Source: a virus
Lineage: Duplodnaviria; Heunggongvirae; Uroviricota; Caudoviricetes
Virus record (IMG/VR): IMGVR_UViG_2861079508_000001
Direction: 5' to 3' (one strand)
DNA: 64,000 bases
Part shown: positions 1 to 64,000 of the stretch, piece by piece
Numbering within the stretch: position 1 is the first letter of the stretch
Layout of the letters: every line of letters begins with the position of its first letter
The notes under the pieces: generated by a model
The model's database searches: none
What the model was told of the DNA's origin: nothing
Seen by the model: only the letters and a program-made list of their open reading frames with translations
Position numbers and translations under genes: made by a program

Positions 1-367
1 TGTTACATAGGCTAATCCCAACGCCAGCTTTCGGATCTTTTAAGAGGAAACGACGGAAGACGTCCTGCCCATCGGCGCACATTGACGCCACGATAGACTC
101 AACAGCAACTATTGCTGCGTTCCCCGTCAGCTCGCGAGAGGCCAGCTTATTCAGTATATCAATGGCTTTTTCGTCACTTGGGACGGACTCACTAAGCGGC
201 TCTGCCACTTTGTATTTTTTTACCCCAAAACGGATGAAAGGGTTGAGCATCAATGAAACCATGCTTTGCTCGAAGTCATCCATGTTGGCCAATGCCTCTT
301 TTTTTGCATTGGTTCCCATAGCTTTCATTTCGTCCAGCTTATGCTTAAGTGCGATCAACTTTTTCAT
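1..367 (-). CDS. ATP-dependent DNA ligase, N-terminal ~122 codons only (gene runs off the window start)
   Basis: Minus-strand ORF from ATG at 365-367 (ATGA overlap with upstream stop) open to position 1; translation contains RELTGNAAI and DVFRRFLLKD...GVGIS, resembling the N-terminal region of T4-type ligases; KxDG adenylation motif would lie outside the window. Confidence 0.4.
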   Translation of the reverse strand, partial: MKKLIALKHKLDEMKAMGTNAKKEALANMDDFEQSMVSLMLNPFIRFGVKKYKVAEPLSESVPSDEKAIDILNKLASRELTGNAAIVAVESIVASMCADGQDVFRRFLLKDPKAGVGISLCN

Positions 368-834
368 TGTTGTTTTACCTCCATATGTTGATCGATTTGC
401 TCATGTGTTTCTTTTGTTGTTTCTTCAAGCAACGCCGCATACACGTCAGTGATCGCTGTTTGTGATGTGGTGCTCTTCTTAACCATGCTATTAATCGTTA
501 CACTGTCACGTTTTCGTTTTATAGTTCTGGCTTGTTTATTCCGTTCTTCAACCTCCTTAATGAGCGCGGTCATATCTTCGAAATACAGAGATTCTCCTTT
601 ACGAATCTCTTCAACCATCATTTTTAACGCCTTGCATTTGCCTGCTTTAATAGCGGTTGCGCACGACTGGAAAGAAGTTCGAGGAAGACGGTTTTCTTTG
701 AAGGCAAGAATGGTGTGCTGGCAAACGGAATAGCTGCAATATGTCGACTCACCGTTTATCTTTACTTCCTCACAACGAAGTGAATAACCGTTATTTCCTG
801 AAATAGAAGGGATTTTTGACAAATCAGCTTTCAC
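364..834 (-). CDS. hypothetical protein (Cys-rich N-terminus)
   Basis: 156-aa ORF in the same orientation as flanking replication genes; stop overlaps ligase start; no family recognised. Confidence 0.45.
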   Translation of the reverse strand: MKADLSKIPSISGNNGYSLRCEEVKINGESTYCSYSVCQHTILAFKENRLPRTSFQSCATAIKAGKCKALKMMVEEIRKGESLYFEDMTALIKEVEERNKQARTIKRKRDSVTINSMVKKSTTSQTAITDVYAALLEETTKETHEQIDQHMEVKQQ

Positions 835-900
835 AATTACCGCCAGAAATAATCTTGTGCTTACCTATCATTATTTGCGTAAAAACGACACACAGAGAGC

Positions 901-1677
901 TTACCAACTTCCCCAGCTAATCATCTTGCGCTGATCGCTTTCTAAGCGATAAGGGGCAAGAAGCTCTGTGACATGATTGGTGGCGTATGATTTAGCCTCT
1001 TGCTTAATCATCGGTAATTCGTTAGCAATCCTGACCATCTTCCCAGCAAATTCCGCCATTACGCCATCACAAGCCTTCCCCGCATCAACAACGATATGCA
1101 CAAGATCCAACTGGCTTTTGCACATATCCCAAAGAGACGCGTATTCACTCTCTCTGATTACATTTACGGCACTATTAGCCCCTTTATTAATCAAAACTTC
1201 CAACAGATTTTTCGGGGTAACGAAATCTGCTTTCAGAGATAATGTCTTTTCACCACTTATCGAACGCAAGTACTCTTCGTAGTTATTCTTCATCAAACCG
1301 CTGCTGCGCATTGCTAGAACTGCTTCTTGAATGGCCGCTTCAATAGTTTCGTCGTTTGAAAGACAAAAAACGGTATTTGTGTAGATCACTCTGCCATCAA
1401 GCCATGCTCCAACCTGCACTTTAAGACTGAGCGGGTTTTCTTTGCTAATAAAAACAACTAATGCAGAACGCCGTGCACAAGAAGGTTCGCCCCATACGTG
1501 TAACTCAACCTTCAGATAAGGCAACCCTGGTAGCGGGATCTCGTCCATACGAGCAGCGATATGATTCATTGCTGTATTGACGGCCTTTCCAATGATGTCT
1601 AGTCGACTGCCCTCGCTGATTTCTAAACCTGTTTTATCAATGATGTCACAGGCCAATTTCTGAATTTCGTCTTTCAT
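901..1677 (-). CDS. hypothetical protein
   Basis: 258-aa ORF; RBS-like AGGAG upstream of ATG; no recognisable motifs. Confidence 0.5.
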   Translation of the reverse strand: MKDEIQKLACDIIDKTGLEISEGSRLDIIGKAVNTAMNHIAARMDEIPLPGLPYLKVELHVWGEPSCARRSALVVFISKENPLSLKVQVGAWLDGRVIYTNTVFCLSNDETIEAAIQEAVLAMRSSGLMKNNYEEYLRSISGEKTLSLKADFVTPKNLLEVLINKGANSAVNVIRESEYASLWDMCKSQLDLVHIVVDAGKACDGVMAEFAGKMVRIANELPMIKQEAKSYATNHVTELLAPYRLESDQRKMISWGSW

Positions 1678-1718
1678 ACCAACTCCTAGCTAACAGATGA
1701 AAGTATTCTTACAAAAAA

Positions 1719-1744
1719 CTAAGTATGTATCTACTTATCATTTT
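1719..1744 (-). promoter_or_regulatory. motif 2 element (TACTTATCA family)
   Basis: CTAAGTATGTATCTACTTATCATTTT upstream of gene 901..1677. Confidence 0.45.
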
Positions 1745-1802
1745 AGGCGCAATAGTTCCCTATACGAAGATGCCGGGCTTATAGTCTGCCCGGCATTCAC
1801 CA

Positions 1803-2216
1803 TTAATGAGCTACAGCCTCACTGTTGCACATCTTTCTGTAGACCTGCTTATAACGCTGTAAGTCATGAGGATCATTAGGTGCCAACGACTTCGATAGGA
1901 TTTTGTATACCACCCCTTTCGAAAACATGCCCTTTGGCTTCATTTCGAGTTCAACAACATATGAGTGATAGCCCACGTATGCACCAAAGCCATTTTTGGC
2001 GTTCAATTCTCCGCACACAAAGCCTGTCACACTCCCATCGTCATGATCAGTCCTGACAAACTTATCTTTCCTAAACATCACCGACGTGGGATCTTTCATA
2101 TCATCCGCAATTGCTTGTTGGCCCAGAGCAATAGCCTTCTCGTCTGTAGGCTTACACCCCACTAAAGCAAACAAAGACAATAAAGCTCCTGTTAAAATCA
2201 GCTTATTTTTGCTCAT
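1803..2216 (-). CDS. putative lipoprotein
   Basis: N-terminal signal peptide with lipobox LVGC (MSKNKLILTGALLSLFALVGC). Confidence 0.55.
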   Translation of the reverse strand: MSKNKLILTGALLSLFALVGCKPTDEKAIALGQQAIADDMKDPTSVMFRKDKFVRTDHDDGSVTGFVCGELNAKNGFGAYVGYHSYVVELEMKPKGMFSKGVVYKILSKSLAPNDPHDLQRYKQVYRKMCNSEAVAH

Positions 2217-2449
2217 GTTGGCTTCCCTTTATTTATATTTATCGCAGGTATTAGTTAATCAAAACACGAGCAGTGCCACAATAATTAAATGGCGTACTAT
2301 TTCTTATGGTTATTAGTTTCCTAGTAACTTTACCGACCATAAACTAAATCAACAAAGCTGACATATTAACTAAATTTAAGTACCATTTTTCGCACACTTG
2401 ACACTTGCCGCGTCTAAACTGTTCATCCTATATCAACAGAACAAAAAAT

Positions 2450-3595
2450 ATGAAATACATAAAATCTTCATCGTTGCTGGCATTAACTTTGCTTTTTAGC
2501 TCTGGATTCGTTAACGCAGACAATAAACAAACGCTGATAGAAGCCGCTACCGCAGGGGATACCGCAGCACAAAGTGAGTTAGGGACAAATTATTTTGATG
2601 GTATCAATGGTTTTGATAAGGATGTAGTTGAGGCCAAGAAGTGGATTGATCTCGCTGCAGAAAAGGGAGACAAAGTAGCATATTATGCACTTGGGGTTAT
2701 GTACACATTTGGCGAGGGTGTAGATAAAGACTTAAATAAAGCAGTTGAGTACTACAAACTTGCGGGAGATGCTCGTGAAGGTAGAGCCTATAACAATCTT
2801 GGTGCTATTTATCAAAAGGGGATGCTTGGTAAAGTAGATCATGCGCTCGCCATTAAATACTTCAAACTAGCCTCTGATGCCGGGTATGTTAAAGCTAGCT
2901 ACCTTCTTGGTGCGTATTACCAATATGGTAAAGGTGTACAAAAGAGTTATAAAAAAGCTTTTACTTATTACAAAAAAGCGGCGGATCAAGGTAGTTCAGA
3001 TGGCATGTTCGCATTAGGCACCTTATACGATGACGGTTTAGGTGTTAAACGCAACGATGCCGAAGCAATTAAGTGGTATAAAAAAGCTGCTGAACTCGGA
3101 AACGCCGATGCCATGACAAATCTTGGCATTATGTATGAGTATGGTGAAGGGGTTAAAAAAGACTATAAAAAAGCAGCTGAGCTTTATCAGGCTGCTTGTG
3201 ATAAAGAAGATAAAAATGGCTGTGATTACATTGCAGAACTGAAAGAAAGCGGCAAATATCGAGCGCCGGCTTCCAAAGCCAAAACAAAATCCGCCACCCA
3301 GCGACTTATTGCTAAATCCATTGATAAGGGCGTTAACGCTACATTTACCTGGCAGGGTGATGATGCTACCTTCACCGCTAATGATGGCAAAGTTGACTGC
3401 ACCTTCCTGAAGGATTTTTCAGAGAAAGGAGGCAATCTGGCTACCTCGTTTGTTTGCACCGATAACGTTCAAATCATACTGAAGCAATTCAGAGATACCA
3501 AGAATGCCTACCTCGCGGTAATGACTGACAACTTCAACACAGAAGTTAAATCATTTTCGGTCAATGTGTACGTGACTAATACTGGTTCAAACTAA
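2450..3595 (+). CDS. secreted Sel1-like repeat (TPR-like) protein
   Basis: Start moved to internal ATG giving signal peptide MKYIKSSSLLALTLLFSSGFVNA; at least 6 tandem ~36-aa repeats with the Sel1 pattern (A..YY..A..QG...A...LG.MY..G.GV.KD...A..WYKKAA). Confidence 0.65.
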   Translation: MKYIKSSSLLALTLLFSSGFVNADNKQTLIEAATAGDTAAQSELGTNYFDGINGFDKDVVEAKKWIDLAAEKGDKVAYYALGVMYTFGEGVDKDLNKAVEYYKLAGDAREGRAYNNLGAIYQKGMLGKVDHALAIKYFKLASDAGYVKASYLLGAYYQYGKGVQKSYKKAFTYYKKAADQGSSDGMFALGTLYDDGLGVKRNDAEAIKWYKKAAELGNADAMTNLGIMYEYGEGVKKDYKKAAELYQAACDKEDKNGCDYIAELKESGKYRAPASKAKTKSATQRLIAKSIDKGVNATFTWQGDDATFTANDGKVDCTFLKDFSEKGGNLATSFVCTDNVQIILKQFRDTKNAYLAVMTDNFNTEVKSFSVNVYVTNTGSN

Positions 3596-4768
3596 TGCTG
3601 CTATGCCTTTTACCTTGCTTAAAAGTTCAAGCTGTCGTGAGTAAGGTTTTGCGCAATAGTAGGCTTTGATAATCTGCCCCGGGGTCGCATCGCCGGGGTC
3701 GAGTCCTTCCTCGCCCAAACATGCAATTTTCACATTAAGACCGATACTGGTCAGTCGCCTGGCTGCGGCCATAGTGTTTCGTATAGCTTGCTTTTCACTA
3801 TCCCACATCATGATCACATTACGTAATCCACGCGCCTTGAGCGTCAGGAACGCGCCCAACTGATCTTCTGCATCCTGAGTGGTGTTACCAGATAGATGCA
3901 TCCCGAACGTTCCTATTGGTTCCACGTAATCGCGTAATGTTTCTTCGTCAAAAATAGCTCGTTTGACCCCCATAACATCGAACGCCCCCTCACAGACAAC
4001 TACAGTCTGTTTGCCGACTGCATTGTGGCCGTTGTAGAGAAACTTACCTGAAGCTGGAAGCTGCATAGGAAAGAGGTAGCGGCGTTCTGCTGTACCGGTA
4101 ATGTCTCGTCCTTGAAATGTCTTCATTACCCCATCCAGATCGTAAACCGGTATCAGTATTCGCATATCGAAAATCTGTCCTTTAACCTGATCTGTATACG
4201 GATCTACATAAGCGTGCTTGCCTTCGACGCAGTATCGTAGGTCAAAATACTTTGCCATTTCAGGCGATATATTTCGTTCAACCAGATAGTCTGGAAGATG
4301 GCCATCTATAGGAAGATCGTAATGACGAGGGAGTGCAACTGGTCCCTCTAACTCGACTGTGCTTGCAAGCACTATCTCTTCTTTCTTTGGTGCCCACCCC
4401 TGGGAAAGAAGAGCGTTCTGCACATATTCCTCGAACTGTCGTCGTGATTTACCGCTGTAGTGCTTGAGGAAGACCAGCTTATTGAACTGAATCTCTTCGG
4501 GATGATCACCAGCGAAGCATTTACCGACGCCACTGGTCAGATTGAAATATACCTTCCAGTTGGAGCTGCCGCATACCGGACACTCCTTGATATTCACTTC
4601 ACGACCGCGAGTACTCACGCCTCCACGTCGATAAACGATACCTTCAGTATCCAACCATTGTTCAAAATCTAATTCGGTAATTAGCTCTTTCAGCTCGCTC
4701 ACGATAATTCCACTTTTAACAGGCAATATTGTGACCAACCTAAATGTTGATATAACATAAAGGCTCAT
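3587..4768 (-). CDS. DNA primase (zinc-ribbon + TOPRIM)
   Basis: CPVCGSS...C zinc-binding motif followed by TOPRIM-like VVVCEGAFD and MMWDSE acidic motifs; start uncertain (track start is GTG inside a hairpin; first ATG used here). Confidence 0.55.
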   Translation of the reverse strand: MSLYVISTFRLVTILPVKSGIIVSELKELITELDFEQWLDTEGIVYRRGGVSTRGREVNIKECPVCGSSNWKVYFNLTSGVGKCFAGDHPEEIQFNKLVFLKHYSGKSRRQFEEYVQNALLSQGWAPKKEEIVLASTVELEGPVALPRHYDLPIDGHLPDYLVERNISPEMAKYFDLRYCVEGKHAYVDPYTDQVKGQIFDMRILIPVYDLDGVMKTFQGRDITGTAERRYLFPMQLPASGKFLYNGHNAVGKQTVVVCEGAFDVMGVKRAIFDEETLRDYVEPIGTFGMHLSGNTTQDAEDQLGAFLTLKARGLRNVIMMWDSEKQAIRNTMAAARRLTSIGLNVKIACLGEEGLDPGDATPGQIIKAYYCAKPYSRQLELLSKVKGIAALV

Positions 4769-4849
4769 GTGTTTTTCTTTTGTGGTTTGGCAAAAGAAAA
4801 GTTGTTTCACCAATGAATCAAGCGTGGAGGTGTTCTCCACGCTTATTTT

Positions 4850-6190
4850 TTAGGTAACGTCTAAGATTCGCTCAATGAAGCGCATTTGTTCGAGGTTTTG
4901 TTTAACGCGAATGCTGATCCCTCCCTGCTGGTTACGCGAACCAGCAAAGTAGAGACGAGCCTCTCCTTTCGCTTCTTCTTCTTCGGTTTTGTTGATCGTT
5001 ATTACCAGGTCAGCAATACGTACTTTTTCGATGTTGTCGGCAGCGTGCATCATTGTGGCAACTTCTGACGCGCCACCTTCACGGTTTGTTTGCGACGCCG
5101 TGATACCAGCAACGTTATGCTTGTCATAAAGAGCACGTAAATCGGTGTAGATACTACGAATGTTGGCGCGATCATCACGAAGGTCATAACTGGCACGCAT
5201 CAAATCTGCGTAGTCGACAACAACCATGTCAGGCACCATGCCATTGGCTTTCATACTGTTAAGCATACGGTCCAGATCTGCCGGTGACATACTTCCTGAC
5301 GGACGCTCAACAACCCACAAACTACCAATCCCCTTCGTGGCTCCCAACTCTGCCAACTTGCGATGAACTTCATCGCGCCGTTCCACCAGCTTGGACATTT
5401 CCGTCTCCGACAATCTTGCATCAAAACGGTCGGACAAAATGGTGGTGTGAACCTCCAGCGAGAGATACAGAACATTGTAGCCAGCAAGCGTAGCGTTTAT
5501 GGAAAACTCACCCATTGCGGTCGATTTACCGGATTTAGCAAAACCCATGAAGAGCACCATTTCGCGCTTTGCCCAGCCTTTTTGGTACAGCAATCTATCA
5601 AGCAGAGGGAGTCCAGTTGTAATGCTGTTTGGCACATACTCCTCTGAAGCCTCATATTCACGCGCTTTCAATCGCTCACTTGCGGAGGTGTAGTAGTCAT
5701 AGATTCCGGTCGCTTCGTTCGAGCCTATCTGCTGAACCTTGGCCATGATTGCCATCGCCCCCTGAAAGTCGCCCTTCTCTTTCAGTTCAGCAGCTTTAAT
5801 CAGAGCATCATCAAACGCTACACTTTTTGCGAATGTGGATACCTGGTCAACCATGTACGAGGTATCAGACAATTTTTCTGCAAGGATGCGCTTAAACGCA
5901 GCAACAACATCCGGGAAGAGTTCCTCACGGATGGTCTTATCGCGTTTCGCACGCTTAAGCATATCCAGAATCGCAGATGAAGAAGGCGCGCTCTTGTACA
6001 TACGGTAATAGCCCGAAACCATATTAACCAATATGGCATTGGCCGCATTGGCAAATTGGCTAGGCACAACCAGATCTCCCGCACGAGTAAGAAACTCGTG
6101 ATCACGACAAAAATATGCCGTCAGTCTGTTCTGGAAATCTTCATCAAACTCTTCGGACAGCCCGCGTCCTGTATGGCAAAGTTCGGTCAT
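4850..6190 (-). CDS. DnaB-family replicative DNA helicase
   Basis: RecA-like core with Walker A GFAKSGKST and Walker B-like MVVVDYADLM; 446 aa; immediately upstream of primase. Confidence 0.75.
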   Translation of the reverse strand: MTELCHTGRGLSEEFDEDFQNRLTAYFCRDHEFLTRAGDLVVPSQFANAANAILVNMVSGYYRMYKSAPSSSAILDMLKRAKRDKTIREELFPDVVAAFKRILAEKLSDTSYMVDQVSTFAKSVAFDDALIKAAELKEKGDFQGAMAIMAKVQQIGSNEATGIYDYYTSASERLKAREYEASEEYVPNSITTGLPLLDRLLYQKGWAKREMVLFMGFAKSGKSTAMGEFSINATLAGYNVLYLSLEVHTTILSDRFDARLSETEMSKLVERRDEVHRKLAELGATKGIGSLWVVERPSGSMSPADLDRMLNSMKANGMVPDMVVVDYADLMRASYDLRDDRANIRSIYTDLRALYDKHNVAGITASQTNREGGASEVATMMHAADNIEKVRIADLVITINKTEEEEAKGEARLYFAGSRNQQGGISIRVKQNLEQMRFIERILDVT

Positions 6191-6209
6191 GTGCTTTCCT
6201 TTGTTTTTT

Positions 6210-6225
6210 AAACAAATTGTTTTCT
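6210..6225. promoter_or_regulatory. motif 1 operator-like palindrome (AAACAAATTGTTTTCT)
   Basis: In the 43-bp gap upstream of the helicase gene start. Confidence 0.5.
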
Positions 6226-6233
6226 AGTATTAG

Positions 6234-6983
6234 TTAATTAGATAGGGGATCAATAAACCGCCGTGCTTCTTCCAGTTCTTCTGGAAAGTGGGCGGAAATA
6301 AGGCGCTCTGGAACGATTTCCATTAGCCAGATAGCGGAGAAAATTGCGCGTATGCGCTTGCTGCGGGGGATGGTGCGTAAACGCTCCAGAATCCACTCAA
6401 AATAGCTTTCCTGGATCGGGTTGAACTGCATGTCTCCCATATGCTTAAAGCTAACTAGAGAGTCATCCAGACGGGTTGTTGCGCGTCTGGCTAATTTCTC
6501 TTCGAATATCTCAACCAGCTCTGGCTGCCATAAATGCTGTGGGCGCGGCAGCTTGTCCCACAGCCGTCGTGCAGCTGCGGAAAGAACGGTGGAGATAAAG
6601 TAGTCGTATGAGCAGCAATAGCGGTCAGCAAACTGGCGTGCTTTCCATAGAGACGTTTTATTGGCAGTCGACAACTCCTGATAAGGCAGGCGTTTTAACC
6701 CGGTGGTGAACGGAGCTGTTTCAAAGTGTTCGCGACCGTGCGTCAGCATGATATTTGAGTACTGACGTTTGTATGCCTCCGTAAAAAGACAGGTGGCCAT
6801 GAGAGGATGCATGTCGCGGTAATCAAACCACTTCGTCTCGAAGAGTTCAGCCTCGTCTTTACAGCGCGACAAACCAATGTTTTCAGCGACCCACTTGTCC
6901 ATAACAGCGGTATTCCACTCTGTCATGAAGTCGTACTGGTCGTTGTCGATGGTATCGAAAAAGATTTGGCTCATGTGGCTCAC
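6234..6983 (-). CDS. hypothetical protein
   Basis: 249-aa ORF; no family recognised; motif-2 element just upstream. Confidence 0.45.
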   Translation of the reverse strand: MSHMSQIFFDTIDNDQYDFMTEWNTAVMDKWVAENIGLSRCKDEAELFETKWFDYRDMHPLMATCLFTEAYKRQYSNIMLTHGREHFETAPFTTGLKRLPYQELSTANKTSLWKARQFADRYCCSYDYFISTVLSAAARRLWDKLPRPQHLWQPELVEIFEEKLARRATTRLDDSLVSFKHMGDMQFNPIQESYFEWILERLRTIPRSKRIRAIFSAIWLMEIVPERLISAHFPEELEEARRFIDPLSN

Positions 6984-6985
6984 CT

Positions 6986-7010
6986 GGTAGGTAGTTACTT
7001 ACTTATCACA
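6986..7010 (-). promoter_or_regulatory. motif 2 element
   Basis: GGTAGGTAGTTACTTACTTATCACA immediately upstream of gene 6234..6983. Confidence 0.45.
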
Positions 7011-7090
7011 ATGAGCGGATGATAGCGACTGGTGGCAGTTTTTGGAAGTGGAAACGGAAGGGAGTTGTTCTGGTGGTGTCTTTTAAAAGA

Positions 7091-7145
7091 CCTGCTTCCG
7101 TATATATTTAATAAGTTACTTATTATTTATATATACAGAAGCAGG
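7091..7145. repeat. 55-bp near-perfect palindrome, copy 1
   Basis: CCTGCTTCCGTATATATTTAATAAGTTACTTATTATTTATATATACAGAAGCAGG; identical copy at 41241-41295; centre AATAAGTTACTTATT is itself palindromic and motif-2-like. Confidence 0.6.
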
Positions 7146-7256
7146 CATAACTTGTCGTCTTAGACGCCCAGAAGCTCTACACTTTGAGCCTGTTAAATTG
7201 ATTAAAAACTTATGTGTAAAATAGAACGCATTAGTCAGTAGCAAAGAGATGCAATA

Positions 7257-8024
7257 ATGGACGATTTATCGGTATACGCGAGATCATTGGATAAGGCTAA
7301 ATACTATGTTTACTGTCTCTATGATACAGAAGACAAGATGAAAAGACCGTTTTACATAGGAAAAGGCAAATCGACTCGTTGTCTCGATCACATCAAGTAT
7401 CCCGATGACTCTCCCAAATCCATGCGGATCAAAGAACTTTTGGCTAATAAAAAATTAGGCATAGATATACTTCGTCATGGTATGGATGAAACCACAGCCA
7501 AACTTGTTGAGGCGACATGCATCGACCTTATGGGGGTCGGAGAGCTTACGAATAAGGTACGAGGAAGTGGTTCCATGATGGGCAGAATATCACTGGACGC
7601 CTACCATCACTTAGTGCTGCAAGAGGAAACTGAAATTGCTCCTGAGCACGCCGGTCTTGCCTTCCTGCTAAACAGCACCTACAAGTCAGGAATGTCCGCT
7701 CTGGCATTATATGAGGCTACGCGTGGCGTATGGGCAAAGGTTCCAAGAGACGAGAATCTCAAATATGCCTACGCTACATATGGTGGGCTGATAATGGAAG
7801 TTTATCAGATTGAATGCTGGGTCAAAGCCGGTTCTCAGCAGTACTTTACAAGGGATATAGCTCTTGGCCCCGACACAAAACGTTATGAATTTGTTGGCAG
7901 AATAGCCGATGAGCATATTAGAAAACTGTATGTAGGCAAATTAATCAAGAAGCCACCAAGCTACGGTAGCCCTTTTGTGAAGGTTGGGGTGGTTAGGACT
8001 GAACATAGTGTTAGCGCGGCATAA
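7257..8024 (+). CDS. GIY-YIG family nuclease (possible homing endonuclease)
   Basis: N-terminal VYCLYD-x9-YIGKG-x5-R...H matches the GIY-x(9-11)-YIG motif; gene is inverted relative to all neighbours and preceded by a large non-coding region. Confidence 0.5.
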   Translation: MDDLSVYARSLDKAKYYVYCLYDTEDKMKRPFYIGKGKSTRCLDHIKYPDDSPKSMRIKELLANKKLGIDILRHGMDETTAKLVEATCIDLMGVGELTNKVRGSGSMMGRISLDAYHHLVLQEETEIAPEHAGLAFLLNSTYKSGMSALALYEATRGVWAKVPRDENLKYAYATYGGLIMEVYQIECWVKAGSQQYFTRDIALGPDTKRYEFVGRIADEHIRKLYVGKLIKKPPSYGSPFVKVGVVRTEHSVSAA

Positions 8025-8076
8025 AGCTGACACTGTAGTTATGCATTGGCGCAATGTACGCGCCAATGCATGATTT

Positions 8077-8436
8077 TTAACCTTTCTTCATCAACTCTCG
8101 TTTGATTTCATCGGTACGCATCGTGACATCGGCAGCGGTGATCGCCTCATTCAATTTCACGATGTCCTCGATTTCCTGCGGTGACTTCTCTGCCAGATGG
8201 AAAATGGCTGCTCGAATCACGTCAGAACGAGTGAACTTCTCGAAGCGAGGGATGAACTTCATCATCTCCAGCAGTTCGAAGTATTCGTCCTCCAGTGACA
8301 TTGTGCGGCTTTTAATTTTCTCTTTGCCACGAGTCGGGCGTCCCTGTGGTCTGACTGGTTGGCGCAAAGGAGTTGTGTTCTTAGCCGGTGCATCAGGCTC
8401 TTTGCGCTTTGCTAGGTCACCCATTTTCATGGACAT
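8077..8436 (-). CDS. small partition partner protein (ParG/RHH-like), putative
   Basis: 119-aa protein with basic N-terminal tail and a C-terminal segment (FTRSDVIRAAIFHL) compatible with ribbon-helix-helix; directly downstream of ParA with start/stop overlap at 8436. Confidence 0.4.
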   Translation of the reverse strand: MSMKMGDLAKRKEPDAPAKNTTPLRQPVRPQGRPTRGKEKIKSRTMSLEDEYFELLEMMKFIPRFEKFTRSDVIRAAIFHLAEKSPQEIEDIVKLNEAITAADVTMRTDEIKRELMKKG

Positions 8437-9104
8437 TATTCTTCTTCCTCCAGACTCAACAGATAATCTACAAATTCTTCAAACTCGGCTTCCGCCTTTT
8501 TGTCGCGCTCGCTACCGGTCATTTCAAAGATAGAACGACCAGACTCTTCCGCATCATCATAGACGTTGCGGTTATATAGATTGACTGGCGCAGACTCGAT
8601 GCCAAACGTCTCAACAATCTCTTTAGCCGCCAGAATGCGAGACACTTGTGATGGCAAAGCCGGGCACTGGTTCATGACCGCGCGGACCTTCACTTTATCG
8701 TTTACATTACGAACATTGTCGATAATAGGATCGATGTCACGCAGAGATTTCAAATCACGACGCTTAGGACGAAGCGGGATAATGATAACGTCGGCCATCA
8801 GCATCGCTTGTCGCTGAATTTCGGAGTCAAAGCCACCAGCATCTACCACTACATACTCAGCTCTACCCTGAAGCGATTTTAGGTGCTTAATGATGTCATC
8901 CTGAACGTATGCAAAAGGAATCAGCTCAAGGTCTTCGTTCTGTCGACGGTCTTCACACCAGCTCGTTGTCGTGCGCTGAATATCTATATCGGTGATATAA
9001 ACCTTCTTCTTCTTTTTGACTTTCAGGCAAACGGCAATTTGCTGGGCAACGGTGGATTTGCCAGGCCCGCCCTTTGTGCCGCCAACCACAAAGATCTTGG
9101 TCAT
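8436..9104 (-). CDS. ParA/MinD-family partition ATPase
   Basis: Deviant Walker A GGTKGGPGKST at N-terminus; 222 aa. Confidence 0.7.
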   Translation of the reverse strand: MTKIFVVGGTKGGPGKSTVAQQIAVCLKVKKKKKVYITDIDIQRTTTSWCEDRRQNEDLELIPFAYVQDDIIKHLKSLQGRAEYVVVDAGGFDSEIQRQAMLMADVIIIPLRPKRRDLKSLRDIDPIIDNVRNVNDKVKVRAVMNQCPALPSQVSRILAAKEIVETFGIESAPVNLYNRNVYDDAEESGRSIFEMTGSERDKKAEAEFEEFVDYLLSLEEEE

Positions 9105-9138
9105 TGGAGAGTTCCCTTTGCGTATATAATTATCGTCT

Positions 9139-9155
9139 GAAACAACTTGTTTTCT
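9139..9155. promoter_or_regulatory. motif 1 operator-like palindrome (GAAACAACTTGTTTTCT)
   Basis: Upstream of parA, next to TATATAATTATCG. Confidence 0.5.
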
Positions 9156-9243
9156 TATATGTGATATAGCCTAAATGCCTACGGCTGTGGTGTAAAGGTT
9201 AAATGGTAGGTGCTGCCTTAGAATTTTTAGGCGAGAATCAATG

Positions 9244-9276
9244 GCTGTTAACAAAAAAGGCGACCAAAGTCGCCTG
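9244..9276 (-). terminator. rho-independent terminator after gene 9281..10033
   Basis: Minus-sense AGGCGAC-TTTG-GTCGCCT followed by TTTTTTGTT. Confidence 0.55.
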
Positions 9277-9280
9277 ATTT

Positions 9281-10033
9281 TTAATCTTTTAGGTATAAAC
9301 CTACTGGAGTTCTTGTTTTGCGGGAGATGATAAGTACGATAAATTTCTGAACGTTAACTTGCACTTTGTTTGGGAGCCAAGAGCTTAACTCTGCATCAAG
9401 CAACAATCCTCTGTTCCACGGCAAAAATCCGGTTTCTTTCCCCATCCCGTACTCGCCTAACACATCCTCGAACGTTTCTGTTTTGGCATTGTATATACGC
9501 ACATCGCCGGTTCGCATGAGAGGCCCTGCCCAGATCTTAGCACCAGGAATGGTTTGTGTATCGTCGCAGACTAAATGCTCATACCAATGAAGAAGAAAGA
9601 GATAGGTACGGTGACACAATCCTCGCTGACGACGCTCTCTGACAGTTTCGACACCGGCTACCTGGTAACATTCGATCTCATTACCGTCTTCAACAAAACT
9701 ATATTCACGCAGAGCTATCCTACCAGCGATCGTATTTTTGTTTTCGTCCAGAAGCCCGGACTGGAGCACCTCTTTGATAATCTCTTCTTCAGGGGCATCT
9801 TCATCCGCTCGATCTAAGATGAATTCGCTCAGGTCGCCTTGGTCGCGCGCACCTACAAGTTCCATAGAGACATACAGGCAAATGTCATCTTCTGGTTCAA
9901 TGATTTCAATTTCTGAGATTTTATAGAGGGAGGCTTCATTGATAAGAAAGCCAAAACGAACAACACGAGTCTCCCCTTTATGAGGAAACTCGCTTAGATC
10001 TTTTGAATATGCGCTATCTAGTGTAGGAGCCAT
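9281..10033 (-). CDS. hypothetical protein
   Basis: 250-aa ORF followed on the minus strand by a hairpin plus T-run. Confidence 0.45.
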   Translation of the reverse strand: MAPTLDSAYSKDLSEFPHKGETRVVRFGFLINEASLYKISEIEIIEPEDDICLYVSMELVGARDQGDLSEFILDRADEDAPEEEIIKEVLQSGLLDENKNTIAGRIALREYSFVEDGNEIECYQVAGVETVRERRQRGLCHRTYLFLLHWYEHLVCDDTQTIPGAKIWAGPLMRTGDVRIYNAKTETFEDVLGEYGMGKETGFLPWNRGLLLDAELSSWLPNKVQVNVQKFIVLIISRKTRTPVGLYLKD

Positions 10034-10401
10034 TTTGTAGCAGAATCATCAGCCTTAACCGTGCTGACAATGCTACCATGATTGCGTAAGAAGCGGCGAA
10101 TAGAATGTTCAATAACCTCCGAAAAAGCCTCGATAAAACGAGACAGCTCAGGGTACTGTTTAGCTGGCTTGACTACAAAACGAACACGACCATTCAGGTA
10201 AATTGCTTCAGCTAATGGCTTCACGCTTGCACCAGCGCGCTCAACATCGTCTTTGAAGGTAACGATGAAGCGTGAGTCTTCCGGTTCAATAGCGTCATTA
10301 TTGAGCTTACGTACTTCAAGCTTGTGCTGATTCAGCACATGAGTCTCGATAATACTCGTGCAATCGCGAATAGTTTGTATAGAACGTTTCTCGTTCAGCA
10401 T
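10018..10401 (-). CDS. hypothetical protein
   Basis: 127-aa ORF overlapping downstream gene start; no motifs recognised. Confidence 0.45.
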   Translation of the reverse strand: MLNEKRSIQTIRDCTSIIETHVLNQHKLEVRKLNNDAIEPEDSRFIVTFKDDVERAGASVKPLAEAIYLNGRVRFVVKPAKQYPELSRFIEAFSEVIEHSIRRFLRNHGSIVSTVKADDSATKWLLH

Positions 10402-10625
10402 GTGTCCACCTTAGCCGTTAACACAAGTGTCATTGCGGCACCCCTCTCGGGGTTGAAGGCTACGAGGATGCGTAGCCTGTATGTGCCCACTTACGTGGAT
10501 GCCTAATAAATCTACATCAAATTACTAAATGATTCAACATGAGCTTGAGTGAACAGGCGTGTATATGAGTGAAGATGCCATCTTTAGGATAAAAGGTAAA
10601 CTGAGACCACTCATCAATCATCGAC

Positions 10626-10862
10626 TCAGTTCAGGTGCCCCCACTCACACAGCCTTTCACCTATCGTATTGTGGATAAGCAACTGTCGCTCCGTTTCCTC
10701 AGTCATAAAATCCTCTCTACTCACATAAATAGGATTTGCAGCATCGCAGAATAGCACGCCTGGAGCCTGCGTCTTAATCACGCACCCATTTATCAAACAG
10801 CTCGCGATGAACACCAGAGGCATCTTTTTGCCGCACTTCATTAACCGTTTCATTTTTGACAT
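10626..10862 (-). CDS. candidate o-spanin (small outer-membrane lipoprotein), overlapped with i-spanin gene
   Basis: Internal start gives lipoprotein signal MSKMKRLMKCGKKMPLVFIAS|C (lipobox IASC); begins inside the upstream i-spanin ORF in another frame, as in Rz/Rz1-type pairs; start choice ambiguous. Confidence 0.3.
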   Translation of the reverse strand: MSKMKRLMKCGKKMPLVFIASCLINGCVIKTQAPGVLFCDAANPIYVSREDFMTEETERQLLIHNTIGERLCEWGHLN

Positions 10863-11025
10863 CCACTGTGCTTTGAAGTCGTTTTCTGTCTTCCTGTTTT
10901 GCCTTCTCTTCCATTGCTCGTCGCGCCGCATTTCCGCCCATCGTGTAAGCGCCGACAAGAACGAAAAGAACGGCAGCCAGCGTAATCAAAGCAACTTTTA
11001 GCTTTGTCATCAGGCTGCCTAGCAT
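10774..11025 (-). CDS. candidate i-spanin (N-terminal TM + periplasmic coiled coil)
   Basis: 83 aa with hydrophobic segment LKVALITLAAVLFVLVGAYT followed by charged helical region; located in lysis cluster. Confidence 0.45.
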   Translation of the reverse strand: MLGSLMTKLKVALITLAAVLFVLVGAYTMGGNAARRAMEEKAKQEDRKRLQSTVDVKNETVNEVRQKDASGVHRELFDKWVRD

Positions 11026-11026
11026 A

Positions 11027-11719
11027 TTAGACCATCCCTTTCTGGTGTTTTCTTACCTGCGACCAGGCAATGAATCCTGCCACAACAATAGTGGCAATAC
11101 CGAAGATGATGCGTACTGTATCCCCGCTAGAGATATGACCTTGTGCTTTATCCATAGCAGCGGAAACCTGCGGCATAACATCGGCAAGCTGCGCCAGACC
11201 AATACCTGCTGTGACAGTTGCGCCTGCGGTTTCTTTAGTTACAGGAACAGCCTTCACGGTTTTCACCGGCTTAACGACGCCGGCTCGACGCAGACCTTCC
11301 TCAATAACTTCTGCCGCATACCAGGTGTTCAGCGTTTTTAGTGGACCTCGACCATTCTCGTGGCGAATGATTGCCTCAACCAAAGGTCGAAGGATGTCGT
11401 AATCATGCAGATCGATGATCATGTCTGCGGTTACACCAACGGCTTTAGACACCTCATTAATGTAGGCGTCAGTGTTGTTTTCATTCGGCGGTGCCCAACG
11501 TTCAATAACTTCACGAATGGTATCGATACTTGAGCCGTCTTTTGCGCGACGTTTGTCGTGGTAGGTAATTAGAGTCACCGCCAGCGCACGAATCCCCCAA
11601 ACAGGGTCTTTAAACGTGCAAAAGCGCGGTTCGTCTGGATTCGCAACCAGACCTTGCCACGGTGATCCTTTATCAAGATTACCGGGGTTATTATTACGAA
11701 TGCCTCTCGGAGTCTTCAT
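11027..11719 (-). CDS. lysis-cluster protein with C-terminal membrane anchor (possible cell-wall hydrolase; family uncertain)
   Basis: Start set at second ATG preceded by AGGAGA; contains GIRNNNPGNL motif and C-terminal hydrophobic helix IIFGIATIVVAGFIAW; sits between holin-like and spanin-like genes. Confidence 0.4.
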   Translation of the reverse strand: MKTPRGIRNNNPGNLDKGSPWQGLVANPDEPRFCTFKDPVWGIRALAVTLITYHDKRRAKDGSSIDTIREVIERWAPPNENNTDAYINEVSKAVGVTADMIIDLHDYDILRPLVEAIIRHENGRGPLKTLNTWYAAEVIEEGLRRAGVVKPVKTVKAVPVTKETAGATVTAGIGLAQLADVMPQVSAAMDKAQGHISSGDTVRIIFGIATIVVAGFIAWSQVRKHQKGMV

Positions 11720-11732
11720 CCTTGATCTCCTG

Positions 11733-12068
11733 TTATTGCAGTCCATTTTTTACGCCATACGCGGCTAACCCCAAAAGCAGTGCAGTAATAATGAACGACG
11801 TTATTTTAGAAACAATGCCGCCAAAGAACCCACTGGAGATGGAATCTAACCGGTTAAGGAGTTTGTCCAGATTGGAGTGTTGAATACTATGTTGCGCCGG
11901 GGTCATATCACCAAAGTAGGTTTTCAGCTGATCATTGACCTCCTGGCCAATTTCTTCACGTAGCTCTTTACCTAATTTGCCAACAACCTCCCGAGCAACG
12001 ATCGCGGCAATACGCTCAACTTGCTCTGTTGTAACGCTCGCCATCTCGTTCGACATGTTTTCCTCCAT
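11733..12068 (-). CDS. holin-like small membrane protein
   Basis: 111 aa, C-terminal TM segment ITSFIITALLLGLAAYGV; first gene of lysis cluster. Confidence 0.4.
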   Translation of the reverse strand: MEENMSNEMASVTTEQVERIAAIVAREVVGKLGKELREEIGQEVNDQLKTYFGDMTPAQHSIQHSNLDKLLNRLDSISSGFFGGIVSKITSFIITALLLGLAAYGVKNGLQ

Positions 12069-12117
12069 GAAAAGTCAAATCGGGATGGCGGATTTATATC
12101 ACATTTCACCCTTTTAT

Positions 12118-12143
12118 TGTAGGTGTGTACCTACCTATCATTC
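12118..12143 (-). promoter_or_regulatory. motif 2 element
   Basis: GTGTACCTACCTATCATTC upstream of holin-like gene. Confidence 0.45.
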
Positions 12144-12371
12144 AGCATTGCAACGGACTGATGAGAAAGCACCTACTCCTACCCATCGCCAGTTATAGAT
12201 ACTACCCGCTTTGTATAAGGTATAGTCGTTCACTTTTTTAACAGCATATATGGGTATGACTGTCTCCTGTCCACCAATGATAGCCTCACCGTAACATATA
12301 GGTGTCGGCAATTTCTGGCAGCCAGTAAGAGAGAGAACAACAGCTATTATTAGAAATAATCTTTTCATCAT
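12138..12371 (-). CDS. small lipoprotein (candidate superinfection-exclusion/receptor-blocking lipoprotein)
   Basis: 77 aa with signal peptide and lipobox LTGC; located immediately downstream of tail-fibre-associated genes, the position occupied by Llp/Cor-type lipoproteins in other siphoviruses. Confidence 0.45.
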   Translation of the reverse strand: MMKRLFLIIAVVLSLTGCQKLPTPICYGEAIIGGQETVIPIYAVKKVNDYTLYKAGSIYNWRWVGVGAFSSVRCNAE

Positions 12372-12378
12372 TTACTCA

Positions 12379-12987
12379 TCAGTTATACAGATTTCTATTT
12401 ATTACCGGTACTCTGCCATTTACGCTAAAACTATGGCCGCCATTAAGTTGGTTTACGAATATCGAGCTAACAGTATTTCCATATGCCGCATATCCATAAA
12501 CCATTGTCATGGCTCCGCCCGGTACTGGAACAGCGAACACATTCGCATATGTTGGGATTATCGCTGGTGGGTAATCAAAAACATGCCCTCCAGAGCTGTT
12601 CCACTCCGTATTATTAAGAAAGGTAAATGAAAGTGGGATATTTGCCGTATTATAGATTTCCTCCCCTTGTGCATTGAAAAAACTCATGCCCCAAGTTTCT
12701 TTTTTGGCTATACCTTTCGAAAATACGTATATCGTGGCACTAGAGTCGCTACCCTGACCTCCGAAACTGTAAATCACCTGGTTGTTACGCACTATTCTGT
12801 TGGCTATTAATGAAACAGCTTTCGAATAGGCAACAAAAATCATCGGTGAACGATCTGGAGATATTTGGGTGTTAAACTCTGTCCCGCCGGACAAAGAAAC
12901 AACCTGCTTTCTCTGAAAAACGATAGGAGACAAAGAAGGAGACATCCAGACCTTCCCGTCAGATCGATATATCTTGCTTCCGTACAT
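12379..12987 (-). CDS. hypothetical tail-fibre-associated protein
   Basis: 202 aa; start overlaps stop of upstream gene (TAATG), suggesting co-translation with 12987..13241. Confidence 0.45.
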   Translation of the reverse strand: MYGSKIYRSDGKVWMSPSLSPIVFQRKQVVSLSGGTEFNTQISPDRSPMIFVAYSKAVSLIANRIVRNNQVIYSFGGQGSDSSATIYVFSKGIAKKETWGMSFFNAQGEEIYNTANIPLSFTFLNNTEWNSSGGHVFDYPPAIIPTYANVFAVPVPGGAMTMVYGYAAYGNTVSSIFVNQLNGGHSFSVNGRVPVINRNLYN

Positions 12988-13241
12988 TATTTTTGAAAAA
13001 CCAATATGTTTAAATTACCACTAGCTCCAGACCACGAAATGGTATTTCCAGAAACCGTAAGACTTGTGTATTTTCCATTGGTTACGTCCATTATGTAATA
13101 GTCGATTCCCAATCCCGCCTCAACCTCATATGTTCTACTTCCTGAACCAGAGGGAGTAAAATAATCGAGGTAATAAACAGGGGCCAACGCATCGACCATC
13201 TCCTGTCTTGATGGCGACCAAACCTGTGCACCATAGCTCAT
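12987..13241 (-). CDS. hypothetical tail-fibre-associated protein
   Basis: 84 aa; immediately downstream of long tail fibre gene. Confidence 0.4.
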   Translation of the reverse strand: MSYGAQVWSPSRQEMVDALAPVYYLDYFTPSGSGSRTYEVEAGLGIDYYIMDVTNGKYTSLTVSGNTISWSGASGNLNILVFQK

Positions 13242-13301
13242 AAATATATCCTTATACTTTTAAGCAGGGGCTGGTTTAGTTCCAGCCCCGATTGAAGTTG
13301 T

Positions 13302-16300
13302 TTATTCTTTAGGTGAATTTAACTTCGTTTCAAGCTCCTCAACCCTTTTGGTCAATTGCTGAATATGATGAATGAGTGGTACAACCAAACGCTCATACAT
13401 CACTCCTTCAGCGACCATACCATTTGAGGAAATATCTTCTGGAGAATCATTATTTGTTGGTTCACGCCAATGGACATATTGCGGGGCAATCTCACCAACC
13501 TCTTCAGCAATAAGGCCGTAATACCCCCAATCCTTTCGGTCACCTCGACAAATTGAACGATACCAAACAGGTCTTAATGACAAAAGTTCATCAGCATATC
13601 GATCTTGTAATGTTTCAATATCCTTTTTATAGCGCCTTGAAGAGGTTGAACGCCAAACTGTATTGATACCTGGGTTTGGATCAATGTACATATTGGCACC
13701 GCTAGTAGTTGTGCCAATATCCCATATAGCAAACCCTCCACTACCGCCTGATTTGACAACCAGTGTTTCAGCAATAATATCCAGGTTGCCACTATAGCCT
13801 GTCAGTGATGATCTGCTTGCATAGGAACTTAGAAGGTTTGTTACCTCTGTTTTCGTGTAAGCATTAAGGTTAGCCGCAGTCAAAGTTATATCGGCAGAGC
13901 CATCAAACGCCACACCAGCAATTTTCCTTGCTGTCTGCAATTTTGTGGCGGTTGCGGCATTACCAGTAGTGTTCTGATTACCAGTTGTATTCACACCAGG
14001 GATTGAATCCTTAGCGGTATATACCTGCGCCCACGCTGACCATGCCGCACCTGTGTTATCTCTTCGTGAGCGAATGAAAACTGGCGCATGTGCACCGCTC
14101 GTACCACTCCAGCCAATAAGCAACTCTCCCTCACCAGCAGCACTCGCACCTTTCATGTGCAATACGTTGCCATACATGGTCGGGTAGCTATTGTTGTACG
14201 CCTCGTACATTTGAATGCCAGCAGTGCCTTGAGTAGAGCCGCTTAACGCCGTAACTCGGCCACGAGATACCAATGTATTAATGTTGATATCGCCTGAGCC
14301 ATCAAACTTAACACCATTGATGTTTCTCGCTGTTTGCAACTTCGTAGCTGTTGAAGCATTACCGTTCAAACTACCATTTACGCCACCAGTCACATTTAGT
14401 CCATTACCAATTGATACAGCACCGCTGGTATTATTAATTGTAATAGGTCGCAAACCGTTCCATGAACCTAATGTGTCTCCTGATGCTGTTAGCATGAAAT
14501 ATGTGTTCGATCCATCATTACGGATAAAGAACCCAAAGCTACCGTAAGCAATGCGGAAACCATTTGCATATTTTGAAATGATCTCGCCAGAAGATGTCAA
14601 ACCTCCAGATAATGTACCACCGGTAAGAGGTAATGCACCGACATCAGAGGCTGTTGGTTTGTTTTTCGTGTTATATACTCTTCGCCATCCCGGAGAATAA
14701 TCTGTGCCATTAAATACATAGATAAACTCCGCATTAGTGAGAGCACCAGAGACACTCGTCGTTGTGGCCGTTGTTATACGGATCGTATAATTGTTTGAGC
14801 TACTACCGTTATTAAATACCTCTATAACAGCTCCTGCCAATGGAATAACGCCACAACCAGTTTCACTATTTGGTATGGTTGCACTATTGGCATAGGCCCA
14901 CGCACATCGAGCAATCCATGACTTTGTGTTAAATGCTCCATTATTTTGCAATAACGTCACTAACTGTGCTGTTGTTATTGCTCCGCCATTACTTCCTGTA
15001 GTTAACCAACCAGTAGGAGATGCCGGGCAACCTATATTTGCTGGCGACAAGGAAATATTTGCCGAGCCGTCAAACGACACCCCATTGATAGTACGCGCAG
15101 TCTGCAACTTCGTAGCAGTAGCCGCGTTGCCCGTTGTATTCTGATTACCAGTCGTATTAACACCTGGCAAATTAATATTCGCAGTACCATCAAAGCTCAC
15201 GCCGCCGATAGTTCTTGCCGTCTGAAGTTTTGTAGCAGTTGCAGCATTACCAGTGGTGTTCTGATTACCCGTAGTATTTACACCTGGAAGGTTGATATTT
15301 GCAGAACCGTCGAAACCAACTCCACCGATAGATCTTGCCGTCTGCAATTTCGTTGCTGTACTTGCATTACCATTTAATGTTCCGGTGATCCCACCAGTAA
15401 CAGACAACGGACCTGAAACTGTTCCTCCGGTTGTTGGCAGTGCTCCAATATCTAACGGCGTCGGTTTCTGATGTGTGCTATACATCGTATAAACAACACC
15501 ATCGGTAACGCTGGAAGGCTTACTAGCTGAATATGTTGGCGATGTATAAATAGAAACTGTCGCATTTGCAGTACAATCCCAATGGATATTTACACGAGTC
15601 GCATAATTGCCAATCTCAACGTAAATATCATATGTATCGCCGGATGTGTTGATCCAGGCGAAATTCGTTAATCCGACAGCTGTACGCTTCCACAAAGCAC
15701 CTGTAATCCCTTTGGGGTTTCCATTGCCTGCTCGTAGAACCAGTTCTGAAATGCCTGCCTGATGTGGGGAGCCGACGTTGTAACCAGCGCCACCAATCAA
15801 TGCGATGTAAACGATGGAACTCGCTTGTGGCATGGTAACCGTAGCCAGTTTGAACCACCCTGCCCCGCCAGAGAAAGACATCGTTACTGAATTTAAAGTA
15901 CCAATATCTTTCGGCGTTAATGTGATATCCGCAGTCAGTGCTTTACCGTTAACTTTTCGGTTAGATGGCACCCTGCTATTCGCATTGTCATTGGCTGCTT
16001 TAACTGCTTTTGGCGTTGCGGCCAGCGATTCACTGGTGCTGTCGACAGCACTGCTAAGTTTCACAACACCTTTAGTTGTAAGGCTTGCGTCTTCCATCGC
16101 AACTGCACCGGCAATCTCTTCAGCACGATCAGCAGCAGCTTCCGCACGGGTCGCAGCGGATTCAGCAGCAGTTTTGCTCTGAGATGCTGCCGTCGCACTG
16201 CCTGCCGCCTCTGTTGCTTTCGTGGATGCCGTCGTGGCGCTGCCCTTCGCTGCTGACGCCTGTCTGGTCGCCTCATCTTTTGAAGCAGACGCAGATGATG

Positions 16301-17459
16301 CCGATGACGCTGCCGAACTGGCGGACGATGCGGCTGCCGTTTTTGAGGATTCTGCACGGGTTTCCGACGCTTTCGCGTTCGTTTCGGATGTCTTCGCTGC
16401 GGAAGCAGACCTCGCTGCTGCGCTGGCCTGTTCAGTGGCTTCGCCAGCCTTCGTTGTGGCTGTTGAAGCAGACGATGCGGCACTTTCTGCCGATTTTCCG
16501 GCGGCTGTGGCACTGGCTGAGGCCTGCCCGGCACTTGTTGACGCGGCACTGGCAGACGACGCAGCCGCTGTTTTTGAGCCTGCTGCAGCCGAGGCGCTCT
16601 GTCCCGCTGCCGTTTCAGAAGACTTGGCGTTCGTCTCGGACGTTTTTGCCGCCTTCGCGGAATTTCCTGCCGCCGTTGCCGAGGAAGCTGCGCTACTGGC
16701 GCTCGAGGATGCGTTCGTTTCTGATGATTTCGCTGCCTCTTTTGAGGCCGCCGCATCCCGGGCTGAGGTGGCAGCTTCTGACGCTTTCGTGGTCGCGGTG
16801 GATGCAGAAGTGGCTGCTGATTGTTGTGACGCTGCGGCATTCGTTTCAGATTTTTTCGCAGCAGTTGCACTCGCACTTGCGGCACTTTGTGAGGATGCCG
16901 CAGCGGATGCACTTTGAGACGCTTGAGAGGCTTTTTCTCCAGCGGTATTGGCGCTTTCTGCTGCTGCGGCAGCACTGGCCGCCGCCTCACGAGCTTTGTC
17001 GCCAGCAGCATCAATCGCGTCAGTGTTATTTTTATACCACTCAACGTTTTCGTTGTGCTCGTTGACGATCTGCATTAGCGGCTTAACGGTTACTTCTGAA
17101 CCGTCTTCACGCTCGATTGTCACCTCATCCAGAGCAGTCAACCAACTGCGCATGGACTTGGAATCAGCCGACATACGCGACATTAGTGCTGTAAAGCGCG
17201 CGCTAAACTGTGTTAAGTCGCCTTCATAGGTCGTAATGATTCGGCACGGAACTTCAGACTGAGTTTCGCCGGTATAAGGTTCTGAGAGAACAATGTTCGT
17301 ATCACTGGTTACGCGCTTGATCTCATACAGCTTATTGTCGGGGCCAATGACGATCATCCCCGGCAACACACCATTAGCTGTTACGTTCCAGGCTGTCCCT
17401 GCCCCAACCAGAGTATTGCTGCCCTGTGTAAATGTGATAGTACCTTCCCTGTACCACAT
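13302..17459 (-). CDS. long tail fibre protein with C-terminal intramolecular chaperone (peptidase S74-type) domain
   Basis: 1385 aa; ~280-aa Ala/Ser/Thr-rich low-complexity region; tandem phage-fibre repeats (ASTATKLQTAR.IGGV.FDGSANINLPGVNTTGNQNTT x3-4); C-terminal YGLIAEEVGEIAPQYV-type chaperone motif. Confidence 0.75.
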   Translation of the reverse strand: MWYREGTITFTQGSNTLVGAGTAWNVTANGVLPGMIVIGPDNKLYEIKRVTSDTNIVLSEPYTGETQSEVPCRIITTYEGDLTQFSARFTALMSRMSADSKSMRSWLTALDEVTIEREDGSEVTVKPLMQIVNEHNENVEWYKNNTDAIDAAGDKAREAAASAAAAAESANTAGEKASQASQSASAAASSQSAASASATAAKKSETNAAASQQSAATSASTATTKASEAATSARDAAASKEAAKSSETNASSSASSAASSATAAGNSAKAAKTSETNAKSSETAAGQSASAAAGSKTAAASSASAASTSAGQASASATAAGKSAESAASSASTATTKAGEATEQASAAARSASAAKTSETNAKASETRAESSKTAAASSASSAASSASSASASKDEATRQASAAKGSATTASTKATEAAGSATAASQSKTAAESAATRAEAAADRAEEIAGAVAMEDASLTTKGVVKLSSAVDSTSESLAATPKAVKAANDNANSRVPSNRKVNGKALTADITLTPKDIGTLNSVTMSFSGGAGWFKLATVTMPQASSIVYIALIGGAGYNVGSPHQAGISELVLRAGNGNPKGITGALWKRTAVGLTNFAWINTSGDTYDIYVEIGNYATRVNIHWDCTANATVSIYTSPTYSASKPSSVTDGVVYTMYSTHQKPTPLDIGALPTTGGTVSGPLSVTGGITGTLNGNASTATKLQTARSIGGVGFDGSANINLPGVNTTGNQNTTGNAATATKLQTARTIGGVSFDGTANINLPGVNTTGNQNTTGNAATATKLQTARTINGVSFDGSANISLSPANIGCPASPTGWLTTGSNGGAITTAQLVTLLQNNGAFNTKSWIARCAWAYANSATIPNSETGCGVIPLAGAVIEVFNNGSSSNNYTIRITTATTTSVSGALTNAEFIYVFNGTDYSPGWRRVYNTKNKPTASDVGALPLTGGTLSGGLTSSGEIISKYANGFRIAYGSFGFFIRNDGSNTYFMLTASGDTLGSWNGLRPITINNTSGAVSIGNGLNVTGGVNGSLNGNASTATKLQTARNINGVKFDGSGDININTLVSRGRVTALSGSTQGTAGIQMYEAYNNSYPTMYGNVLHMKGASAAGEGELLIGWSGTSGAHAPVFIRSRRDNTGAAWSAWAQVYTAKDSIPGVNTTGNQNTTGNAATATKLQTARKIAGVAFDGSADITLTAANLNAYTKTEVTNLLSSYASRSSLTGYSGNLDIIAETLVVKSGGSGGFAIWDIGTTTSGANMYIDPNPGINTVWRSTSSRRYKKDIETLQDRYADELLSLRPVWYRSICRGDRKDWGYYGLIAEEVGEIAPQYVHWREPTNNDSPEDISSNGMVAEGVMYERLVVPLIHHIQQLTKRVEELETKLNSPKE
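15050..15420 (-). repeat. tandem ~110-bp coding repeats inside tail fibre gene
   Basis: Encode the repeated ATKLQTAR.IGGV.FDG fibre motif. Confidence 0.6.
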
Positions 17460-17501
17460 GTTGAATATGCTCCTTGATTTGGTGGGCTATCCTTGCCCAC
17501 C

Positions 17502-17529
17502 ATTAAGTATGTACCTACTTATTTTTACC
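17502..17529 (-). promoter_or_regulatory. motif 2 element
   Basis: ATTAAGTATGTACCTACTTATTTTTACC upstream of tail fibre gene. Confidence 0.45.
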
Positions 17530-17551
17530 GATATAAATATTTTTTTCTACA

Positions 17552-20500
17552 TTACAGAAGGCCAATTCTTACTCGTAGGACGTTGTTATCGTCATAAACG
17601 TCAATCCGCTGACCATTTATGACCAGTCGCCCATTACCCCCGCTATTACCGTTGATCTCAAGCGTTCCATTTTTGCCGAACCGCCATCCAGATCTACCGC
17701 TAACAAAATTGGTAGATTGCAGATCGCCTACTTTTGCATTGGTGATTGTGCCATCCTTGATATACGCACCATTCATATAGGCGATACTGTTTTCGATAAC
17801 AAATGGCGTGGTGATCTTCCCGTTAACAGAGTTGACCAAACCAAACCTGTCAGCCTGCACCAAAAACTGAGAAAGGCCAGTGGTGTCGATACCAAGCGCA
17901 ATACCAGCAACATACTTCTGCCCTCCGCTCGTTGAAGTTTCCATTTTCAACGTCCACGCGGTTGACACTTTTTTGTTGGTATCAGCAATAGCTGTTGCCT
18001 GCTGTTGAATTGTCGCGGTATTTCCATCCACCTCTGCTTTCAGAGTATCGATTCGCCCACTCAGAGCATTATCTGCCTGCGTTCTCGCTGTCGTTTCAGT
18101 TGTTACCGCCGCGGAAATGTTGGCTGCCGTTTGAGACTCTAAGTTTGTGATTTGAGTCGCCAATGCAGCATCTTGCTCTGTACGCGTTTTCGTTTCGGTT
18201 GCTACAGCCGCTTTAATATCCTCTTTGTATTGAGAGGTCAGCTTGGTGATCTGAGACGACAACGCCGAGTCAGCATCAGTTCGAGCCTGCGTTTCAACTG
18301 CAACGGCCGCACTAATATCTTTCGCTGTCTGTGCTTTTAAACTTGAAACCTCTTTTGTTAAAGCGGTATCACCATCAGCACGAGCCGTTGTTTCTCTGGC
18401 AAGAGATGCCTCGAGATCATTAGCTTTTGCTGTAAGAGACGAAATCTGAGTGGACAATGCACTATCGGCATCAGTCCTTGCCTTTGTCTCTACAGCAACC
18501 GCTGCGGCAATATCAGTTCCGGTTTGTGCTCGCAGGCTGTTAATTTCTCGTGAGAGCGCCTGGTCAGCACTTGCTCTGGCCTCCTGCTCCTGAGTGATGG
18601 CAGCGGATATATCACCGTCAACCTTTGACTGAAGCTGGTTTATTTGTTTGGCTAACGCAGAGTCCCCGCTTGCTCGGGCCTCCTGCTCACTACGTATTGC
18701 AGCAGAAATATCATCATCAACCTTTGCCTGAAGTTGGGTGATCTGGCTTGCCAGAGCCGAATCTTCCGTTGCTCGGGCTTCTTGCTCTTCCTTAATAGCT
18801 GCGACGATATCGTTGCTTACTTTCGACTCAAGCTGAGTGATCTGTGTCGTCAGAGCTTCATCGGCAGATGTGCGAGCCTCCTGCTCTGTACTAATCGCCG
18901 CGCTGATATCTCCTTCAAACTTAGATTGCAGCTGAGTGACACGCTTTGCCAACGCTTCATCGCCATCGGCACGAGCGGTGGACTCTTCCAGAATACTGGC
19001 CTTAATGTCTTCGCCAATTTCTACGCGAATTTCCTCAACCTTCGTGGCCATTGCAGACATATCATCAGCAAAGGTTTTCTGTGTTGTTGCGATCTTCGCG
19101 TTATTGACCATCTGCTTGTGCTGGTCTTCATCTTGACGAAGAGCTAGGTCAATATTTGTTTTGGCTAACGCCTCAATGTTCGTAGTCAGTTCTGCACTGG
19201 CACGATCGACCTCTGCAACCGTCTTTTTCATTTCTTCAACGGCAGCGGAGCTTTCCTCTACCGTTGACTGCAACACTTCCAGTTGTTTAGCGTTTGCAGC
19301 ATCGCCTTCAACACGAGCCTCGCTTTCCTTAGCAATAAGAGCCGCCGCTTCATCTCTTGCAGCCTTTATTGCCTCGACTGTATTAGCGAGAGCTTTATCG
19401 TGTTCAGATACGGTGTTTTCGATTTCAACAATTGCAGCATCAGTAGCATCAATTTTTTCAAACGCTTCATTGACCTTGTCGATCGTTGCCGAAACCTCAC
19501 CTTTAAGCTCGGTTTGTGCGTTCTCCAAAGCATCGCTACGCTCGTTGAATTTTATTTCAAAACCCGCGAGGTTATCGCTGAACTGCTTATCTAATTCAGC
19601 TATATCTTCCTTAACGTCGTTTACCGACCCCTCCAAAGATTCGACGCTCTGGTTGATATGCTCATTTAACTCGTCAACTGCTTCTTGAGAGGCTTTGCTG
19701 TTGATGTCCTCAAGCAGAGCCTGACCAAGCTCGGAAGATGTAATTTTGCCAGCCAGGAACGACAGTACATCGCGAGTTGTCGCCTCTGTACCCAAGTTTG
19801 AGTTCGGAGGGCTTAACATACCTCGCTTGTTCGATGCTCGAACCCAGTAATACCACGTTTCGCTATCCCCAAGACCAGCATGTGTAAAGGTGGTGCTTGC
19901 AGACTCTGCGATCAGTTTCGCCGTATCCAGATTGTTGGTCTGGGATGCGTAAACATTAATGTGATCAAGGTCTACCGAATCTGGATTAACCCAATTCAGT
20001 ATCACATTACGATAGTCTCCAACGGCCGTTAATGACGTTGGTGCATCCGGCGGTGTCATTGTGCCCAGCACCTGATAAACGGTACTGATAATTTCTGTTT
20101 TTTTACCGTTGAATGAAACCGCATACAGTTGGAAGTCGTAGCGTCCATTCTCCGCGACATTAACGATTTCGTATTGTTCTTCGGTTACACGCGCCGATTG
20201 CCAGTTCGATACATTGTTTTCATCAGAACGTCGCCAACTGATCCAATACTCTGGAGATTTCCCTTCCCATGTTGCAGTCAGTTTTACTGACAGGTTGCCC
20301 GGGCTTGAGAGGTAAGTCCCTTCAGTGATTTGCAAATTAGACGGCTTGGAGTAAGTCGGGTCCAATACCGTCGTATTCTGCGGGATAAGCGTTGCACCAT
20401 TGTCGATCGCCTCATATTTAGACGGATTGTTTTCAACAGCGGTGATGTCAAAGCTACCCGACGTTTCCCCCTGAGCGATGTTAACGATGCGAACGCGCAT

Positions 20501-22270
20501 AGGTTCGAGATCTGGTTCTGTAATTGTCCAGACACCGTTCAAAACAGGCGTTTCCGCTGACGACAGAGCTTTTGAAAACGTAACCTTTGTTATGTTTTCG
20601 CCAGTTTCAAGAACATCGCGCTCAACGATTTTGCCTTCCTGATTCAATATCCGAATAAAGCTGCCGCTTTTAGCTAACGACACAGGCGCATCGAGAGTGA
20701 TGCTGTTTTTGGTAAACTCCACAATTCGACCGGAGTTACGTTTACCTGCACGATATTTGTTCTGAATCAGAACGGTTTCACCGGGCATCAGAAATGAGGC
20801 GTCTAAGCCGGCAGTAAATGTAATTACATCCGACTCCATTCTGGCGGTATACAAAAGCCACAAACCAACTCGGTGAGCCTGGCCTCGGCTTGTACATCCA
20901 AATGCTACGACTTCTGTTTTACGCTCACCATAACGGCGCATTGCGTCCTGATCTTCAACGTACTCGATGTTTTGCTTATAACCGTCCTCCTTGTTGTTGT
21001 AGGTTACGAGCGCAACGGATGGGCGATCTTTACGCGCAGAACCTTTATAGGTAAACAGTCCATCTTTGACGTTGGAGTTGGTAAACATCATTACTGGATC
21101 TGATGGGCTATCCTGCATGATGTTAACCATGCCACCAGCCCAAAACACCATGCCGCGGAATGCACCGGCAATATCCTGAATTAATCGGTATGCGTCTTGT
21201 CGACTGGTGATCTGCGTATTGATTGCAAAGCGTTTCTCTTTACCCCCAAAGCCATCATCGACCTCTTCGTCACAATATCGACCAATCTGGTAGAGCTGGC
21301 CGAGGTCAATCATGGATTCCGACACAAATTGCCCAAGACCATACCGAGTATTGGTAAGCAAATCGTAGAGAATCCACGCAGGGTTTGAAGAAGACAACAG
21401 CTTAAAAGTACCGTCCCATACGCCGACATAAGTATTGGTGTATTCGTTGTCTCGGATTTTGATACCGCGCACCAAATACGAACGGGAAGGCATTGTGCTA
21501 CCAAACTGCTCTGAATTGACCTTCAAGCCAACAAGAGCAGAGTTAGGGTAGTTCATTGGCGTGTCGACAATCTCACCTATGGAATCAACCCATGTGTCGT
21601 TGTAGAGGTACTGGCTACTGTTATCATCTGTAAGACGAATCACCCTAACCTTGTATGCACGACCAGGCTTAGGTAGTTTCAGCTCATAGCTACGGTAATA
21701 CACGCCGGTTTTCTTTGCCGTTAGCGTGATATCAACGCTTTTCTCACCTTCTGCCACTACATCAGAAAATGTTGCGTCTCCGTTGGCGATCTGGAATTTG
21801 TACTTCACCGTAGTGCCATTTGTATCGCCAGAGCTTTTATCAACGCTACGTAAAGAGGGGAATTTCATGATGACACGAACGCGATCAGCTTCATCGTTAT
21901 CGATTGAAACCGTAACGTCGTGTGTTTTTTTAAGCTGAATATTTACGGACTTAGGCGTTTCGACAAAATCAAAACCAGCCATTGGCGTCTGGTCTTGTGA
22001 GCCGTCACGAAAATCCCATGTAATACCGCTGAAGTTGGAAGAGCCATCTTCATTCAAGATCGGTAAATCGTCGATGAAGATCGACTTTGCGCCATTTACC
22101 AGGCCACCGATAACCCCCTCGCCAAGAAGGTCGAGGATGGCTGCCATAGCACGAGAATTGACAGTATCATCAGCTTCAACCGGGGTACGGCTGGAGCTTT
22201 TACTTTTCTTGCCACCAGCACCGGCAATAAGAAGCGGTAATTTTTTCTTCTTGAACTGTTCCATGTCCAA
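17552..22270 (-). CDS. tail tip / host-specificity protein (lambda gpJ-like) with tandem coiled-coil repeat insertion
   Basis: 1572 aa; AFGCTSRGQAHRVGLWLL and KYVAGIALG...SQFLVQADRF match conserved gpJ blocks; ~12 tandem ~30-aa repeats (D.SAA...EQEARA..D.AL..QI..L..KV). Confidence 0.75.
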   Translation of the reverse strand: MDMEQFKKKKLPLLIAGAGGKKSKSSSRTPVEADDTVNSRAMAAILDLLGEGVIGGLVNGAKSIFIDDLPILNEDGSSNFSGITWDFRDGSQDQTPMAGFDFVETPKSVNIQLKKTHDVTVSIDNDEADRVRVIMKFPSLRSVDKSSGDTNGTTVKYKFQIANGDATFSDVVAEGEKSVDITLTAKKTGVYYRSYELKLPKPGRAYKVRVIRLTDDNSSQYLYNDTWVDSIGEIVDTPMNYPNSALVGLKVNSEQFGSTMPSRSYLVRGIKIRDNEYTNTYVGVWDGTFKLLSSSNPAWILYDLLTNTRYGLGQFVSESMIDLGQLYQIGRYCDEEVDDGFGGKEKRFAINTQITSRQDAYRLIQDIAGAFRGMVFWAGGMVNIMQDSPSDPVMMFTNSNVKDGLFTYKGSARKDRPSVALVTYNNKEDGYKQNIEYVEDQDAMRRYGERKTEVVAFGCTSRGQAHRVGLWLLYTARMESDVITFTAGLDASFLMPGETVLIQNKYRAGKRNSGRIVEFTKNSITLDAPVSLAKSGSFIRILNQEGKIVERDVLETGENITKVTFSKALSSAETPVLNGVWTITEPDLEPMRVRIVNIAQGETSGSFDITAVENNPSKYEAIDNGATLIPQNTTVLDPTYSKPSNLQITEGTYLSSPGNLSVKLTATWEGKSPEYWISWRRSDENNVSNWQSARVTEEQYEIVNVAENGRYDFQLYAVSFNGKKTEIISTVYQVLGTMTPPDAPTSLTAVGDYRNVILNWVNPDSVDLDHINVYASQTNNLDTAKLIAESASTTFTHAGLGDSETWYYWVRASNKRGMLSPPNSNLGTEATTRDVLSFLAGKITSSELGQALLEDINSKASQEAVDELNEHINQSVESLEGSVNDVKEDIAELDKQFSDNLAGFEIKFNERSDALENAQTELKGEVSATIDKVNEAFEKIDATDAAIVEIENTVSEHDKALANTVEAIKAARDEAAALIAKESEARVEGDAANAKQLEVLQSTVEESSAAVEEMKKTVAEVDRASAELTTNIEALAKTNIDLALRQDEDQHKQMVNNAKIATTQKTFADDMSAMATKVEEIRVEIGEDIKASILEESTARADGDEALAKRVTQLQSKFEGDISAAISTEQEARTSADEALTTQITQLESKVSNDIVAAIKEEQEARATEDSALASQITQLQAKVDDDISAAIRSEQEARASGDSALAKQINQLQSKVDGDISAAITQEQEARASADQALSREINSLRAQTGTDIAAAVAVETKARTDADSALSTQISSLTAKANDLEASLARETTARADGDTALTKEVSSLKAQTAKDISAAVAVETQARTDADSALSSQITKLTSQYKEDIKAAVATETKTRTEQDAALATQITNLESQTAANISAAVTTETTARTQADNALSGRIDTLKAEVDGNTATIQQQATAIADTNKKVSTAWTLKMETSTSGGQKYVAGIALGIDTTGLSQFLVQADRFGLVNSVNGKITTPFVIENSIAYMNGAYIKDGTITNAKVGDLQSTNFVSGRSGWRFGKNGTLEINGNSGGNGRLVINGQRIDVYDDNNVLRVRIGLL
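18000..18960 (-). repeat. tandem ~90-bp coding repeats inside gpJ-like gene
   Basis: Encode ~12 copies of a 30-aa coiled-coil unit. Confidence 0.6.
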
Positions 22271-22281
22271 AAAATCCTTGA

Positions 22282-22872
22282 TTACATAAGCTGGTCGATG
22301 GTGATAGAAGAACTCACGACCTGTGAGCCAACTAAAATTTCCTCGCCATAGATAAGCTGTACAGGGTTCCCCTGGTTTGTTGTGTTTTGAGGTCCATCAA
22401 AGTAATAAGAGTTCGAGTTATCCGCCTGCCTCACACTTTCGTTAGTGGCTTGCGGAGATATGATTTGCGCTATACCGCCCATCATCAGTGACAAACCGAG
22501 AGGCGCAAGAGCGGGCACCCATATCGAGGCAACCATTAATACTGCTCCAACAACCGTCTGAAACCATCCAAAAGCAGATCCACCACTTCCTCGCGGAACA
22601 GGGGTAATGCGGATTTTTGCAATATTGTCAGACTGCCCCATCATCTGATATTCACTCTCGTCCACAGACCACTTGTGGCCCTGTTTATTGGTGATCTGGA
22701 TGTGGTATCTGTCATAGGTTTTGATATTGCGCTTCATCCATGCTTTAAACCCAGGCTTGTTGGCCTCAATTAAATCCAGAGCCTGTTTTGTATTACGCAC
22801 CTTTAGATGCCAGTGGCGGCCAAAATGTTTGGCCATAGGGCCGCCAAGCTGCACATGAACTAACTCAGACAC
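22282..22872 (-). CDS. tail assembly protein (gpI-like)
   Basis: 196 aa with C-terminal hydrophobic region; position between K-like and J-like genes. Confidence 0.5.
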   Translation of the reverse strand: MSELVHVQLGGPMAKHFGRHWHLKVRNTKQALDLIEANKPGFKAWMKRNIKTYDRYHIQITNKQGHKWSVDESEYQMMGQSDNIAKIRITPVPRGSGGSAFGWFQTVVGAVLMVASIWVPALAPLGLSLMMGGIAQIISPQATNESVRQADNSNSYYFDGPQNTTNQGNPVQLIYGEEILVGSQVVSSSITIDQLM

Positions 22873-23684
22873 GTCTCATCTCCCTTGAGCAAGTCTCTGT
22901 GACGCAAGTGATGCGTCGTATGTTTCTGATACATTCCGCCGTAATAAGCACGACAACTTAGGCGGTCGATCTGGTGATGAAGAATCATTCCATCGCCGAT
23001 ATAAACCGCGCAGTGGTCAGGCATTTTCCCGTATTGGATAAAGAATACGTCCCCACGTTGAGGCTCTGTTCCGGGCGCAAGACGCACCAATCCCTCGTTA
23101 CGGTAGTTCTGATCGAGAATGTCGTTATCGCCGGTGTACCACGATGGAATATGCAGGTGTGCGTTCGGGTTTAGTTCGACGTTAAACTCACGCTTCAAAT
23201 AGTCCCGACACAACATCCAGCAATCAAATACGCCAAATACATACGGTCTGCCCAGGTATGGCATTTCGAAACCATCAGGTGTGATCACATTCATCTCGCT
23301 AAAATGGAAAGGGGCATCTCCCTCAACATTCTTGCGAATAGCCAGAATCATCCACGGAACTTCCGTCGCTTCGCAGCCTGCACGATCGGCATCAGATGCT
23401 TCTGCTGATTCATCAGTATGTGAATGCCAGATTGCGATAACATCACCCGCATCCTCTGCCGCCATAATGTCGTCAACGTGCATTACAAAAGTGTTCTGCG
23501 GGTTCTCCGAAACATTCCGCGCTTCCATAAAGCGATATTTGTCGCCATTAGTTCTAACCAGAAAGCCACACGCTTCATTAGGGTAGCGATTTATGGCGCA
23601 GAGATAGATTTGCTGCATAACGTCAGAGCCAAGCTCAGGGATTGCTTTATTACCCATACCGCGTAGCTCCAATAAATCCGCCAA
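22860..23684 (-). CDS. tail assembly protein (gpK-like; MPN/JAMM + NlpC/P60-like)
   Basis: JAMM motif HSHTDESAEASDAD (H-x-H-x7-S-x2-D) followed by Cys-containing C-terminal domain; gene order M-L-K-I-J. Confidence 0.65.
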   Translation of the reverse strand: MADLLELRGMGNKAIPELGSDVMQQIYLCAINRYPNEACGFLVRTNGDKYRFMEARNVSENPQNTFVMHVDDIMAAEDAGDVIAIWHSHTDESAEASDADRAGCEATEVPWMILAIRKNVEGDAPFHFSEMNVITPDGFEMPYLGRPYVFGVFDCWMLCRDYLKREFNVELNPNAHLHIPSWYTGDNDILDQNYRNEGLVRLAPGTEPQRGDVFFIQYGKMPDHCAVYIGDGMILHHQIDRLSCRAYYGGMYQKHTTHHLRHRDLLKGDETCLS

Positions 23685-24381
23685 AATGGATCACACCGTC
23701 GGCAAAATAATTCCGACGCGCATTACAGGCGTCATAACGTTTTGTGCAGTAATCCGCACCAGACATAGACGTCTGCTGGTTATTTTTGTCGAAATATGGA
23801 CCGGTATAGCCGCATTCTGGCCCTCGGTATTTCCACGGGCAGGTGTTTTTAATGATCTGACGATACGGCAGTTGCACCCCCATCAAATCGAACACACTGG
23901 ACAATTCAAACTCGACAACCTGATGAGTTTCGAGAGTTTTCTGTTCGATAAACCACATTTCATCCGGGAAATGTTGGTTTGGATCTGCTGTTGGGTTGCC
24001 GTCTTTAAAATTAACGGCATCGAGGAAGCGAGCCAGCGTCATCTTGCGAATAATGCGGCAGCCAACAAGATCGTCGTTCGCCTGAACTTCCGCAGAGACG
24101 GTTCCGGCAAAGTTCGATACCTGAATTTTTGGACGTGGCAACGTTCCCTGGCCCGTTTTGTCAAAGCCTGATGCTTTTATTGGCCACGGCTCGTATGTCA
24201 CTCCTTGCCAGACGACCGGTTGCATCAGTTCGTTTGTTCCGGCGTGGAAGAATAGCTTCCCCCCTGAAGTTGTGTTCGACATATCCAGTACGAACAACTC
24301 AATGAGTGCAGAGGGAGATAAGCTCTGAATATCAGCTTTAATTCCCATTGTTTCATCCTTGAAATAAGTAGGCGCTAACAT
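23650..24381 (-). CDS. minor tail protein (gpL-like)
   Basis: 243 aa; position and size in conserved tail-tip gene order; Cys cluster near C-terminus. Confidence 0.5.
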   Translation of the reverse strand: MLAPTYFKDETMGIKADIQSLSPSALIELFVLDMSNTTSGGKLFFHAGTNELMQPVVWQGVTYEPWPIKASGFDKTGQGTLPRPKIQVSNFAGTVSAEVQANDDLVGCRIIRKMTLARFLDAVNFKDGNPTADPNQHFPDEMWFIEQKTLETHQVVEFELSSVFDLMGVQLPYRQIIKNTCPWKYRGPECGYTGPYFDKNNQQTSMSGADYCTKRYDACNARRNYFADGVIHFGGFIGATRYG

Positions 24382-24398
24382 CCTGTCAGCGCCACAAT

Positions 24399-24424
24399 GA
24401 TAGTAAATCAGTACTTACTTATCC
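24399..24424 (-). promoter_or_regulatory. motif 2 element
   Basis: GATAGTAAATCAGTACTTACTTATCC upstream of gpL-like gene. Confidence 0.45.
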
Positions 24425-24430
24425 AGATGC

Positions 24431-24766
24431 TTAAGCCTCAAATACTTGTCTGAATGTAGCAGTTAAGACACAGTACCCCTGATATCGCTTGACCGTATGA
24501 CTGTCACATACAACTACAATCTGCTTGCCTCTTGGATTAACCCAATAGAACGATTCAACGCCTGATCGCTCAGTCAGGAAGTCATCGATTGCATTAATTT
24601 CGTTGTATGATCTGGTAAAGGTTAACGACCATTCTTCTTTAATACGATTAAGACCTTGAGCCTGTCGCTGCTCGTAGTCATCACCAAAATTAAGTACCGT
24701 TACATTCGGTTTTACGCTTTTTTCAGATTCGTAATCTGGATACCAATTAAACGTTTGTCTTTCCAT
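24431..24766 (-). CDS. minor tail protein (gpM-like)
   Basis: 111 aa; position directly downstream of tape measure gene. Confidence 0.45.
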   Translation of the reverse strand: MERQTFNWYPDYESEKSVKPNVTVLNFGDDYEQRQAQGLNRIKEEWSLTFTRSYNEINAIDDFLTERSGVESFYWVNPRGKQIVVVCDSHTVKRYQGYCVLTATFRQVFEA

Positions 24767-24808
24767 CTCACATCCTTGTGAGACTGCCCCGGTCGGGGCA
24801 GTCGATAG

Positions 24809-27800
24809 TTAGTTACGTTGAGTGTTTGGGTTGAGAGATCCGCCAGGGCGTTTCTCTTGAGCGATAGTCTCAAGCGCGATTGCTTTCATCCGTTGAGCGG
24901 CATTGTTCCATATGCTTTCTGTATCGCCGGATTCAGTTGTGCTACCGTCACTATGGACGTTGATCTCAATTGATACCGGAGAAAGAACATTTCCTCCTCC
25001 ACTCATACCATCGGTACTGAGCGTTACAGGGATTGTTCGACCATCAGGCAATGGAACATACGCCTCATTCATATCGCCTTCCCCAAACAACGCCAATTGA
25101 GGTGAGTTGGCGATACCGCCTTTCTGGTATGCCCGGAGCGGGATCACGCCGTCTTTTCCGAATATGCCACCATTTGCAAACTTCGGAATTGCAGGAATAC
25201 CATTCGTGCCATCGGCAGCAGAACTGGTCAGATTGTTGAACCCGGAAGTTGAGCCAGAAGAACCGGACATCAATCCATCGAATCCACCACCAGCCCATAC
25301 TGAAACCAAACCAGATGCAACTGTCGCGCCGAAATTCAACCACTTATTACCAGAGCCGGAAGCATTAGCTCCAAGCATTGCAAACGCGGCAGACAGAGCG
25401 CCGGTAACAGAGCTGAGGTTCTGCATCGAGAAGATGGAGTCCTTCACTGCTTTTGTCTCAGCATCTTTGGCTTCGGTGCTATCAAATAGCCCCGATACCC
25501 AGCTACCAATCGCATTTGTTGCTGTGCCAATTGCGCTGGTGGTCTGCTGTGTTGTTTGCCCCAATCCAGTTACCGAACTGGACGTCTCCTTCGTGGCTTC
25601 TCCTACCGACTTGTCGCCATTAACAGTGTTGCCCATTCGTACACCTTGATTGGCAACGGCAGAAGCAACTCCAGTGAGCAAATTGCCACTCTGTGAACTA
25701 CCAGCTGCGGTGGTTCCCATCCCCAACATGTTCATTAGAGGCAGCGTGATTTGCGACTTCACGACCATATTGGTGATATCTTTCAAAATGGACTGAGATA
25801 GGCTGGAGAAGCTCATCTTCCCGTTAATAACGAAATCAGTCAGGACATCAGTTAAGCCACTAAACAAATCAGTCCAGGTGCTTTCGATCTGCTCTGCCAA
25901 GTTTTCGTATTCCAGTGCCAACTTCTGCGTCGCAGTCCCCGTCTCTTTAATAAGCGCGGTATTGCCAGCAGCAATCAGTTGATTGATTTTCTTTGTATAA
26001 AGCGCCACAACTTTAGGATCAGACGCCTTATCACGAAGTTCTATCAACGCTTTGAGATTGCGGTTGTAGGTGTCTTCGAAATCGGCAACTTTCTCTTCGC
26101 GAGACGGCGTATAGCCAGCACTAATAATGGAATCCGCCTCCGGTGCCCAAGTGGAGATCATCTGCTCAACATTGCGGCGATTAAACATCTCACGATATTC
26201 AGGTGTCGCATTTTTGAGGTCTTCAAGACGTTTTTTCGCCTTGTCGATCATCTCTTGAGTGATGAACTCGTTAGGAACCGCATTAGCCAAATCTGTCAGC
26301 GATTTCGTTGTATCGCGAAGAGACTGATCAAACGATACCGTAGCCTTAGAGCTTTCACCCATTTGCCCCATAAGCTGATCGGCTTTGTCCAGAGCCTTCT
26401 GGTATCCGGCTGCCAGTTTCTGTTGCGCTGCCTGTTCCTTCTTGGCCGCACGCTGCGAGGCGTTAGCTGATCGTTGGGCTGCTTTCTCGGCAGCTGCTGC
26501 ATCCTGTTCACGAGCTTTAGTTAGTGCAGCAATGGCTGCGGCACGCTCTTCATCGCTCATTTTCTCCAGAGAGCTGGCGCTGGATGCTTTCTGCAAATTA
26601 AGCTGCGTCTTGAGTTGTTTAGGCCCAATAATCGGCTTACCTTCGAAGTCCATCATCGGAGTGCCGTCAGGCAAAGTACGCTGATAAGTCGCAGAATTCA
26701 TCTGGTTTCGCATATATTGCGCCAACGCCTTCTGAGCAGCTTTATCAGTTGTACCTAACCCAAGAACAGTCCCCTGGTTTGACATTACGCCCTTACCAGT
26801 TTTGGCCGCGTTATCTCTCTCGAACTCTGCCTGAGTAAGTTCCTGAGCAACGGCTTCCAAATGCTCCTGATAACCACGAATACTGCCTTGCAGTTTCTGG
26901 ATTTGCTCGGTATTGCCATCCTTTTTGGCTTTTTCAAGCTGATCATTAAGAGTCGCGATTTGCTTCTCGGTCGCATTCTTACGAGAAGAAAGTGAATCAA
27001 CCAGTTTTTGCGCAGGCTCCAGATAGCTTTTGTTTACCGTTTCACGTAACGGTGCCAATAGCTTGTTCTTTTCGTCATCTGAAAGTGAACCGTCATCATT
27101 GATTTTCTGGATCTTATCCAGAGCCTCCTGCCGGGCTTTCACGAATGTTGCCGCGAAAATCTGGTTTTCCGCTCGAATTTTCTCAATCTGAGATTCGGCA
27201 GCCTCTTTAGCCAAACGCTTTGCTACAGCGCCGTCACCAAGAGCTATCGTGCCGGTTATCTTTTGATACTCTTCCTGATTTTTTTTCAGGCGTGCTTCGA
27301 TGTCAGCCTTCGACTCTTTGTGAGTAATAACACCGGCAGAGTTAGATACGTAATTAACACCCTCACCAGTTTTTAATGCTCGTTGATCAGCAAGAATCTG
27401 CTTTTCGAGCTTTTCTGCGCGGTCGGCCATTTGTGCACGTTTGGCCGCCGTCATCGCCTCTGGTATTTTCCTAATCTCGTCAACGACCTTTGAAGTTTCG
27501 CTGCGGAGCATGGTCATGTACGTGATTAGGCCAGCAACAGCTACAGTGGCAACTGTAAATGCTGCCCCTATAGGGTTTGCTGCAATGAACGCCGTTAATC
27601 CAGCAAAAGCGCCTTTAAGCCCCGTAATCGCCCCACGGATGGCGAAAATAAGAGAGGGGATCGGAGCCAGCCCCATACGTGCCGCACGATTGAATCGGGT
27701 TACTGCTGTAGCGCCGAGGTTAAATGGAGTCTGTATGGCGGTCGCCATCGTGGCAAAGGTGCTAACCATCTGGCTGCCTGCGCCAACTACCCCCATGATC

Positions 27801-28547
27801 CCTGCTCGCATCAGTTTGAACGCAACCATCGCGGCCACGACCTTACCGAGATTAATTACCAGCTCTTGGTTCTTTGCTAACCATTGAGCAAGCTGACGCA
27901 ACCCATCAATTGCCGTCGTTAACCCCGAGCCTAAAGAATTGGCAAACGAAATCCCTTCGGCGCTATTCATGATTGAAGCCAGTTCTTTCATCCCCTTCGA
28001 TAGAGAATCCAGATATCCGGCCTGACCAACCCGATCAGCAAATAACGTGAATGACGTCTGAAGTTGCGCCAGCGCACCTGTGTAGGTTTGCATCATGTCT
28101 TTCGCTGCGTTCTCATTCTCCGCACGCAGACCAACAAACATCAGAGACAACGCCTGTTTTGCCTCAACCGTACCGCTGGCAACGGCTTTAGTCAGTTCCC
28201 CCATAGTGATGCCTGCGGCGTCTGCCATTGCCTGCATCGCGTTAGGAACGGCTTCACCTAATTGCTGACGTAGCTCTTCCATTGACACAACGCCCTTACC
28301 GGACATCTGCTGAACGGCCACAGCCGCACGTTTCAACAGCTCACTATCACCACCAAAACGAGCAACGGAGTCCACCAGCGCCTTCAGAGAACCATCGGTT
28401 GGATCTAAGCCAGCAGAACGAAACTTCACGAAGGAATCTGTTAACGCCTGCATCGCGAACGGCGCATTTTGCGCCATGTCTACGATGTACTTCATATCAT
28501 CAGCGGCAGCCTGGCCAGGGTTGGACTTCTCCTTATTCAACCCTCGA
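24809..28547 (-). pseudogene. tape measure protein, 3' portion (gene interrupted by IS insertion)
   Basis: Long mostly helical ORF (1243 aa from an internal TTG) downstream of chaperone genes; reading frame is continuous with the 29858..30714 fragment once the IS and one TSD copy are removed. Confidence 0.7.
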
Positions 28548-28601
28548 TGAACCGCCCCGGGAATCCTGGAGACTAAACTCCCTGAGAAAGAGGTAAACAG
28601 G

Positions 28602-28928
28602 ATGACTAAAAATACTCGTTTTTCCCCCGAAGTCCGTCAGAGGGCGATTCGTATGGTTCTGGAAAGTCAGGGCGAATATGACTCACAGTGGGCGGCAATT
28701 TGTTCCATTGCCCCAAAGATTGGCTGTACACCGGAGACTCTGCGTGTCTGGGTACGCCAGCATGAGCGGGATACCGGAGGCGGTGATGGCGGGCTCACCA
28801 CCGCTGAACGTCAGCGTCTGAAAGAGCTGGAACGTGAAAATCGTGAACTGCGCCGCAGTAACGATATCCTTCGCCAGGCTTCCGCTTATTTTGCGAAGGC
28901 GGAGTTCGACCGCCTCTGGAAAAAATGA
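28602..28928 (+). CDS. IS3-family transposase OrfA (HTH/leucine-zipper part)
   Basis: 108 aa [23 protein letters not shown]...; I recognise this as the IS629/IS3-group OrfA; ends at an A-run slippery site. Confidence 0.8.
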
Positions 28929-29815
28929 TGCCACTGCTGGATAAGCTGCGTGAGCAGTACGGGGTCGGACCGCTATGCAGCGAACTGCATATTGCCCCGT
29001 CAACGTATTACCACTGTCAGCAACAGCGACATCATCCGGATAAACGCAGTGCCCGTGCGCAGCGCGATGACTGGCTGAAGAAAGAGATACAGCGCGTATA
29101 CGATGAAAATCATCAGGTGTACGGTGTGCGTAAAGTCTGGCGTCAGTTGTTACGGGAAGGTATCAGAGTGGCCAGATGCACTGTGGCACGTCTCATGGCG
29201 GTTATGGGACTTGCCGGTGTTCTCCGGGGTAAAAAGGTCCGTACGACCATCAGCCGGAAAGCCGTTGCCGCAGGCGACCGCGTAAACCGTCAGTTCGTGG
29301 CAGAACGACCTGACCAGCTGTGGGTGGCTGATTTTACTTACGTCAGCACATGGCGGGGCTTCGTCTATGTGGCGTTCATCATTGATGTGTTTGCCGGATA
29401 CATCGTGGGGTGGCGGGTCTCATCGTCTATGGAAACGACATTCGTGCTGGATGCTCTGGAGCAGGCGTTATGGGCCCGTCAACCGTCCGGCACAGTCCAT
29501 CACAGTGATAAAGGTTCTCAGTATGTATCGCTGGCCTACACACAGCGGCTTAAGGAAGCCGGATTACTGGCATCAACAGGAAGTACTGGTGACTCGTATG
29601 ACAACGCGATGGCGGAGAGCATCAATGGCCTTTACAAAGCGGAGGTAATACACCGTAAGAGCTGGAAAAACCGGACAGAAGTGGAGCTGGCCACACTCAC
29701 GTGGGTGGACTGGTATAACAATCGACGATTGCTGGAAAGGCTGGGCCATATCCCACCGGCAGAAGCAGAAAAAGCTTATTATGCTTCCATCGGAAACGAT
29801 GATCTGGCAGCCTGA
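28925..29815 (+). CDS. IS3-family transposase OrfB (DDE catalytic part)
   Basis: 296 aa overlapping orfA in the -1 frame at AAAAAATGA; integrase-type DDE core (e.g. [16 protein letters not shown]). Confidence 0.8.
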
Positions 29816-29857
29816 GTTCACAGATAAAACACTCTCCAGGAAACCCGGGGCGGTTCA

Positions 29858-30714
29858 CGAAGCATCACCCGCATACGTTCCATTTCGGCCGCAGCTTCAA
29901 CAATAGGCTTCTGCCACCCAAACATGATGTCAGTAACCGTTCTGGCTGCATCTCCGATCTCGCCAAGCAGGAAAATGTTGCCACGAAGGCCAGAGAACAT
30001 ACCTCCTTCGTTACTTTTACCGCTATGGCCAGAAGCGCCGCTACGCCGCCCGCTACCACCATCGCCACTTCCAGATGTACGAACGCGTACCGGCTTGCTA
30101 ATCAGTTGCTGACGTCCGATAACTTCGTCCATCTGCTCACGAACCTTTTTCAGTCCCTCGGCAGCCTGACTCGTTGTGACACCCCAATTACTGAGTCGCT
30201 TCGTCGTGGTATTAAGGCGCGTATTCATGCCACTCACGGACGCAGAGGCTTCTTTGACCTCCGTACCAAAGCGGCTTGCGCTTTTGCTTGCATAGGTCGC
30301 CCAATCAGAGAAATCATTTAGCTCTGATTGCACTTTACGTAATGACGCGGTGAGTTTATCTACTGAAGAAGTTGTCGTATCGACGCGCTCAATCAGGGCT
30401 TTAAGACCAGAATTGAGGCTGGTGATGTTGCCACGCATTTTACGCGTAGCATCTGAAGCAAGCTCAAAACCGGCAGCTACATCCTGTAGTTTATCTGCTG
30501 TAGAATCGAGCTTGCTTTCCAGAACGCCAATGATACGGGCGACCGAACCCAAAGAGCGTTCAAAGGTTTGGATTTTTTGAGCAGGCTTTGTTACCTGCTC
30601 ACCAAATCGAGTAAGCAGTTTCCCCGCACGATCGATTGACGCTGTAAACTGTTTGTCTTCCAGCGACAGGATAAACTCTACGTTTTGTGACATTCCCTTG
30701 TCATCCTCTGCCAA
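29858..30714 (-). pseudogene. tape measure protein, 5' portion (truncated by IS; last 13 codons of ORF are IS-derived)
   Basis: ORF 29818..30714 reads from TMP start into the IS right end; codon 285 ends in the CGA target duplication. Confidence 0.7.
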
Positions 30715-30970
30715 ATATTTGCATCAGTTGCTCTTTGGCGTCAGGGTCTGCCTTATCCTGGCTTGGATCGTAGACTTTATCTGTTACGACTGGTCTTCCA
30801 ATCCTGAGTTGCAAACCCTCCATGAACGCCTTCACAGCCTCGCCATCCGCCTGGGACGCACGAGCGACTTGTAAGTTGCGGACATCCTCTTCCGCACGCA
30901 GACGGTCTATATTGCGACTGAGCATCCAGAACATCGTGAGAGGAACGTTCAGTAGCTCTAATGGCGACAC
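30701..30970 (-). CDS. possible tail assembly chaperone (gpT-like frame)
   Basis: 89-aa ORF between G-like gene and TMP; may be expressed by frameshift from upstream gene as in lambda G/GT; not verified. Confidence 0.3.
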   Translation of the reverse strand: MSPLELLNVPLTMFWMLSRNIDRLRAEEDVRNLQVARASQADGEAVKAFMEGLQLRIGRPVVTDKVYDPSQDKADPDAKEQLMQIFGRG

Positions 30971-31050
30971 GGCGTAGTGAGCAACTACACGACTGAAATA
31001 GAATCCGAGATCTATTGAGACGGTCCTTGTCCCGGATTCATCGCGGGAAA

Positions 31051-31368
31051 TTACTTTGCCCCTTCGCCAGCCGCTTTTTCGTTTTCTTCATCAATCACTT
31101 CCATAGCGAAGGTGAAGATCTGCTGGAGTTGCGGAACAGTCAGTTTTTCAAGAACTTCATCAGGCACTGAAGGGATAACCTTACGAACCAGATCTGCATA
31201 AGCTGTCACTTGCTCAACAGGAGACATGTTCATGAGATCTTTGCCTTCCATCTGCTTGATGGAAACGAACAAACCTACCGTCATTTCAACGATGGGATAT
31301 TCCTGACCGCCAAATTTGATGCTTTTCTTCGGAGGCAGAATGGAATCGAGATCGAGTAATTTGGTCAT
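31051..31368 (-). CDS. tail assembly chaperone (gpG-like)
   Basis: 105-aa acidic protein immediately downstream of major tail protein gene. Confidence 0.45.
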   Translation of the reverse strand: MTKLLDLDSILPPKKSIKFGGQEYPIVEMTVGLFVSIKQMEGKDLMNMSPVEQVTAYADLVRKVIPSVPDEVLEKLTVPQLQQIFTFAMEVIDEENEKAAGEGAK

Positions 31369-31423
31369 TGGTTTAAATCCTTTTAAAAGAGAGGCTCATC
31401 CTGAGCCTCTGCTTAGTTACTGA

Positions 31424-32170
31424 TTAATCTGCGGAGTTAATCGTTACTGACTTAGTAGCCTTCTTAGAACCGCTATTGCTGGTGAAGGAGATGTTTGCAG
31501 TACCCTGCGCCACACCGCGCACAAGACCCGTTTGATCTACCGTGGCCTTTTCCTGGTCTTCGGATTCCCAAACACCGGTTTTGTCTGCGGCATCAGCTGG
31601 AGTGATTTCGGCTGTCAGTTGCACAGTTTCTCCAGCTTTTACGGTTGGAGATTCCGGTTTGATCGACACGGTTTTTACCGGTTTAGGGCCGCTCATTCTT
31701 CCCAGAACGCCTTCGTCATCAGGGTACGCACTGAACTGAACAGAGAACACACGAACATCATCAGACTGGTAAGTCATGGTGAAGTTACCTGCGGTCGCAG
31801 CTTTCGGGATGGTCAGAACGTAGTCGGTAGTGTCCTGCGGAGTCAGAACCAGCTCTTTGGCTACGTCGATCAGGTTGACACCCTGTGCGGAAGTGATGGT
31901 CACAGCGTTGTCGTCTTCGTTCAGAGTAGACCCCGGCATCAGATCGACCATATTTTTCAACACAGACTCGGCCAGCGGCGCAGTAATGGTAATGTTACGA
32001 CCCTGCACCAGCTCGGACATAATTGTCTGCCCGTGCTGGTCGACAGTGACTTTCAGCGTTTCAGTGGCTACTTCAACCTGAACACCACCTTTGGTGTAAC
32101 CCAAATCCACACCACCAAACGACACCTTACAGGCACCAAGTTTGATGTTTTTTACATGGGTATTAGACAT
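31424..32170 (-). CDS. major tail protein with C-terminal Ig-like (Big_2) domain
   Basis: Start set at ATG preceded by AAGGAG; C-terminal segment VKAGETVQLTAEITPADAADKTGVWESEDQEKATVDQTGLVRGVAQGTANISFTS matches Big_2 pattern. Confidence 0.6.
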   Translation of the reverse strand: MSNTHVKNIKLGACKVSFGGVDLGYTKGGVQVEVATETLKVTVDQHGQTIMSELVQGRNITITAPLAESVLKNMVDLMPGSTLNEDDNAVTITSAQGVNLIDVAKELVLTPQDTTDYVLTIPKAATAGNFTMTYQSDDVRVFSVQFSAYPDDEGVLGRMSGPKPVKTVSIKPESPTVKAGETVQLTAEITPADAADKTGVWESEDQEKATVDQTGLVRGVAQGTANISFTSNSGSKKATKSVTINSAD

Positions 32171-32206
32171 TGATGGAAAACTCCTTTTTCCGTTAATTCT
32201 ACGCAT

Positions 32207-32234
32207 TCATTGCGCTAATAGTAAGTATATACTT
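32207..32234 (-). promoter_or_regulatory. motif 2 element (contains perfect palindrome GTAAGTATATACTTAC)
   Basis: Upstream of major tail protein gene. Confidence 0.45.
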
Positions 32235-32244
32235 ACCGATTAAC

Positions 32245-32601
32245 TTAATTCAATAAATAGCCAGCAAATTCAACAGGAATGCCTGCTTCTATTAATGCTC
32301 CATCATTTTTGGGATAAATGATTGGCATCGCAATCGGTCGTACCAGTCGAAAATAAACACCACCAGATTCCGTTTCCTCTACTGGAAACATCTCAATGAT
32401 TTTATTGGCTTTCTCAACCGTCGTAGTAATTGACGAACCACGCACAATGATTGTGAATGATTCGTGATAAAAGCCCTGTAGCTCATGATCGATGCTGATA
32501 CCGGTATTTGGGTTAATAAGCAGGACGCCAGATTTCACATTGGCAGGCAAGTAGTGACAGAAAATGTCAGTCCCGACCGTGCCAATCTTTGCCTTCTGCA
32601 T
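32245..32601 (-). CDS. hypothetical head-tail joining / tail completion protein
   Basis: Start trimmed to internal ATG to avoid 120-nt overlap with upstream gene; position between head and tail genes. Confidence 0.35.
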   Translation of the reverse strand: MQKAKIGTVGTDIFCHYLPANVKSGVLLINPNTGISIDHELQGFYHESFTIIVRGSSITTTVEKANKIIEMFPVEETESGGVYFRLVRPIAMPIIYPKNDGALIEAGIPVEFAGYLLN

Positions 32602-32629
32602 CAAACTTGCAAACGCTTCAATAAACACA

Positions 32630-33103
32630 TTAACCTCTCGTAAATCCGGCTTTTCTGGCAGCCTCAAGAATCGCTTCTGAGAACTGCTTCTCGCTAATTT
32701 CCACCGCTCTTTCCAGAAAGTGTGGCCCAACACGGGGTTTAACACCGGCAATTGGTGGGTTTGTCACGTTCTTCATTCGAGAAAGATAACCGAGTCGGTA
32801 TTTACCCAGCTCCATGTACTTAGCATAGTCACCTACTTCTACGCCCGGATGCCCCTGACGTGGTTTTGCTCCAGACACAGAAAGCTCAATACGCAGCCCT
32901 GAATAACCTTCTTTAATCACCCTGGCAAAGATGGCTGTCTCCAGAGATCCGGTTTCCAGCGGGGCCATTGCACGGCTGAGGCGCTCAACCAAACGCGCCA
33001 GCTTTTCCATGTCCCGAATAAGATATCGCTTAAATGCTTTCTGGCTGTTGTTGAGTCTATTCCCCGCACGTTTGAACTGATGCGCATCGTATTTCAGACC
33101 CAT
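32630..33103 (-). CDS. hypothetical head-tail joining protein
   Basis: 157 aa; position in morphogenesis operon. Confidence 0.4.
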   Translation of the reverse strand: MGLKYDAHQFKRAGNRLNNSQKAFKRYLIRDMEKLARLVERLSRAMAPLETGSLETAIFARVIKEGYSGLRIELSVSGAKPRQGHPGVEVGDYAKYMELGKYRLGYLSRMKNVTNPPIAGVKPRVGPHFLERAVEISEKQFSEAILEAARKAGFTRG

Positions 33104-33534
33104 ATATTCGCCCCTACTTCAAGATGCCCAGGTCTTCCTCGTAGCCCCCAGCGGCGATGAACACTGGACACCTTTAATTTTTGACCTTCAAGGATCAGTA
33201 CATCATCAAGTTGTACAGCCGCTTCTAAAGGGACAACTAACACAGCATCAAACAGCTCCAGACTCGCCTTACCACGACTACCAGAGCTATCAGCACGAAC
33301 TGACGATTTCTCATTACTCTGTTCGAACTTAACCACGCCGACATTCGTCTTCCTGACGAATTGTAATTGCGCCTCACCGTAAACGTTCTTTGCGCCAAAG
33401 CGGTAGATCGCAATTTCTGTTTGCCATGAAATATTCATGCTCTCTCCCTGTTGTTGTCGGTCGCTCTCATTACTGGCCAAAAAACCTTTCGACCAAAAGT
33501 AAATAATGCGACTGGCGTTACGCACGGCGAACAA
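33094..33534 (-). CDS. hypothetical head-tail joining protein
   Basis: 146 aa; overlapping start/stop with neighbours. Confidence 0.4.
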   Translation of the reverse strand: MFAVRNASRIIYFWSKGFLASNESDRQQQGESMNISWQTEIAIYRFGAKNVYGEAQLQFVRKTNVGVVKFEQSNEKSSVRADSSGSRGKASLELFDAVLVVPLEAAVQLDDVLILEGQKLKVSSVHRRWGLRGRPGHLEVGANIWV

Positions 33535-34351
33535 TCATACGGTTGTTGATGTAACTGACCAGCAAGCGCCAGGTACTACGAGCCACATGCACGTTTGCAG
33601 CTTTACCGGTACGGTACATGTTGGTTGTTTCACCGATGGACTCTGACAAAATGCCATCCTCTCGTGCTGCGGCTACATCATTGCCATTTGCGATCTCACA
33701 CGCTTCGTTGACAACGGCAAGCATCAACGCTTCTTTGAAGTAGTCAGGGAACTCTTCAAACTTCTCCTGCGTCATCTTTTCCCAATCGACTAAATCATGC
33801 CGGTACGCTCCATCTGCTTCCCACGGAATGTCATACACATTCAGCATATTTTGAGGGCGATCGTATCGGTCAAAGTCGATACGTAGAATTTTGCGGATTG
33901 AGAACGGTAAAGTTTTAATTCGTCTGGTAGCCTCAATGAGACGCTTGCGCATTAAGCCTTCACCATCCGACAGCAAAGTGTCCCCATTCAGCATATCGAT
34001 CGCCTGCATTTGAGCATCAGCGACAGTTGCAAACGACTGTTCTGGTATCGACAGTTCAAAACTATTCAGCAGAACATACATTTGCCGCTCTTCATGCGTC
34101 AGACCCGATGCAACAGCCTTCACAATGACGTACCGCAGATCTCGCTCTTTCTCAGAGAGCTGGTTATATTCAGCCGACACGACAACCGGAATCGACATTT
34201 GACCGCTGGTAATTTCTAGCGGCTCGCCATCAACGAGAATAGCCCCGGTGCTGTCCTTTACTGTGTAGGTGGCAGATTCGATATCCAGCACGTTGAAGGC
34301 AAATGAAAGAGAAACAGCTTCACCGCTACGATACGAGTCGATCTGCGCCAT
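33518..34351 (-). CDS. hypothetical morphogenesis protein
   Basis: 277 aa; within operon, ATGA-type overlap with upstream gene. Confidence 0.4.
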   Translation of the reverse strand: MAQIDSYRSGEAVSLSFAFNVLDIESATYTVKDSTGAILVDGEPLEITSGQMSIPVVVSAEYNQLSEKERDLRYVIVKAVASGLTHEERQMYVLLNSFELSIPEQSFATVADAQMQAIDMLNGDTLLSDGEGLMRKRLIEATRRIKTLPFSIRKILRIDFDRYDRPQNMLNVYDIPWEADGAYRHDLVDWEKMTQEKFEEFPDYFKEALMLAVVNEACEIANGNDVAAAREDGILSESIGETTNMYRTGKAANVHVARSTWRLLVSYINNRMIVRRA

Positions 34352-34785
34352 TACTCACCGCCTTGTGCTTTCAGGATGCCGTCAATCATTTCGACAATTC
34401 CTTTCGCTTTGACACCAACCTGATTACCAATAACTCGTAGACCGGCAATACCTTCGTTGTCTGCAATTGACTCCAGCTCTTCTCGTGTGAAAGTCTGGAT
34501 CTGTTTGGCCGGTTCATCTGGTGTCCCACGTTTCATTGGCACAATGTCAGGCGCTGCTGGCTCGGTAATCAGGTCTGCTGTCAATTCACCACGATCACTG
34601 TATGCGGCAGACGGAGAAACATTTTTGCCCTCTACTGTTGACGCTCGCATTGAAGCACAAATCCTCTGCTGATCGATAAAAGGCAACTCCGCTACGGATA
34701 CCCCGTTCTCGAACTGAACGCCACACAGCATTCCCGAATAACCGGAAAATTGCGGTTCTAATAAAACAATTTTTGCTGGTTTCAT
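34351..34785 (-). CDS. hypothetical morphogenesis protein
   Basis: 144 aa; downstream of decoration-like gene. Confidence 0.4.
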   Translation of the reverse strand: MKPAKIVLLEPQFSGYSGMLCGVQFENGVSVAELPFIDQQRICASMRASTVEGKNVSPSAAYSDRGELTADLITEPAAPDIVPMKRGTPDEPAKQIQTFTREELESIADNEGIAGLRVIGNQVGVKAKGIVEMIDGILKAQGGE

Positions 34786-34829
34786 AACGCTTTCTCTCCA
34801 CTTGGGCGGCGAAAGCCGCCCAATATCGG

Positions 34830-35750
34830 TTATTCCTGTGCGGCAGTAACTTCTACAGTTGCTGTCGCTTTGTGGCTACCATCTTGGGTAGTAACCTCGA
34901 TTGTGGCAGTACCAGCCGCAACACCAGTTACAACACCGGTTTCGCTGTCAACCGTTGCAAACTCGGTATTTTTGGATTCCCAAGTAACGGTTTTATTTGT
35001 GGCTCCTGCCGGCTCGACATTTGCTGTCAGCTGAACAGTTTTGTTTGCCTCAACGGTTGTGCTATTTGGGTCGATTTCGACGCCGGTAACAGCCACAACA
35101 GGCGCAGTTACTTCCACCGTTGCAGTTGCCTTTTTGCTGCCATCTTGGGAAACGATCTCAATCGTCGCAGTGCCAACTTCTACACCAGTAACGTTCCCGC
35201 TCTGGTCTACCGTTGCCTTATCTTCATTTTTGGAAGACCAGGTAACAGCCTTATTCGTCGCATTTGACGGCTGAACATTCGCTTTCAGACTGACTGATTT
35301 CCCTTTCTCAACAGACGTTGATTCTGGCGTTACCGTTACGGATTGAACGGCTACCGGATTTACGGTGACTTCCACTGAAGCGGAAAGCTGGGTTTCCTGA
35401 TCAGTTGCAGTAATTTTTACTTTGCCTGGTGCTACGCCAGTTACTAATCCAGTGCCGTTAACGGTTGCAATTTGGTCATTGGCTGACTTCCAGGTGAATG
35501 AACTGGCACTCTTACCCATACTAATACCTGCACTAAGTTGAACAGTTTTCCCAACCAAAACTGACGGTGAAGCCGGGGTTATGTTTACGGATTGGGAGAG
35601 GGGAACCGCCTGCAAACAAGCAGATAGCTGACTTTGTTGCCGCTCGGTTAAAGGTTCATCGGAGATAGAATTGGTAAATCCGGCACGGCACATATGCCCC
35701 GTAAAATCCGAAAATGCCTCTTCCGTAATCTTCATCTTTTGTTCTGGCAT
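34830..35750 (-). CDS. Ig-like (Big_2) repeat protein, probable head decoration protein
   Basis: Three tandem Big_2-like repeats (e.g. VTWSSKNEDKATVDQSGNVTGVEVGTATIEIVSQDGSKKATATVEV); immediately after capsid gene and its terminator. Confidence 0.5.
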   Translation of the reverse strand: MPEQKMKITEEAFSDFTGHMCRAGFTNSISDEPLTERQQSQLSACLQAVPLSQSVNITPASPSVLVGKTVQLSAGISMGKSASSFTWKSANDQIATVNGTGLVTGVAPGKVKITATDQETQLSASVEVTVNPVAVQSVTVTPESTSVEKGKSVSLKANVQPSNATNKAVTWSSKNEDKATVDQSGNVTGVEVGTATIEIVSQDGSKKATATVEVTAPVVAVTGVEIDPNSTTVEANKTVQLTANVEPAGATNKTVTWESKNTEFATVDSETGVVTGVAAGTATIEVTTQDGSHKATATVEVTAAQE

Positions 35751-35763
35751 TTCTCGCTCCTAC

Positions 35764-35794
35764 AAAAAGGGTGGGCGTATAGCCCACCCTTTAA
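35764..35794 (-). terminator. rho-independent terminator between capsid and decoration genes
   Basis: Minus-sense GGGTGGGC-TATAC-GCCCACCC followed by TTTTTGT, 13 nt before the next RBS. Confidence 0.65.
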
Positions 35795-35820
35795 CATAGA
35801 TAACTACTTATCTACTACAC
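35795..35820 (-). promoter_or_regulatory. motif 2 element
   Basis: CATAGATAACTACTTATCTACTACAC between capsid stop codon and terminator hairpin. Confidence 0.45.
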
Positions 35821-35823
35821 TGA

Positions 35824-36699
35824 TTAAATTTTTACATTGGTCAGTGCAGCGATAGCCTTATCGTGCTTATTCGCCAGAGAGCAGTACCACTTCACACGGG
35901 TACGTACTGCGTCTTTGTTCTGTACAGTACCAATGTTTTCAACAACGATACCTGCGTTATCGCCGCCATACAGACCAGTAACGCCGTTCTCTTCTGACAG
36001 ATGCAAGCAGTAGATGCTTGCTTTGCCAGAATCAGTCGGGATGAAGTCGTTGATGATGAACGGAACACCGTTATGACACAGCATCGGACGACCGAAGTTC
36101 TCCATCATGATTTCAGACGGACCTACGTTTACTGTACGCAGCAGCGCACGGTAAGCACGAAGGTGCTCTGAACGCATCATGATGCAGTCAGCACCAAGAT
36201 CTTTCACCGCATCGACCAGTTCGTCGAACATAGAGAAAGTCATAGATGCACCGGCGATATCGATCTTCTGATCTGCGTGCATCAGGCGTGGAATGCCGTC
36301 AAACGCTTTGTTGTTGGTGCTGGAGTCACCCAAAATCAGATTGCGACGGAACGCACGAGCCAGACCTTTAACTTTCTGACGAACCTGAATAGCCAACTGG
36401 TTATTGGTGTCGGCCATAGTGGTTGCCAGGAATTTATCAACGTCTACGTCACCAGCCAGAATACGCAGTTTCGCAACGCATTCTTCGAAGGTTGCTGCAC
36501 CTTCCGGGATGGTGTCGTTAACGTCGATGAAGGTAGCCTCACTCAGCGTTTTTTCACGGTTGTACAGATATGCCTTTGAAGTAATTTTCATAAAAGGCAG
36601 GATGGCAAACAGGTCATCGCGATCGATGATGGTTTCAATCACGCCCTGTTCAAGTTCGTTGTTAGACAGCTTTTCAGCTTCTTCACGCAGTAATGGCAT
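35824..36699 (-). CDS. major capsid protein (putative)
   Basis: 291 aa following scaffold-like gene and followed by a strong terminator; assignment by order, not by motif. Confidence 0.5.
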   Translation of the reverse strand: MPLLREEAEKLSNNELEQGVIETIIDRDDLFAILPFMKITSKAYLYNREKTLSEATFIDVNDTIPEGAATFEECVAKLRILAGDVDVDKFLATTMADTNNQLAIQVRQKVKGLARAFRRNLILGDSSTNNKAFDGIPRLMHADQKIDIAGASMTFSMFDELVDAVKDLGADCIMMRSEHLRAYRALLRTVNVGPSEIMMENFGRPMLCHNGVPFIINDFIPTDSGKASIYCLHLSEENGVTGLYGGDNAGIVVENIGTVQNKDAVRTRVKWYCSLANKHDKAIAALTNVKI

Positions 36700-36724
36700 C
36701 TATCAATTCCCTTTGATTTAGATG

Positions 36725-37612
36725 TTACTTAAGTCCAATTTTCCCCAGACCGGAGGCCAACTTATCCATAGTCGACTTGTTCTTCGGTTGGGATATTGTG
36801 TAGGTCGATTTGGAATGTGAGCCTACACCCTGCTTGGCTTCGCTACGCATCAATGCGTCAGCTTCCGGATCTGCCCGCACAATGCGTTCAATCGCGGATT
36901 CAAACGGCAACGGCTTACCTTCACCGTCAACCAGAACAGCTCGTTCTTTATGACCTGCCGGTTTGTCATAACCCACTACGCTACCGTCTTCACCCACTTC
37001 AAAATGAGAACCGTAGATCACGCGGGCTTTTGCCGGAGTCATCAGAACTTTGTCACGTAGGAAGAGAGAGTTACTGAAGGAAGCGCCCACGGTCATCTCG
37101 ACTAATTGAGATTTCAGTGATGCGTTTTCACTTTCCAGTGCTGCATAACGTTCGTCACGCTGTGCCAGCTCTGCCTGGTGTGCTTCGATCATCTGTTTTT
37201 TAACAGCATCGAACTCACCACGACGCTCCAGTTCAGCTTGCTCCGCCTCACGACGTGCGTTTTCTGCGGCCTGTTCAGCTTCTAAAAGCTGGCGAGCACG
37301 CGCCGGGTCGATTTCACCGTACTGAGCAAGCTGATCGGCCAATGTGCGCTCTTTCTCTTTGCGCTTCATGTTCTCTTTCAGCAGTTCAGCACCAGCTTTC
37401 TTGGTTTTGCGAAGTTCGGCCAGTAACTCTTCATGAGTCATGCCAGCGTATTCGTCATCACCCTTCGGCTGCTCTTTTTGTTCACCCTGCTTGTCAGGAT
37501 CTTGTGTACTCTGCTCATTATCAGCAGCTACACCGCCAGCGCCCCCACGCTCATGCGCTTCAGCAACATCCATCAGACCACGACGGGCCAAAAGCATTTG
37601 CCACAGTTTCAT
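36725..37612 (-). CDS. scaffolding protein (putative)
   Basis: 295 aa, highly charged Glu/Ala/Arg-rich helical sequence between portal and capsid genes. Confidence 0.45.
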   Translation of the reverse strand: MKLWQMLLARRGLMDVAEAHERGGAGGVAADNEQSTQDPDKQGEQKEQPKGDDEYAGMTHEELLAELRKTKKAGAELLKENMKRKEKERTLADQLAQYGEIDPARARQLLEAEQAAENARREAEQAELERRGEFDAVKKQMIEAHQAELAQRDERYAALESENASLKSQLVEMTVGASFSNSLFLRDKVLMTPAKARVIYGSHFEVGEDGSVVGYDKPAGHKERAVLVDGEGKPLPFESAIERIVRADPEADALMRSEAKQGVGSHSKSTYTISQPKNKSTMDKLASGLGKIGLK

Positions 37613-37633
37613 AAAAATTCCCTTTGTTACTTA

Positions 37634-39208
37634 TCACTCGTTCTCTTGAGTAGATGAGTCCCCATTCCCTCGGGGTTGATCTTGCCCGCTTTCTTGGGCT
37701 GCACCACGATCATAAGTAAGTACTGACTTATTTTCAAGGGTATTTAGATCATTTTTTGGCGGAAAATTCAAGAGATCTTTATCAAATTCCTTTTTCATCG
37801 CCTCAGTAATGTTCGGGAAAATCTTCTCAATAAGCATTTCCATCTGGTGACGACGTACAGAGTCCGGTGCCTGAAGTAATGACAGTTTCTCGGCAACAGA
37901 AAATTCATCTGTAAGGCCACGAATATCGAAACTTTCTGGATACGCAATTAAAGAGTGGTCTTCGTCCAGATCTACCCCCATCCATTTCGCAACCAGTAGC
38001 ATGATTTGGCGTTCAGCCCTTTCCAGACGCTCTGCTTTTGTGACAAGCAAGCTATTTACACGCTGGAAGTCATACATTTTTGCGGCACCAGATGAGTTAT
38101 CAATTCCCTGTGCGTTGTCCTGCTTCGTTCGCTCACCAGCGACACCAACTGAATGGTAGATTTCGTTAATCACCGTCTTAATCGTAGTGATGATCATCTG
38201 AGCTTGTTTCGGGTCTGGTGACAAATAAAACGGCTGGTTTCCACCTTCAGAATCGTAGGTGAAGACTCGCTTTGTGCCCATTTCAAGCACTTTAGTGTGG
38301 TTTTCATCACCAGGTAAAAGCGACTGTACTGGTATAGCCAACTGGCTAAATGTCTGATCCTGAATAATGGCATCAAGGTTTGACAGATAGTTTGCAACCG
38401 CACGATCAAGATAAGCGATATCATCGATCAACGATGGGCTGAAATACGGTGATTCACTTTCTCCAATACAATCAACAGGAAACACAGGAACTACGCTGAG
38501 ATTATGCTCACCGCTATCCTCTAAAATAACTTTTGCCTGACGGCGACCTGCTCCACCAGCGCCCTTCTTCACTTCCTCACGGAACAGATACCACTCGTTT
38601 TGTGTCCACAGACGATAACGTTGGTATTCCTGACCTGTAGAAGTAAAAGGATCTGCGTCATCACGAGCGACTTCCACAATTAACGCCCACAACATATTCC
38701 CGTCGTCGTCCCATGCCACATCCAGCATTTGCTGAGGTGAAATCCAGTAGGCGTAGGCGCGAGCATCTTTCTTTTTCTCGTCAGCTACTGACTCAACATC
38801 ACCACTCATCGTGCTATCGACAACAACCCATATGCGACCGTAAATAGACGACTGCAAATCAATAGCGGCCATAAATGAGTCAATAGAGGCATTCTGGCGA
38901 GTCGCACGTTTCCAGAAATTGCGGATCTGCTCTGGTGCCTCTTCGATATTTCTATGAATGTCTTCTTTAAAGAGATATTTGTTGATGAGGTTTACCACCT
39001 CACGAGTGTGGTTGAAGCGATAAGCACGCTCAACTCGCTCCTTAAACTCCTGATCTCCCTCTTTAAAGTAACGAAAGATATTGTCTGTAAACCAACCACG
39101 CCCGCCAGCGTAAGTGCTGGCGAGGAAGTCCCAATGTTCTTTTTTCTTTTCGTATTCCGGGTGGCGTCGCGCCACCAGATCCTTAATTTGTTTGTCGTTC
39201 AATTCCAT
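37634..39208 (-). CDS. portal protein
   Basis: 524 aa directly downstream of terminase large subunit; acidic C-terminus. Confidence 0.6.
   Translation of the reverse strand: MELNDKQIKDLVARRHPEYEKKKEHWDFLASTYAGGRGWFTDNIFRYFKEGDQEFKERVERAYRFNHTREVVNLINKYLFKEDIHRNIEEAPEQIRNFWKRATRQNASIDSFMAAIDLQSSIYGRIWVVVDSTMSGDVESVADEKKKDARAYAYWISPQQMLDVAWDDDGNMLWALIVEVARDDADPFTSTGQEYQRYRLWTQNEWYLFREEVKKGAGGAGRRQAKVILEDSGEHNLSVVPVFPVDCIGESESPYFSPSLIDDIAYLDRAVANYLSNLDAIIQDQTFSQLAIPVQSLLPGDENHTKVLEMGTKRVFTYDSEGGNQPFYLSPDPKQAQMIITTIKTVINEIYHSVGVAGERTKQDNAQGIDNSSGAAKMYDFQRVNSLLVTKAERLERAERQIMLLVAKWMGVDLDEDHSLIAYPESFDIRGLTDEFSVAEKLSLLQAPDSVRRHQMEMLIEKIFPNITEAMKKEFDKDLLNFPPKNDLNTLENKSVLTYDRGAAQESGQDQPRGNGDSSTQENE
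37711..37735 (-). promoter_or_regulatory. motif 2 element (inside 3' end of portal ORF)
   Basis: CATAAGTAAGTACTGACTTATTTTC upstream of scaffold gene. Confidence 0.4.
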
Positions 39209-39220
39209 TTGAATAACCTT

Positions 39221-39242
39221 AGATAATTACCTACCTATCGAG
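39221..39242 (-). promoter_or_regulatory. motif 2 element
   Basis: AGATAATTACCTACCTATCGAG between terminase and portal genes. Confidence 0.4.
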
Positions 39243-40491
39243 AACCACCAAGAATAACACGGTTTTTGACTGGATACCTACGATGTACTGGATAGCCCAA
39301 TGCGTCTGCACTATGCTCAATGCCACCTGTCTTATCCATATCTCGTGTTCCAGGCTTGTAGATGACTTTTTCCAGTGAATCAATCAAATGCTTGCACTTC
39401 GGATCGATATACAACCGGATATCTCCAGATGCGGTCATCAGCATTCGGTTAACAGCATTAACACGATCCGCAATTGGCGGGTGCTTTTTCGAATAATCGA
39501 CACGTAAGAATCCCTTCTCTTTGAATATGTCGACGTCAGACTCCCCGCGAGCATGTTGGCGATAAGCACCTGCCGGATCTGGAAATACCGTTATCTGTGA
39601 TTTCCAGCGCCAGAAGCGTCTCTCAAGCTCATCACAAACCTCTGCCGTGTTAGAGGAAAAGAGCACCAATTCATCAATTGCCCATAGCTCACCATTTGGC
39701 TGAGGTTGCAAAATTACTGAAGACATCGGGTCAATGTTGAAGTCCTGCCCTACCCATATAGGCAACCGAGGGTTGAACTGAAGCGGTTTTACATGCACGT
39801 TACGATCGAACGGGTAGTAAACGCGCCCGGACATGTTCTCAAAGCTCGCCAGGTACTCCTGAGCGAACGATTTCGGGTCCATATCGTTCTTAGCAGCTTC
39901 AATTTCCGCCGTAGGCACAAACGGAGAATCGGCAGTTACAAACTGCCAGCTCTTCCACTGTCCCTTTCTTTGCAGCTCTACGTTCTGGCCTATAGTCCAC
40001 AGTTTGTGAAATTCCGAGAAACCTTTTGGCGTACCAATGATAAGTGCACCGCCGCGTGTCGATGAAAGAGTAGGTCGTAACACCTTGTACCAGGTGTCAG
40101 CCTTCATATCCTGAAATTCATCAAGCACTACAAAATGCAACGCTACGCCGCGCAGAGTGTCAGGCTTATCAGCACCTTTGAGGGCGATCTCCGAACCGTT
40201 CTTCAACACGATTGTCATCGTGGTGTCGTTCTTTTTCCTAACCCACTTACGAGGCAGAACTTCCTGTAGATCGTCCCACAAAATCTGGCGAGCCATCTGG
40301 TAAGTAGGAGCGACATACCAGACCCTTTGCTTTTTTTCCTTTGCCGCCGCACGAATAATAGTGGAGATCGACAACCGGGATTTTCCCCAGCGTCGACCAG
40401 CACAAACAACTTTAAATCGATGCGGAGACTGGAAGACTTTCATCTGTCCAGAATGCAGTTGCACAAGACTGAGCGAGGACGGGATTGCCAT
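39235..40491 (-). CDS. terminase large subunit
   Basis: Walker A VVCAGRRWGKS and Walker B FVVLDEFQD in N-terminal ATPase domain; C-terminal nuclease-like half. Confidence 0.8.
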   Translation of the reverse strand: MAIPSSLSLVQLHSGQMKVFQSPHRFKVVCAGRRWGKSRLSISTIIRAAAKEKKQRVWYVAPTYQMARQILWDDLQEVLPRKWVRKKNDTTMTIVLKNGSEIALKGADKPDTLRGVALHFVVLDEFQDMKADTWYKVLRPTLSSTRGGALIIGTPKGFSEFHKLWTIGQNVELQRKGQWKSWQFVTADSPFVPTAEIEAAKNDMDPKSFAQEYLASFENMSGRVYYPFDRNVHVKPLQFNPRLPIWVGQDFNIDPMSSVILQPQPNGELWAIDELVLFSSNTAEVCDELERRFWRWKSQITVFPDPAGAYRQHARGESDVDIFKEKGFLRVDYSKKHPPIADRVNAVNRMLMTASGDIRLYIDPKCKHLIDSLEKVIYKPGTRDMDKTGGIEHSADALGYPVHRRYPVKNRVILGGSR

Positions 40492-41123
40492 TATTCGTCC
40501 TCCCCTTCACTTCCATCATCTGTCGCATCAAATTCGCTTAGAGCTTCTTCTTCCAACGTCTCAAGCAATTCGTCATCGATGATTTCAGGCTCGTCGTCTT
40601 CCTGACGTAATTTCGCCACCTGGGAAGGCGTAAGCTCACCAAATACCAGGTTCGGAATTTCTTCCTCGTCATTTTCCGCATGATCCATGCCCAATGCTTT
40701 GGACGAAACTTCAAAGCATTTTGCAAGGGTATTACTGGCTCTCTGTAAGCTCTTGAGAGAATCCTCAATCGCCCCTAAAGGCTTACCCTCACGTTTGGCC
40801 GTAGTGACTTCGACCATCACCATCTGCCCCAACGCATACGCCCAGCCGTCATAACGTGTACGACGTTCTTCTATCTTTTCCGCACGGGCTTTAGCGCGAA
40901 GCTCTGCGTCAGATTTAAGAGACTCACGAACCATCTTCCCAACAGAGTCCGCGCCTTTCTCTAATCCTCGCTTTTTGAAATGTCTGGAGAGTGTTTCACG
41001 ACGAATGCCGTACTCTTCCTCCAGCTTTGAGAGTGTATATTCGCCTGACGTCCATTTGGCTTCAGCTTCGGCCCACTCCGCTGGTGTCAGGCGAGTTTTT
41101 ACCTCGTCTTTTTCGACCGTCAT
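40491..41123 (-). CDS. terminase small subunit (putative)
   Basis: 210 aa with N-terminal HTH-like YTLSKLEEEYGIRRETLSRHFKKRG and acidic C-terminal tail; stop overlaps TerL start. Confidence 0.5.
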   Translation of the reverse strand: MTVEKDEVKTRLTPAEWAEAEAKWTSGEYTLSKLEEEYGIRRETLSRHFKKRGLEKGADSVGKMVRESLKSDAELRAKARAEKIEERRTRYDGWAYALGQMVMVEVTTAKREGKPLGAIEDSLKSLQRASNTLAKCFEVSSKALGMDHAENDEEEIPNLVFGELTPSQVAKLRQEDDEPEIIDDELLETLEEEALSEFDATDDGSEGEDE

Positions 41124-41163
41124 AGATCCCTCTAAAACACACAGAGCGCGTCCATGCGCTCTA

Positions 41164-41204
41164 AAACAACTTGTTTACTGCATTTTCTAACCAACTTGTT
41201 TTCT
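41164..41204. promoter_or_regulatory. two motif 1 copies (AAACAACTTGTTTA; CCAACTTGTTTTCT)
   Basis: In the intergenic region upstream of the small terminase gene and downstream of the wHTH gene. Confidence 0.45.
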
Positions 41205-41240
41205 GGGTTGTTTAATTAGGTCTGGGCATGTCTTATTAAG

Positions 41241-41295
41241 CCTGCTTCCGTATATATTTAATAAGTTACTTATTATTTATATATACAGAAGCAGG
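41241..41295. repeat. 55-bp near-perfect palindrome, copy 2
   Basis: Identical to 7091-7145; lies in the non-coding region just upstream of the small terminase gene. Confidence 0.6.
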
Positions 41296-41319
41296 TCTTT
41301 AAATAAGCTCCCAGACCGA

Positions 41320-41586
41320 TTACATCACCAGTAACTTCGCTTTGGCTCGACCTAAAGTGGTTAACCCAAGAGTTCGGCGGTGATAGCGATTGTCACTGCG
41401 TTGGCGCGTATGCCCTTTCTCCACAAGCCCCTTTTTTATCAGAGCGCGAATTGAGAACTGGATACTTTGCTTGGTTGTCTTGTACGGCAAAACTTCAAGC
41501 AATTCGTCCAGATCAAGTAGATAACCTCGCTCATAACCGAGATTGAGCGTTTTGATGATGTCCTTTTGTTTATCGGTTAACGTCAT
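41320..41586 (-). CDS. small winged-helix DNA-binding protein
   Basis: 88 aa; wHTH-like segment (QSIQFSIRALIKKGLVEK); adjacent to two operator-like motif-1 copies. Confidence 0.4.
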   Translation of the reverse strand: MTLTDKQKDIIKTLNLGYERGYLLDLDELLEVLPYKTTKQSIQFSIRALIKKGLVEKGHTRQRSDNRYHRRTLGLTTLGRAKAKLLVM

Positions 41587-41595
41587 GGCAAATCC

Positions 41596-42486
41596 TTATG
41601 CCGGTAAAGCAATTTCTAACGGTTTATCCAAAGGTTGTTTGTCGAATGCCAGCAGTGGCAGCGTGTCAGGCAGTCGACGACCAAAGTCAGGGTTTCGATA
41701 CACCCCATACAACGGAGACGTAAAGCTCAGGTTGTGAATGTCCTTGAGCAACTTCACAATGCAGGCCTCGTCCACCAGACTGTCGGCAATGTCCTGAATC
41801 GTCGTGCCACGATTCCGCCCAGCTTTTGCCAGGGAACTGTTCTTGTGGTAGTCCGCCACCAGATCACGCAGTGCACGGCGACGACGAGACTCGCTCATTG
41901 CGAACAACTCTTTGACGATCGCCTCGTTATCACCCGGGTCGGAACGGAAATGGCGCTGGAATACACGCAGTGCACTTTCATAGCTCTTCGGTCGCTCAGG
42001 GCGGATGAACTTAAACCCTGCTTTCATGGCGAAGGGATTGTATTTGCTCATCGAGGACTGGATCTCAATGATTGGCCGGTCATGCATCCTGCTAACCAGG
42101 TTAATCATTCGATAAGAGACGCCTACGCCACGATACTGAGTATCCACAACTGAGCGACTGATCACCGCAAAGTTGTTATTCACGTACCGACCCCAGTACT
42201 GGTTAGCCACGGTGGTATTAGTGGTTGGTTTCAACTTAGGAAACATGCGGTGGCGAGGTGCCAACAGTAGTTTCGGGTAAGCCATAACCACGACGCCCAC
42301 CAGACGGTCATCAAGTTCGCAGCGATAGTAAGTTGGCGCGAAAGGTTTGCCGTCTGTTTTGTAGTGAAGCGACTTAAGAGCGTGCCAGTCCTCTACAGTT
42401 CCCTTTGTAACAGTCATTCGCTCCAGAAAGTCCAGATGACGCGGAAACTCTTCAGGGCGGTAGCGTTTAATGATGATGTCCGTCAT
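41596..42486 (-). CDS. GNAT-like acyltransferase-fold protein (function unknown)
   Basis: Segment VVDTQYRGVGVSYRMINLV...NPFAMKAGFKF resembles GNAT acetyl-CoA binding motifs A/B; 296 aa with long extensions; 4-bp overlap with upstream gene. Confidence 0.4.
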   Translation of the reverse strand: MTDIIIKRYRPEEFPRHLDFLERMTVTKGTVEDWHALKSLHYKTDGKPFAPTYYRCELDDRLVGVVVMAYPKLLLAPRHRMFPKLKPTTNTTVANQYWGRYVNNNFAVISRSVVDTQYRGVGVSYRMINLVSRMHDRPIIEIQSSMSKYNPFAMKAGFKFIRPERPKSYESALRVFQRHFRSDPGDNEAIVKELFAMSESRRRRALRDLVADYHKNSSLAKAGRNRGTTIQDIADSLVDEACIVKLLKDIHNLSFTSPLYGVYRNPDFGRRLPDTLPLLAFDKQPLDKPLEIALPA

Positions 42487-43148
42487 GAATGGACCTCATC
42501 GTGACTACCATTGTGATATTCCACCTTCACGCGTTCTTTGTAGTGCTTGGTGATCTGCATATCCGGGCGCAGCGCGTTCTTCAGGTCTTCGTGAGTCGTC
42601 GCCACCATTACCGTCGCACCAACCTTTCGAGCGGCACGCTGGAGGTTAGACGCCACAACCTGAGCGGTTACACGGTCGAGAACAGCGCCGAACTCGTCAG
42701 CAGCCCACACTTTAGCGCCTGACTCAATCAGTTTGGCAATCTTGAGACGATATTTCTGGCCGTCTGACATTTCAGAAGGCTTGCGAACAAACAGATATGC
42801 ATCGTTCAGACCAGCCATAGATAACAACCCAAGCGCATCACTGGTCGTTTTGCCCAACTGATCGATGACGTTAACCTCATTATCGAAGGTAAAATCATCG
42901 ATGGAGGCTACAGACAGCCCTTCATCCTTCATCTGTCGTTGCAACTCGCGCAGCACAACGGATTTGCCGGAACCGGATTGGCCGGTGATGTACACCACAT
43001 CGCCCTGCTTCACTTCCAGCTCCAGATTGTCGTAAAGCGTCCACTCTTTTTCGTCCAGGCCAAGCCCGAACGACTCAGCGATTTCCAACGTGCGCGTGGT
43101 TTTATTTACGCGTGTCTGAAACGATACGTTGATGATGTATTTGCTCAT
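42483..43148 (-). CDS. soluble ABC-type ATPase
   Basis: Walker A GQSGSGKS, ABC signature MSDGQKYRL, Walker B VWAADEF, H-loop TTHED; no transmembrane domain. Confidence 0.6.
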   Translation of the reverse strand: MSKYIINVSFQTRVNKTTRTLEIAESFGLGLDEKEWTLYDNLELEVKQGDVVYITGQSGSGKSVVLRELQRQMKDEGLSVASIDDFTFDNEVNVIDQLGKTTSDALGLLSMAGLNDAYLFVRKPSEMSDGQKYRLKIAKLIESGAKVWAADEFGAVLDRVTAQVVASNLQRAARKVGATVMVATTHEDLKNALRPDMQITKHYKERVKVEYHNGSHDEVHS

Positions 43149-43813
43149 GCAGCCATCTCCCCGGAAGAGATCTTCTCCGCATATGCCACAAATGCGTCTA
43201 CCCCGCTTTCTCCCGTCATTTCTTCCATGTGGGCAAGCAAATCACCAACAACAATGGCAGAGCCAGCAGGGAGCGTTTTAAAGCCCAATACGTCGACAAC
43301 ACGTACTTCTTCCGCTGCAACTTCACGACTGATCTCGGTGTGTTCATCCTTCTGTCGTTTAGTTTCTTCGCCAAGATCGATAACTAGCGAGTCGGTGTCC
43401 ATTTCTTCTGTCATACTGCCAACGAGAACATTCAACTCACGCTCTTCAAAGCCGAAAACCTCGATATCGTCCAGAACAAGCGACTCAAGCTCTTTCTGTA
43501 GCTTAATTGCATCGTAATCAATGCTGGCAAGTCGGTTATCTTCAAGGCGCTTCGCACGAACCTCGTCATCACTGAGATCATCGCGAACAATAACCGGTAC
43601 GCGCTCAAGTCCAGCAAAAATTGCAGCCTCACGGCGGCCGTGGCCAGTAATAATTACGTCGTTCTTATCGACCGTAATTGGCTGGTCAAATCCGCGCTTT
43701 TTAATGGCTGCGGCTAGATCTCGGATCTGCTGTTCATCATGCTTTTTGGCATTCATCTCATAGGGAATAAGATCTGCCGGGTCGCGATATACGATTTCAA
43801 ACTTTTTGGTCAT
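43145..43813 (-). CDS. ParB-like nuclease-domain protein
   Basis: ITGHGRREAA motif (ParB/Srx box); start set at ATG overlapping upstream stop (TAATG). Confidence 0.55.
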   Translation of the reverse strand: MTKKFEIVYRDPADLIPYEMNAKKHDEQQIRDLAAAIKKRGFDQPITVDKNDVIITGHGRREAAIFAGLERVPVIVRDDLSDDEVRAKRLEDNRLASIDYDAIKLQKELESLVLDDIEVFGFEERELNVLVGSMTEEMDTDSLVIDLGEETKRQKDEHTEISREVAAEEVRVVDVLGFKTLPAGSAIVVGDLLAHMEEMTGESGVDAFVAYAEKISSGEMAA

Positions 43814-44493
43814 TACATACGCTCCTTGTAGTAGTCGACCAGCCACACCAGAGCCTCACCAGCGTTCTCCATTTCATTACCGGTGTTAATAGCCTGCTCT
43901 TTGATGATGTTTTTTATGGTTTCTGCAACACGATCTGACGCATCGAAAGTTACTTTGAAGCGCATGGTCTGATGTTCCGCACCCACACGTTCGGTTTTCT
44001 CTCGTTTGTCGGTATCGACAGGCTCATCACTACCACGAGACAACGCCTCCAGTGCTTCAAGGTCGATTGCCGCCTCTTTTGCTAAAACCATCGAGATTTC
44101 GTCGTCATACGGGGCGATTTCAGACAGTTGATAGTCAAGTTCTGACTGAATTTCTTCAATGAAGCGTTGCAATGCGATTTGGTCGTCTTCACCGTATCGC
44201 TCGTTGTCCACCAGTGACATCTGTTTAGCTACGACATCGCTAATTTTGCCCACAGAAAGCACCGGAACCGTTGAAATTCCTTGCTCAATAGCAGCACGCC
44301 AGCGATGTTCGCCGCCGAGGATTTCAAAAAATCCATCTTCAAGTTCACGAGCCAAAATTGGCTTAAAAAAGCCCAATTTTTCGATAGAACCTTTCAGTTT
44401 TTCAAAATTCTGCGCACCAACCGAATTGGTGTTCCAGGTATTCGGGCGAAGGTTGGCAACATCAACCTGCAAAATCGTGATTTTTACATCCAT
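43813..44493 (-). CDS. ParB-like nuclease-domain protein
   Basis: LRPNTWNTN and ILGGEHRWRAA motifs (ParB N-terminal domain boxes); start set at first ATG. Confidence 0.6.
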   Translation of the reverse strand: MDVKITILQVDVANLRPNTWNTNSVGAQNFEKLKGSIEKLGFFKPILARELEDGFFEILGGEHRWRAAIEQGISTVPVLSVGKISDVVAKQMSLVDNERYGEDDQIALQRFIEEIQSELDYQLSEIAPYDDEISMVLAKEAAIDLEALEALSRGSDEPVDTDKREKTERVGAEHQTMRFKVTFDASDRVAETIKNIIKEQAINTGNEMENAGEALVWLVDYYKERM

Positions 44494-44507
44494 TTTATTG
44501 CTACAAT

Positions 44508-44536
44508 ACACTAAGTAACCACTTACTTATTATAAT
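44508..44536. promoter_or_regulatory. motif 2 element in divergent intergenic region
   Basis: ACACTAAGTAACCACTTACTTATTATAAT between ParB-like gene start and helicase gene. Confidence 0.45.
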
Positions 44537-44575
44537 AGCCAAATAACATACAAAAGGCACTAAGGAAAGAGGTTT

Positions 44576-46135
44576 ATGACTGTTCGGATTGTATCTAACG
44601 CAGTAAATGCGCTTATTTCTGGCGCAGATGACAAGGTAAAGCAACTGGTGCAGCAAATGTTGAGCTACGAAGTCGAGACTGGCGACTGGAAGGGCACAAG
44701 CACGATGTTCAACTGGAGTAAAAACTCGTTCCCTGCTGGCTTTGCCAAGCCTGTAGCGGCGAACTTGAACAAGGCGGGCATCAAATGTGTTCATATCCGC
44801 AAAGACAAAGCCCCGGCGCTTGGTAAACCAAATCCGGCGGTTAACCCATTCCCATACAATCCTGATTATGCGTATCAGGATCAGACTGTGGAAACACTGG
44901 TTCGAGAGGGAATGATGATTGCGCAGATCGCTACTGGTGGCGGGAAATCTAACGTTGCCTGCAAAGCAGCTGCACGTATCGGTCGAATGACATTATTTTT
45001 AACAACCCGCTCTGTTCTGATGTTTCAAATGGCCGAAAACTTCCAGAGATCCATCGACTACCGCGCCGAAAATGGCGAACCGTGGTTAAAAGACCAAAAG
45101 GTTGGAGTCATTGGCTCGGGTGAGTTCCAGGTATCACGACATATCAACGTCGCTACAGTTCAAACTCTTGCAAGTTTCCTCGAAGAACCACCACGCGATG
45201 CAACACCAGATAAGAAAAGCTACCACCTCAAACGTCGGGAGTTGGTGAAACGCTTCCTTTCAAGTGTCTCTCTTCTTATTCTGGAAGAGGCGCATGAGTC
45301 TTCAGGCTCAAATTTCTATGACATCGCCAGATTATGTGTGAACGCAGACTATCGTCTGGCGCTTACAGCCACGCCGTTCATGAAGGATTCGACGGAAGCC
45401 AACATGCGCCTGATGGCGGTGGCCGGGCGAATTGAAATTAAAGTCACAGAAAAGTACCTGATTGATCGAGGCATTCTGGCAAAGCCGTACTTCCTTTATC
45501 ATAAAGTTGCCTACAAGCCAGACGAGGCCAGAATCAAGGCCGAACTTGCCAACAAACACCTCAATTTTAGAGTTGGTATGAGCACCGCCTACCAAAAGGC
45601 TTATCAGTTGGGGATCGTGTATAATTTGGGACGTAACGAGGCCATTGTTCGCGAAGCATTGCTCTATAAGCAACATTCTCTCAATTGTATGACTCTGGTT
45701 CGTCTTAAACGCCACGGGCAAATCCTGATGGAAATGATGAAAGAGTCCGGCCTTAGAGTTGACTTCATCTATGGGGAATCTAACCAGGCGACAAGGCAAG
45801 CAAAGCTGAACAGTTTAGCGTCTGGAGAAATAGATGTTTTAATAGGCTCGACTATTCTGGATGTCGGTGTTGATGTGCCAAGCGTTGGTGCGGTCATTCT
45901 TGCTGGTGGTGGGAAAGCAGAAGTTGAAATGAGGCAGCGTGTCGGTCGTGGCTTACGAGCCAAAAAAAATCAGGCAAACGTGTGTTTTATCACTGATTTC
46001 ATTGACATTAGCAACAAATACCTGTTGTCTCACTCTTATGAGCGAAAACACATCATCGACACCACACCTGGCTTTGCAGAAGGTGTATTGCCTATTGATG
46101 GAGCATTCGATTTTGGAGTTCTGAAACGAGATTAG
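44576..46135 (+). CDS. superfamily-2 DNA/RNA helicase
   Basis: Motif I ATGGGKS, motif II LEEAHE, motif III LTATP, motif VI QRVGRGLR; 519 aa; RBS AAGGAAAGAGG upstream. Confidence 0.7.
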   Translation: MTVRIVSNAVNALISGADDKVKQLVQQMLSYEVETGDWKGTSTMFNWSKNSFPAGFAKPVAANLNKAGIKCVHIRKDKAPALGKPNPAVNPFPYNPDYAYQDQTVETLVREGMMIAQIATGGGKSNVACKAAARIGRMTLFLTTRSVLMFQMAENFQRSIDYRAENGEPWLKDQKVGVIGSGEFQVSRHINVATVQTLASFLEEPPRDATPDKKSYHLKRRELVKRFLSSVSLLILEEAHESSGSNFYDIARLCVNADYRLALTATPFMKDSTEANMRLMAVAGRIEIKVTEKYLIDRGILAKPYFLYHKVAYKPDEARIKAELANKHLNFRVGMSTAYQKAYQLGIVYNLGRNEAIVREALLYKQHSLNCMTLVRLKRHGQILMEMMKESGLRVDFIYGESNQATRQAKLNSLASGEIDVLIGSTILDVGVDVPSVGAVILAGGGKAEVEMRQRVGRGLRAKKNQANVCFITDFIDISNKYLLSHSYERKHIIDTTPGFAEGVLPIDGAFDFGVLKRD

Positions 46136-46137
46136 TT

Positions 46138-46416
46138 ATGAGCGAAAAGAAAACAACTTATTGTCAGGTAGCATTGTCTGATAAGGCCAATGACAAACTT
46201 GGAAAGTTTCAAGTGAAACTAAAAGAAAAAAATATCAAAATGTCTAAGGCTGAAGTCATAAATACCATTCTGGAACAATTGACAATGGCCGACTTTGACA
46301 AGGTTATATCTTCTGTCGGGGCTTCCGCTAAGACTCGTGAGAAAATCATGCGTATCTATGAGAACTCTAATATGACAAAGGAAGATCTCGAAACGCTATT
46401 AAGCAGATTAAAATAA
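46138..46416 (+). CDS. hypothetical small protein
   Basis: 92 aa starting 3 nt after helicase stop; charged helical; possible DNA-binding. Confidence 0.4.
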   Translation: MSEKKTTYCQVALSDKANDKLGKFQVKLKEKNIKMSKAEVINTILEQLTMADFDKVISSVGASAKTREKIMRIYENSNMTKEDLETLLSRLK

Positions 46417-46484
46417 TCACGCTATCAATTAGGGAGACAAAGATGAAGTCTCCCATACTGTTCACTTTCTGTTCTAAAACTATC

Positions 46485-46907
46485 ATGAAATACTCGCTTC
46501 TCCCTCTACTAACGTTACCAGTGTTGATGCTTACCGCGTGCCAATCACGCCCAATATCAATCCATGACGCCAAACCAGCACCGCAGGCCAAAGTGTTCAA
46601 GTATCAAAGCGCAGCGCCAGCTACGTTGGTGGTAATGAGAGACACAGGTTTTGTAGGAGCTGGATGTGATGCTTCCATTTTCATCAACGGCGAAACTGTC
46701 GCAAAACTGGCTACAGGCGAAAAAGCGACTTTCCATTTAAATGCCGGAGAATTAATTGTGGGTGCATCTCTTGAAGGTGCAGGTTTATGTGCTCTAAACC
46801 CCGCTCGTCAAGAGCGAGAAACGACTCTGAAGAATGGAGACACAAAAGCGTTCAGGGTGTTCACCAGCAATTCTGGTGACATCGACATTCTGCCAACAAC
46901 TCTGTGA
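46485..46907 (+). CDS. putative lipoprotein
   Basis: Internal start gives signal peptide MKYSLLPLLTLPVLMLTAC with lipobox LTAC. Confidence 0.5.
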   Translation: MKYSLLPLLTLPVLMLTACQSRPISIHDAKPAPQAKVFKYQSAAPATLVVMRDTGFVGAGCDASIFINGETVAKLATGEKATFHLNAGELIVGASLEGAGLCALNPARQERETTLKNGDTKAFRVFTSNSGDIDILPTTL

Positions 46908-46911
46908 TGAC

Positions 46912-47436
46912 ATGACAACCAAAGATATTACCTACGGTATCCAAGCTGAACTCTGGCCGCGAGATTACACTAACGTTGAAAAACTACTGATGTTCTGGCG
47001 CAGAGAACAAATTCCTGTAAGGGTCACTCTCGAAGATGGCCAGGCGTTTTGCATGTACGTTTATGGCCTCATGCCATCTCGTAACAAAGTTGACCTTTGC
47101 CCAGCCCCTTTTGACAAAGAAAATCGTATAAGGCTCCCACTTGAACGCATTAGTACAATTGAATCAGGTGTGGTTGACAGTATCGCTCACGATTTCAAAG
47201 GTCGACTAACAGTTCACCCTGATTATGTCGATAATCGGCCATCACGCCGCGATTTTTTTGCAATTTGCAACCAAGCCTACAAAGCAAACAAATCTATAAG
47301 GGTGTACATGGCGGATGGCCGTGAAATTGAGGGGGTGTCAGCAGGCGCAGATGCTTGTCAGGTTACACTACGTGTCGAGAACGGTAGAAAAATAGTTGTT
47401 TTGTTCGATTGGGTTGAACGAATTTTGCCTTTTTGA
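46912..47436 (+). CDS. hypothetical protein
   Basis: Start trimmed to first ATG after upstream stop; ~175 aa. Confidence 0.4.
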   Translation: MTTKDITYGIQAELWPRDYTNVEKLLMFWRREQIPVRVTLEDGQAFCMYVYGLMPSRNKVDLCPAPFDKENRIRLPLERISTIESGVVDSIAHDFKGRLTVHPDYVDNRPSRRDFFAICNQAYKANKSIRVYMADGREIEGVSAGADACQVTLRVENGRKIVVLFDWVERILPF

Positions 47437-47439
47437 GTT

Positions 47440-47748
47440 ATGAAATCGATATTGTTACCACCATTATTTTTACTTTGCTCAGTTACGGCAAATGCAATGG
47501 ACTATAAGCCTGTCATTCAGTCGCTGATGAATGACGTGTGCTCAACGTCTCAGAATGTATCAGTTTGCATGTATCAATTTTCGGCAGCCGTAAAAGCAGG
47601 AAAAGCGATAGGTGAGAATGTGGAACTGTGTAAGAAAGTGGCAAATGAAGAAAGGGCAATGTTGGATTGCGAATCTAGCGAGTCATCGGCACAGTTCGTT
47701 GATGCGCTATTTGACACCAATCGTAAGGCTGTAGAGTCTGTTCAATAA
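47440..47748 (+). CDS. small secreted Cys-containing protein
   Basis: Signal peptide MKSILLPPLFLLCSVTANA; 4 further Cys; followed by hairpin terminator. Confidence 0.5.
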   Translation: MKSILLPPLFLLCSVTANAMDYKPVIQSLMNDVCSTSQNVSVCMYQFSAAVKAGKAIGENVELCKKVANEERAMLDCESSESSAQFVDALFDTNRKAVESVQ

Positions 47749-47760
47749 ATCTATAAGGTT

Positions 47761-47790
47761 AATAACCGGCTAAGTCCGGTTATTATTTTT
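47761..47790 (+). terminator. rho-independent terminator after gene 47440..47748
   Basis: AATAACCGG-CTAAGT-CCGGTTATT followed by ATTTTT. Confidence 0.55.
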
Positions 47791-48030
47791 CACATCACTT
47801 CTTTATATCTACAAATCAAATAACCTAAATATATATAAGGTCTAAAGCCGCAATCGATTATTTATTTAGGGAACACCTTCGACGATCTCGCTTTTATTTC
47901 TAGGACTTTCATCCCTGCAAAAAATTTTAAAAAACACTTGCAATCTATTTTCGCGTATCGATAATTGAGCTCGTCGAAAGCGAAGACGCTAACGACAATA
48001 AATTTTAAATTTACATAAGGAAAAATTATC

Positions 48031-48681
48031 ATGGCTAACATTATCATTTCTAAAAAATCCATCATTGAAGCTGCTTCCATTGTATCCGATGAACTGCGCG
48101 AAAAAGCAGATCTGGCAACTCAAACATATAACGAACATTATAAAAATGGTACGCACACTAAAGCAGACAAAGCAAATATGCAAGCTGCGACCACTAAACT
48201 TGCTTACTTCATCAACAACGTCGTAAACGCAGTAGAAGACGAAAAATTATGCTCTGTTTTCTACTATGCGATTAAAGCAAGCAAACAAGCGCCAGAAGTA
48301 TTTTTCCGTGATGCAATGACTAATAGTTATTCTCTGGAAAAACTGGTTTATCTGGTTAAATCAATTAAATCTGGTAAATGCGTTTATTCCATCGCTGATA
48401 TGTCAGGATCTCGTGTATTCGCTTTAATCGATATGATTAACGACGAGATCGACACGTTCACCAATGGCGCTGTTTTCGATTTAATGAATGAAGCTAAAAA
48501 AGCGTGCGAAATTAAATTGGACGCTGGCTATACTCAAGCCAACCAGTTGATCAATCTTTGCGAACGTCTTGGACTTGTTGAGAAAGTCAAAGGAATGGGA
48601 AGCGCAAAAGCTGGTACACAGCAATATCGCTTTATCAAGAATGATTTCTACAATTATTTAGCTGATGCTTTTAAAGCGTAA
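48031..48681 (+). CDS. hypothetical protein
   Basis: 216 aa; preceded by TTGCAA-N16-GATAAT promoter-like sequence and followed by GCGCCCACTATGGGCGC hairpin. Confidence 0.5.
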   Translation: MANIIISKKSIIEAASIVSDELREKADLATQTYNEHYKNGTHTKADKANMQAATTKLAYFINNVVNAVEDEKLCSVFYYAIKASKQAPEVFFRDAMTNSYSLEKLVYLVKSIKSGKCVYSIADMSGSRVFALIDMINDEIDTFTNGAVFDLMNEAKKACEIKLDAGYTQANQLINLCERLGLVEKVKGMGSAKAGTQQYRFIKNDFYNYLADAFKA

Positions 48682-48692
48682 TTAATGGAATC

Positions 48693-48713
48693 AAGCGCCC
48701 ACTATGGGCGCTT
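48693..48713 (+). terminator. hairpin terminator (GCGCCCACTATGGGCGC) after gene 48031..48681
   Basis: Same hairpin reused at 49192-49217; short T-run. Confidence 0.45.
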
Positions 48714-48731
48714 TAAAGGAGCTTTAAAAAA

Positions 48732-48935
48732 ATGGTCAGCTATGACAAGATCCGCGCAAAGTATCGCGCAAAGTATCGCGCTTATAAACTGGAATTAATC
48801 GATGATTTGATCGCGCAACGCGACCAATTAAATTTTACGTTTTCTGATTTGCTTAACAGCAAGCGAGATTGCAAGCGCAAACGTGAATACTTACGTTTAA
48901 GCGCATTAATCGGAAAACTTCAAAATTCTATTTAA
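48732..48935 (+). CDS. hypothetical small basic protein
   Basis: 67 aa; contains direct DNA repeat CGCGCAAAGTAT x2 near its 5' end. Confidence 0.35.
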   Translation: MVSYDKIRAKYRAKYRAYKLELIDDLIAQRDQLNFTFSDLLNSKRDCKRKREYLRLSALIGKLQNSI

Positions 48936-48956
48936 TTTTTTTTAAGGAGCTTAATC

Positions 48957-49187
48957 ATGTTTGTTCTTATCGCTGGCGTTAACGTCCATAATGAATATTA
49001 TGTTAATCGCATCGCTGGGATCGCTGGTTACGCTGGGCGCGCAGTCGAGCTTATAGATGAAACGACGCGCAAAATTGACTTATTGAGCGACCAGGAGCGA
49101 AAAAAAGCAGACGTGAACGACGCTGATATATTTTTAATGTTAAAAGCGTTTGTAGAAATGGGATTTAAAATCAGTTTACACAAATAA
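48957..49187 (+). CDS. hypothetical small protein
   Basis: 76 aa; RBS AAGGAG upstream; strong terminator downstream. Confidence 0.4.
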   Translation: MFVLIAGVNVHNEYYVNRIAGIAGYAGRAVELIDETTRKIDLLSDQERKKADVNDADIFLMLKAFVEMGFKISLHK

Positions 49188-49191
49188 AATC

Positions 49192-49217
49192 GAGCGCCCA
49201 CTATGGGCGCTTTTTTT
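49192..49217 (+). terminator. rho-independent terminator after gene 48957..49187
   Basis: GCGCCCACTATGGGCGC followed by TTTTTTT. Confidence 0.65.
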
Positions 49218-49238
49218 CGTTTCCAATACACCTACCAT

Positions 49239-49266
49239 AACGCGCCATCATTGGCGCGTTTTTATT
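49239..49266 (+). terminator. second tandem terminator
   Basis: ACGCGCCA-TCAT-TGGCGCGT followed by TTTTTATT. Confidence 0.55.
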
Positions 49267-49659
49267 GTCTTTAACTCACTCCAACAACATAAAAATAAGC
49301 GCCAAAATAACGCCATAGACGCGCTTTTATATCCTTACCAGTACATGCCCATTACTTAACACATTAACGCGCTTAAAACGCATTATATTGCGCTATAGAG
49401 TATGGTTAATCATTGGCTTTTAGTCTTGCTATGTGATCCGCGTTTATTTGTCGGTGCGGATCGGCATTTTGTTTTGTTCTGTATCCGCTCGCGTATTATG
49501 TGCGCGTAATTTTTCACATAATCACACCACTTAATCACGTATGTGATTATGCTACGAAAGAAATCTGGATGTCTCAGGCGACGAAAGTCATCATAATTTC
49601 CCCCGCTCACCTGTCCGACAACCGCTGGTTGGATTCCACCAGCTTCCCGATGTTTTTTC

Positions 49660-49800
49660 TACACAAAGGCGAATGCAGCCGTTTCCCGAAAAAATCCTGG
49701 CCGTTCCCCGTCGGCTCATGAATACGTTCCTCGCCGTTTCTGAAAATTTCCCTGCGGCAGCTGGTGGCTATAGAGAAAGGGCCGTTTCTGGCCCTCTTCT
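49660..49800 (+). repeat. iteron-like direct repeat array A (unit ~CCGTTTCCCGAAAA)
   Basis: At least 4 degenerate copies (AGCCGTTTCCCGAAAAAA, GCCGTTCCCCG, CGCCGTTTCTGAAAATTTCCC, GCCGTTTCTGG) in a region without convincing ORFs. Confidence 0.5.
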
Positions 49801-49803
49801 CAG

Positions 49804-50286
49804 TTACACGCCATCAAGGATGTGGATGCGGTTGCTTGCGTATACATTCAGCATAAAGTTAGCGCAAAACAGTTTCCATGTATCAACGCCAGCGGTATAC
49901 GTAATGTTTTTGCATTTAATTGCATTGTTGGCGATCCGCATCCCCTGCGATACTGCTTCATCGTCGGAAAATTTGAACGACGATTGAGTTTTAATCCAGA
50001 CAGAAATCTGCGTAGCGAACTCAATCAGCTTGGACTGGCAGAATCGCCCGGAGCGCACCGGAAGGACGAACGTTCCGAATCCAGAATTTACCACATATGC
50101 TTTCTCAAATACCCGCGAGTAACGACGATTGCCAATGATGTCGCGTGCAATAATGCATTTTTCTTGTGCTGACAGTTCTACCGTCTCATTGTCGCGCCAT
50201 GCACCAAGTACTCGTTTTTCAATGTCAGAGAACGTTACAGCGATATTGCCATGTGCGGGTGCGTTTACAGTAGCGATAAAATTCAT
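49804..50286 (-). CDS. hypothetical protein
   Basis: 160 aa; own promoter with motif-1 operator between GATAAT and RBS. Confidence 0.45.
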   Translation of the reverse strand: MNFIATVNAPAHGNIAVTFSDIEKRVLGAWRDNETVELSAQEKCIIARDIIGNRRYSRVFEKAYVVNSGFGTFVLPVRSGRFCQSKLIEFATQISVWIKTQSSFKFSDDEAVSQGMRIANNAIKCKNITYTAGVDTWKLFCANFMLNVYASNRIHILDGV

Positions 50287-50307
50287 GATTAATTCCTTAT
50301 CGTAAAT

Positions 50308-50322
50308 AACAAATTGTTTTCT
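50308..50322. promoter_or_regulatory. motif 1 operator-like palindrome
   Basis: Minus-sense layout GATAAT - 8 nt - AGAAAACAATTTGTT - RBS - ATG of gene 49804..50286. Confidence 0.55.
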
Positions 50323-50636
50323 TGTTGGTGTTAATTATCGTTGTACGAATAAGGCGTCAAAGTGGAAAGTTGCGGTAGCCGGACGGGAACAGGTGGGTTT
50401 GTCGGTTGCCTGGAGGTAAGAGGTTGGTGTTATTAGCCTGAGGGAAACAGGATGGTCATTTAAGACCACCAATGCTGGTGGCCTTAATAATTATCGCCCG
50501 ATTACGCTAAGGATCTTTTCCTCAACTGATTTGTTGTTGCGACTAAACTGCCTTGCGTATCTGATGACAGAAGAGGCGTTTTGCTTTCTGACCATCTCGG
50601 CTCTTTCCTTCAGGCGTTTCTTGAAATCGCCCATAT

Positions 50637-51011
50637 TTACCACCAGGCGCAGAAGGTCAGTCTGTTATTGTGAAAGTCGTGGTTCTTAATCAGATCTTCC
50701 ACAAGCTCTTTCAACTGCCCCACATCATGCCAGTAACCTTCGTCGTACTCCTGACTGCCGAAGAAAAAACCTTCCCGAGTAGGCAAGTACTCTTCGCAAT
50801 TGCTTTCGTTTATGTGCATCAAATGAGCTTTCAGAAGACAAATGTCATTCATCGTTAATTCTAAAAGCTCACAATTTTCGACTTCACCTACGTTGCGCTC
50901 CATCCACCCAACGAGCGCATTGAACTTACGGAAGTAAGCAACCTGCTTTCTGGATGCCTCGTTATTCAGATCGTTTTTAGGCTGTGTCTCGATATAGATA
51001 TCAAGTCCCAT
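50637..51011 (-). CDS. hypothetical acidic protein
   Basis: Start set at ATG preceded by GGAA; highly acidic; motif-1 variant upstream. Confidence 0.45.
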   Translation of the reverse strand: MGLDIYIETQPKNDLNNEASRKQVAYFRKFNALVGWMERNVGEVENCELLELTMNDICLLKAHLMHINESNCEEYLPTREGFFFGSQEYDEGYWHDVGQLKELVEDLIKNHDFHNNRLTFCAWW

Positions 51012-51067
51012 GATGGTTTCCTTATTAACTTGCTTCAGTAAAATCATTTTCACAAATCAGATAAGGC

Positions 51068-51083
51068 AGAAAACAAATTGTTA
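51068..51083. promoter_or_regulatory. motif 1 variant (AGAAAACAAATTGTTA)
   Basis: Upstream of gene 50637..51011. Confidence 0.45.
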
Positions 51084-51095
51084 TCTGGCTTAATA

Positions 51096-51120
51096 AAATG
51101 GCGCGGTTTACGCGCCATTT
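51096..51120 (-). terminator. rho-independent terminator after amber-interrupted gene
   Basis: Minus-sense AAATGGCGCG-TAAA-CCGCGCCATTT followed by TATT. Confidence 0.6.
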
Positions 51121-51128
51121 AAAGAGGA

Positions 51129-51524
51129 TTAAGCGAATACGCTTTCAGGGATTAAGGTGTCGGCAGGAATGCCAGAGGTAATGCGCAGGCCGTACTGACC
51201 AATCCAGGTAGTGTTGGTATTCAGGCTGGAGGCGAATACGGTGTTAACCATATTCATCATGGTTTCAAACACCTCTTCATCAACCTAGCGGAAGTAGTTC
51301 TCGATTTTCAGCAGCAGCGGGTCAGTTGCATCGAGAATGGACTGGTATTGAGTCGCGTACTCGCCGCCGGAGGCATCACCTTTACGCACGATCGTACTGG
51401 CCTGGACTTCGGCACCAGTTTCGGTGTTGTACGTAACAACGGTAATTTTTGCCACATTCTTACCTTCGGCGGTTTCAGAGGCATAGTAAACATCAACTGT
51501 CAGTTTTTCGCGTTTAACGGTCAT
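51129..51524 (-). pseudogene. hypothetical gene interrupted by in-frame amber (TAG) codon at 51285-51287
   Basis: 79-codon ORF ends at TAG but the same frame continues for 52 protein-like codons to TAA at 51129-51131, which is immediately followed by a hairpin+T-run terminator. Confidence 0.5.
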
Positions 51525-51562
51525 TTCACTCTCCGTAGTGTATTGGTTATTTTTATATTCTA

Positions 51563-51587
51563 TAATCGTAAGTATTTACTTACAATA
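51563..51587 (-). promoter_or_regulatory. motif 2 element
   Basis: AATCGTAAGTATTTACTTACAATAC upstream of amber-interrupted gene. Confidence 0.4.
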
Positions 51588-51649
51588 CAAAAAGCCCCGT
51601 AAGGATGGCGGGGCTGTCGTACTGTCGACTAATTGCCACTTGCACATTA

Positions 51650-51961
51650 TCAGGCTATTGCCATCACTGATGCTCTCTGAATTTCTTGCTGGGCCACGCG
51701 GTTAACTTCCATCAAGGCCAGTTCGAGCTGATGTTCCGGCCACATTCTTTGAAACGCCATCCAGCCTTTTCCACGCTGGCGACGAACATTCATTACATAA
51801 CGAGTAAAGGTGTTTTTATCGAAAGACACCGCTGTTTCACGGAACAGACGAATAGAGGTTCCATTGGCAACGATGTCCAGCAAAGTTAATTGAGCAACCA
51901 GCGCAGGCTTCTCTTTTCTCTTCTGGTCTTTGTCCAGACCAAGAACCAATGATTTTTTCAT
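51650..51961 (-). CDS. hypothetical basic protein
   Basis: Start set at internal ATG (MKKSLVLGLD...) because the motif-1 operator overlaps the longer ORF. Confidence 0.45.
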   Translation of the reverse strand: MKKSLVLGLDKDQKRKEKPALVAQLTLLDIVANGTSIRLFRETAVSFDKNTFTRYVMNVRRQRGKGWMAFQRMWPEHQLELALMEVNRVAQQEIQRASVMAIA

Positions 51962-51972
51962 CACAACTCCGT

Positions 51973-51988
51973 AAACAACTTGTTTTCT
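51973..51988. promoter_or_regulatory. motif 1 operator-like palindrome
   Basis: Between TATTATTTA (-10-like) and ATG of gene 51650..51961. Confidence 0.55.
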
Positions 51989-52115
51989 CAATGGCGTAAA
52001 TAATACCAATAAGAAAACGGCTACAAAGCATAATGATCAGGTGCATGAGCGATATGCAGGTTCTTCCCTGCGGCTACAGATTAAGTTAAGCCAGCAATGC
52101 TGGCTTTGGTTGGGA

Positions 52116-52445
52116 TTACGCGAATACCTCAAGAAACTCCTGAACGTCCCAATGCTGGACGAGGTGAAGATAGACCTTAGAAATCACGTCATTTTCGCTA
52201 TCGCATGTGAAGTAGTACTTCTGGCTGCGGTTGTATGTGTCCACACAAAATTCGCTCATATCCATAAAGTCAGCATCATCACCCAGGTCGCTAATCATCA
52301 AAGCAGGTGCATCATCACGAGTCATCAGCTCCAGCACCCATCTTGAATTAATCAGAGTGGAAGACCAACCTTCCAGCTCATAAAACTGGTCAAACTCTTT
52401 TTGAGTCAATTTCTTAATTTGGTTGATGTCGATATTTGCAAACAT
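52116..52445 (-). CDS. hypothetical small acidic protein (candidate DNA-mimic/anti-restriction-like)
   Basis: Start at ATG preceded by AAGGA; ~110 aa with many Asp/Glu; GATAAT + motif-1 operator upstream. Confidence 0.45.
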   Translation of the reverse strand: MFANIDINQIKKLTQKEFDQFYELEGWSSTLINSRWVLELMTRDDAPALMISDLGDDADFMDMSEFCVDTYNRSQKYYFTCDSENDVISKVYLHLVQHWDVQEFLEVFA

Positions 52446-52458
52446 AAAGCAATCCTTA

Positions 52459-52474
52459 AACAAGATGTTTTCTT
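52459..52474. promoter_or_regulatory. motif 1 variant (AGAAAACATCTTGTTT)
   Basis: Between GATAAT and RBS AAGGA of gene 52116..52445. Confidence 0.5.
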
Positions 52475-52789
52475 AATGGTGTTATTATCGCAATAACGCA
52501 CAGGCGAAAAAGGATTTTATTCCGGTGAATGTGGTTTTGGCAGTGAGTTTTCAGGTTCAGTACAGAGTACACTTTTTACATTATTCTGATTTAGTGGCCG
52601 AAGATGGCTGGTGGGCAGAATAATCATCTCCCCGAAAACCTACTGAAATCGATTGTGACCCGTTGGCTGTCTGGCACAATTACGCTGTAACTGGGCATTC
52701 AGAGGGAATCCAGCGGTAAGTAGGTTCGCCTTCACGTGAGCGCCTCTCTTCTTCCCGCACATTACAGGTGGGTAGCCGCAACTCTCCCT

Positions 52790-52950
52790 CTCGCTATGCC
52801 GGTACGCCGCCGTTCCTGAACCGGCATCGAGCCTTTTCCCGAAATCCACACAGGCAACTCGACCGTTTCCCTGAAAACCTCCAGCCGTTCCCCGAAGGCA
52901 ACCCAGCCGTTTCTGTAGCGGGATGCAACCTTTTCCCTGTATGGACCGAA
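52790..52950 (+). repeat. iteron-like direct repeat array B (same unit family)
   Basis: ~6 tandem ~22-bp units (CCGTTCCTGAACC, CCTTTTCCCGAAATCC, CCGTTTCCCTGAAAACC, CCGTTCCCCGAAGGC, CCGTTTCTGTAGC, CCTTTTCCCTGTATGG). Confidence 0.5.
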
Positions 52951-53049
52951 GGCTGACCGTAGGGGTGTTACGGGGGATAAAATCAGGAGTTGAATAAATA
53001 CGAAAAAGGAGGCGACACCCCTCCTTCCCTCCCCACTTATACATACCTG

Positions 53050-53900
53050 GCTTCTTCGCTATACATGTTGTGTTTTATCTGTCTCAACCTCTCTATAGGC
53101 GTTAATGCTCACTCCTTCCAGAATGTTCTATACGGCAACTATTTCTGTTGGTGAATTGGGTGTGTTGTTCTCTCTGTCGGTGTATGTGGTTTCGTTCGTT
53201 TTGCGGTGGTTCTTCTATGGGGTGTTCTCGTCGTTTTGGTGATTGTTCTTCTCCGTGTATGGAGTAATGGCAGGTGGGCGATTCCTTTCGTTGTTGTGTT
53301 TGAGTTGTTTGTCTGGAGTGTGTGAAAGGCTTTTGCAGTTATTCGTGTATTGGGTAATGGCATTTCCCGTGATTGTTGTGTTTCGTGTCTTTTGGGATTG
53401 AGAGAAACCTTGCGGTTACAGGCTTCGTTGGGGTTTCAGTGATTCTGGTGTTCTTCGCTGTTTGGGGAATGGCGTGTCGTGGGTATCGCGCGTATGAATG
53501 TTTTCGGATTGCCTGTGAAAGTTAGGTTGGTTGTCCGGTAGCCTGGGGAGAAGAGGTGGGTCTTTTCGGTAGCCTGCCATAAAGAGGTTGGTTGTTTTTG
53601 GAAATGGCATTTGTGTTATTTAGTTGTTTTGTTATGCCTGAAAATAAGTTGTTTATATGGTTGTGTAACGCAACGGGAGCGATTTTGAGCGTGTGTTTTT
53701 GTTGGTAGTGTGTTGGGTCGTCTGTGGTGAAAATTGGACGCTGTGGCGCTGTCTGCTGCGTAGAGTTACGGGTATAAGCAGTGATGTGTGAAAACGTCAA
53801 TTTTTTAGACCAAATCGGGTGAAAGCGTTGATGTTTCGTTGATCTGTTATTCAGTTGTTTTCTTGATTGTATAAACAACTATAACTTATTGATATTTAAG
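53050..53900 (+). repeat. GT-skewed non-coding region with periodic GGnTAATGGCA-type repeats
   Basis: Plus strand almost exclusively G/T-rich; recurring TGGAGTAATGGCAGG, TTGGGTAATGGCATTT, GGGGAATGGCGTG, TGGAAATGGCATTTG at ~85-130-bp spacing; also CGGTAGCCTGGGGAGAAGAGGTGGGT duplicated and related to 50400-50430. Confidence 0.5.
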
Positions 53901-54009
53901 GATGTGATTGCGGGTATGGAAGAAGAGTAGTGGCGATCAACGGATTCTTATAGAAAAGAATCAAATTGTGACCGCCATTATCAACTGATTGATTTGTTTA
54001 CTTGTGTAG

Positions 54010-54408
54010 TCAGTTCTCGAAATGAATAGGGTCAACGTAATGCCGCTCACCGCTTTTACCATTACACAGCACTGTAACTTTCGCCTTTTCACTCCAGGCT
54101 GAGTATAGAAAGTTCCCATCAGGTTGAACATGGTAACGAGAGAAGTAAACATCGCCGACTGAGGCGTCGAACATGTTCCTATCTTTTTCACTTTGGGCAA
54201 GCGAGATGGATATCACCGAATTCCCATTTGGGGAAACGATTTTAAATTTATTCCCTATATCCATAACAATATTGTAACCAGGTAATTGCTTGTGTGTTTC
54301 CGGATCTATTTTCATGCATCGTGGGTACACGATAGTGTTAGGCTCTTCAACTGGCGTGGCATTAGCAGAAAGCACAAAAAATATTAGTGCCAATGGTGCA
54401 TATTTCAT
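54010..54408 (-). CDS. secreted protein of unknown function
   Basis: Signal peptide MKYAPLALIFFVLSANA; 132 aa. Confidence 0.5.
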   Translation of the reverse strand: MKYAPLALIFFVLSANATPVEEPNTIVYPRCMKIDPETHKQLPGYNIVMDIGNKFKIVSPNGNSVISISLAQSEKDRNMFDASVGDVYFSRYHVQPDGNFLYSAWSEKAKVTVLCNGKSGERHYVDPIHFEN

Positions 54409-54702
54409 TTATCCCTCACAATTTCCAATTTTCCAGACCATCGTCTATTTCAGCGTCAGGGTGGAATTGTACCGCATCAAATCCTACATCGAGCACCTTT
54501 CGAATGTTCTTGATGGTTTGCTATGTGACACCGTAATCACGCAGCTTTTCTTCCCTCCCCTGACTCCCCCATACTCCGTTTCTGTACCCAATTGAGTCCG
54601 AGATTGTATGGTGCTCGAAACAGATATTTGGTAGACACTCAGAGTCATGCTGTGTAACGAGGGTAGGGCTACTAACTGTCGTCTTATACAATTTGGTGAG
54701 TT

Positions 54703-54951
54703 TCAGCATTTTACCACCCCGTTCGGAAACAACTCATTCGCCGTAGTTGATATAACCTCCCAATTAACGCCGACATCAGCGTTATGGCATTGTCTGATTT
54801 TTTGCATCACCTGTACGCATTGTTCATCAGTGAGATCTGTCCTTACTTCAGCAATATCTTCTTTGTGCCACATAACCATGAGTAAGGGTTCGTCTTCTGG
54901 ATAGTTTTTCAGTTTCTCGATGATTTCTTTTGCTGTTCCAAACATCTTCAT
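54703..54951 (-). CDS. hypothetical small protein
   Basis: 82 aa; RBS GGAG; two motif-1 copies bracketing a GATAAT upstream, abutting the metG terminator. Confidence 0.5.
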   Translation of the reverse strand: MKMFGTAKEIIEKLKNYPEDEPLLMVMWHKEDIAEVRTDLTDEQCVQVMQKIRQCHNADVGVNWEVISTTANELFPNGVVKC

Positions 54952-54956
54952 CTCCT

Positions 54957-55021
54957 AAACAATTTGTTTTCTTATATGACTTATTATCTCAATCAACAAA
55001 AGGTAGAAAACAAATTGTTTT
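54957..55021. promoter_or_regulatory. promoter region with two motif 1 copies bracketing GATAAT
   Basis: AAACAATTTGTTTTCT (54957-54972) and AGAAAACAAATTGTTTT (55005-55021) upstream of gene 54703..54951; ~35 bp from metG terminator. Confidence 0.55.
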
Positions 55022-55058
55022 AGAGTTTGTTAAAGTCAGAAGGGGTTGTGTCTATATG

Positions 55059-55085
55059 AAAATGCCCGGCGTGTTGCCGGGCATT
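55059..55085 (-). terminator. metG rho-independent terminator
   Basis: Minus-sense AATGCCCGGC-AACAC-GCCGGGCATTTT directly after metG stop. Confidence 0.7.
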
Positions 55086-55104
55086 GCGAAGAGAGGTTGT
55101 TTAA

Positions 55105-57138
55105 TTACTTAACCTGGTGGCCAGGTTTAGCACCAGCATCCGGGCTTAACAGGAAGATATCTTTCCCGCCGGGGCCAGCAGCCATCACCATGCCTTCAGA
55201 GATACCGAAGCGCATTTTACGTGGTGCCAGGTTAGCCACCATAATGGTGTGACGACCAATCAGTGCCTGTGGATCTGGATAAGCGGAACGGATGCCTGAG
55301 AAGACATTACGCTTTTCACCACCGAGATCCAGCGTCAGGCGAAGCAGTTTGTCAGAACCTTCTACAAACTCTGCGTTTTCAATCAGCGCCACGCGCAGGT
55401 CAACTTTGGCGAAGTCGTCAAAGGTGATAGTTTCCTGAATCGGGTCGTCAGCCAGTGGGCCAGTTACCGGTGCGGCTGTGGCTTTCACTTCTTCTTTGGA
55501 TGCTTCCACCAGTGCTTCAACCTGCTTCATATCGATGCGGTTATACAGTGCCTTGAACGGATTCACTTTATGGCCCAGCAGCGGTTGCTGGATACCATCC
55601 CAGGTCAGTTCTGTATTCAGGAATGCTTCTGCACGTTCAGTCAGTTTCGGCAGTACCGGTTTCAGGTACGTCATCAGCACGCGGAACAGGTTAATGCCCA
55701 TAGAGCAAATCGCCTGCAGATCGGCATCGCGTCCTTCCTGCTTTGCCACCACCCACGGAGCCTGTTCATCAACATAGCGGTTAGCCAGGTCAGCCAGTGC
55801 CATGATTTCACGGATAGCTTTGCCAAATTCGCGGCTTTCCCATGCTTCGCCAATCACTTCAGCGGCATCAGTAAAGGTTTTGTACAGTTGCGGGTCAGCC
55901 AGTTCGCTTGCCAGCACGCCGTCAAAACGCTTGTTGATAAAGCCTGCATTACGGGAGGCCAGGTTAACCACTTTGTTAACGATATCGGCATTCACACGCT
56001 GAACGAAATCTTCCAGGTTGAGATCGATATCATCAATGCGCGAAGAGAGTTTCGCAGTGTAGTAGTAACGCAGGCTGTCGGCGTCAAAATGATTCAGCCA
56101 GGTGCTGGCTTTAATAAAGGTGCCGCGAGACTTGGACATCTTCGCGCCGTTCACCGTCACATAGCCGTGAACAAACAGGTTGGTCGGCTTGCGGAAGTTG
56201 CTGCCTTCCAGCATGGCAGGCCAGAACAGGCTGTGGAAGTAAACGATATCTTTGCCGATGAAGTGGTACAGCTCGGCGGTGGAGTCTTTCTTCCAGTATT
56301 CGTCGAAGCTGGTAGTGTCGCCGCGTTTGTCGCACAGATTCTTGAAGGAACCCATGTAGCCAATCGGCGCGTCCAGCCAGACGTAGAAGTATTTGCCCGG
56401 TGCGTTCGGAATTTCAAAACCGAAGTAAGGTGCGTCACGGGAGATATCCCACTGTTGCAGGCCAGATTCAAACCACTCCTGCATTTTGTTTGCCACCTGC
56501 TCCTGCAACGCACCGCTGCGGGTCCATGCCTGCAACATTTCGCTGAAAGAAGGCAGATCAAAGAAGAAGTGTTCGGAATCACGCATTACCGGTGTAGCGC
56601 CAGAAACCACTGATTTCGGCTCGATCAGTTCCGTCGGGCTGTATGTCGCGCCGCAGACTTCACAGTTATCGCCGTATTGATCCGGCGCTTTACATTTCGG
56701 GCATGTGCCTTTTACAAAACGGTCCGGCAGGAACATGCCTTTTTCCGGGTCGTACAGCTGAGAGATGGTGCGGTTTTTAATAAAACCGTTCTCTTTCAGG
56801 CGAGTATAGATAAGCTCGGACAACTGACGGTTCTCTTCGCTGTGCGTCGAGTGATAGTTGTCATAGCTGATGTTAAAGCCTGCGAAATCAGTCTGATGTT
56901 CCTGACTCATTTCGCCAATCATCTGTTCCGGTGTGATACCAAGCTGCTGTGCTTTCAGCATGATTGGCGTACCGTGGGCATCGTCGGCACAGATGAAATT
57001 AACCTCGTGGCCGCGCATTCGCTGGTAACGAACCCAGACATCAGCCTGGATGTGCTCCAGCATATGGCCGAGGTGGATTGAGCCGTTAGCGTACGGCAGC
57101 GCGCACGTCACCAGAATTTTCTTCGCGACTTGGGTCAT
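55105..57138 (-). CDS. metG: methionine--tRNA ligase
   Basis: 677-aa product from the ATG at 57136-57138 (track ORF is 43 codons longer from an upstream alternative start); HLGH and KMSKS class-I motifs; sequence I recognise as Escherichia-type MetG. Confidence 0.95.
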
Positions 57139-57295
57139 AGTAGGCATTACTTCTTTGTAGTGAAAAGGGGCTTGATAGTAACAAAATGGCCTTATGTCTG
57201 CCATGTGATAACAGCATTTCTCATAAATGATTAAATGTCGTAGCTGGAGTACACTACAAGGCGACAATTGCGCAAATTAAAATAAAGGAGACGGG

Positions 57296-58396
57296 ATGAG
57301 CGAGTCCAAATCGCCGGATGCCCTGAGAGCAATGGTAGCCGGTACGCTGGCTAATTTTCAGCACCCAACCCTGAAACACAACCTGACTACGCTTAAAGCG
57401 TTACACCATGTTGCGTTGATGGATGACACACTGCATGTCGAACTAATCATGCCTTTCGTGTGGAATAAGCCTTTTGAAGACCTGAAAGAGCAATGTAGTG
57501 GTGATCTGCTCCGTATCACTGGCGCAAAGGCTATTGACTGGAAGCTGTCGTACAACATTGCCACGCTTAAGCGCGTCAAAAACCAACCAGGCATTAATGG
57601 CGTTAAGAACATTATCGCCGTCAGCTCAGGCAAGGGCGGCGTGGGTAAATCCTCCACGGCGGTAAACCTGGCACTGGCGTTGGCTGCTGAAGGTGCGAAA
57701 GTTGGTATTTTGGATGCCGATATCTATGGTCCATCAATTCCAACCATGCTGGGCGCGGAAAACCAACGTCCAACCTCACCGGACGGTACTCACATGGCAC
57801 CTATCATGTCTCATGGCCTGGCAACCAACTCTATTGGTTATCTGGTCACCGACGACAATGCAATGGTGTGGCGTGGACCGATGGCCAGCAAGGCGCTGAT
57901 GCAGATGTTGCAGGAAACACTGTGGCCTGATCTGGACTATCTCGTTCTCGATATGCCACCGGGCACTGGTGATATTCAATTGACGCTGGCGCAGAACATT
58001 CCTGTAACTGGTGCGGTTGTGGTAACTACGCCGCAAGACATCGCGCTGATCGATGCGAAGAAAGGCATTGTGATGTTCGAAAAAGTCGAAGTGCCGGTAC
58101 TGGGTATCGTTGAAAACATGAGTGTGCATATTTGCAGTAACTGCGGTCATCACGAGCCAATTTTTGGCACCGGTGGCGCACAGAAACTGGCCGAGAAATA
58201 CAACACGCAGTTGTTAGGCCAAATGCCACTTCATATCTCTCTTCGTGAAGATCTGGATAACGGAACACCAACCGTTATTAGTCGTCCAGATAGTGAATTT
58301 ACGGCTATTTATCGTGACCTCGCAGATCGCGTTGCTGCCCAAATGTATTGGCAAGGTGAAGTAATACCTGGCGAAATCGCATTCCGCGCAGTGTGA
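57296..58396 (+). CDS. apbC: iron-sulfur cluster carrier ATPase ApbC/Mrp
   Basis: P-loop [10 protein letters not shown], CxxC (CSNCGH); divergent from metG as in the Escherichia chromosome. Confidence 0.95.
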
Positions 58397-58583
58397 TAAA
58401 AAGGTGGTGCTTTTGCCGTTACGCACCACCCCGTCAGTAGCTGAACAGGAGGGACAGCTGATAGAAACAGAAGCCACTGGAGCACCTCAAAAACACCATC
58501 ATACACTAAATCAGTAAGTTGGCAGCATCACCGAGCGCCAGCGGCGAACATATGAGCTTCGGAAATACTAGACATTCTTAACT

Positions 58584-58642
58584 CCGTTGTTTTCTAGTTG
58601 TGGTTATTTTCACAAATAAGAAAAGATAGAAAACAATTTATT
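58584..58642. promoter_or_regulatory. motif 1 half-sites (TTGTTTTCT ... AGAAAACAA) separated by ~32 bp
   Basis: Downstream of apbC; no obvious gene served; possibly degenerate. Confidence 0.3.
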
Positions 58643-58694
58643 TAAGGCCACAACTTATGGCCTTTATTTATTCATGCCGAAGGATTTGTAGCGT

Positions 58695-59075
58695 CTAATT
58701 GCCGGATAAAATGGGGTGAGGTGCTTGCCAGTAGGCTCCACCGTTCCATGTGAACCCCATGCGAATAAGAGTGTTTATTGCGGCTTTGGTAGACTCCGAT
58801 TCGACACTGGCTTTACGAAACTCTTGAACCTCTTTCGCCAACTTGTATGTAATTGTGCAGGGGACGATTGCAGCCCAGCCTTTCTCATGACTGTTAATGA
58901 CCATCTGGATGTGACCATCCAGAATAGGTTGATTAGGCATGTTATTGAAAATGTCTGCCTGTTTTTGAATGTGAAGAAAAAGCCTTGCCAGCGCCATTTG
59001 CTCACTACGAGACAAGGGATTATCAAGAGGGCTTTTTGCAAAAGCTGCTATACGCTGTGCATCAATGCCAAACAT
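58695..59075 (-). CDS. hypothetical protein
   Basis: 126 aa; start overlaps stop of upstream 234-aa gene. Confidence 0.45.
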   Translation of the reverse strand: MFGIDAQRIAAFAKSPLDNPLSRSEQMALARLFLHIQKQADIFNNMPNQPILDGHIQMVINSHEKGWAAIVPCTITYKLAKEVQEFRKASVESESTKAAINTLIRMGFTWNGGAYWQAPHPILSGN

Positions 59076-59779
59076 CAGCGCACCTCACCATCTTTATGGC
59101 TGGAGTTAACTTCCGTCATTAAATGTCTGACGTAATCGACAAGAGAGCCGCCTGGTGGAATCTGGCATTCCTCAACTAACTGGAAGTAGATATCCGCTGC
59201 ATTACGTGTATTGCTACCCGCGCATATTCTTTCTTCCCGAAGTGCATGAAGCTCGTTGATCAAACGGTCACACTCTCCGTTACGCTGATCCACAACGGCC
59301 TCAAGCTCTGCGACGCGTTCACCTGGCGTCTTACCTTCTTTGCGTTGGATGGTAACGACGAAATCGCCAATTGCAGGGACGTTGTAATCCAGCTCAAGGT
59401 AGTTTTTGGCACCGCTGCGGACGAACTCACCCGCGAACATGGTGGCGAACATCGCAGAGGCCACTTCTCCGTTGAAAAGTGACTCCAGATCTAACGGAGT
59501 CCCGGCAGCAAGAGCCTCTTTTGCTGTATCCATTGCATCCATGAACCGATCAAACTCACTAGCGCGCTTTTCCAGGTCTTTCCATTGCTCGCTCCAACGT
59601 TTGGCAACGAAGTCTATGAATGTTTTCGCGGATTCATCAAAATTCCCCTCAAACTTAACGATGCCTTTATCAATAATGATCTGGCCTACCGCATCCTCTG
59701 CATAACCTTTCAATGTAAACTTGAAAGGAAAATCGGAATGGCCTGTGACGTTAAAATGCTCTAACTGGAGGTTGCTCAT
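59075..59779 (-). CDS. hypothetical protein
   Basis: 234 aa; motif-2 element upstream. Confidence 0.45.
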   Translation of the reverse strand: MSNLQLEHFNVTGHSDFPFKFTLKGYAEDAVGQIIIDKGIVKFEGNFDESAKTFIDFVAKRWSEQWKDLEKRASEFDRFMDAMDTAKEALAAGTPLDLESLFNGEVASAMFATMFAGEFVRSGAKNYLELDYNVPAIGDFVVTIQRKEGKTPGERVAELEAVVDQRNGECDRLINELHALREERICAGSNTRNAADIYFQLVEECQIPPGGSLVDYVRHLMTEVNSSHKDGEVR

Positions 59780-59820
59780 GTGTTTTTCTCTTATCGTTTA
59801 GTAACTACATTCTTACATAA

Positions 59821-59849
59821 ATTAAGTAAGCATTTACCTATCATTTAAC
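59821..59849 (-). promoter_or_regulatory. motif 2 element
   Basis: ATTAAGTAAGCATTTACCTATCATTTAAC upstream of gene 59075..59779. Confidence 0.4.
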
Positions 59850-61526
59850 GCGTTTGAAAACGTATACGCTGACTGTGATCCCTGTGTCTTCAAACTCGTT
59901 GGTAAACGACTTCCCTCTGGCATAAACGTAATTATCCATCGTCATCCAGTCCAGTATTGGCGCAGTGCCCGGCAATACTGCTACAAGACGCCCGCCGACT
60001 TTCAGATGCCCCAGCGCAGCCAGCGTGTGCTCTCTATGACGACCAAGCGAGTACGGCGGGTTCATAACGATTTTGTCGAACTGATAACCTGCGTTGTCCT
60101 CAGACCACTTTATGAAGTCGCAGCAAATCGTGTTCGTATACCCTTTTCCACGCAGGATATCAGCGAAGAGAGGTGCGATTTCTATGCAGGTAACATCTTC
60201 CAGATCGGCGTCAATATAGGCCAGAAGATCCCCACGTCCGGCTTGAGGCTCCAACAGCTTCTCACCAGGCTTCAATTCAGTGGCTCTTGCAACGTACTCA
60301 GCAATCAAGCGTGGGGTAGGGTAGAACTGGTGTGATTTTGTATCCGGTATTAAACCGGTAGCCACAATCGTATTTAGCGTATGGCCGATGTCATACGGGA
60401 ACTGCCAGTGCTTTTTCTCCTGCACGCCGCCAATGAAGCTCAGTGTGCGCTCAAGCTCTTCCACCTGCGACTTCTGGAGAGCTGAATCAGAGAAGTACCA
60501 TACACCTTTGTCTTTGCTCAATCGCCCGTCACGAAGCGCAGTGCGAACCGGCACGGAGATCGTCTTCTGGATTAAACCGAACTGCTTTGGTGCCCGTGTT
60601 TTTGGCGCAGTTCGGCATGGCGCGGGGATTGCAGCAGGCATACTGTAAGCCAGCACCTCATTCAACTTCCAGGCCACGTCAGGATGTATTTCAAAGTGAA
60701 CGTTGCCGTTCTTGAACATCTTCACGCGCATCAGATTTCCATCGACGTTCATCCAGTCACCGGTCTGGCAGTCGTTTGCCCGATACGCAGCTGATAGCAC
60801 CTCAGCAGTGCGGTTGATGGTAATAAATTCTTTGTGCGCGAAGAAATGAAGCAAGACACGCAGATCGTCGATGTAGTCCTCTTTGCGATAGTTCACGCTA
60901 ACGCTGTCCCGCCAGAAATCAGAAATGCAGTCAGCGATTATCAGCCGCTCGCTGAAACCATTTGTCTTATTTGTCTTGTGCACAGGACTCAGCGCCTTAA
61001 ACAAGCCATACACGCGCTCAGAGAGATATTTGTGCCTGTCATTCAGCAAATTAAGCATCGTGGGTATGACCGTTTCTGCTTTGAACTCCGGTACACCAAC
61101 GAACTCTTTAACCTTCATCTGGTAGCCGGTTCTGTCAGTTTTGATGACTTCCTGTTTGCCCTCTATAAACTGCTCGCGCCACTCATCTCGACGGGAAGCT
61201 GGCATGATCAGCAAAACGTTAGTCATGTCCGTGACCTTCCTCCAGTACTCGGCCCAAATATTCTGTTTCACCCATTCCAGATCGACTTTATCCAACCAAC
61301 CTCGATTTAAACGCGAGCGATCTTCATCTGGTCGATGGTTTAGTTTCAGCAGGCGATTAATCATGTTGTGGCGTTCGTCGCCATAAACGAAGTTGTGAAC
61401 CTGATACATGAAGGCGATCTCTTTCTCGCACTCGGCCACAATTTCGTGGATAACGTTCATTTCCTGACGATAATCGATAGCAGTGTTTGAGCTGGCATCG
61501 TCGATGATGGAAAGGGCTGTATTCAT
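59841..61526 (-). CDS. N6-adenine DNA methyltransferase with large N-terminal domain of unknown function (no adjacent restriction gene seen)
   Basis: C-terminal region has FYPTP...LEPQAGRGDLL (SAM-binding motif I region) and IVMNPPY (motif IV NPPY); 561 aa. Confidence 0.65.
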   Translation of the reverse strand: MNTALSIIDDASSNTAIDYRQEMNVIHEIVAECEKEIAFMYQVHNFVYGDERHNMINRLLKLNHRPDEDRSRLNRGWLDKVDLEWVKQNIWAEYWRKVTDMTNVLLIMPASRRDEWREQFIEGKQEVIKTDRTGYQMKVKEFVGVPEFKAETVIPTMLNLLNDRHKYLSERVYGLFKALSPVHKTNKTNGFSERLIIADCISDFWRDSVSVNYRKEDYIDDLRVLLHFFAHKEFITINRTAEVLSAAYRANDCQTGDWMNVDGNLMRVKMFKNGNVHFEIHPDVAWKLNEVLAYSMPAAIPAPCRTAPKTRAPKQFGLIQKTISVPVRTALRDGRLSKDKGVWYFSDSALQKSQVEELERTLSFIGGVQEKKHWQFPYDIGHTLNTIVATGLIPDTKSHQFYPTPRLIAEYVARATELKPGEKLLEPQAGRGDLLAYIDADLEDVTCIEIAPLFADILRGKGYTNTICCDFIKWSEDNAGYQFDKIVMNPPYSLGRHREHTLAALGHLKVGGRLVAVLPGTAPILDWMTMDNYVYARGKSFTNEFEDTGITVSVYVFKRVK

Positions 61527-61538
61527 AATTACACCATT

Positions 61539-61554
61539 AAATAATTTGTTTTCT
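61539..61554. promoter_or_regulatory. motif 1 operator-like palindrome
   Basis: Upstream of methyltransferase gene, followed by GGTGTAATTATCG as at 50323-50340. Confidence 0.55.
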
Positions 61555-61667
61555 GATTGGTGTAATTATCGCAAACTTGAAAAGGCATAAAAGCTGCATT
61601 CATAGGCGTTACAGCAGATTTAAGGCGTAAAAATGGGGGCTGTCGCCCCCTGTCGACTGGTGCTGTA

Positions 61668-62234
61668 TTAGAGTGCGTATTGCGTTTTGTGCGGCTGCTT
61701 ATTCAAGTCATGGCGATGCGTGAGCTCCCGCATCATGTCTTCAAGGCGACTCTTTGTGTCGTCGAGCTGGTCGGCCATTGCACCTAAAAGCTGGCGAACG
61801 GCCATCGGATCGTCGCTGTTTAGTGATGGCATTTTAGAACCTGCTTTAGAAGACATAAGGTTGATTGCAGACATCAACATCGTTAGAGAGGATTTAAGCC
61901 CGGCAATTTCACGATCTTTGCTGGCAATAATCGTCTCACTTTTGTTACCGTCATCAGTTTCTTGAGTCTCGCTCACCATATCCAAAGTCGCTTGCAACTT
62001 ATCAGCTCTCTCTTTTTCAGCAAGGTAATGAACACCGAAATGGTGTGCCAAAGCTACAATCTGAGTTGGCTCTTCAAAGGTGGAATTAAAATTAAGTATT
62101 GTAAACAGTCTCTCAAATATGGAAACGTCTTCTATTCCTCGAAGAATGGCTAACATTTTGACCAGTTCATTAGCATCCATTTCTTCGAATAAGGCGTTTT
62201 GTTCATCAGCTATCGCTTTGCATTTCTTGCACAT
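61668..62234 (-). CDS. hypothetical protein
   Basis: 188 aa; N-terminal CxxC; motif-1 operator upstream. Confidence 0.45.
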   Translation of the reverse strand: MCKKCKAIADEQNALFEEMDANELVKMLAILRGIEDVSIFERLFTILNFNSTFEEPTQIVALAHHFGVHYLAEKERADKLQATLDMVSETQETDDGNKSETIIASKDREIAGLKSSLTMLMSAINLMSSKAGSKMPSLNSDDPMAVRQLLGAMADQLDDTKSRLEDMMRELTHRHDLNKQPHKTQYAL

Positions 62235-62252
62235 GTGTTTTTCCTAATGCTT

Positions 62253-62268
62253 AAACAAGTTGTTTTCT
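62253..62268. promoter_or_regulatory. motif 1 operator-like palindrome (AAACAAGTTGTTTTCT)
   Basis: Upstream of gene 61668..62234. Confidence 0.55.
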
Positions 62269-62531
62269 TATTGTCTTTATTGTGATGTGGCATAAAAGGG
62301 GAGCAAGCTAAACGTAAAGGTGCAAACTCTCTATTTCGGTCAACGAAACACAAGGGCCATTTGGCCCTTGTCATTAACACTTTGCTTTACGAACTAACGG
62401 ATAAGCGAAGTAGATCGCCAAACCAATGAGGACGCCATCAGAAATGACAGACATCATCTTTCCCGTAAAATCCACCAACACCGCCATCACCAGAAGAGCA
62501 ATGACGATCACAAGCCGGAATCTCTCAAGCA

Positions 62532-62957
62532 TTAGAGATAAGCATCCAGTGACAACTGAAGCGCCTGGGCGATCTTTTTCAGTGCCTGCTCTTCTTGTTC
62601 ACCAATGCCGTCCTGATCGGCAATATCAAGGCACAGACACAGAACATCGACCGCCTCTGGAGTACCCGCAATATCAGACAGCTCACGAATAGCCTGTGCA
62701 TTAGCAGAACGAGGGGACGCTTCGTAACGAGCACGGATATTGGCGCTCATTTGGGCAATTTCACCAGCAAACGGAGAAAACGCAGGCAGAGCTGCAATTG
62801 TCTTCTCAAGAATGGCAATTTCTTTTGCGTCACATGTGCCGTCGGCATAGGAGATCATGTACGCGCCCCACACGGTGGCCTCAACCGCATCACGGTTCTC
62901 CATTTTTTTGACTTCGATAACAGCTTTACGAGTTTTCTTTTTGAAGAAACCTAACAT
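62532..62957 (-). CDS. TerB-like domain protein (tentative)
   Basis: 141 aa helical protein with pattern reminiscent of TerB/DjlA-N domains (ISYADG...EIAILEK...DIADQDG...EEQALKKIA); family call from pattern only. Confidence 0.35.
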   Translation of the reverse strand: MLGFFKKKTRKAVIEVKKMENRDAVEATVWGAYMISYADGTCDAKEIAILEKTIAALPAFSPFAGEIAQMSANIRARYEASPRSANAQAIRELSDIAGTPEAVDVLCLCLDIADQDGIGEQEEQALKKIAQALQLSLDAYL

Positions 62958-62980
62958 GTGCTTTCCTTTTATTATTTGTC

Positions 62981-62997
62981 AAAACAAGTTGTTTTCT
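62981..62997. promoter_or_regulatory. motif 1 operator-like palindrome (AAAACAAGTTGTTTTCT)
   Basis: Upstream of TerB-like gene. Confidence 0.55.
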
Positions 62998-63050
62998 AAT
63001 TACATAAATTGCTTACGCAGAGATGGTCAATGCATATGCACTAACAGCCG

Positions 63051-63239
63051 TCAGAAATAACCAAGTACCGAACCAACTGGAAAAACAAAAATCCCAACTA
63101 CACGAGCCAAGGTCATGCCAGCCTGAAACTGGAGATCGCCAGAGCAAACAAGTTTTATAATGTTCGATACCCAACCGGCGGCCATAAGGGCAAGAATTGC
63201 CAGCCAAATTTTTCCAAAGTGATTTGAAAACCAGTTCAT
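63051..63239 (-). CDS. small membrane protein
   Basis: 62 aa with two hydrophobic helices. Confidence 0.4.
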   Translation of the reverse strand: MNWFSNHFGKIWLAILALMAAGWVSNIIKLVCSGDLQFQAGMTLARVVGIFVFPVGSVLGYF

Positions 63240-63248
63240 ACAACCGCC

Positions 63249-63743
63249 TTAGTCACAGCATGATCCTGAGTAACTGGATGAACTTGAGGTATCGCATCCA
63301 CCGCCATCCCATCCAGAGTGACAGGACGCTCCACTGGAGTGGTGGTAATTGTCGTCGACGAAGGTGTGGTGATGGATGAATCCGGCATCAAAAGGCTCTG
63401 ACCGGCTGGAACGGCTACCGTCGCCAGTGAAACTATAATGAGAACGTAGGCCATTGGTTTCAGCCTCTTTCTTTGAAAATTTTCCATTCGAACTGTCCTT
63501 GTTGTTTTTCTCCTTCACTAAAGGCCGTGCATTTTTCGCTTCGCGTGAAGAACCAGAGGCAACAATCGCCCCCACGTTCGCAACAACTGACGCTTGATTA
63601 TCTAAACGTTCATTCAGCAACCGAACGGTAGTCTCTAGTTCATCAAGGCGTGACATAACACGACCGCTAAATAATTCGGCCAAAATTTGACGTAAAGAAC
63701 GAGGACGTTTAGTTACAGAAGTGAAATAGGTTTGACGTGCCAT
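63249..63743 (-). CDS. hypothetical protein (Ser/Gly/Cys-rich C-terminus)
   Basis: 164 aa; stop overlaps next gene start. Confidence 0.4.
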   Translation of the reverse strand: MARQTYFTSVTKRPRSLRQILAELFSGRVMSRLDELETTVRLLNERLDNQASVVANVGAIVASGSSREAKNARPLVKEKNNKDSSNGKFSKKEAETNGLRSHYSFTGDGSRSSRSEPFDAGFIHHHTFVDDNYHHSSGASCHSGWDGGGCDTSSSSSYSGSCCD

Positions 63744-63871
63744 GTGGACTCCATCCAGTGTCAGAAAGAGTTGCGGCTGGCGATTGCCAGCCGCCTTTCT
63801 CGTTCCATCCTGGAACTGTGTCTTACCGACACATTGTCATCCTGACGCCGATAAGATACATGATTTAAAAT

Positions 63872-63900
63872 GATAGGTAAAAACTTACTTACTATTTATT
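63872..63900 (-). promoter_or_regulatory. motif 2 element
   Basis: GATAGGTAAAAACTTACTTACTATTTATT upstream of gene 63249..63743. Confidence 0.4.
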
Positions 63901-64000
63901 ATAAACAAAACCAATATCTTTCTTGTGAGGCATATCTGCTGCTGAAAAAGCTGCGATCTTCGCGAGTCGATCACATATTTCATTTTCACGATGCCCGGCG

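Follow-up and report, generated by a model that had tools for sequence, protein, structure and literature searches.

Second aminoacyl-tRNA synthetase genes on mobile elements have been described in several settings. Auxiliary synthetase genes carried in this way are a known resistance route, as with plasmid-borne mupA/ileS2, and the synthetases of large phages have been proposed to sustain translation in lytic growth. The locus described here resembles both in placing a second synthetase gene on a mobile element; unlike mupA/ileS2, its enzyme is near-identical to that of the host and is accompanied by a neighboring non-translation gene. A closer parallel is found in Shigella sonnei, where expression of metG from the pWPMR2 phage-plasmid is reported to give an antibiotic-surviving (persister) subpopulation, as relayed in PMC12452169 from Tam et al. 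2024 (medRxiv 10.1101/2024.10.27.24316207), work that is also cited in bioRxiv 10.1101/2025.09.12.675607. Phage-plasmids of the SSU5-like family are common in epidemic S. sonnei lineages (bioRxiv 10.1101/2025.09.12.675607), and pSLy3 is the named reference of the pSLy3 group in the SSU5 supergroup of phage-plasmids (PMC7969092; the group is also named in bioRxiv 10.1101/2025.09.12.675607).

We analyzed a 64,000-nucleotide stretch of viral DNA (the window), in which a sequence-only reading had picked out an intact metG-apbC pair between regions sharing an element-specific operator. That arrangement stands, with operator copies on both flanks and none inside. Among the interpretations offered at the time was that the element carries captured host genes as cargo, and we find this to be very probable, the locus being a host-derived two-gene cassette in the variable accessory region of the phage-plasmid pSLy3. 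Such a cassette corresponds to a moron, a prophage-carried gene expressed during lysogeny. Judged by sequence, it would qualify as an auxiliary metG of the pWPMR2 type, borne on an SSU5-like phage-plasmid beside a chromosomal copy. Its genes, their divergent arrangement and the conserved sequence upstream of metG are those of the chromosomal mrp(apbC)-metG pair of E. coli K-12 (b2113-b2114), but the cassette lacks the chromosomal neighbors and ends in a different terminator. Phage-plasmid-borne metG is already known, and the new detail on its ancestry and gene conversion is modest; we add the anatomy of the junctions, an old capture of mixed ancestry, gene conversion with the chromosome, and the conservation of apbC and the promoter region.

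The pSLy3 element and distribution of the cassette

The window matches the circular 114,472-bp plasmid pSLy3 at 100% identity and the phages CMS-2020a, Cyrano and PhiR41_1 at 96-98%, the last of which has E. coli K-12 MG1655 as the host given in its record. Genes for portal, large terminase, tape measure and tail fibers are present, together with putative ParB-type partition genes assigned through the identity to annotated Cyrano. The element is an SSU5-supergroup phage-plasmid of the pSLy3 group, with structural/packaging and maintenance genes on a circular extrachromosomal replicon, in agreement with the earlier suggestion of a plasmid-like replicon. It shares with SSU5 and pHCM2, the type members of the supergroup, the DUF1380-family, Eaa-like, DUF4942, ParB-like and helicase genes, as well as the same operator motif at small-gene promoters. 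Unlike in pSLy3, the slot between the DUF1380-family and Eaa-like genes of SSU5 holds ydfZ, LprI-family, HD-phosphohydrolase and other genes, with no metG or apbC. The tape-measure gene of the pSLy3 window is split by a 1310-bp IS3-family element, whose ALIL pseudoknot (28883-28999) is the single Rfam match in the window; Rfam gave no match within or near the cassette. Tandem Repeats Finder returned no repeats in the G+T-rich non-coding stretch 52000-54500.

In PLSDB, 207 plasmids match the cassette, 201 of them over at least 80% of it and with the same left flank. These cassette plasmids include 190 from Escherichia and 6 from Shigella; the cassette-bearing plasmids of the two genera (approximately 200) are 107-115 kb in size and share the same left junction, and the phages Cyrano, CMS-2020a and PhiR41_1 carry the same cassette. 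Plasmids with the backbone gene DUF4942 number 556, of which 204 are from Escherichia, 6 from Shigella and the remainder from Klebsiella, Enterobacter, Salmonella and Citrobacter. The relatives from these last four genera lack the cassette, as does SSU5; the few cassette matches listed for Salmonella and Klebsiella are to records 0.5 to 5.4 Mb long, with identities at the level of chromosomes. The 5,426 complete E. coli genomes yield approximately 210 more pair-bearing records than there are genomes, which puts phage-plasmids of this family in roughly 4% of them.

The gene order and orientation of the pair are the same as in K-12, and, as first noted from the sequence, no integrase, tRNA, direct repeat or attachment site lies at either junction (tRNA genes are absent from the whole window). 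Both features would suit an ordinary chromosomal metG-mrp locus flanked by related islands or an integrated prophage, or else a chimeric assembly. We assign such readings next to no probability, as the record to which the window is fully identical is a circular 114-kb plasmid, and as the cassette and its left flank recur in some 200 independently assembled plasmids and in three named phages, which refutes both the two-island and the chimera proposals. A comparison of synteny with the chromosome, also suggested earlier, bears this out: the K-12 neighbors yehE and yehF are absent, and the E. coli chromosomes among the matches listed align only between the stop codons of metG and apbC, at an identity of only about 90% (89.7-90.4%).

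The cassette genes, the operator and the junctions

The metG gene (55105-57138, minus strand) is intact and encodes a full-length product of 677 aa that scores 1019.8 bits against NCBIfam NF001100 (cut-off 587) over residues 4-677 of 677. It carries the HLGH (22-25) and KMSKS (333-337) motifs and a zinc knuckle, CPKC/CEVC, at 146-162 (CPKC at 146, CEVC at 159), while TIGR00399 matches residues 543-677, the C-terminal tRNA-binding/dimerization domain. The equivalog model and the catalytic motifs predict a class I methionine--tRNA ligase (MetRS), which differs from K-12 MetRS at 8 of 677 residues (98.8% identical) and has no private residues, each also occurring in some chromosomal Escherichia MetRS. 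At the DNA level metG is 94.3% identical to that of K-12, with a dS of 0.28 and a dN/dS of 0.02, and with so few differences and so low a ratio the enzyme is presumed to be active in aminoacylation.

Across the spacer, apbC (mrp; 57296-58396, plus strand) is likewise intact. Its 366-aa product, predicted to be an ApbC/Mrp iron-sulfur cluster carrier P-loop NTPase, scores 759.3 bits against NF008669 (cut-off 348) and shows both the deviant Walker A motif (GKGGVGKS at 112) and the CXXC motif (CSNC at 280); the accession, WP_000004356.1, is annotated in pSLy3, in an E. marmotae plasmid and in two S. sonnei plasmids. The protein is 3 N-terminal residues shorter than that of K-12. The earlier description of both genes as Escherichia-type fits metG but not apbC, which has 82-84% DNA identity to all Escherichia and Citrobacter representatives, a GC3 of 0.517 against 0.60-0.63 in Escherichia, and a dS of 1.57 to K-12 (dN/dS 0.017) where Escherichia species differ among themselves by 0.37-0.64, its synonymous sites being saturated relative to Escherichia.

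The divergent intergenic region (57139-57295), which would hold the metG and apbC promoters and has no operator copy, is 157 bp long, compared with 131 bp in K-12, and is mostly unalignable to Escherichia. Against Escherichia it is 64-68% identical, against Citrobacter and Salmonella diarizonae 75-76%. Only part of it can be called native in the sense first proposed: approximately 47 nt adjoining metG resemble Escherichia, including a metG-proximal TGnTACTAT (extended -10-like) shared with K-12, but the remainder is closer to Citrobacter and S. diarizonae. A consensus promoter and terminator scan of 54600-58800 gave matches no more frequent than in shuffled sequence and missed both spacer promoters and the metG hairpin, so the promoter positions are putative.

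The flanks share a palindromic operator motif, GAAAACAAWTTRTT, with 14 matches in the window at no more than one mismatch, compared with 0.26 expected; of the two motifs initially described there, this one repeated motif was recovered but a separate motif-2 was not. On the left, one copy (54958-54976, minus strand) lies at the promoter start site of a small DUF1380-family gene (54703-54951, minus strand) in the phage-plasmid backbone, in a region homologous to the sequence upstream of SSU5_104 in phage SSU5. The next copy (55001-55022) lies upstream of the promoter of the DUF1380-family gene and is the final backbone sequence before the cassette, SSU5 homology stopping at approximately 55013. 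Within these two features the motif matches themselves span 54958-54971 and 55006-55022. Further matches lie to the right of apbC at 58587-58596 and 58629-58642, and a motif search within 55105-58402 found no copy. Exact copies number 4-6 per locus in all three phage-plasmid loci (pSLy3, Cyrano and SSU5), and none occurs in 81 chromosomal Enterobacteriaceae loci (~1 Mb). By this count the operator is specific to the element.

Between the backbone and the metG stop lies a 91-bp stretch (55014-55104, minus strand) with an intrinsic terminator hairpin and U-tract. The hairpin (55061-55085; -19.1 kcal/mol, z = -5.0) begins 20 nt past the metG stop and is followed by UUUUCAUAU. The stretch is conserved in Cyrano (93%), was left unmatched in the 81 chromosomal loci and SSU5 by a short-word BLAST of 54950-55125, and differs from the sequence downstream of chromosomal metG in K-12; the terminator that had been taken for native is present, but it matches no sampled chromosome.

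At the right junction, apbC is followed by an IS1 remnant (58403-58532, minus strand) comprising the left inverted repeat and approximately the first 130 nt, with its outer end at 58532. The fragment is 96-100% identical to IS1 copies and is annotated as 'IS1 family transposase, incomplete' in the pSLy3 record. At its truncated inner end it meets the apbC terminator region in an 8-bp microhomology, GGCGGTGC, that is common to the IS1 interior and the post-apbC hairpin in Cyrano, where the counterpart of this place is occupied by ~3.9 kb running from the S24 peptidase to an Eae-like gene. The backbone resumes at 58533-58642 (minus strand) with a gene stub and its promoter with operator copies, 88% identical to the beginning of SSU5_099 and the sequence preceding it in phage SSU5; as read from the sequence, 58533-58575 (minus strand) would be the 5' stub of a gene cut by the IS1 insertion. 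A switch of sequence had been placed about 190 bp past the apbC stop; most of that interval is the left end of IS1, which had been missed.

Since this IS1 end directly adjoins apbC, and other plasmids of the pSLy3 family have IS1 copies in the same region, recent capture from a current E. coli host by an IS1 composite transposon or IS1-driven co-integration deserves mention. We regard it as highly improbable. The locus lacks the paired flanking copies expected of a composite transposon, as one 130-bp piece of IS1 lies beside apbC and no IS copy on the metG side; most relatives lack the fragment and instead have the S24 peptidase gene 37 bp past apbC; and the whole 5.5-kb region around it is common to only 3 records among the matches listed. 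The identity of about 90% to the listed E. coli chromosomes and the synonymous divergence of both genes also argue against recent capture. The most fitting account of the fragment is that an insertion into an SSU5_099-like gene was followed by a deletion at the 8-bp microhomology, a later event confined to the pSLy3 sublineage.

Ancestry, selection and gene conversion

With approximately 90% DNA identity to the listed chromosomes, the capture of metG-apbC was neither recent nor from E. coli. The ancestry of the two genes is discordant, as metG is of Escherichia type and apbC is as distant from Escherichia as Citrobacter is. ApbC was scanned against one genome per species in 185,579 species, and among the 80 loci kept DNA identity did not exceed 84% for apbC and 94.3% for metG. 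As this search returned no donor for apbC, we infer from the signal in apbC and the spacer a donor outside the sampled Escherichia species, with metG probably replaced in patches through gene conversion by resident Escherichia chromosomes. The same pattern could also have come from one unsampled donor lineage whose apbC was unusual.

One clear conversion tract is present in the metG of S. sonnei plasmid pAUSMDU00010534_01, where approximately 600 nt show 0-3 mismatches per 120 nt to K-12 and 3-9 to pSLy3; its MetG carries the substitutions G134C, A410T and D565E. By contrast, pSLy3, from swine E. coli, has the common allele and lacks this chromosome-derived tract. A candidate mosaic tract in pSLy3 metG (55855-56150, 97-99% to K-12) coincides with the part conserved best across all genera and was therefore not counted as evidence of recombination.

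On the element, purifying selection acts strongly on both genes. Phage-plasmid copies differ by 8-49 synonymous and 0-2 nonsynonymous changes in apbC and by 28-122 synonymous and 0-5 nonsynonymous changes in metG, the exception being the S. sonnei AUSMDU metG allele with 8-12 nonsynonymous differences, and in 191 plasmids MetG identity is 99% or more. Conservation of apbC and the promoter region is as strict as that of metG: when the spacer was compared across 6 phage-plasmid copies, 5 of them were invariant or differed at 1 of 157 positions, giving 0-1 mismatches per 157 bp among copies with 3-23% synonymous divergence in their genes. Faster evolution of apbC on the element was considered as the source of its divergence and rejected because apbC is not faster than metG within the phage-plasmid family, its synonymous divergence being lower in all 15 pairwise comparisons (pSLy3 versus Cyrano pS, 0.085 for apbC and 0.103 for metG).

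A further reading, which we put forward tentatively and hold to be possible rather than likely, is that the cassette is an anciently captured block of an unsampled enterobacterial lineage that now recombines with the essential metG of the host. If so, donor sequence would be preserved in apbC and the spacer while metG is repeatedly rewritten by resident chromosomes, and the phage-plasmid could take up and pass on metG alleles, tolerance alleles among them, from one Escherichia or Shigella strain to another. The near-constancy of ApbC, the invariant spacer and the added der gene described below would then reflect selection on a 'housekeeping booster' module and not on metG alone.

Possible roles of the cassette

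Under the cargo reading that we favor, pSLy3 would be kept as a low-copy circular plasmid, and an ancestor of the Escherichia/Shigella branch would have taken up the chromosomal mrp(apbC)-metG pair, cut almost exactly at both stop codons, with the cassette inherited together with the element since capture. The cassette would retain its own divergent promoter region and terminator and, because it lacks the palindromic operator, is probably expressed independently of phage gene control. A multicopy replicon would thereby supply the lysogen with additional MetRS and ApbC, both essentially wild-type, dosage being the presumed mode of action. In Cyrano lysogens, transcription of the apbC homolog CYRAN_99 is 9-fold above the prophage background, and the copy number is 5.5 per cell (PMC9928086).

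The cassette might instead serve the phage, with the extra MetRS sustaining translation initiation and elongation during lytic growth and persistence arising as a side effect. MetRS is also encoded by the unrelated Pseudomonas phage Y5, Acinetobacter phage MD-2021a and Microcystis phage MaAM05 and by jumbo phages, virions are made by Cyrano and related elements are ciprofloxacin-inducible (PMC9928086), and a host-type der gene (ribosome-assembly GTPase) adjoins apbC in one phage-plasmid sublineage, hinting at a translation theme. We nevertheless think this role unlikely: the cassette has no element operator and keeps host-like control, the apbC homolog is expressed in lysogeny (PMC9928086), and a MetRS so close to that of the host adds dosage only; nor does a phage-serving role account for the retention of apbC. 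Moreover, the pSLy3 cassette is intact despite the disrupted tape-measure gene, and the insertion in that gene means that a benefit in lytic growth would not apply to the pSLy3 copy.

A second metG could also act as a drug- or toxin-insensitive replacement target, in the manner of mupA/ileS2, against a natural MetRS inhibitor or a Met-tRNA toxin, in keeping with the resistance route known from mobile synthetase genes and with the KacT-type acetyltransferase toxin carried by Cyrano. Resistant replacement synthetases are normally highly divergent, which speaks against this role. The divergence from the housekeeping enzyme expected of a MupA-like replacement is not seen in pSLy3 MetRS, which has neither more than 8 differences from K-12 nor private residues relative to chromosomal Escherichia MetRS, and which scores 33 bits against the MupA and MupB resistance models (cut-off 1900). 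We hold a replacement target to be hardly credible.

Altered metG activity is known to change lag time and antibiotic persistence (PMC11004401, PMC13463772), and a mobile second copy of an essential translation gene would offer a route to treatment failure that is invisible to resistance-gene screens. Raised persistence or tolerance upon expression of pWPMR2-type metG is a claim of the literature, as reported in PMC12452169 with reference to Tam et al. Reduced MetRS capacity raises persistence (PMC11004401), which counts against an extra wild-type copy doing the same. The pSLy3 metG is moreover the common allele, without private residues, which counts against applying the persistence phenotype to it. 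Tam et al. reportedly saw a stronger effect for mutated metG alleles. A point of likeness to the pWPMR2 type is that this metG-apbC cassette recurs, with the same left flank and at 98-99% DNA identity, in S. sonnei plasmids of the family, one of which, p38, is annotated with the same MetG accession as pSLy3.

A host-type gene pair on a phage-plasmid

The window is a phage-plasmid. Its 54000-59500 segment shares 100% identity with pSLy3 (NZ_CP015915.1), a 114,472-bp circular plasmid from the swine cecum isolate E. coli 210205630, and its 40000-64000 segment matches the Escherichia phages CMS-2020a, PhiR41_1 and Cyrano at 96-98% identity and Salmonella phage SSU5 at ~84% across 40% of its length. 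Genes for a portal, large terminase, tape measure, tail fibres, DnaB-like helicase and primase are found elsewhere in the window. The SSU5 supergroup of phage-plasmids is divided into four groups, one of which is named after pSLy3 (PMC7969092), and a 2025 survey takes pSLy3 as a reference (bioRxiv 10.1101/2025.09.12.675607).

Within this element, metG (55105-57138, minus strand) and apbC (57296-58396, plus strand) diverge from a 157-bp spacer and form the cassette. The 677-aa methionine--tRNA ligase (MetRS) encoded by metG scores 1019.8 bits against NCBIfam equivalog NF001100 (cut-off 587), and the 366-aa iron-sulfur cluster carrier encoded by apbC (mrp) scores 759.3 bits against NF008669 (cut-off 348); every catalytic and structural motif of both products is intact. 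MetRS differs from its K-12 counterpart at 8 positions, and its variable residues include no private ones: each also occurs in chromosomal MetRS from at least one Escherichia species.

The cassette matches 207 plasmids in PLSDB, 201 of them over at least 80% of its length. These include 190 plasmids from Escherichia (coli, albertii, fergusonii and marmotae) and 6 from Shigella; 202 are typed non-mobilizable and, among the matches listed, most are 107-115 kb. By comparison, the neighbouring backbone gene (DUF4942) is present on 556 plasmids, 204 from Escherichia and 6 from Shigella, with the remainder from Klebsiella, Enterobacter, Salmonella, Citrobacter and Cronobacter. On these counts, almost all plasmids of the Escherichia/Shigella branch carry the cassette, whereas other branches apparently lack it. 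Listed cassette matches from Salmonella and Klebsiella are few, and come from records of 0.5-5.4 Mb with identity at chromosomal levels. Across 5,426 complete E. coli genomes, the pair occurs in 5,632 records from 5,422 genomes, giving ~210 extra copies. The sequence-only reading had correctly recognized host-type genes embedded in element DNA and had proposed captured cargo, a plasmid-like replicon, two related islands flanking the locus or a chimeric assembly. The first two proposals hold, while the 201 plasmids and ~210 extra copies rule out the islands and the chimera.

In three phage-plasmids of the family, a host-type der gene (EngA, a ribosome-biogenesis GTPase) lies directly after apbC: E. 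marmotae NZ_CP146383.1 (comparison locus L085, 7651-9123), NZ_CP072690.1 and NZ_CP148383.1. With ~91% identity to E. coli chromosomal der, it is a second housekeeping gene related to translation that was captured at the metG-apbC hot spot.

Junctions and control sites of the cassette

On the left, SSU5 backbone homology stops at ~55013, and the backbone at this junction is the promoter of a DUF1380-family gene with a palindromic site copy on either side. Between backbone and metG stop codon lie 91 bp (55014-55104), in which a strong hairpin (55061-55085) precedes a U-tract. This stretch is present in Cyrano at 93% identity, has no match in SSU5 or in any of 81 chromosomal loci, and differs from the sequence downstream of K-12 metG.

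On the right, chromosomal homology stops at the apbC stop codon. The apbC gene of Cyrano and most relatives is followed within 37 bp by a hairpin, GGCGGTGC-AAT-GCACCGCC, and then an S24 peptidase gene; at this position pSLy3 instead carries the left end of IS1 (58403-58532). The outer end of the IS1 fragment faces a 14-codon stub of a gene resembling SSU5_099 of phage SSU5 (58533-58575) and that gene's promoter, and its inner break falls where the IS1 interior and the post-apbC hairpin share 8 bp of microhomology (window 58397-58410 compared with 18643-18670 of locus L002); there, IS1 and the Cyrano hairpin read GGCGGTGC and pSLy3 reads GGTGGTGC. The position of this break points to a microhomology-mediated deletion. 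In the simplest reading, IS1 would have inserted into the SSU5_099-like gene, and a deletion would then have taken out the remaining IS1 together with backbone DNA up to apbC, an interval corresponding to ~3.9 kb in Cyrano. Since the whole 5.5-kb region around the scar is common to only 3 of the records listed, the IS1 scar is a late event and not a trace of the original capture.

The flanks had been proposed to share an operator, and this operator proved both real and element-specific. The sequence GAAAACAAWTTRTT, built around the palindromic core AAACAAWTTGTTT, occurs 14 times in the window when up to one mismatch is allowed (0.26 expected), recurs in 4-6 copies per locus in pSLy3, Cyrano and SSU5, and is absent from 81 chromosomal loci (~1 Mb). 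In front of many small leftward genes, the site has a GATAAT-like -10 box on one side and the ribosome-binding site on the other. Copies of AAACAAWTTGTTT at the transcription-start position of such genes include 6211-6224, 50308-50321, 51069-51085, 61540-61553 and 62983-62996, among others, and SSU5 has conserved the site, which probably serves as operator for a family-wide repressor. There are no copies within 55105-58402, and the cassette thus lacks the element's own control sites and would be transcribed independently of them. Some support for independent transcription comes from CYRAN_99, the apbC homologue of Cyrano, which is transcribed 9-fold above prophage background in E. coli LF82 lysogens; these contain 5.5 Cyrano copies per cell (PMC9928086).

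Selection and ancestry

Both cassette genes have a dN/dS of ~0.02 relative to chromosomal homologues. Among phage-plasmid copies, synonymous differences number 8-49 in apbC and 28-122 in metG, against 0-2 and 0-5 nonsynonymous ones, respectively, except that the S. sonnei AUSMDU metG allele has 8-12 nonsynonymous differences. pSLy3, an E. marmotae plasmid and two S. sonnei plasmids are all annotated with one and the same ApbC protein accession. Of the six spacer copies compared (57139-57295 in the window), five are identical or differ at 1 of 157 positions, while 3-23% of synonymous sites differ in the genes on either side; the sixth copy, from E. marmotae, is off by 1 nt in length. The spacer control region thus seems more strongly constrained than coding synonymous sites. 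Together, the low dN/dS, few nonsynonymous changes and near-invariant spacer mean that selection maintains MetG, ApbC and their control region on the element.

The E. coli chromosomes listed match the cassette at 89.7-90.4% identity, from stop codon to stop codon only, and the two genes diverge from K-12 to different degrees. DNA identity between the window and K-12 is 94.3% for metG and 82.4% for apbC, with dS of 0.28 and 1.57, respectively. The corresponding dS values are 0.25-0.34 and 0.37-0.64 between K-12 and other Escherichia species, and 0.73-0.74 and ~1.24 between K-12 and Citrobacter. At nonsynonymous sites, the window differs from K-12 by dN of 0.006 (metG) and 0.027 (apbC), and from Citrobacter by 0.018-0.021 and 0.027-0.030. 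The spacer is 64-68% identical to Escherichia and 75-76% identical to Citrobacter and S. diarizonae, apbC GC3 is 0.517 in the window against 0.60-0.63 in Escherichia, and no species representative among the 80 loci kept exceeds 84% DNA identity in apbC.

Faster evolution of apbC on the element was considered and rejected, because apbC synonymous divergence is lower than that of metG in every within-family pair compared; metG is often about twice as diverse within the family. Gene conversion offers an explanation for the discordance. In metG of S. sonnei pAUSMDU00010534_01 (comparison locus L087, 1501-3534), a ~600-nt tract at gene positions ~240-840 is nearly identical to K-12 metG, with 0-3 mismatches per 120 nt to K-12 and 3-9 to pSLy3. 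The encoded MetRS carries the E. coli-type residues S112, S151, S275 and V276, as well as the private substitutions G134C, A410T and D565E. This tract is direct evidence of gene conversion between chromosomal and phage-plasmid metG. We infer that the pair was donated by a lineage outside the sampled Escherichia species and that Escherichia sequence has since replaced that of metG, whose lower divergence would make it the gene more prone to recombination; alternatively, the whole pair may come from one unsampled donor.

One comparison record, CP170191.1, is labelled Enterobacter hormaechei strain B56, and its metG, apbC and spacer identities to the window exactly match those of K-12, so it may be a mislabelled E. 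coli genome.

Proposed function and other features of the element

Neither the phenomenon nor the element is new: the former has been described before, and the latter serves as a reference phage-plasmid. According to PMC12452169, which cites Tam et al., phage-plasmid metG expression yields an S. sonnei subpopulation predisposed to survive and then gain third-generation cephalosporin resistance; the element of this persistence claim is named pWPMR2 in the 2025 survey (bioRxiv 10.1101/2025.09.12.675607). Independent work finds that persistence is set by MetRS activity (PMC11004401), which also sets lag time via homocysteine thiolactone and SdiA (PMC13463772). A second MetRS that is essentially wild-type might give rise to persisters by varying in dosage on a multicopy replicon, by forming mixed dimers with mutated alleles or by changing how homocysteine is edited. 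Alternative readings in which the cassette benefits lytic phage growth, or supplies a resistant replacement target in the manner of MupA, are weaker. What is added here is incremental: the exact junction anatomy with its IS1 scar, a metG ancestry discordant with that of both spacer and apbC, a clear tract of gene conversion between phage-plasmid and chromosome, an apbC and promoter region as strictly conserved as metG, and a sublineage also bearing host-type der.

Despite its reference status, pSLy3 probably cannot build tails, as its tape-measure gene is split by a 1310-bp IS3-family insertion sequence (28548-29857). This element has 25-nt inverted repeats (28548-28572 and 29833-29857), two overlapping ORFs and an ALIL frameshift pseudoknot (RF01497, 28883-28999). 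The C-terminal part of the tape-measure gene (24809-28540) matches PHROG 1292 only from profile position 285, and the ORF at 29818-30714 is presumably the N-terminal part.

The tail-fibre gene (13302-17459, 1385 aa) reaches a GC content of 0.595 with an AT skew of -0.34 in 16001-17000, a composition that differs from the rest of the element (~46-48% GC). Finally, ~1.5 kb at 52450-54010 has no annotated gene in pSLy3, nor does the equivalent site in S. sonnei p38. Its 53100-53800 portion is strongly G+T-rich on the plus strand (GC skew +0.31, AT skew -0.34). Tandem Repeats Finder reported no repeats in the gene-free stretch, which contains degenerate repeats with GG(T/A)AATGGCA; possible identities for it are an origin, a packaging region and a non-coding RNA.

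Follow-up and report, generated by a model that had tools for sequence, protein, structure and literature searches.

The window analyzed here, a stretch of 64,000 nucleotides of tailed-phage DNA (IMG/VR record IMGVR_UViG_2861079508_000001), carries on its minus strand a gene whose product combines a methyltransferase domain with a long N-terminal region. What does such a protein do for the element that carries it? An initial annotation, made from the sequence alone, had read the gene as an orphan N6-adenine methyltransferase and had offered three possible roles: protection of the element's own DNA, epigenetic regulation, or membership of a restriction-like system in which the N-terminal domain is the effector. 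The features of the gene and of its upstream region are listed in Table 1.

Table 1. Features of the DUF4942 methyltransferase gene and its upstream region, in window coordinates.
Feature	Position	Strand	Basis
Complete gene, DUF4942 + methyltransferase protein, 561 aa	59841..61526	-	ORF list; ATG start; stop codon 59841-59843
Compact class I (Rossmann) N6-adenine methyltransferase domain, aa 395-561	59844..60344	-	Motifs, homology, AlphaFold
Motif X, QFYPTP, HsdM/TaqI-like, aa 400-405	60312-60329	-	
Motif I, LEPQAGRGDLL, aa 425-435	60222-60254	-	
Motif IV, NPPY, aa 489-492	60051-60062	-	
Poorly conserved helical hairpin, aa 1-80; aa 1-17 predicted disordered	61287..61526	-	AlphaFold
Conserved alpha/beta DUF4942 core, aa 81-300	60627..61286	-	Pfam PF13708 and 140-member alignment
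Basic proline-rich linker, aa 301-325, pI about 11	60552..60626	-	Alignment and charge calculation
Small alpha/beta middle domain, aa 326-394	60345..60551	-	
Intrinsic-terminator-like hairpin GGGGGCGACAGCCCCC + T run, closing the transcript of the upstream gene	61635..61650	-	Terminator scan
Extended -10-like element TGcGATAAT, putative promoter	61565..61573	-	Read from sequence
Palindromic motif GAAAACAAnTTGTTT, here GAAAACAAATTATTT; putative operator between -10 and start codon	61539..61553	-	
Exact 10-nt inverted repeat, TAATTACACC (61559-61568) / GGTGTAATTA (61526-61535)	61526..61568	-	

The gene is already catalogued in public records. Its product is 100% identical to a protein encoded by the E. 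coli plasmid pSLy3 (NZ_CP015915.1, 114 kb), WP_065304493.1, and the 5.6 kb surrounding the gene are likewise 100% identical to that plasmid. The same 5.6 kb are 96–98% identical to the phages Cyrano, CMS-2020a and PhiR41_1, and 88% identical to Salmonella phage SSU5, in a match that involves only part of SSU5. Judged by these identities, the window is an SSU5-like phage-plasmid. The orthologous position is kept in pSLy3, Cyrano and SSU5, where the gene is annotated as “DUF4942 domain-containing protein” (pSLy3 and Cyrano) or “putative DNA modification methylase” (SSU5). Further orthologs, with 45–99% identity, are found on contigs of ~100–115 kb from Escherichia, Salmonella, Klebsiella, Citrobacter, Cronobacter, Enterobacter, Xenorhabdus, Providencia, Morganella and Moellerella, and by this comparison the gene appears as a conserved component of SSU5-like phage-plasmids across the Enterobacterales. 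The exact protein occurs on 312 public contigs, including ST131 isolates, and its cluster comprises 1384 sequences; in none of the public sources checked does it have a functional name, only that of a DUF4942 domain-containing protein. Some elements carry truncated copies of 158 aa, and the gene is therefore dispensable. A Dam-like methylase is also encoded on the same phage-plasmid. The initial annotation had missed that the gene is catalogued and belongs to an already known lineage of phage-plasmids.

The assignment of the protein as an amino-methyltransferase, originally made from the NPPY and LEPQAGRGDLL motifs, is one on which motifs, PHROG, PADLOC, profile comparison and AlphaFold agree. 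The three motifs in Table 1 are followed by a motif VIII-like sequence near the C-terminus (FEDTGITVSVYVF; F..TG.TV...V, aa 545–556), which gives the order X, I, IV, VIII-like of the gamma class, and QFYPTP aligns with the (D/E/Q)(F/Y)(F/Y)TP motif of HsdM and TaqI. PHROG 6263, “DNA methyltransferase”, matches the protein over its full length (1–561, E = 1e-298). In PADLOC, the C-terminal part matches mad2 (2e-15, aa 394–523) and the Type II methyltransferase model MTase_II (3e-10). When a family profile built from 25 members was compared with the sequences in the PDB, the best solved relatives were M.TaqI (5.6e-4) and EcoR124 HsdM (6.7e-4). In the AlphaFold model (mean pLDDT 82.5), the fold of residues 395–561 matches that of class I methyltransferases. 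The protein is thus a methyltransferase with the architecture given in Table 1, and its sequence supports an amino-methyltransferase of N6-adenine, of the gamma-like type. The Pfam N6_Mtase model gave E = 0.039, below its gathering threshold. DNA is, in our judgment, the likely substrate.

The catalytic module shares with the gamma-class enzymes M.TaqI, EcoR124 HsdM and PF02384 the order of motifs X, I (LEPxAGxG), IV (NPPY/F) and a VIII-like end, as well as the Rossmann fold. Unlike in M.TaqI, the catalytic domain is only ~167 aa long and ends the protein, which stops 69 aa after NPPY, so that there is no target-recognition domain C-terminal to it. Unlike the case of Type I HsdM, no HsdS-like gene was seen in the neighborhood, and there is no HsdS-like fold in the N-terminal region. 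Unlike in gamma-class enzymes generally, a conserved region of 394 aa precedes the catalytic domain. The closest parallel on another mobile element is YdcA of the IncF leading region (187 aa), variously named “class I SAM-dependent methyltransferase” or “putative adenine-specific DNA methylase”, whose catalytic module is homologous to that of our protein (31% identity over 121 aa, E = 2e-14, at aa 400–517 of the latter). Like the gene described here, ydcA has no nuclease partner; its neighbors are an anti-restriction gene on one side and ssb/psiA on the other, in a region of genes for establishment and anti-restriction. YdcA, in contrast, stands alone, and the gene before it encodes a distinct DUF3560 protein, YdbA. 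We considered that YdbA might correspond to the N-terminal domain in split form, but it has no similarity to DUF4942.

The catalytic module also occurs within giant phage proteins (PHROG profiles of about 1,400–3,900 positions) and in phage proteins annotated as DarB-like or Lar-like anti-restriction. P1 DarB itself was rejected as a homolog, as the BLASTP comparison was not significant (best relevant segment, E = 0.44), and DarB is a methylase-helicase of 2255 aa, whereas the present protein has 561 aa and no helicase. M.EcoGIX, a plasmid-encoded single-strand methylase, is likewise not a homolog: it and M.BceJIII belong to the beta class, with a DPPY motif, whereas the present protein has the gamma order and NPPY (PMC7736820). 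The MADS methylase Mad2 (PADLOC PDLC04134) is the best defence model for the catalytic domain, but it aligns only at positions 265–401 of the 492 in the profile.

The region N-terminal to the methyltransferase domain comprises about 394 aa, rather than the ~350 aa of the initial annotation. Described there as a domain of unknown function, it matches Pfam DUF4942 (PF13708) at aa 140–295 (nt 60642–61109) with 72.2 bits (E = 5.8e-20), against a gathering threshold of 25 bits. In the AlphaFold model, the hairpin at the N-terminus consists of helices 20–48 and 50–62, with low pLDDT at residues 1–17 and 69–77, and aa 1–80 have a family conservation of 0.26. In an alignment of 140 family members, with a median identity of 32% to the query, W95, L179, S180, H183, T185, N186, H277, N289 and L292 are invariant. 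The linker has conserved residues I300, P301, R305 and F316 and a family median net charge of +4; the net charge of the N-terminal domain is weakly positive. The middle domain accompanies the methyltransferase module in other phage proteins.

Target-recognition domains are normally the most variable part of sequence-specific methylases. The DUF4942 core, however, equals the catalytic domain in conservation (0.50–0.52 vs. 0.52, as mean majority fraction among the 140 members), which argues either for a single way of engaging the substrate throughout the family or for an additional activity. A match of the N-terminal domain to a known target-recognition domain, which would have made this an ordinary orphan methylase in the terms of the initial annotation, was looked for, and no fold relative of the DUF4942 region was found in the PDB. 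Literature searches on DUF4942, DUF3560, the methylases of pHCM2, SSU5 and phage-plasmids, and methylomes yielded nothing on function. In SRL/LEE-type islands, DUF4942 is listed as well, separated by a few genes from YeeU/YeeV and from KlcA-like anti-restriction genes (PMC6980539).

When aa 1–330 were used as the query in a full HMMER scan that covered 1.84 billion representatives, 612 clusters (at 50% identity) were found to carry the N-terminal domain. Among the matches listed, a C-terminal NPP[FYW] was present in 127 of the 130 DUF4942 relatives of at least 480 aa. Shorter matches (<480 aa) might represent stand-alone DUF4942 domains, but the one checked is cut by the end of its contig. The fusion of DUF4942 to a compact methylase is the rule, because NPP[FYW] is nearly always present in the long relatives and the short match checked is a contig fragment. 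Full-length homologs, with about 31% identity, are conserved on IncHI1 and IncHI2 plasmids, where they adjoin a ParB-HTH protein and a Dam-family methylase, and two chromosomal homologs lie in the early-right operons of lambdoid prophages, beside PF01555 and C5 methylases. In species-representative genomes, a scan found 242 relatives; nearly all of the 80 that were kept are from Alpha-, Beta- and Gammaproteobacteria. In the literature searched, we found no characterized member of the family and no experimental methylation or protection data for any member.

The gene lies downstream of a 188-aa gene that ends in a terminator-like hairpin at 61650–61635. On its other side, 61 nt away, are an ORF of 234 aa and then one of 126 aa, annotated in Cyrano as Ead/Ea22-like and Eaa-like, respectively, followed by an IS1 scar; no same-strand terminator was called there. 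The five neighboring ORFs had no nuclease, ATPase or defence match in Pfam, NCBIfam, PHROGs or PADLOC, and a PADLOC scan of 53 ORFs of the window showed no restriction endonuclease near the gene, in keeping with the original observation that none is adjacent. The mad3 and mad8 matches in the window both correspond to a 221-aa ParB-like ORF (42483–43148) 16 kb away. The MTase_II matches at 43145–44511 cover only the N-terminal part of the model (about 9–149) and were read as ParB-like, and the other defence-like matches were a generic helicase (44576–46135) and the unrelated single-gene system PD-T4-3 (7257–8024). Since the neighbors lack nuclease and defence matches and the defence-like matches in the window are distant or generic, the gene is an orphan methyltransferase.

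Two kinds of system were rejected on the same grounds: a MADS-like system, as no other mad genes adjoin, and a Type II or IIG restriction-modification system, as there is neither an endonuclease gene nearby nor a fused nuclease domain. No cognate nuclease was found in the window, in the orthologous phage-plasmids, or in the two IncH plasmid loci and two prophage loci inspected in full. Among 148 immediate neighbors at 37 further loci, the commonest Pfam family was C5 DNA methylase, next in frequency were replication and early functions of phages (DnaT, antiterminator Q, DnaB, SSB, RdgC and antirepressors), and the 25 commonest families included no restriction enzyme.

The initial annotation had also proposed that the gene has its own motif-controlled promoter. 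The 141-nt upstream region bears this out at the level of sequence: behind the terminator of the preceding gene, it has a promoter-like element, TGcGATAAT, and a copy of the palindromic motif GAAAACAAnTTGTTT. The terminator hairpin is conserved in SSU5 and absent in Cyrano. TGcGATAAT was not called in a simple sigma-70 scan of the upstream region, because no good -35 is present, and a TGnGATAAT...ACACCA architecture is repeated 5' of other minus-strand genes. The motif copy, GAAAACAAATTATTT, begins eleven bases beyond TGcGATAAT. The pattern, which has the palindrome AAACAAnTTGTTT at its core, matches the window 29 times, at about 18 sites, vs. 1.1 matches expected by chance, and nearly all of these sites separate a -10-like element from a start codon. 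The inverted repeat lengthens upon folding to a 12-bp stem (RNA fold -12.2 kcal/mol, z = -2.7) that flanks the putative operator on both sides and covers the GGTG Shine–Dalgarno sequence and the A of the ATG; phage Cyrano has one compensatory change in the stem, A-T to G-C. This 5' hairpin may act as a translational switch. However, the 5' arm of the repeat overlaps the -10 element, and may therefore not be transcribed from the putative promoter.

Taken together, we interpret the gene as an orphan N6-adenine DNA methyltransferase of a mobile element that protects the DNA of that element from host restriction, a purpose suggested by its context. We assign this interpretation a probability of about 0.55. 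The C-terminal 167 aa would constitute a minimal gamma-type catalytic module (X, I, IV, VIII) without a target-recognition domain of its own, and DNA engagement would be supplied by the DUF4942 region, the basic linker and the small middle domain. The DNA of the element would be methylated during plasmid or lytic replication, and would thus reach the next host already protected against any restriction system with sites that overlap the methylated positions. The shared palindromic operator probably links expression of the gene to that of a regulon in early functions or plasmid maintenance. Both the role of the N-terminal domain and the regulation are inferred.

Of the three roles originally offered, self-protection is the one best supported by context, because the family resides on phages, phage-plasmids and conjugative plasmids, beside orphan methyltransferases, and because the catalytic module is related to a methylase of the IncF leading region that sits among anti-restriction genes. 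The role as a restriction-like effector has no support, as we detected no nuclease family, motif or fold and no partner genes. The logic proposed here, an element-encoded, nuclease-free methylase that blunts host restriction, is shared with M.EcoGIX (PMC7736820) and, by record annotation, with P1 DarB. Large plasmids commonly carry orphan methylases, and for one of these, a cytosine methylase of pKAZ3, protection from restriction has been demonstrated (PMC11602122). Counted against our interpretation as a whole is the N-terminal domain, as conserved as the catalytic one and with invariant His, Asn, Asp and Ser residues; such conservation, unlike the variability of ordinary target-recognition domains, could indicate another activity. 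The weakly positive charge of the N-terminal domain, the 158-aa copies, the sub-threshold N6_Mtase match and the nearly equal scores of RNA methyltransferases in PDB searches were counted on the same side.

One way to account for this conservation is that DUF4942 does not read sequence as an ordinary target-recognition domain would, but is a conserved substrate-engagement module with a fold unseen in solved structures. All members of the family would then act in the same way, methylating adenine either with low specificity or in a manner coupled to structure or to replication. We regard this as a doubtful but conceivable proposal.

Methylation might instead serve as an epigenetic signal that controls the element's replication or copy number, the lysis–lysogeny switch, gene expression, or host genes. 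The orphan gene does have a putatively regulated, operator-bearing promoter, and a Dam-like methylase is already present on the element, as it is on the IncH plasmids that carry a homolog, which makes regulation by methylation plausible; regulatory roles of plasmid methylases have also been discussed (PMC11602122). On the other hand, the family spans siphovirus-like phage-plasmids, lambdoid prophages and IncH plasmids, which have differing regulatory circuits, and this spread over unrelated types of element favors a generic function such as protection. The gene also often clusters with several other orphan methylases. We therefore consider a primarily regulatory role unlikely, although it is the best supported of the alternatives.

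Less likely again is that the enzyme modifies something other than DNA, such as an adenine or guanine in rRNA or tRNA, or a glutamine in a protein. DUF4942 would then bind the substrate in question, and the host translation machinery is one example of what could be modified. NPP[YF] is found in RNA m6A and m2G methyltransferases and in protein-glutamine methyltransferases of the HemK type. In the PDB searches, rRNA adenine and m2G RNA methyltransferases scored close behind the DNA methylases, NCBIfam gave weak matches to Erm/KsgA and PRK14968, the top Foldseek matches of the C-terminal domain include Trm11, TrmN and RlmL, and Pfam MTS matches were found in relatives. A non-DNA substrate is possible, then, because RNA methyltransferases score nearly as well and the N6_Mtase match is below threshold. 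However, the DNA methylase models in PADLOC match more strongly, QFYPTP aligns with motif X of HsdM and TaqI, and the prophage copies co-localize with DNA methylases and replication genes.

A bifunctional restriction-like or toxic enzyme, in which the N-terminal region would be an effector such as a nuclease and the methyltransferase would provide self-immunity, as in Type IIG or MADS-like systems, is very improbable: although polar residues S180, H183, T185, N186, D221, D262, H277 and N289 are invariant throughout the family, a segment consisting of a β-hairpin plus helix bears H277 and N289, and the best PADLOC match of the methyltransferase domain is the MADS methylase mad2, Pfam, NCBIfam, PADLOC and PHROGs gave no family of nucleases or hydrolases, we detected no nuclease motif or fold, no partner genes and no adjoining MADS genes, the invariant Lys for a PD-(D/E)xK site is absent, the His/Asn spacing in our reading misfits a canonical HNH or His-Me finger, and a location in phage early regions is typical of counter-defence, not of defence.

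The general class of the gene is an ordinary one. Of interest is what the large, widespread and strongly conserved N-terminal domain does in place of the usual recognition domain; as the gene is catalogued and its class unsurprising, the value lies in characterizing a domain rather than a new kind of system. Defining the target would assign a function to DUF4942 and would account for unassigned m6A signals in the methylomes of carrier strains. Both SSU5-like phage-plasmids and IncHI plasmids are vehicles for the spread of antibiotic resistance in E. coli, Klebsiella and Salmonella, and a methylase family common to both types of element could help them cross restriction barriers. Should the doubtful reading of DUF4942 as a module for one common mode of action hold, temperate phages, phage-plasmids and IncH resistance plasmids would have in the DUF4942 methylases a common anti-restriction device of broad spectrum.

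A pattern scan of the window for the GAAAACAAnTTGTTT palindrome, the putative operator motif, returned 29 matches (≈18 sites) against 1.1 expected. In nearly all cases, the copies were placed between a GATAAT-like −10 element and a start codon, which suggests that a set of early or maintenance genes of the phage-plasmid forms one regulon under a single putative DNA-binding regulator. The sites are listed in the table below, together with two direct-repeat arrays that share the unit GGTAGCCTG...GAGGT.GGT and resemble the iterons of a plasmid replication origin.

At the start of the DUF4942 methylase gene, the operator copy is enclosed by a predicted stem that spans the Shine-Dalgarno sequence and the start codon, with a folding energy of −12.2 kcal/mol (z = −2.7). 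In the related phage Cyrano, this stem carries one compensatory change, from A-T to G-C. The 5′ arm runs into the putative −10 element, and the repeat could therefore serve to bind a protein instead of forming an RNA hairpin.

Features of the window and of related loci
Feature	Sequence	Coordinates	Strand	Details
GAAAACAAnTTGTTT motif sites	window	6210-6224, 9140-9154, 41164-41203, 46149-46163, 50307-50321, 51069-51085, 51973-51987, 52458-52472, 53640-53654, 54957-54971, 55006-55020, 58629-58643, 61539-61553, 62253-62267, 62982-62996
Methylase-start stem	window	61526-61568	-	12 bp, RNA fold prediction; exact inverted repeat 10 nt
~30-nt direct repeats	window	50369-50456		three copies, spacing 28-31 nt
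~30-nt direct repeats	window	53532-53592		two copies, spacing 28-31 nt
PD-T4-3-like ORF	window	7257-8024	+	255 aa; PADLOC E 1.3e-23
Three tandem ORFs	window	42483-44511	-	~220-233 aa
ResIII/DEAD helicase	window	44576-46135	opposite to tandem ORFs	519 aa; next after tandem ORFs
metG (methionyl-tRNA synthetase) + apbC/mrp	window	55105-58396		metG full-length
IS1 remnant	window	~58403-58477
Second orphan methylase	pSLy3 (L001)	19082-19675		~1.5 kb past window end
Second orphan methylase	IncH plasmid (L003)	3561-4373
Second orphan methylase	IncH plasmid (L004)	7327-8151
YdbA (DUF3560, 453 aa), then YdcA small methylase	IncF plasmid (L005)	5506-7477
Truncated methylase gene	NZ_AP028872.1	88284-88757		hit H48; protein P0283, 158 aa

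The metG and apbC/mrp genes, which are flanked by motif copies at 54957-55020, are cargo of the phage-plasmid and are likewise present in Cyrano. Comparison with Cyrano showed that the IS1 fragment stands in place of ≈3.9 kb containing an S24 peptidase, Ea22-like and Eae-like genes, and others. The element also appears to bear a defence gene, since one ORF aligned nearly end to end with the model for PD-T4-3, a single-gene anti-phage defence candidate. The three tandem ORFs are probably ParB-N-like. Pfam ParB_N was matched by two ORFs of the window, and the tandem ORFs aligned in part with PADLOC mad3/mad8 and with the N-terminal portion of a Type II methyltransferase model.

Alongside the DUF4942 methylase, pSLy3 and the IncHI1 and IncHI2 plasmids carry a second orphan methylase ("phage N-6-adenine-methyltransferase", or Dam family). 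Prophage-borne homologs of the DUF4942 methylase adjoin methylases of the PF01555 and C5 types. At several of the examined loci, but not at most of them, the gene is thus accompanied by a multi-methylase set. In some related phage-plasmids, what remains of the methylase gene is just its first ≈158 codons, at 94% identity; this version matches PHROG 16000 and shows that loss or truncation of the methylase does occur at times. YdcA, a small methylase related to the catalytic module, lies directly after YdbA in the leading region of the IncF plasmid. This arrangement hints that minimal methylase modules may be paired with differing uncharacterised accessory domains, either fused or separate.
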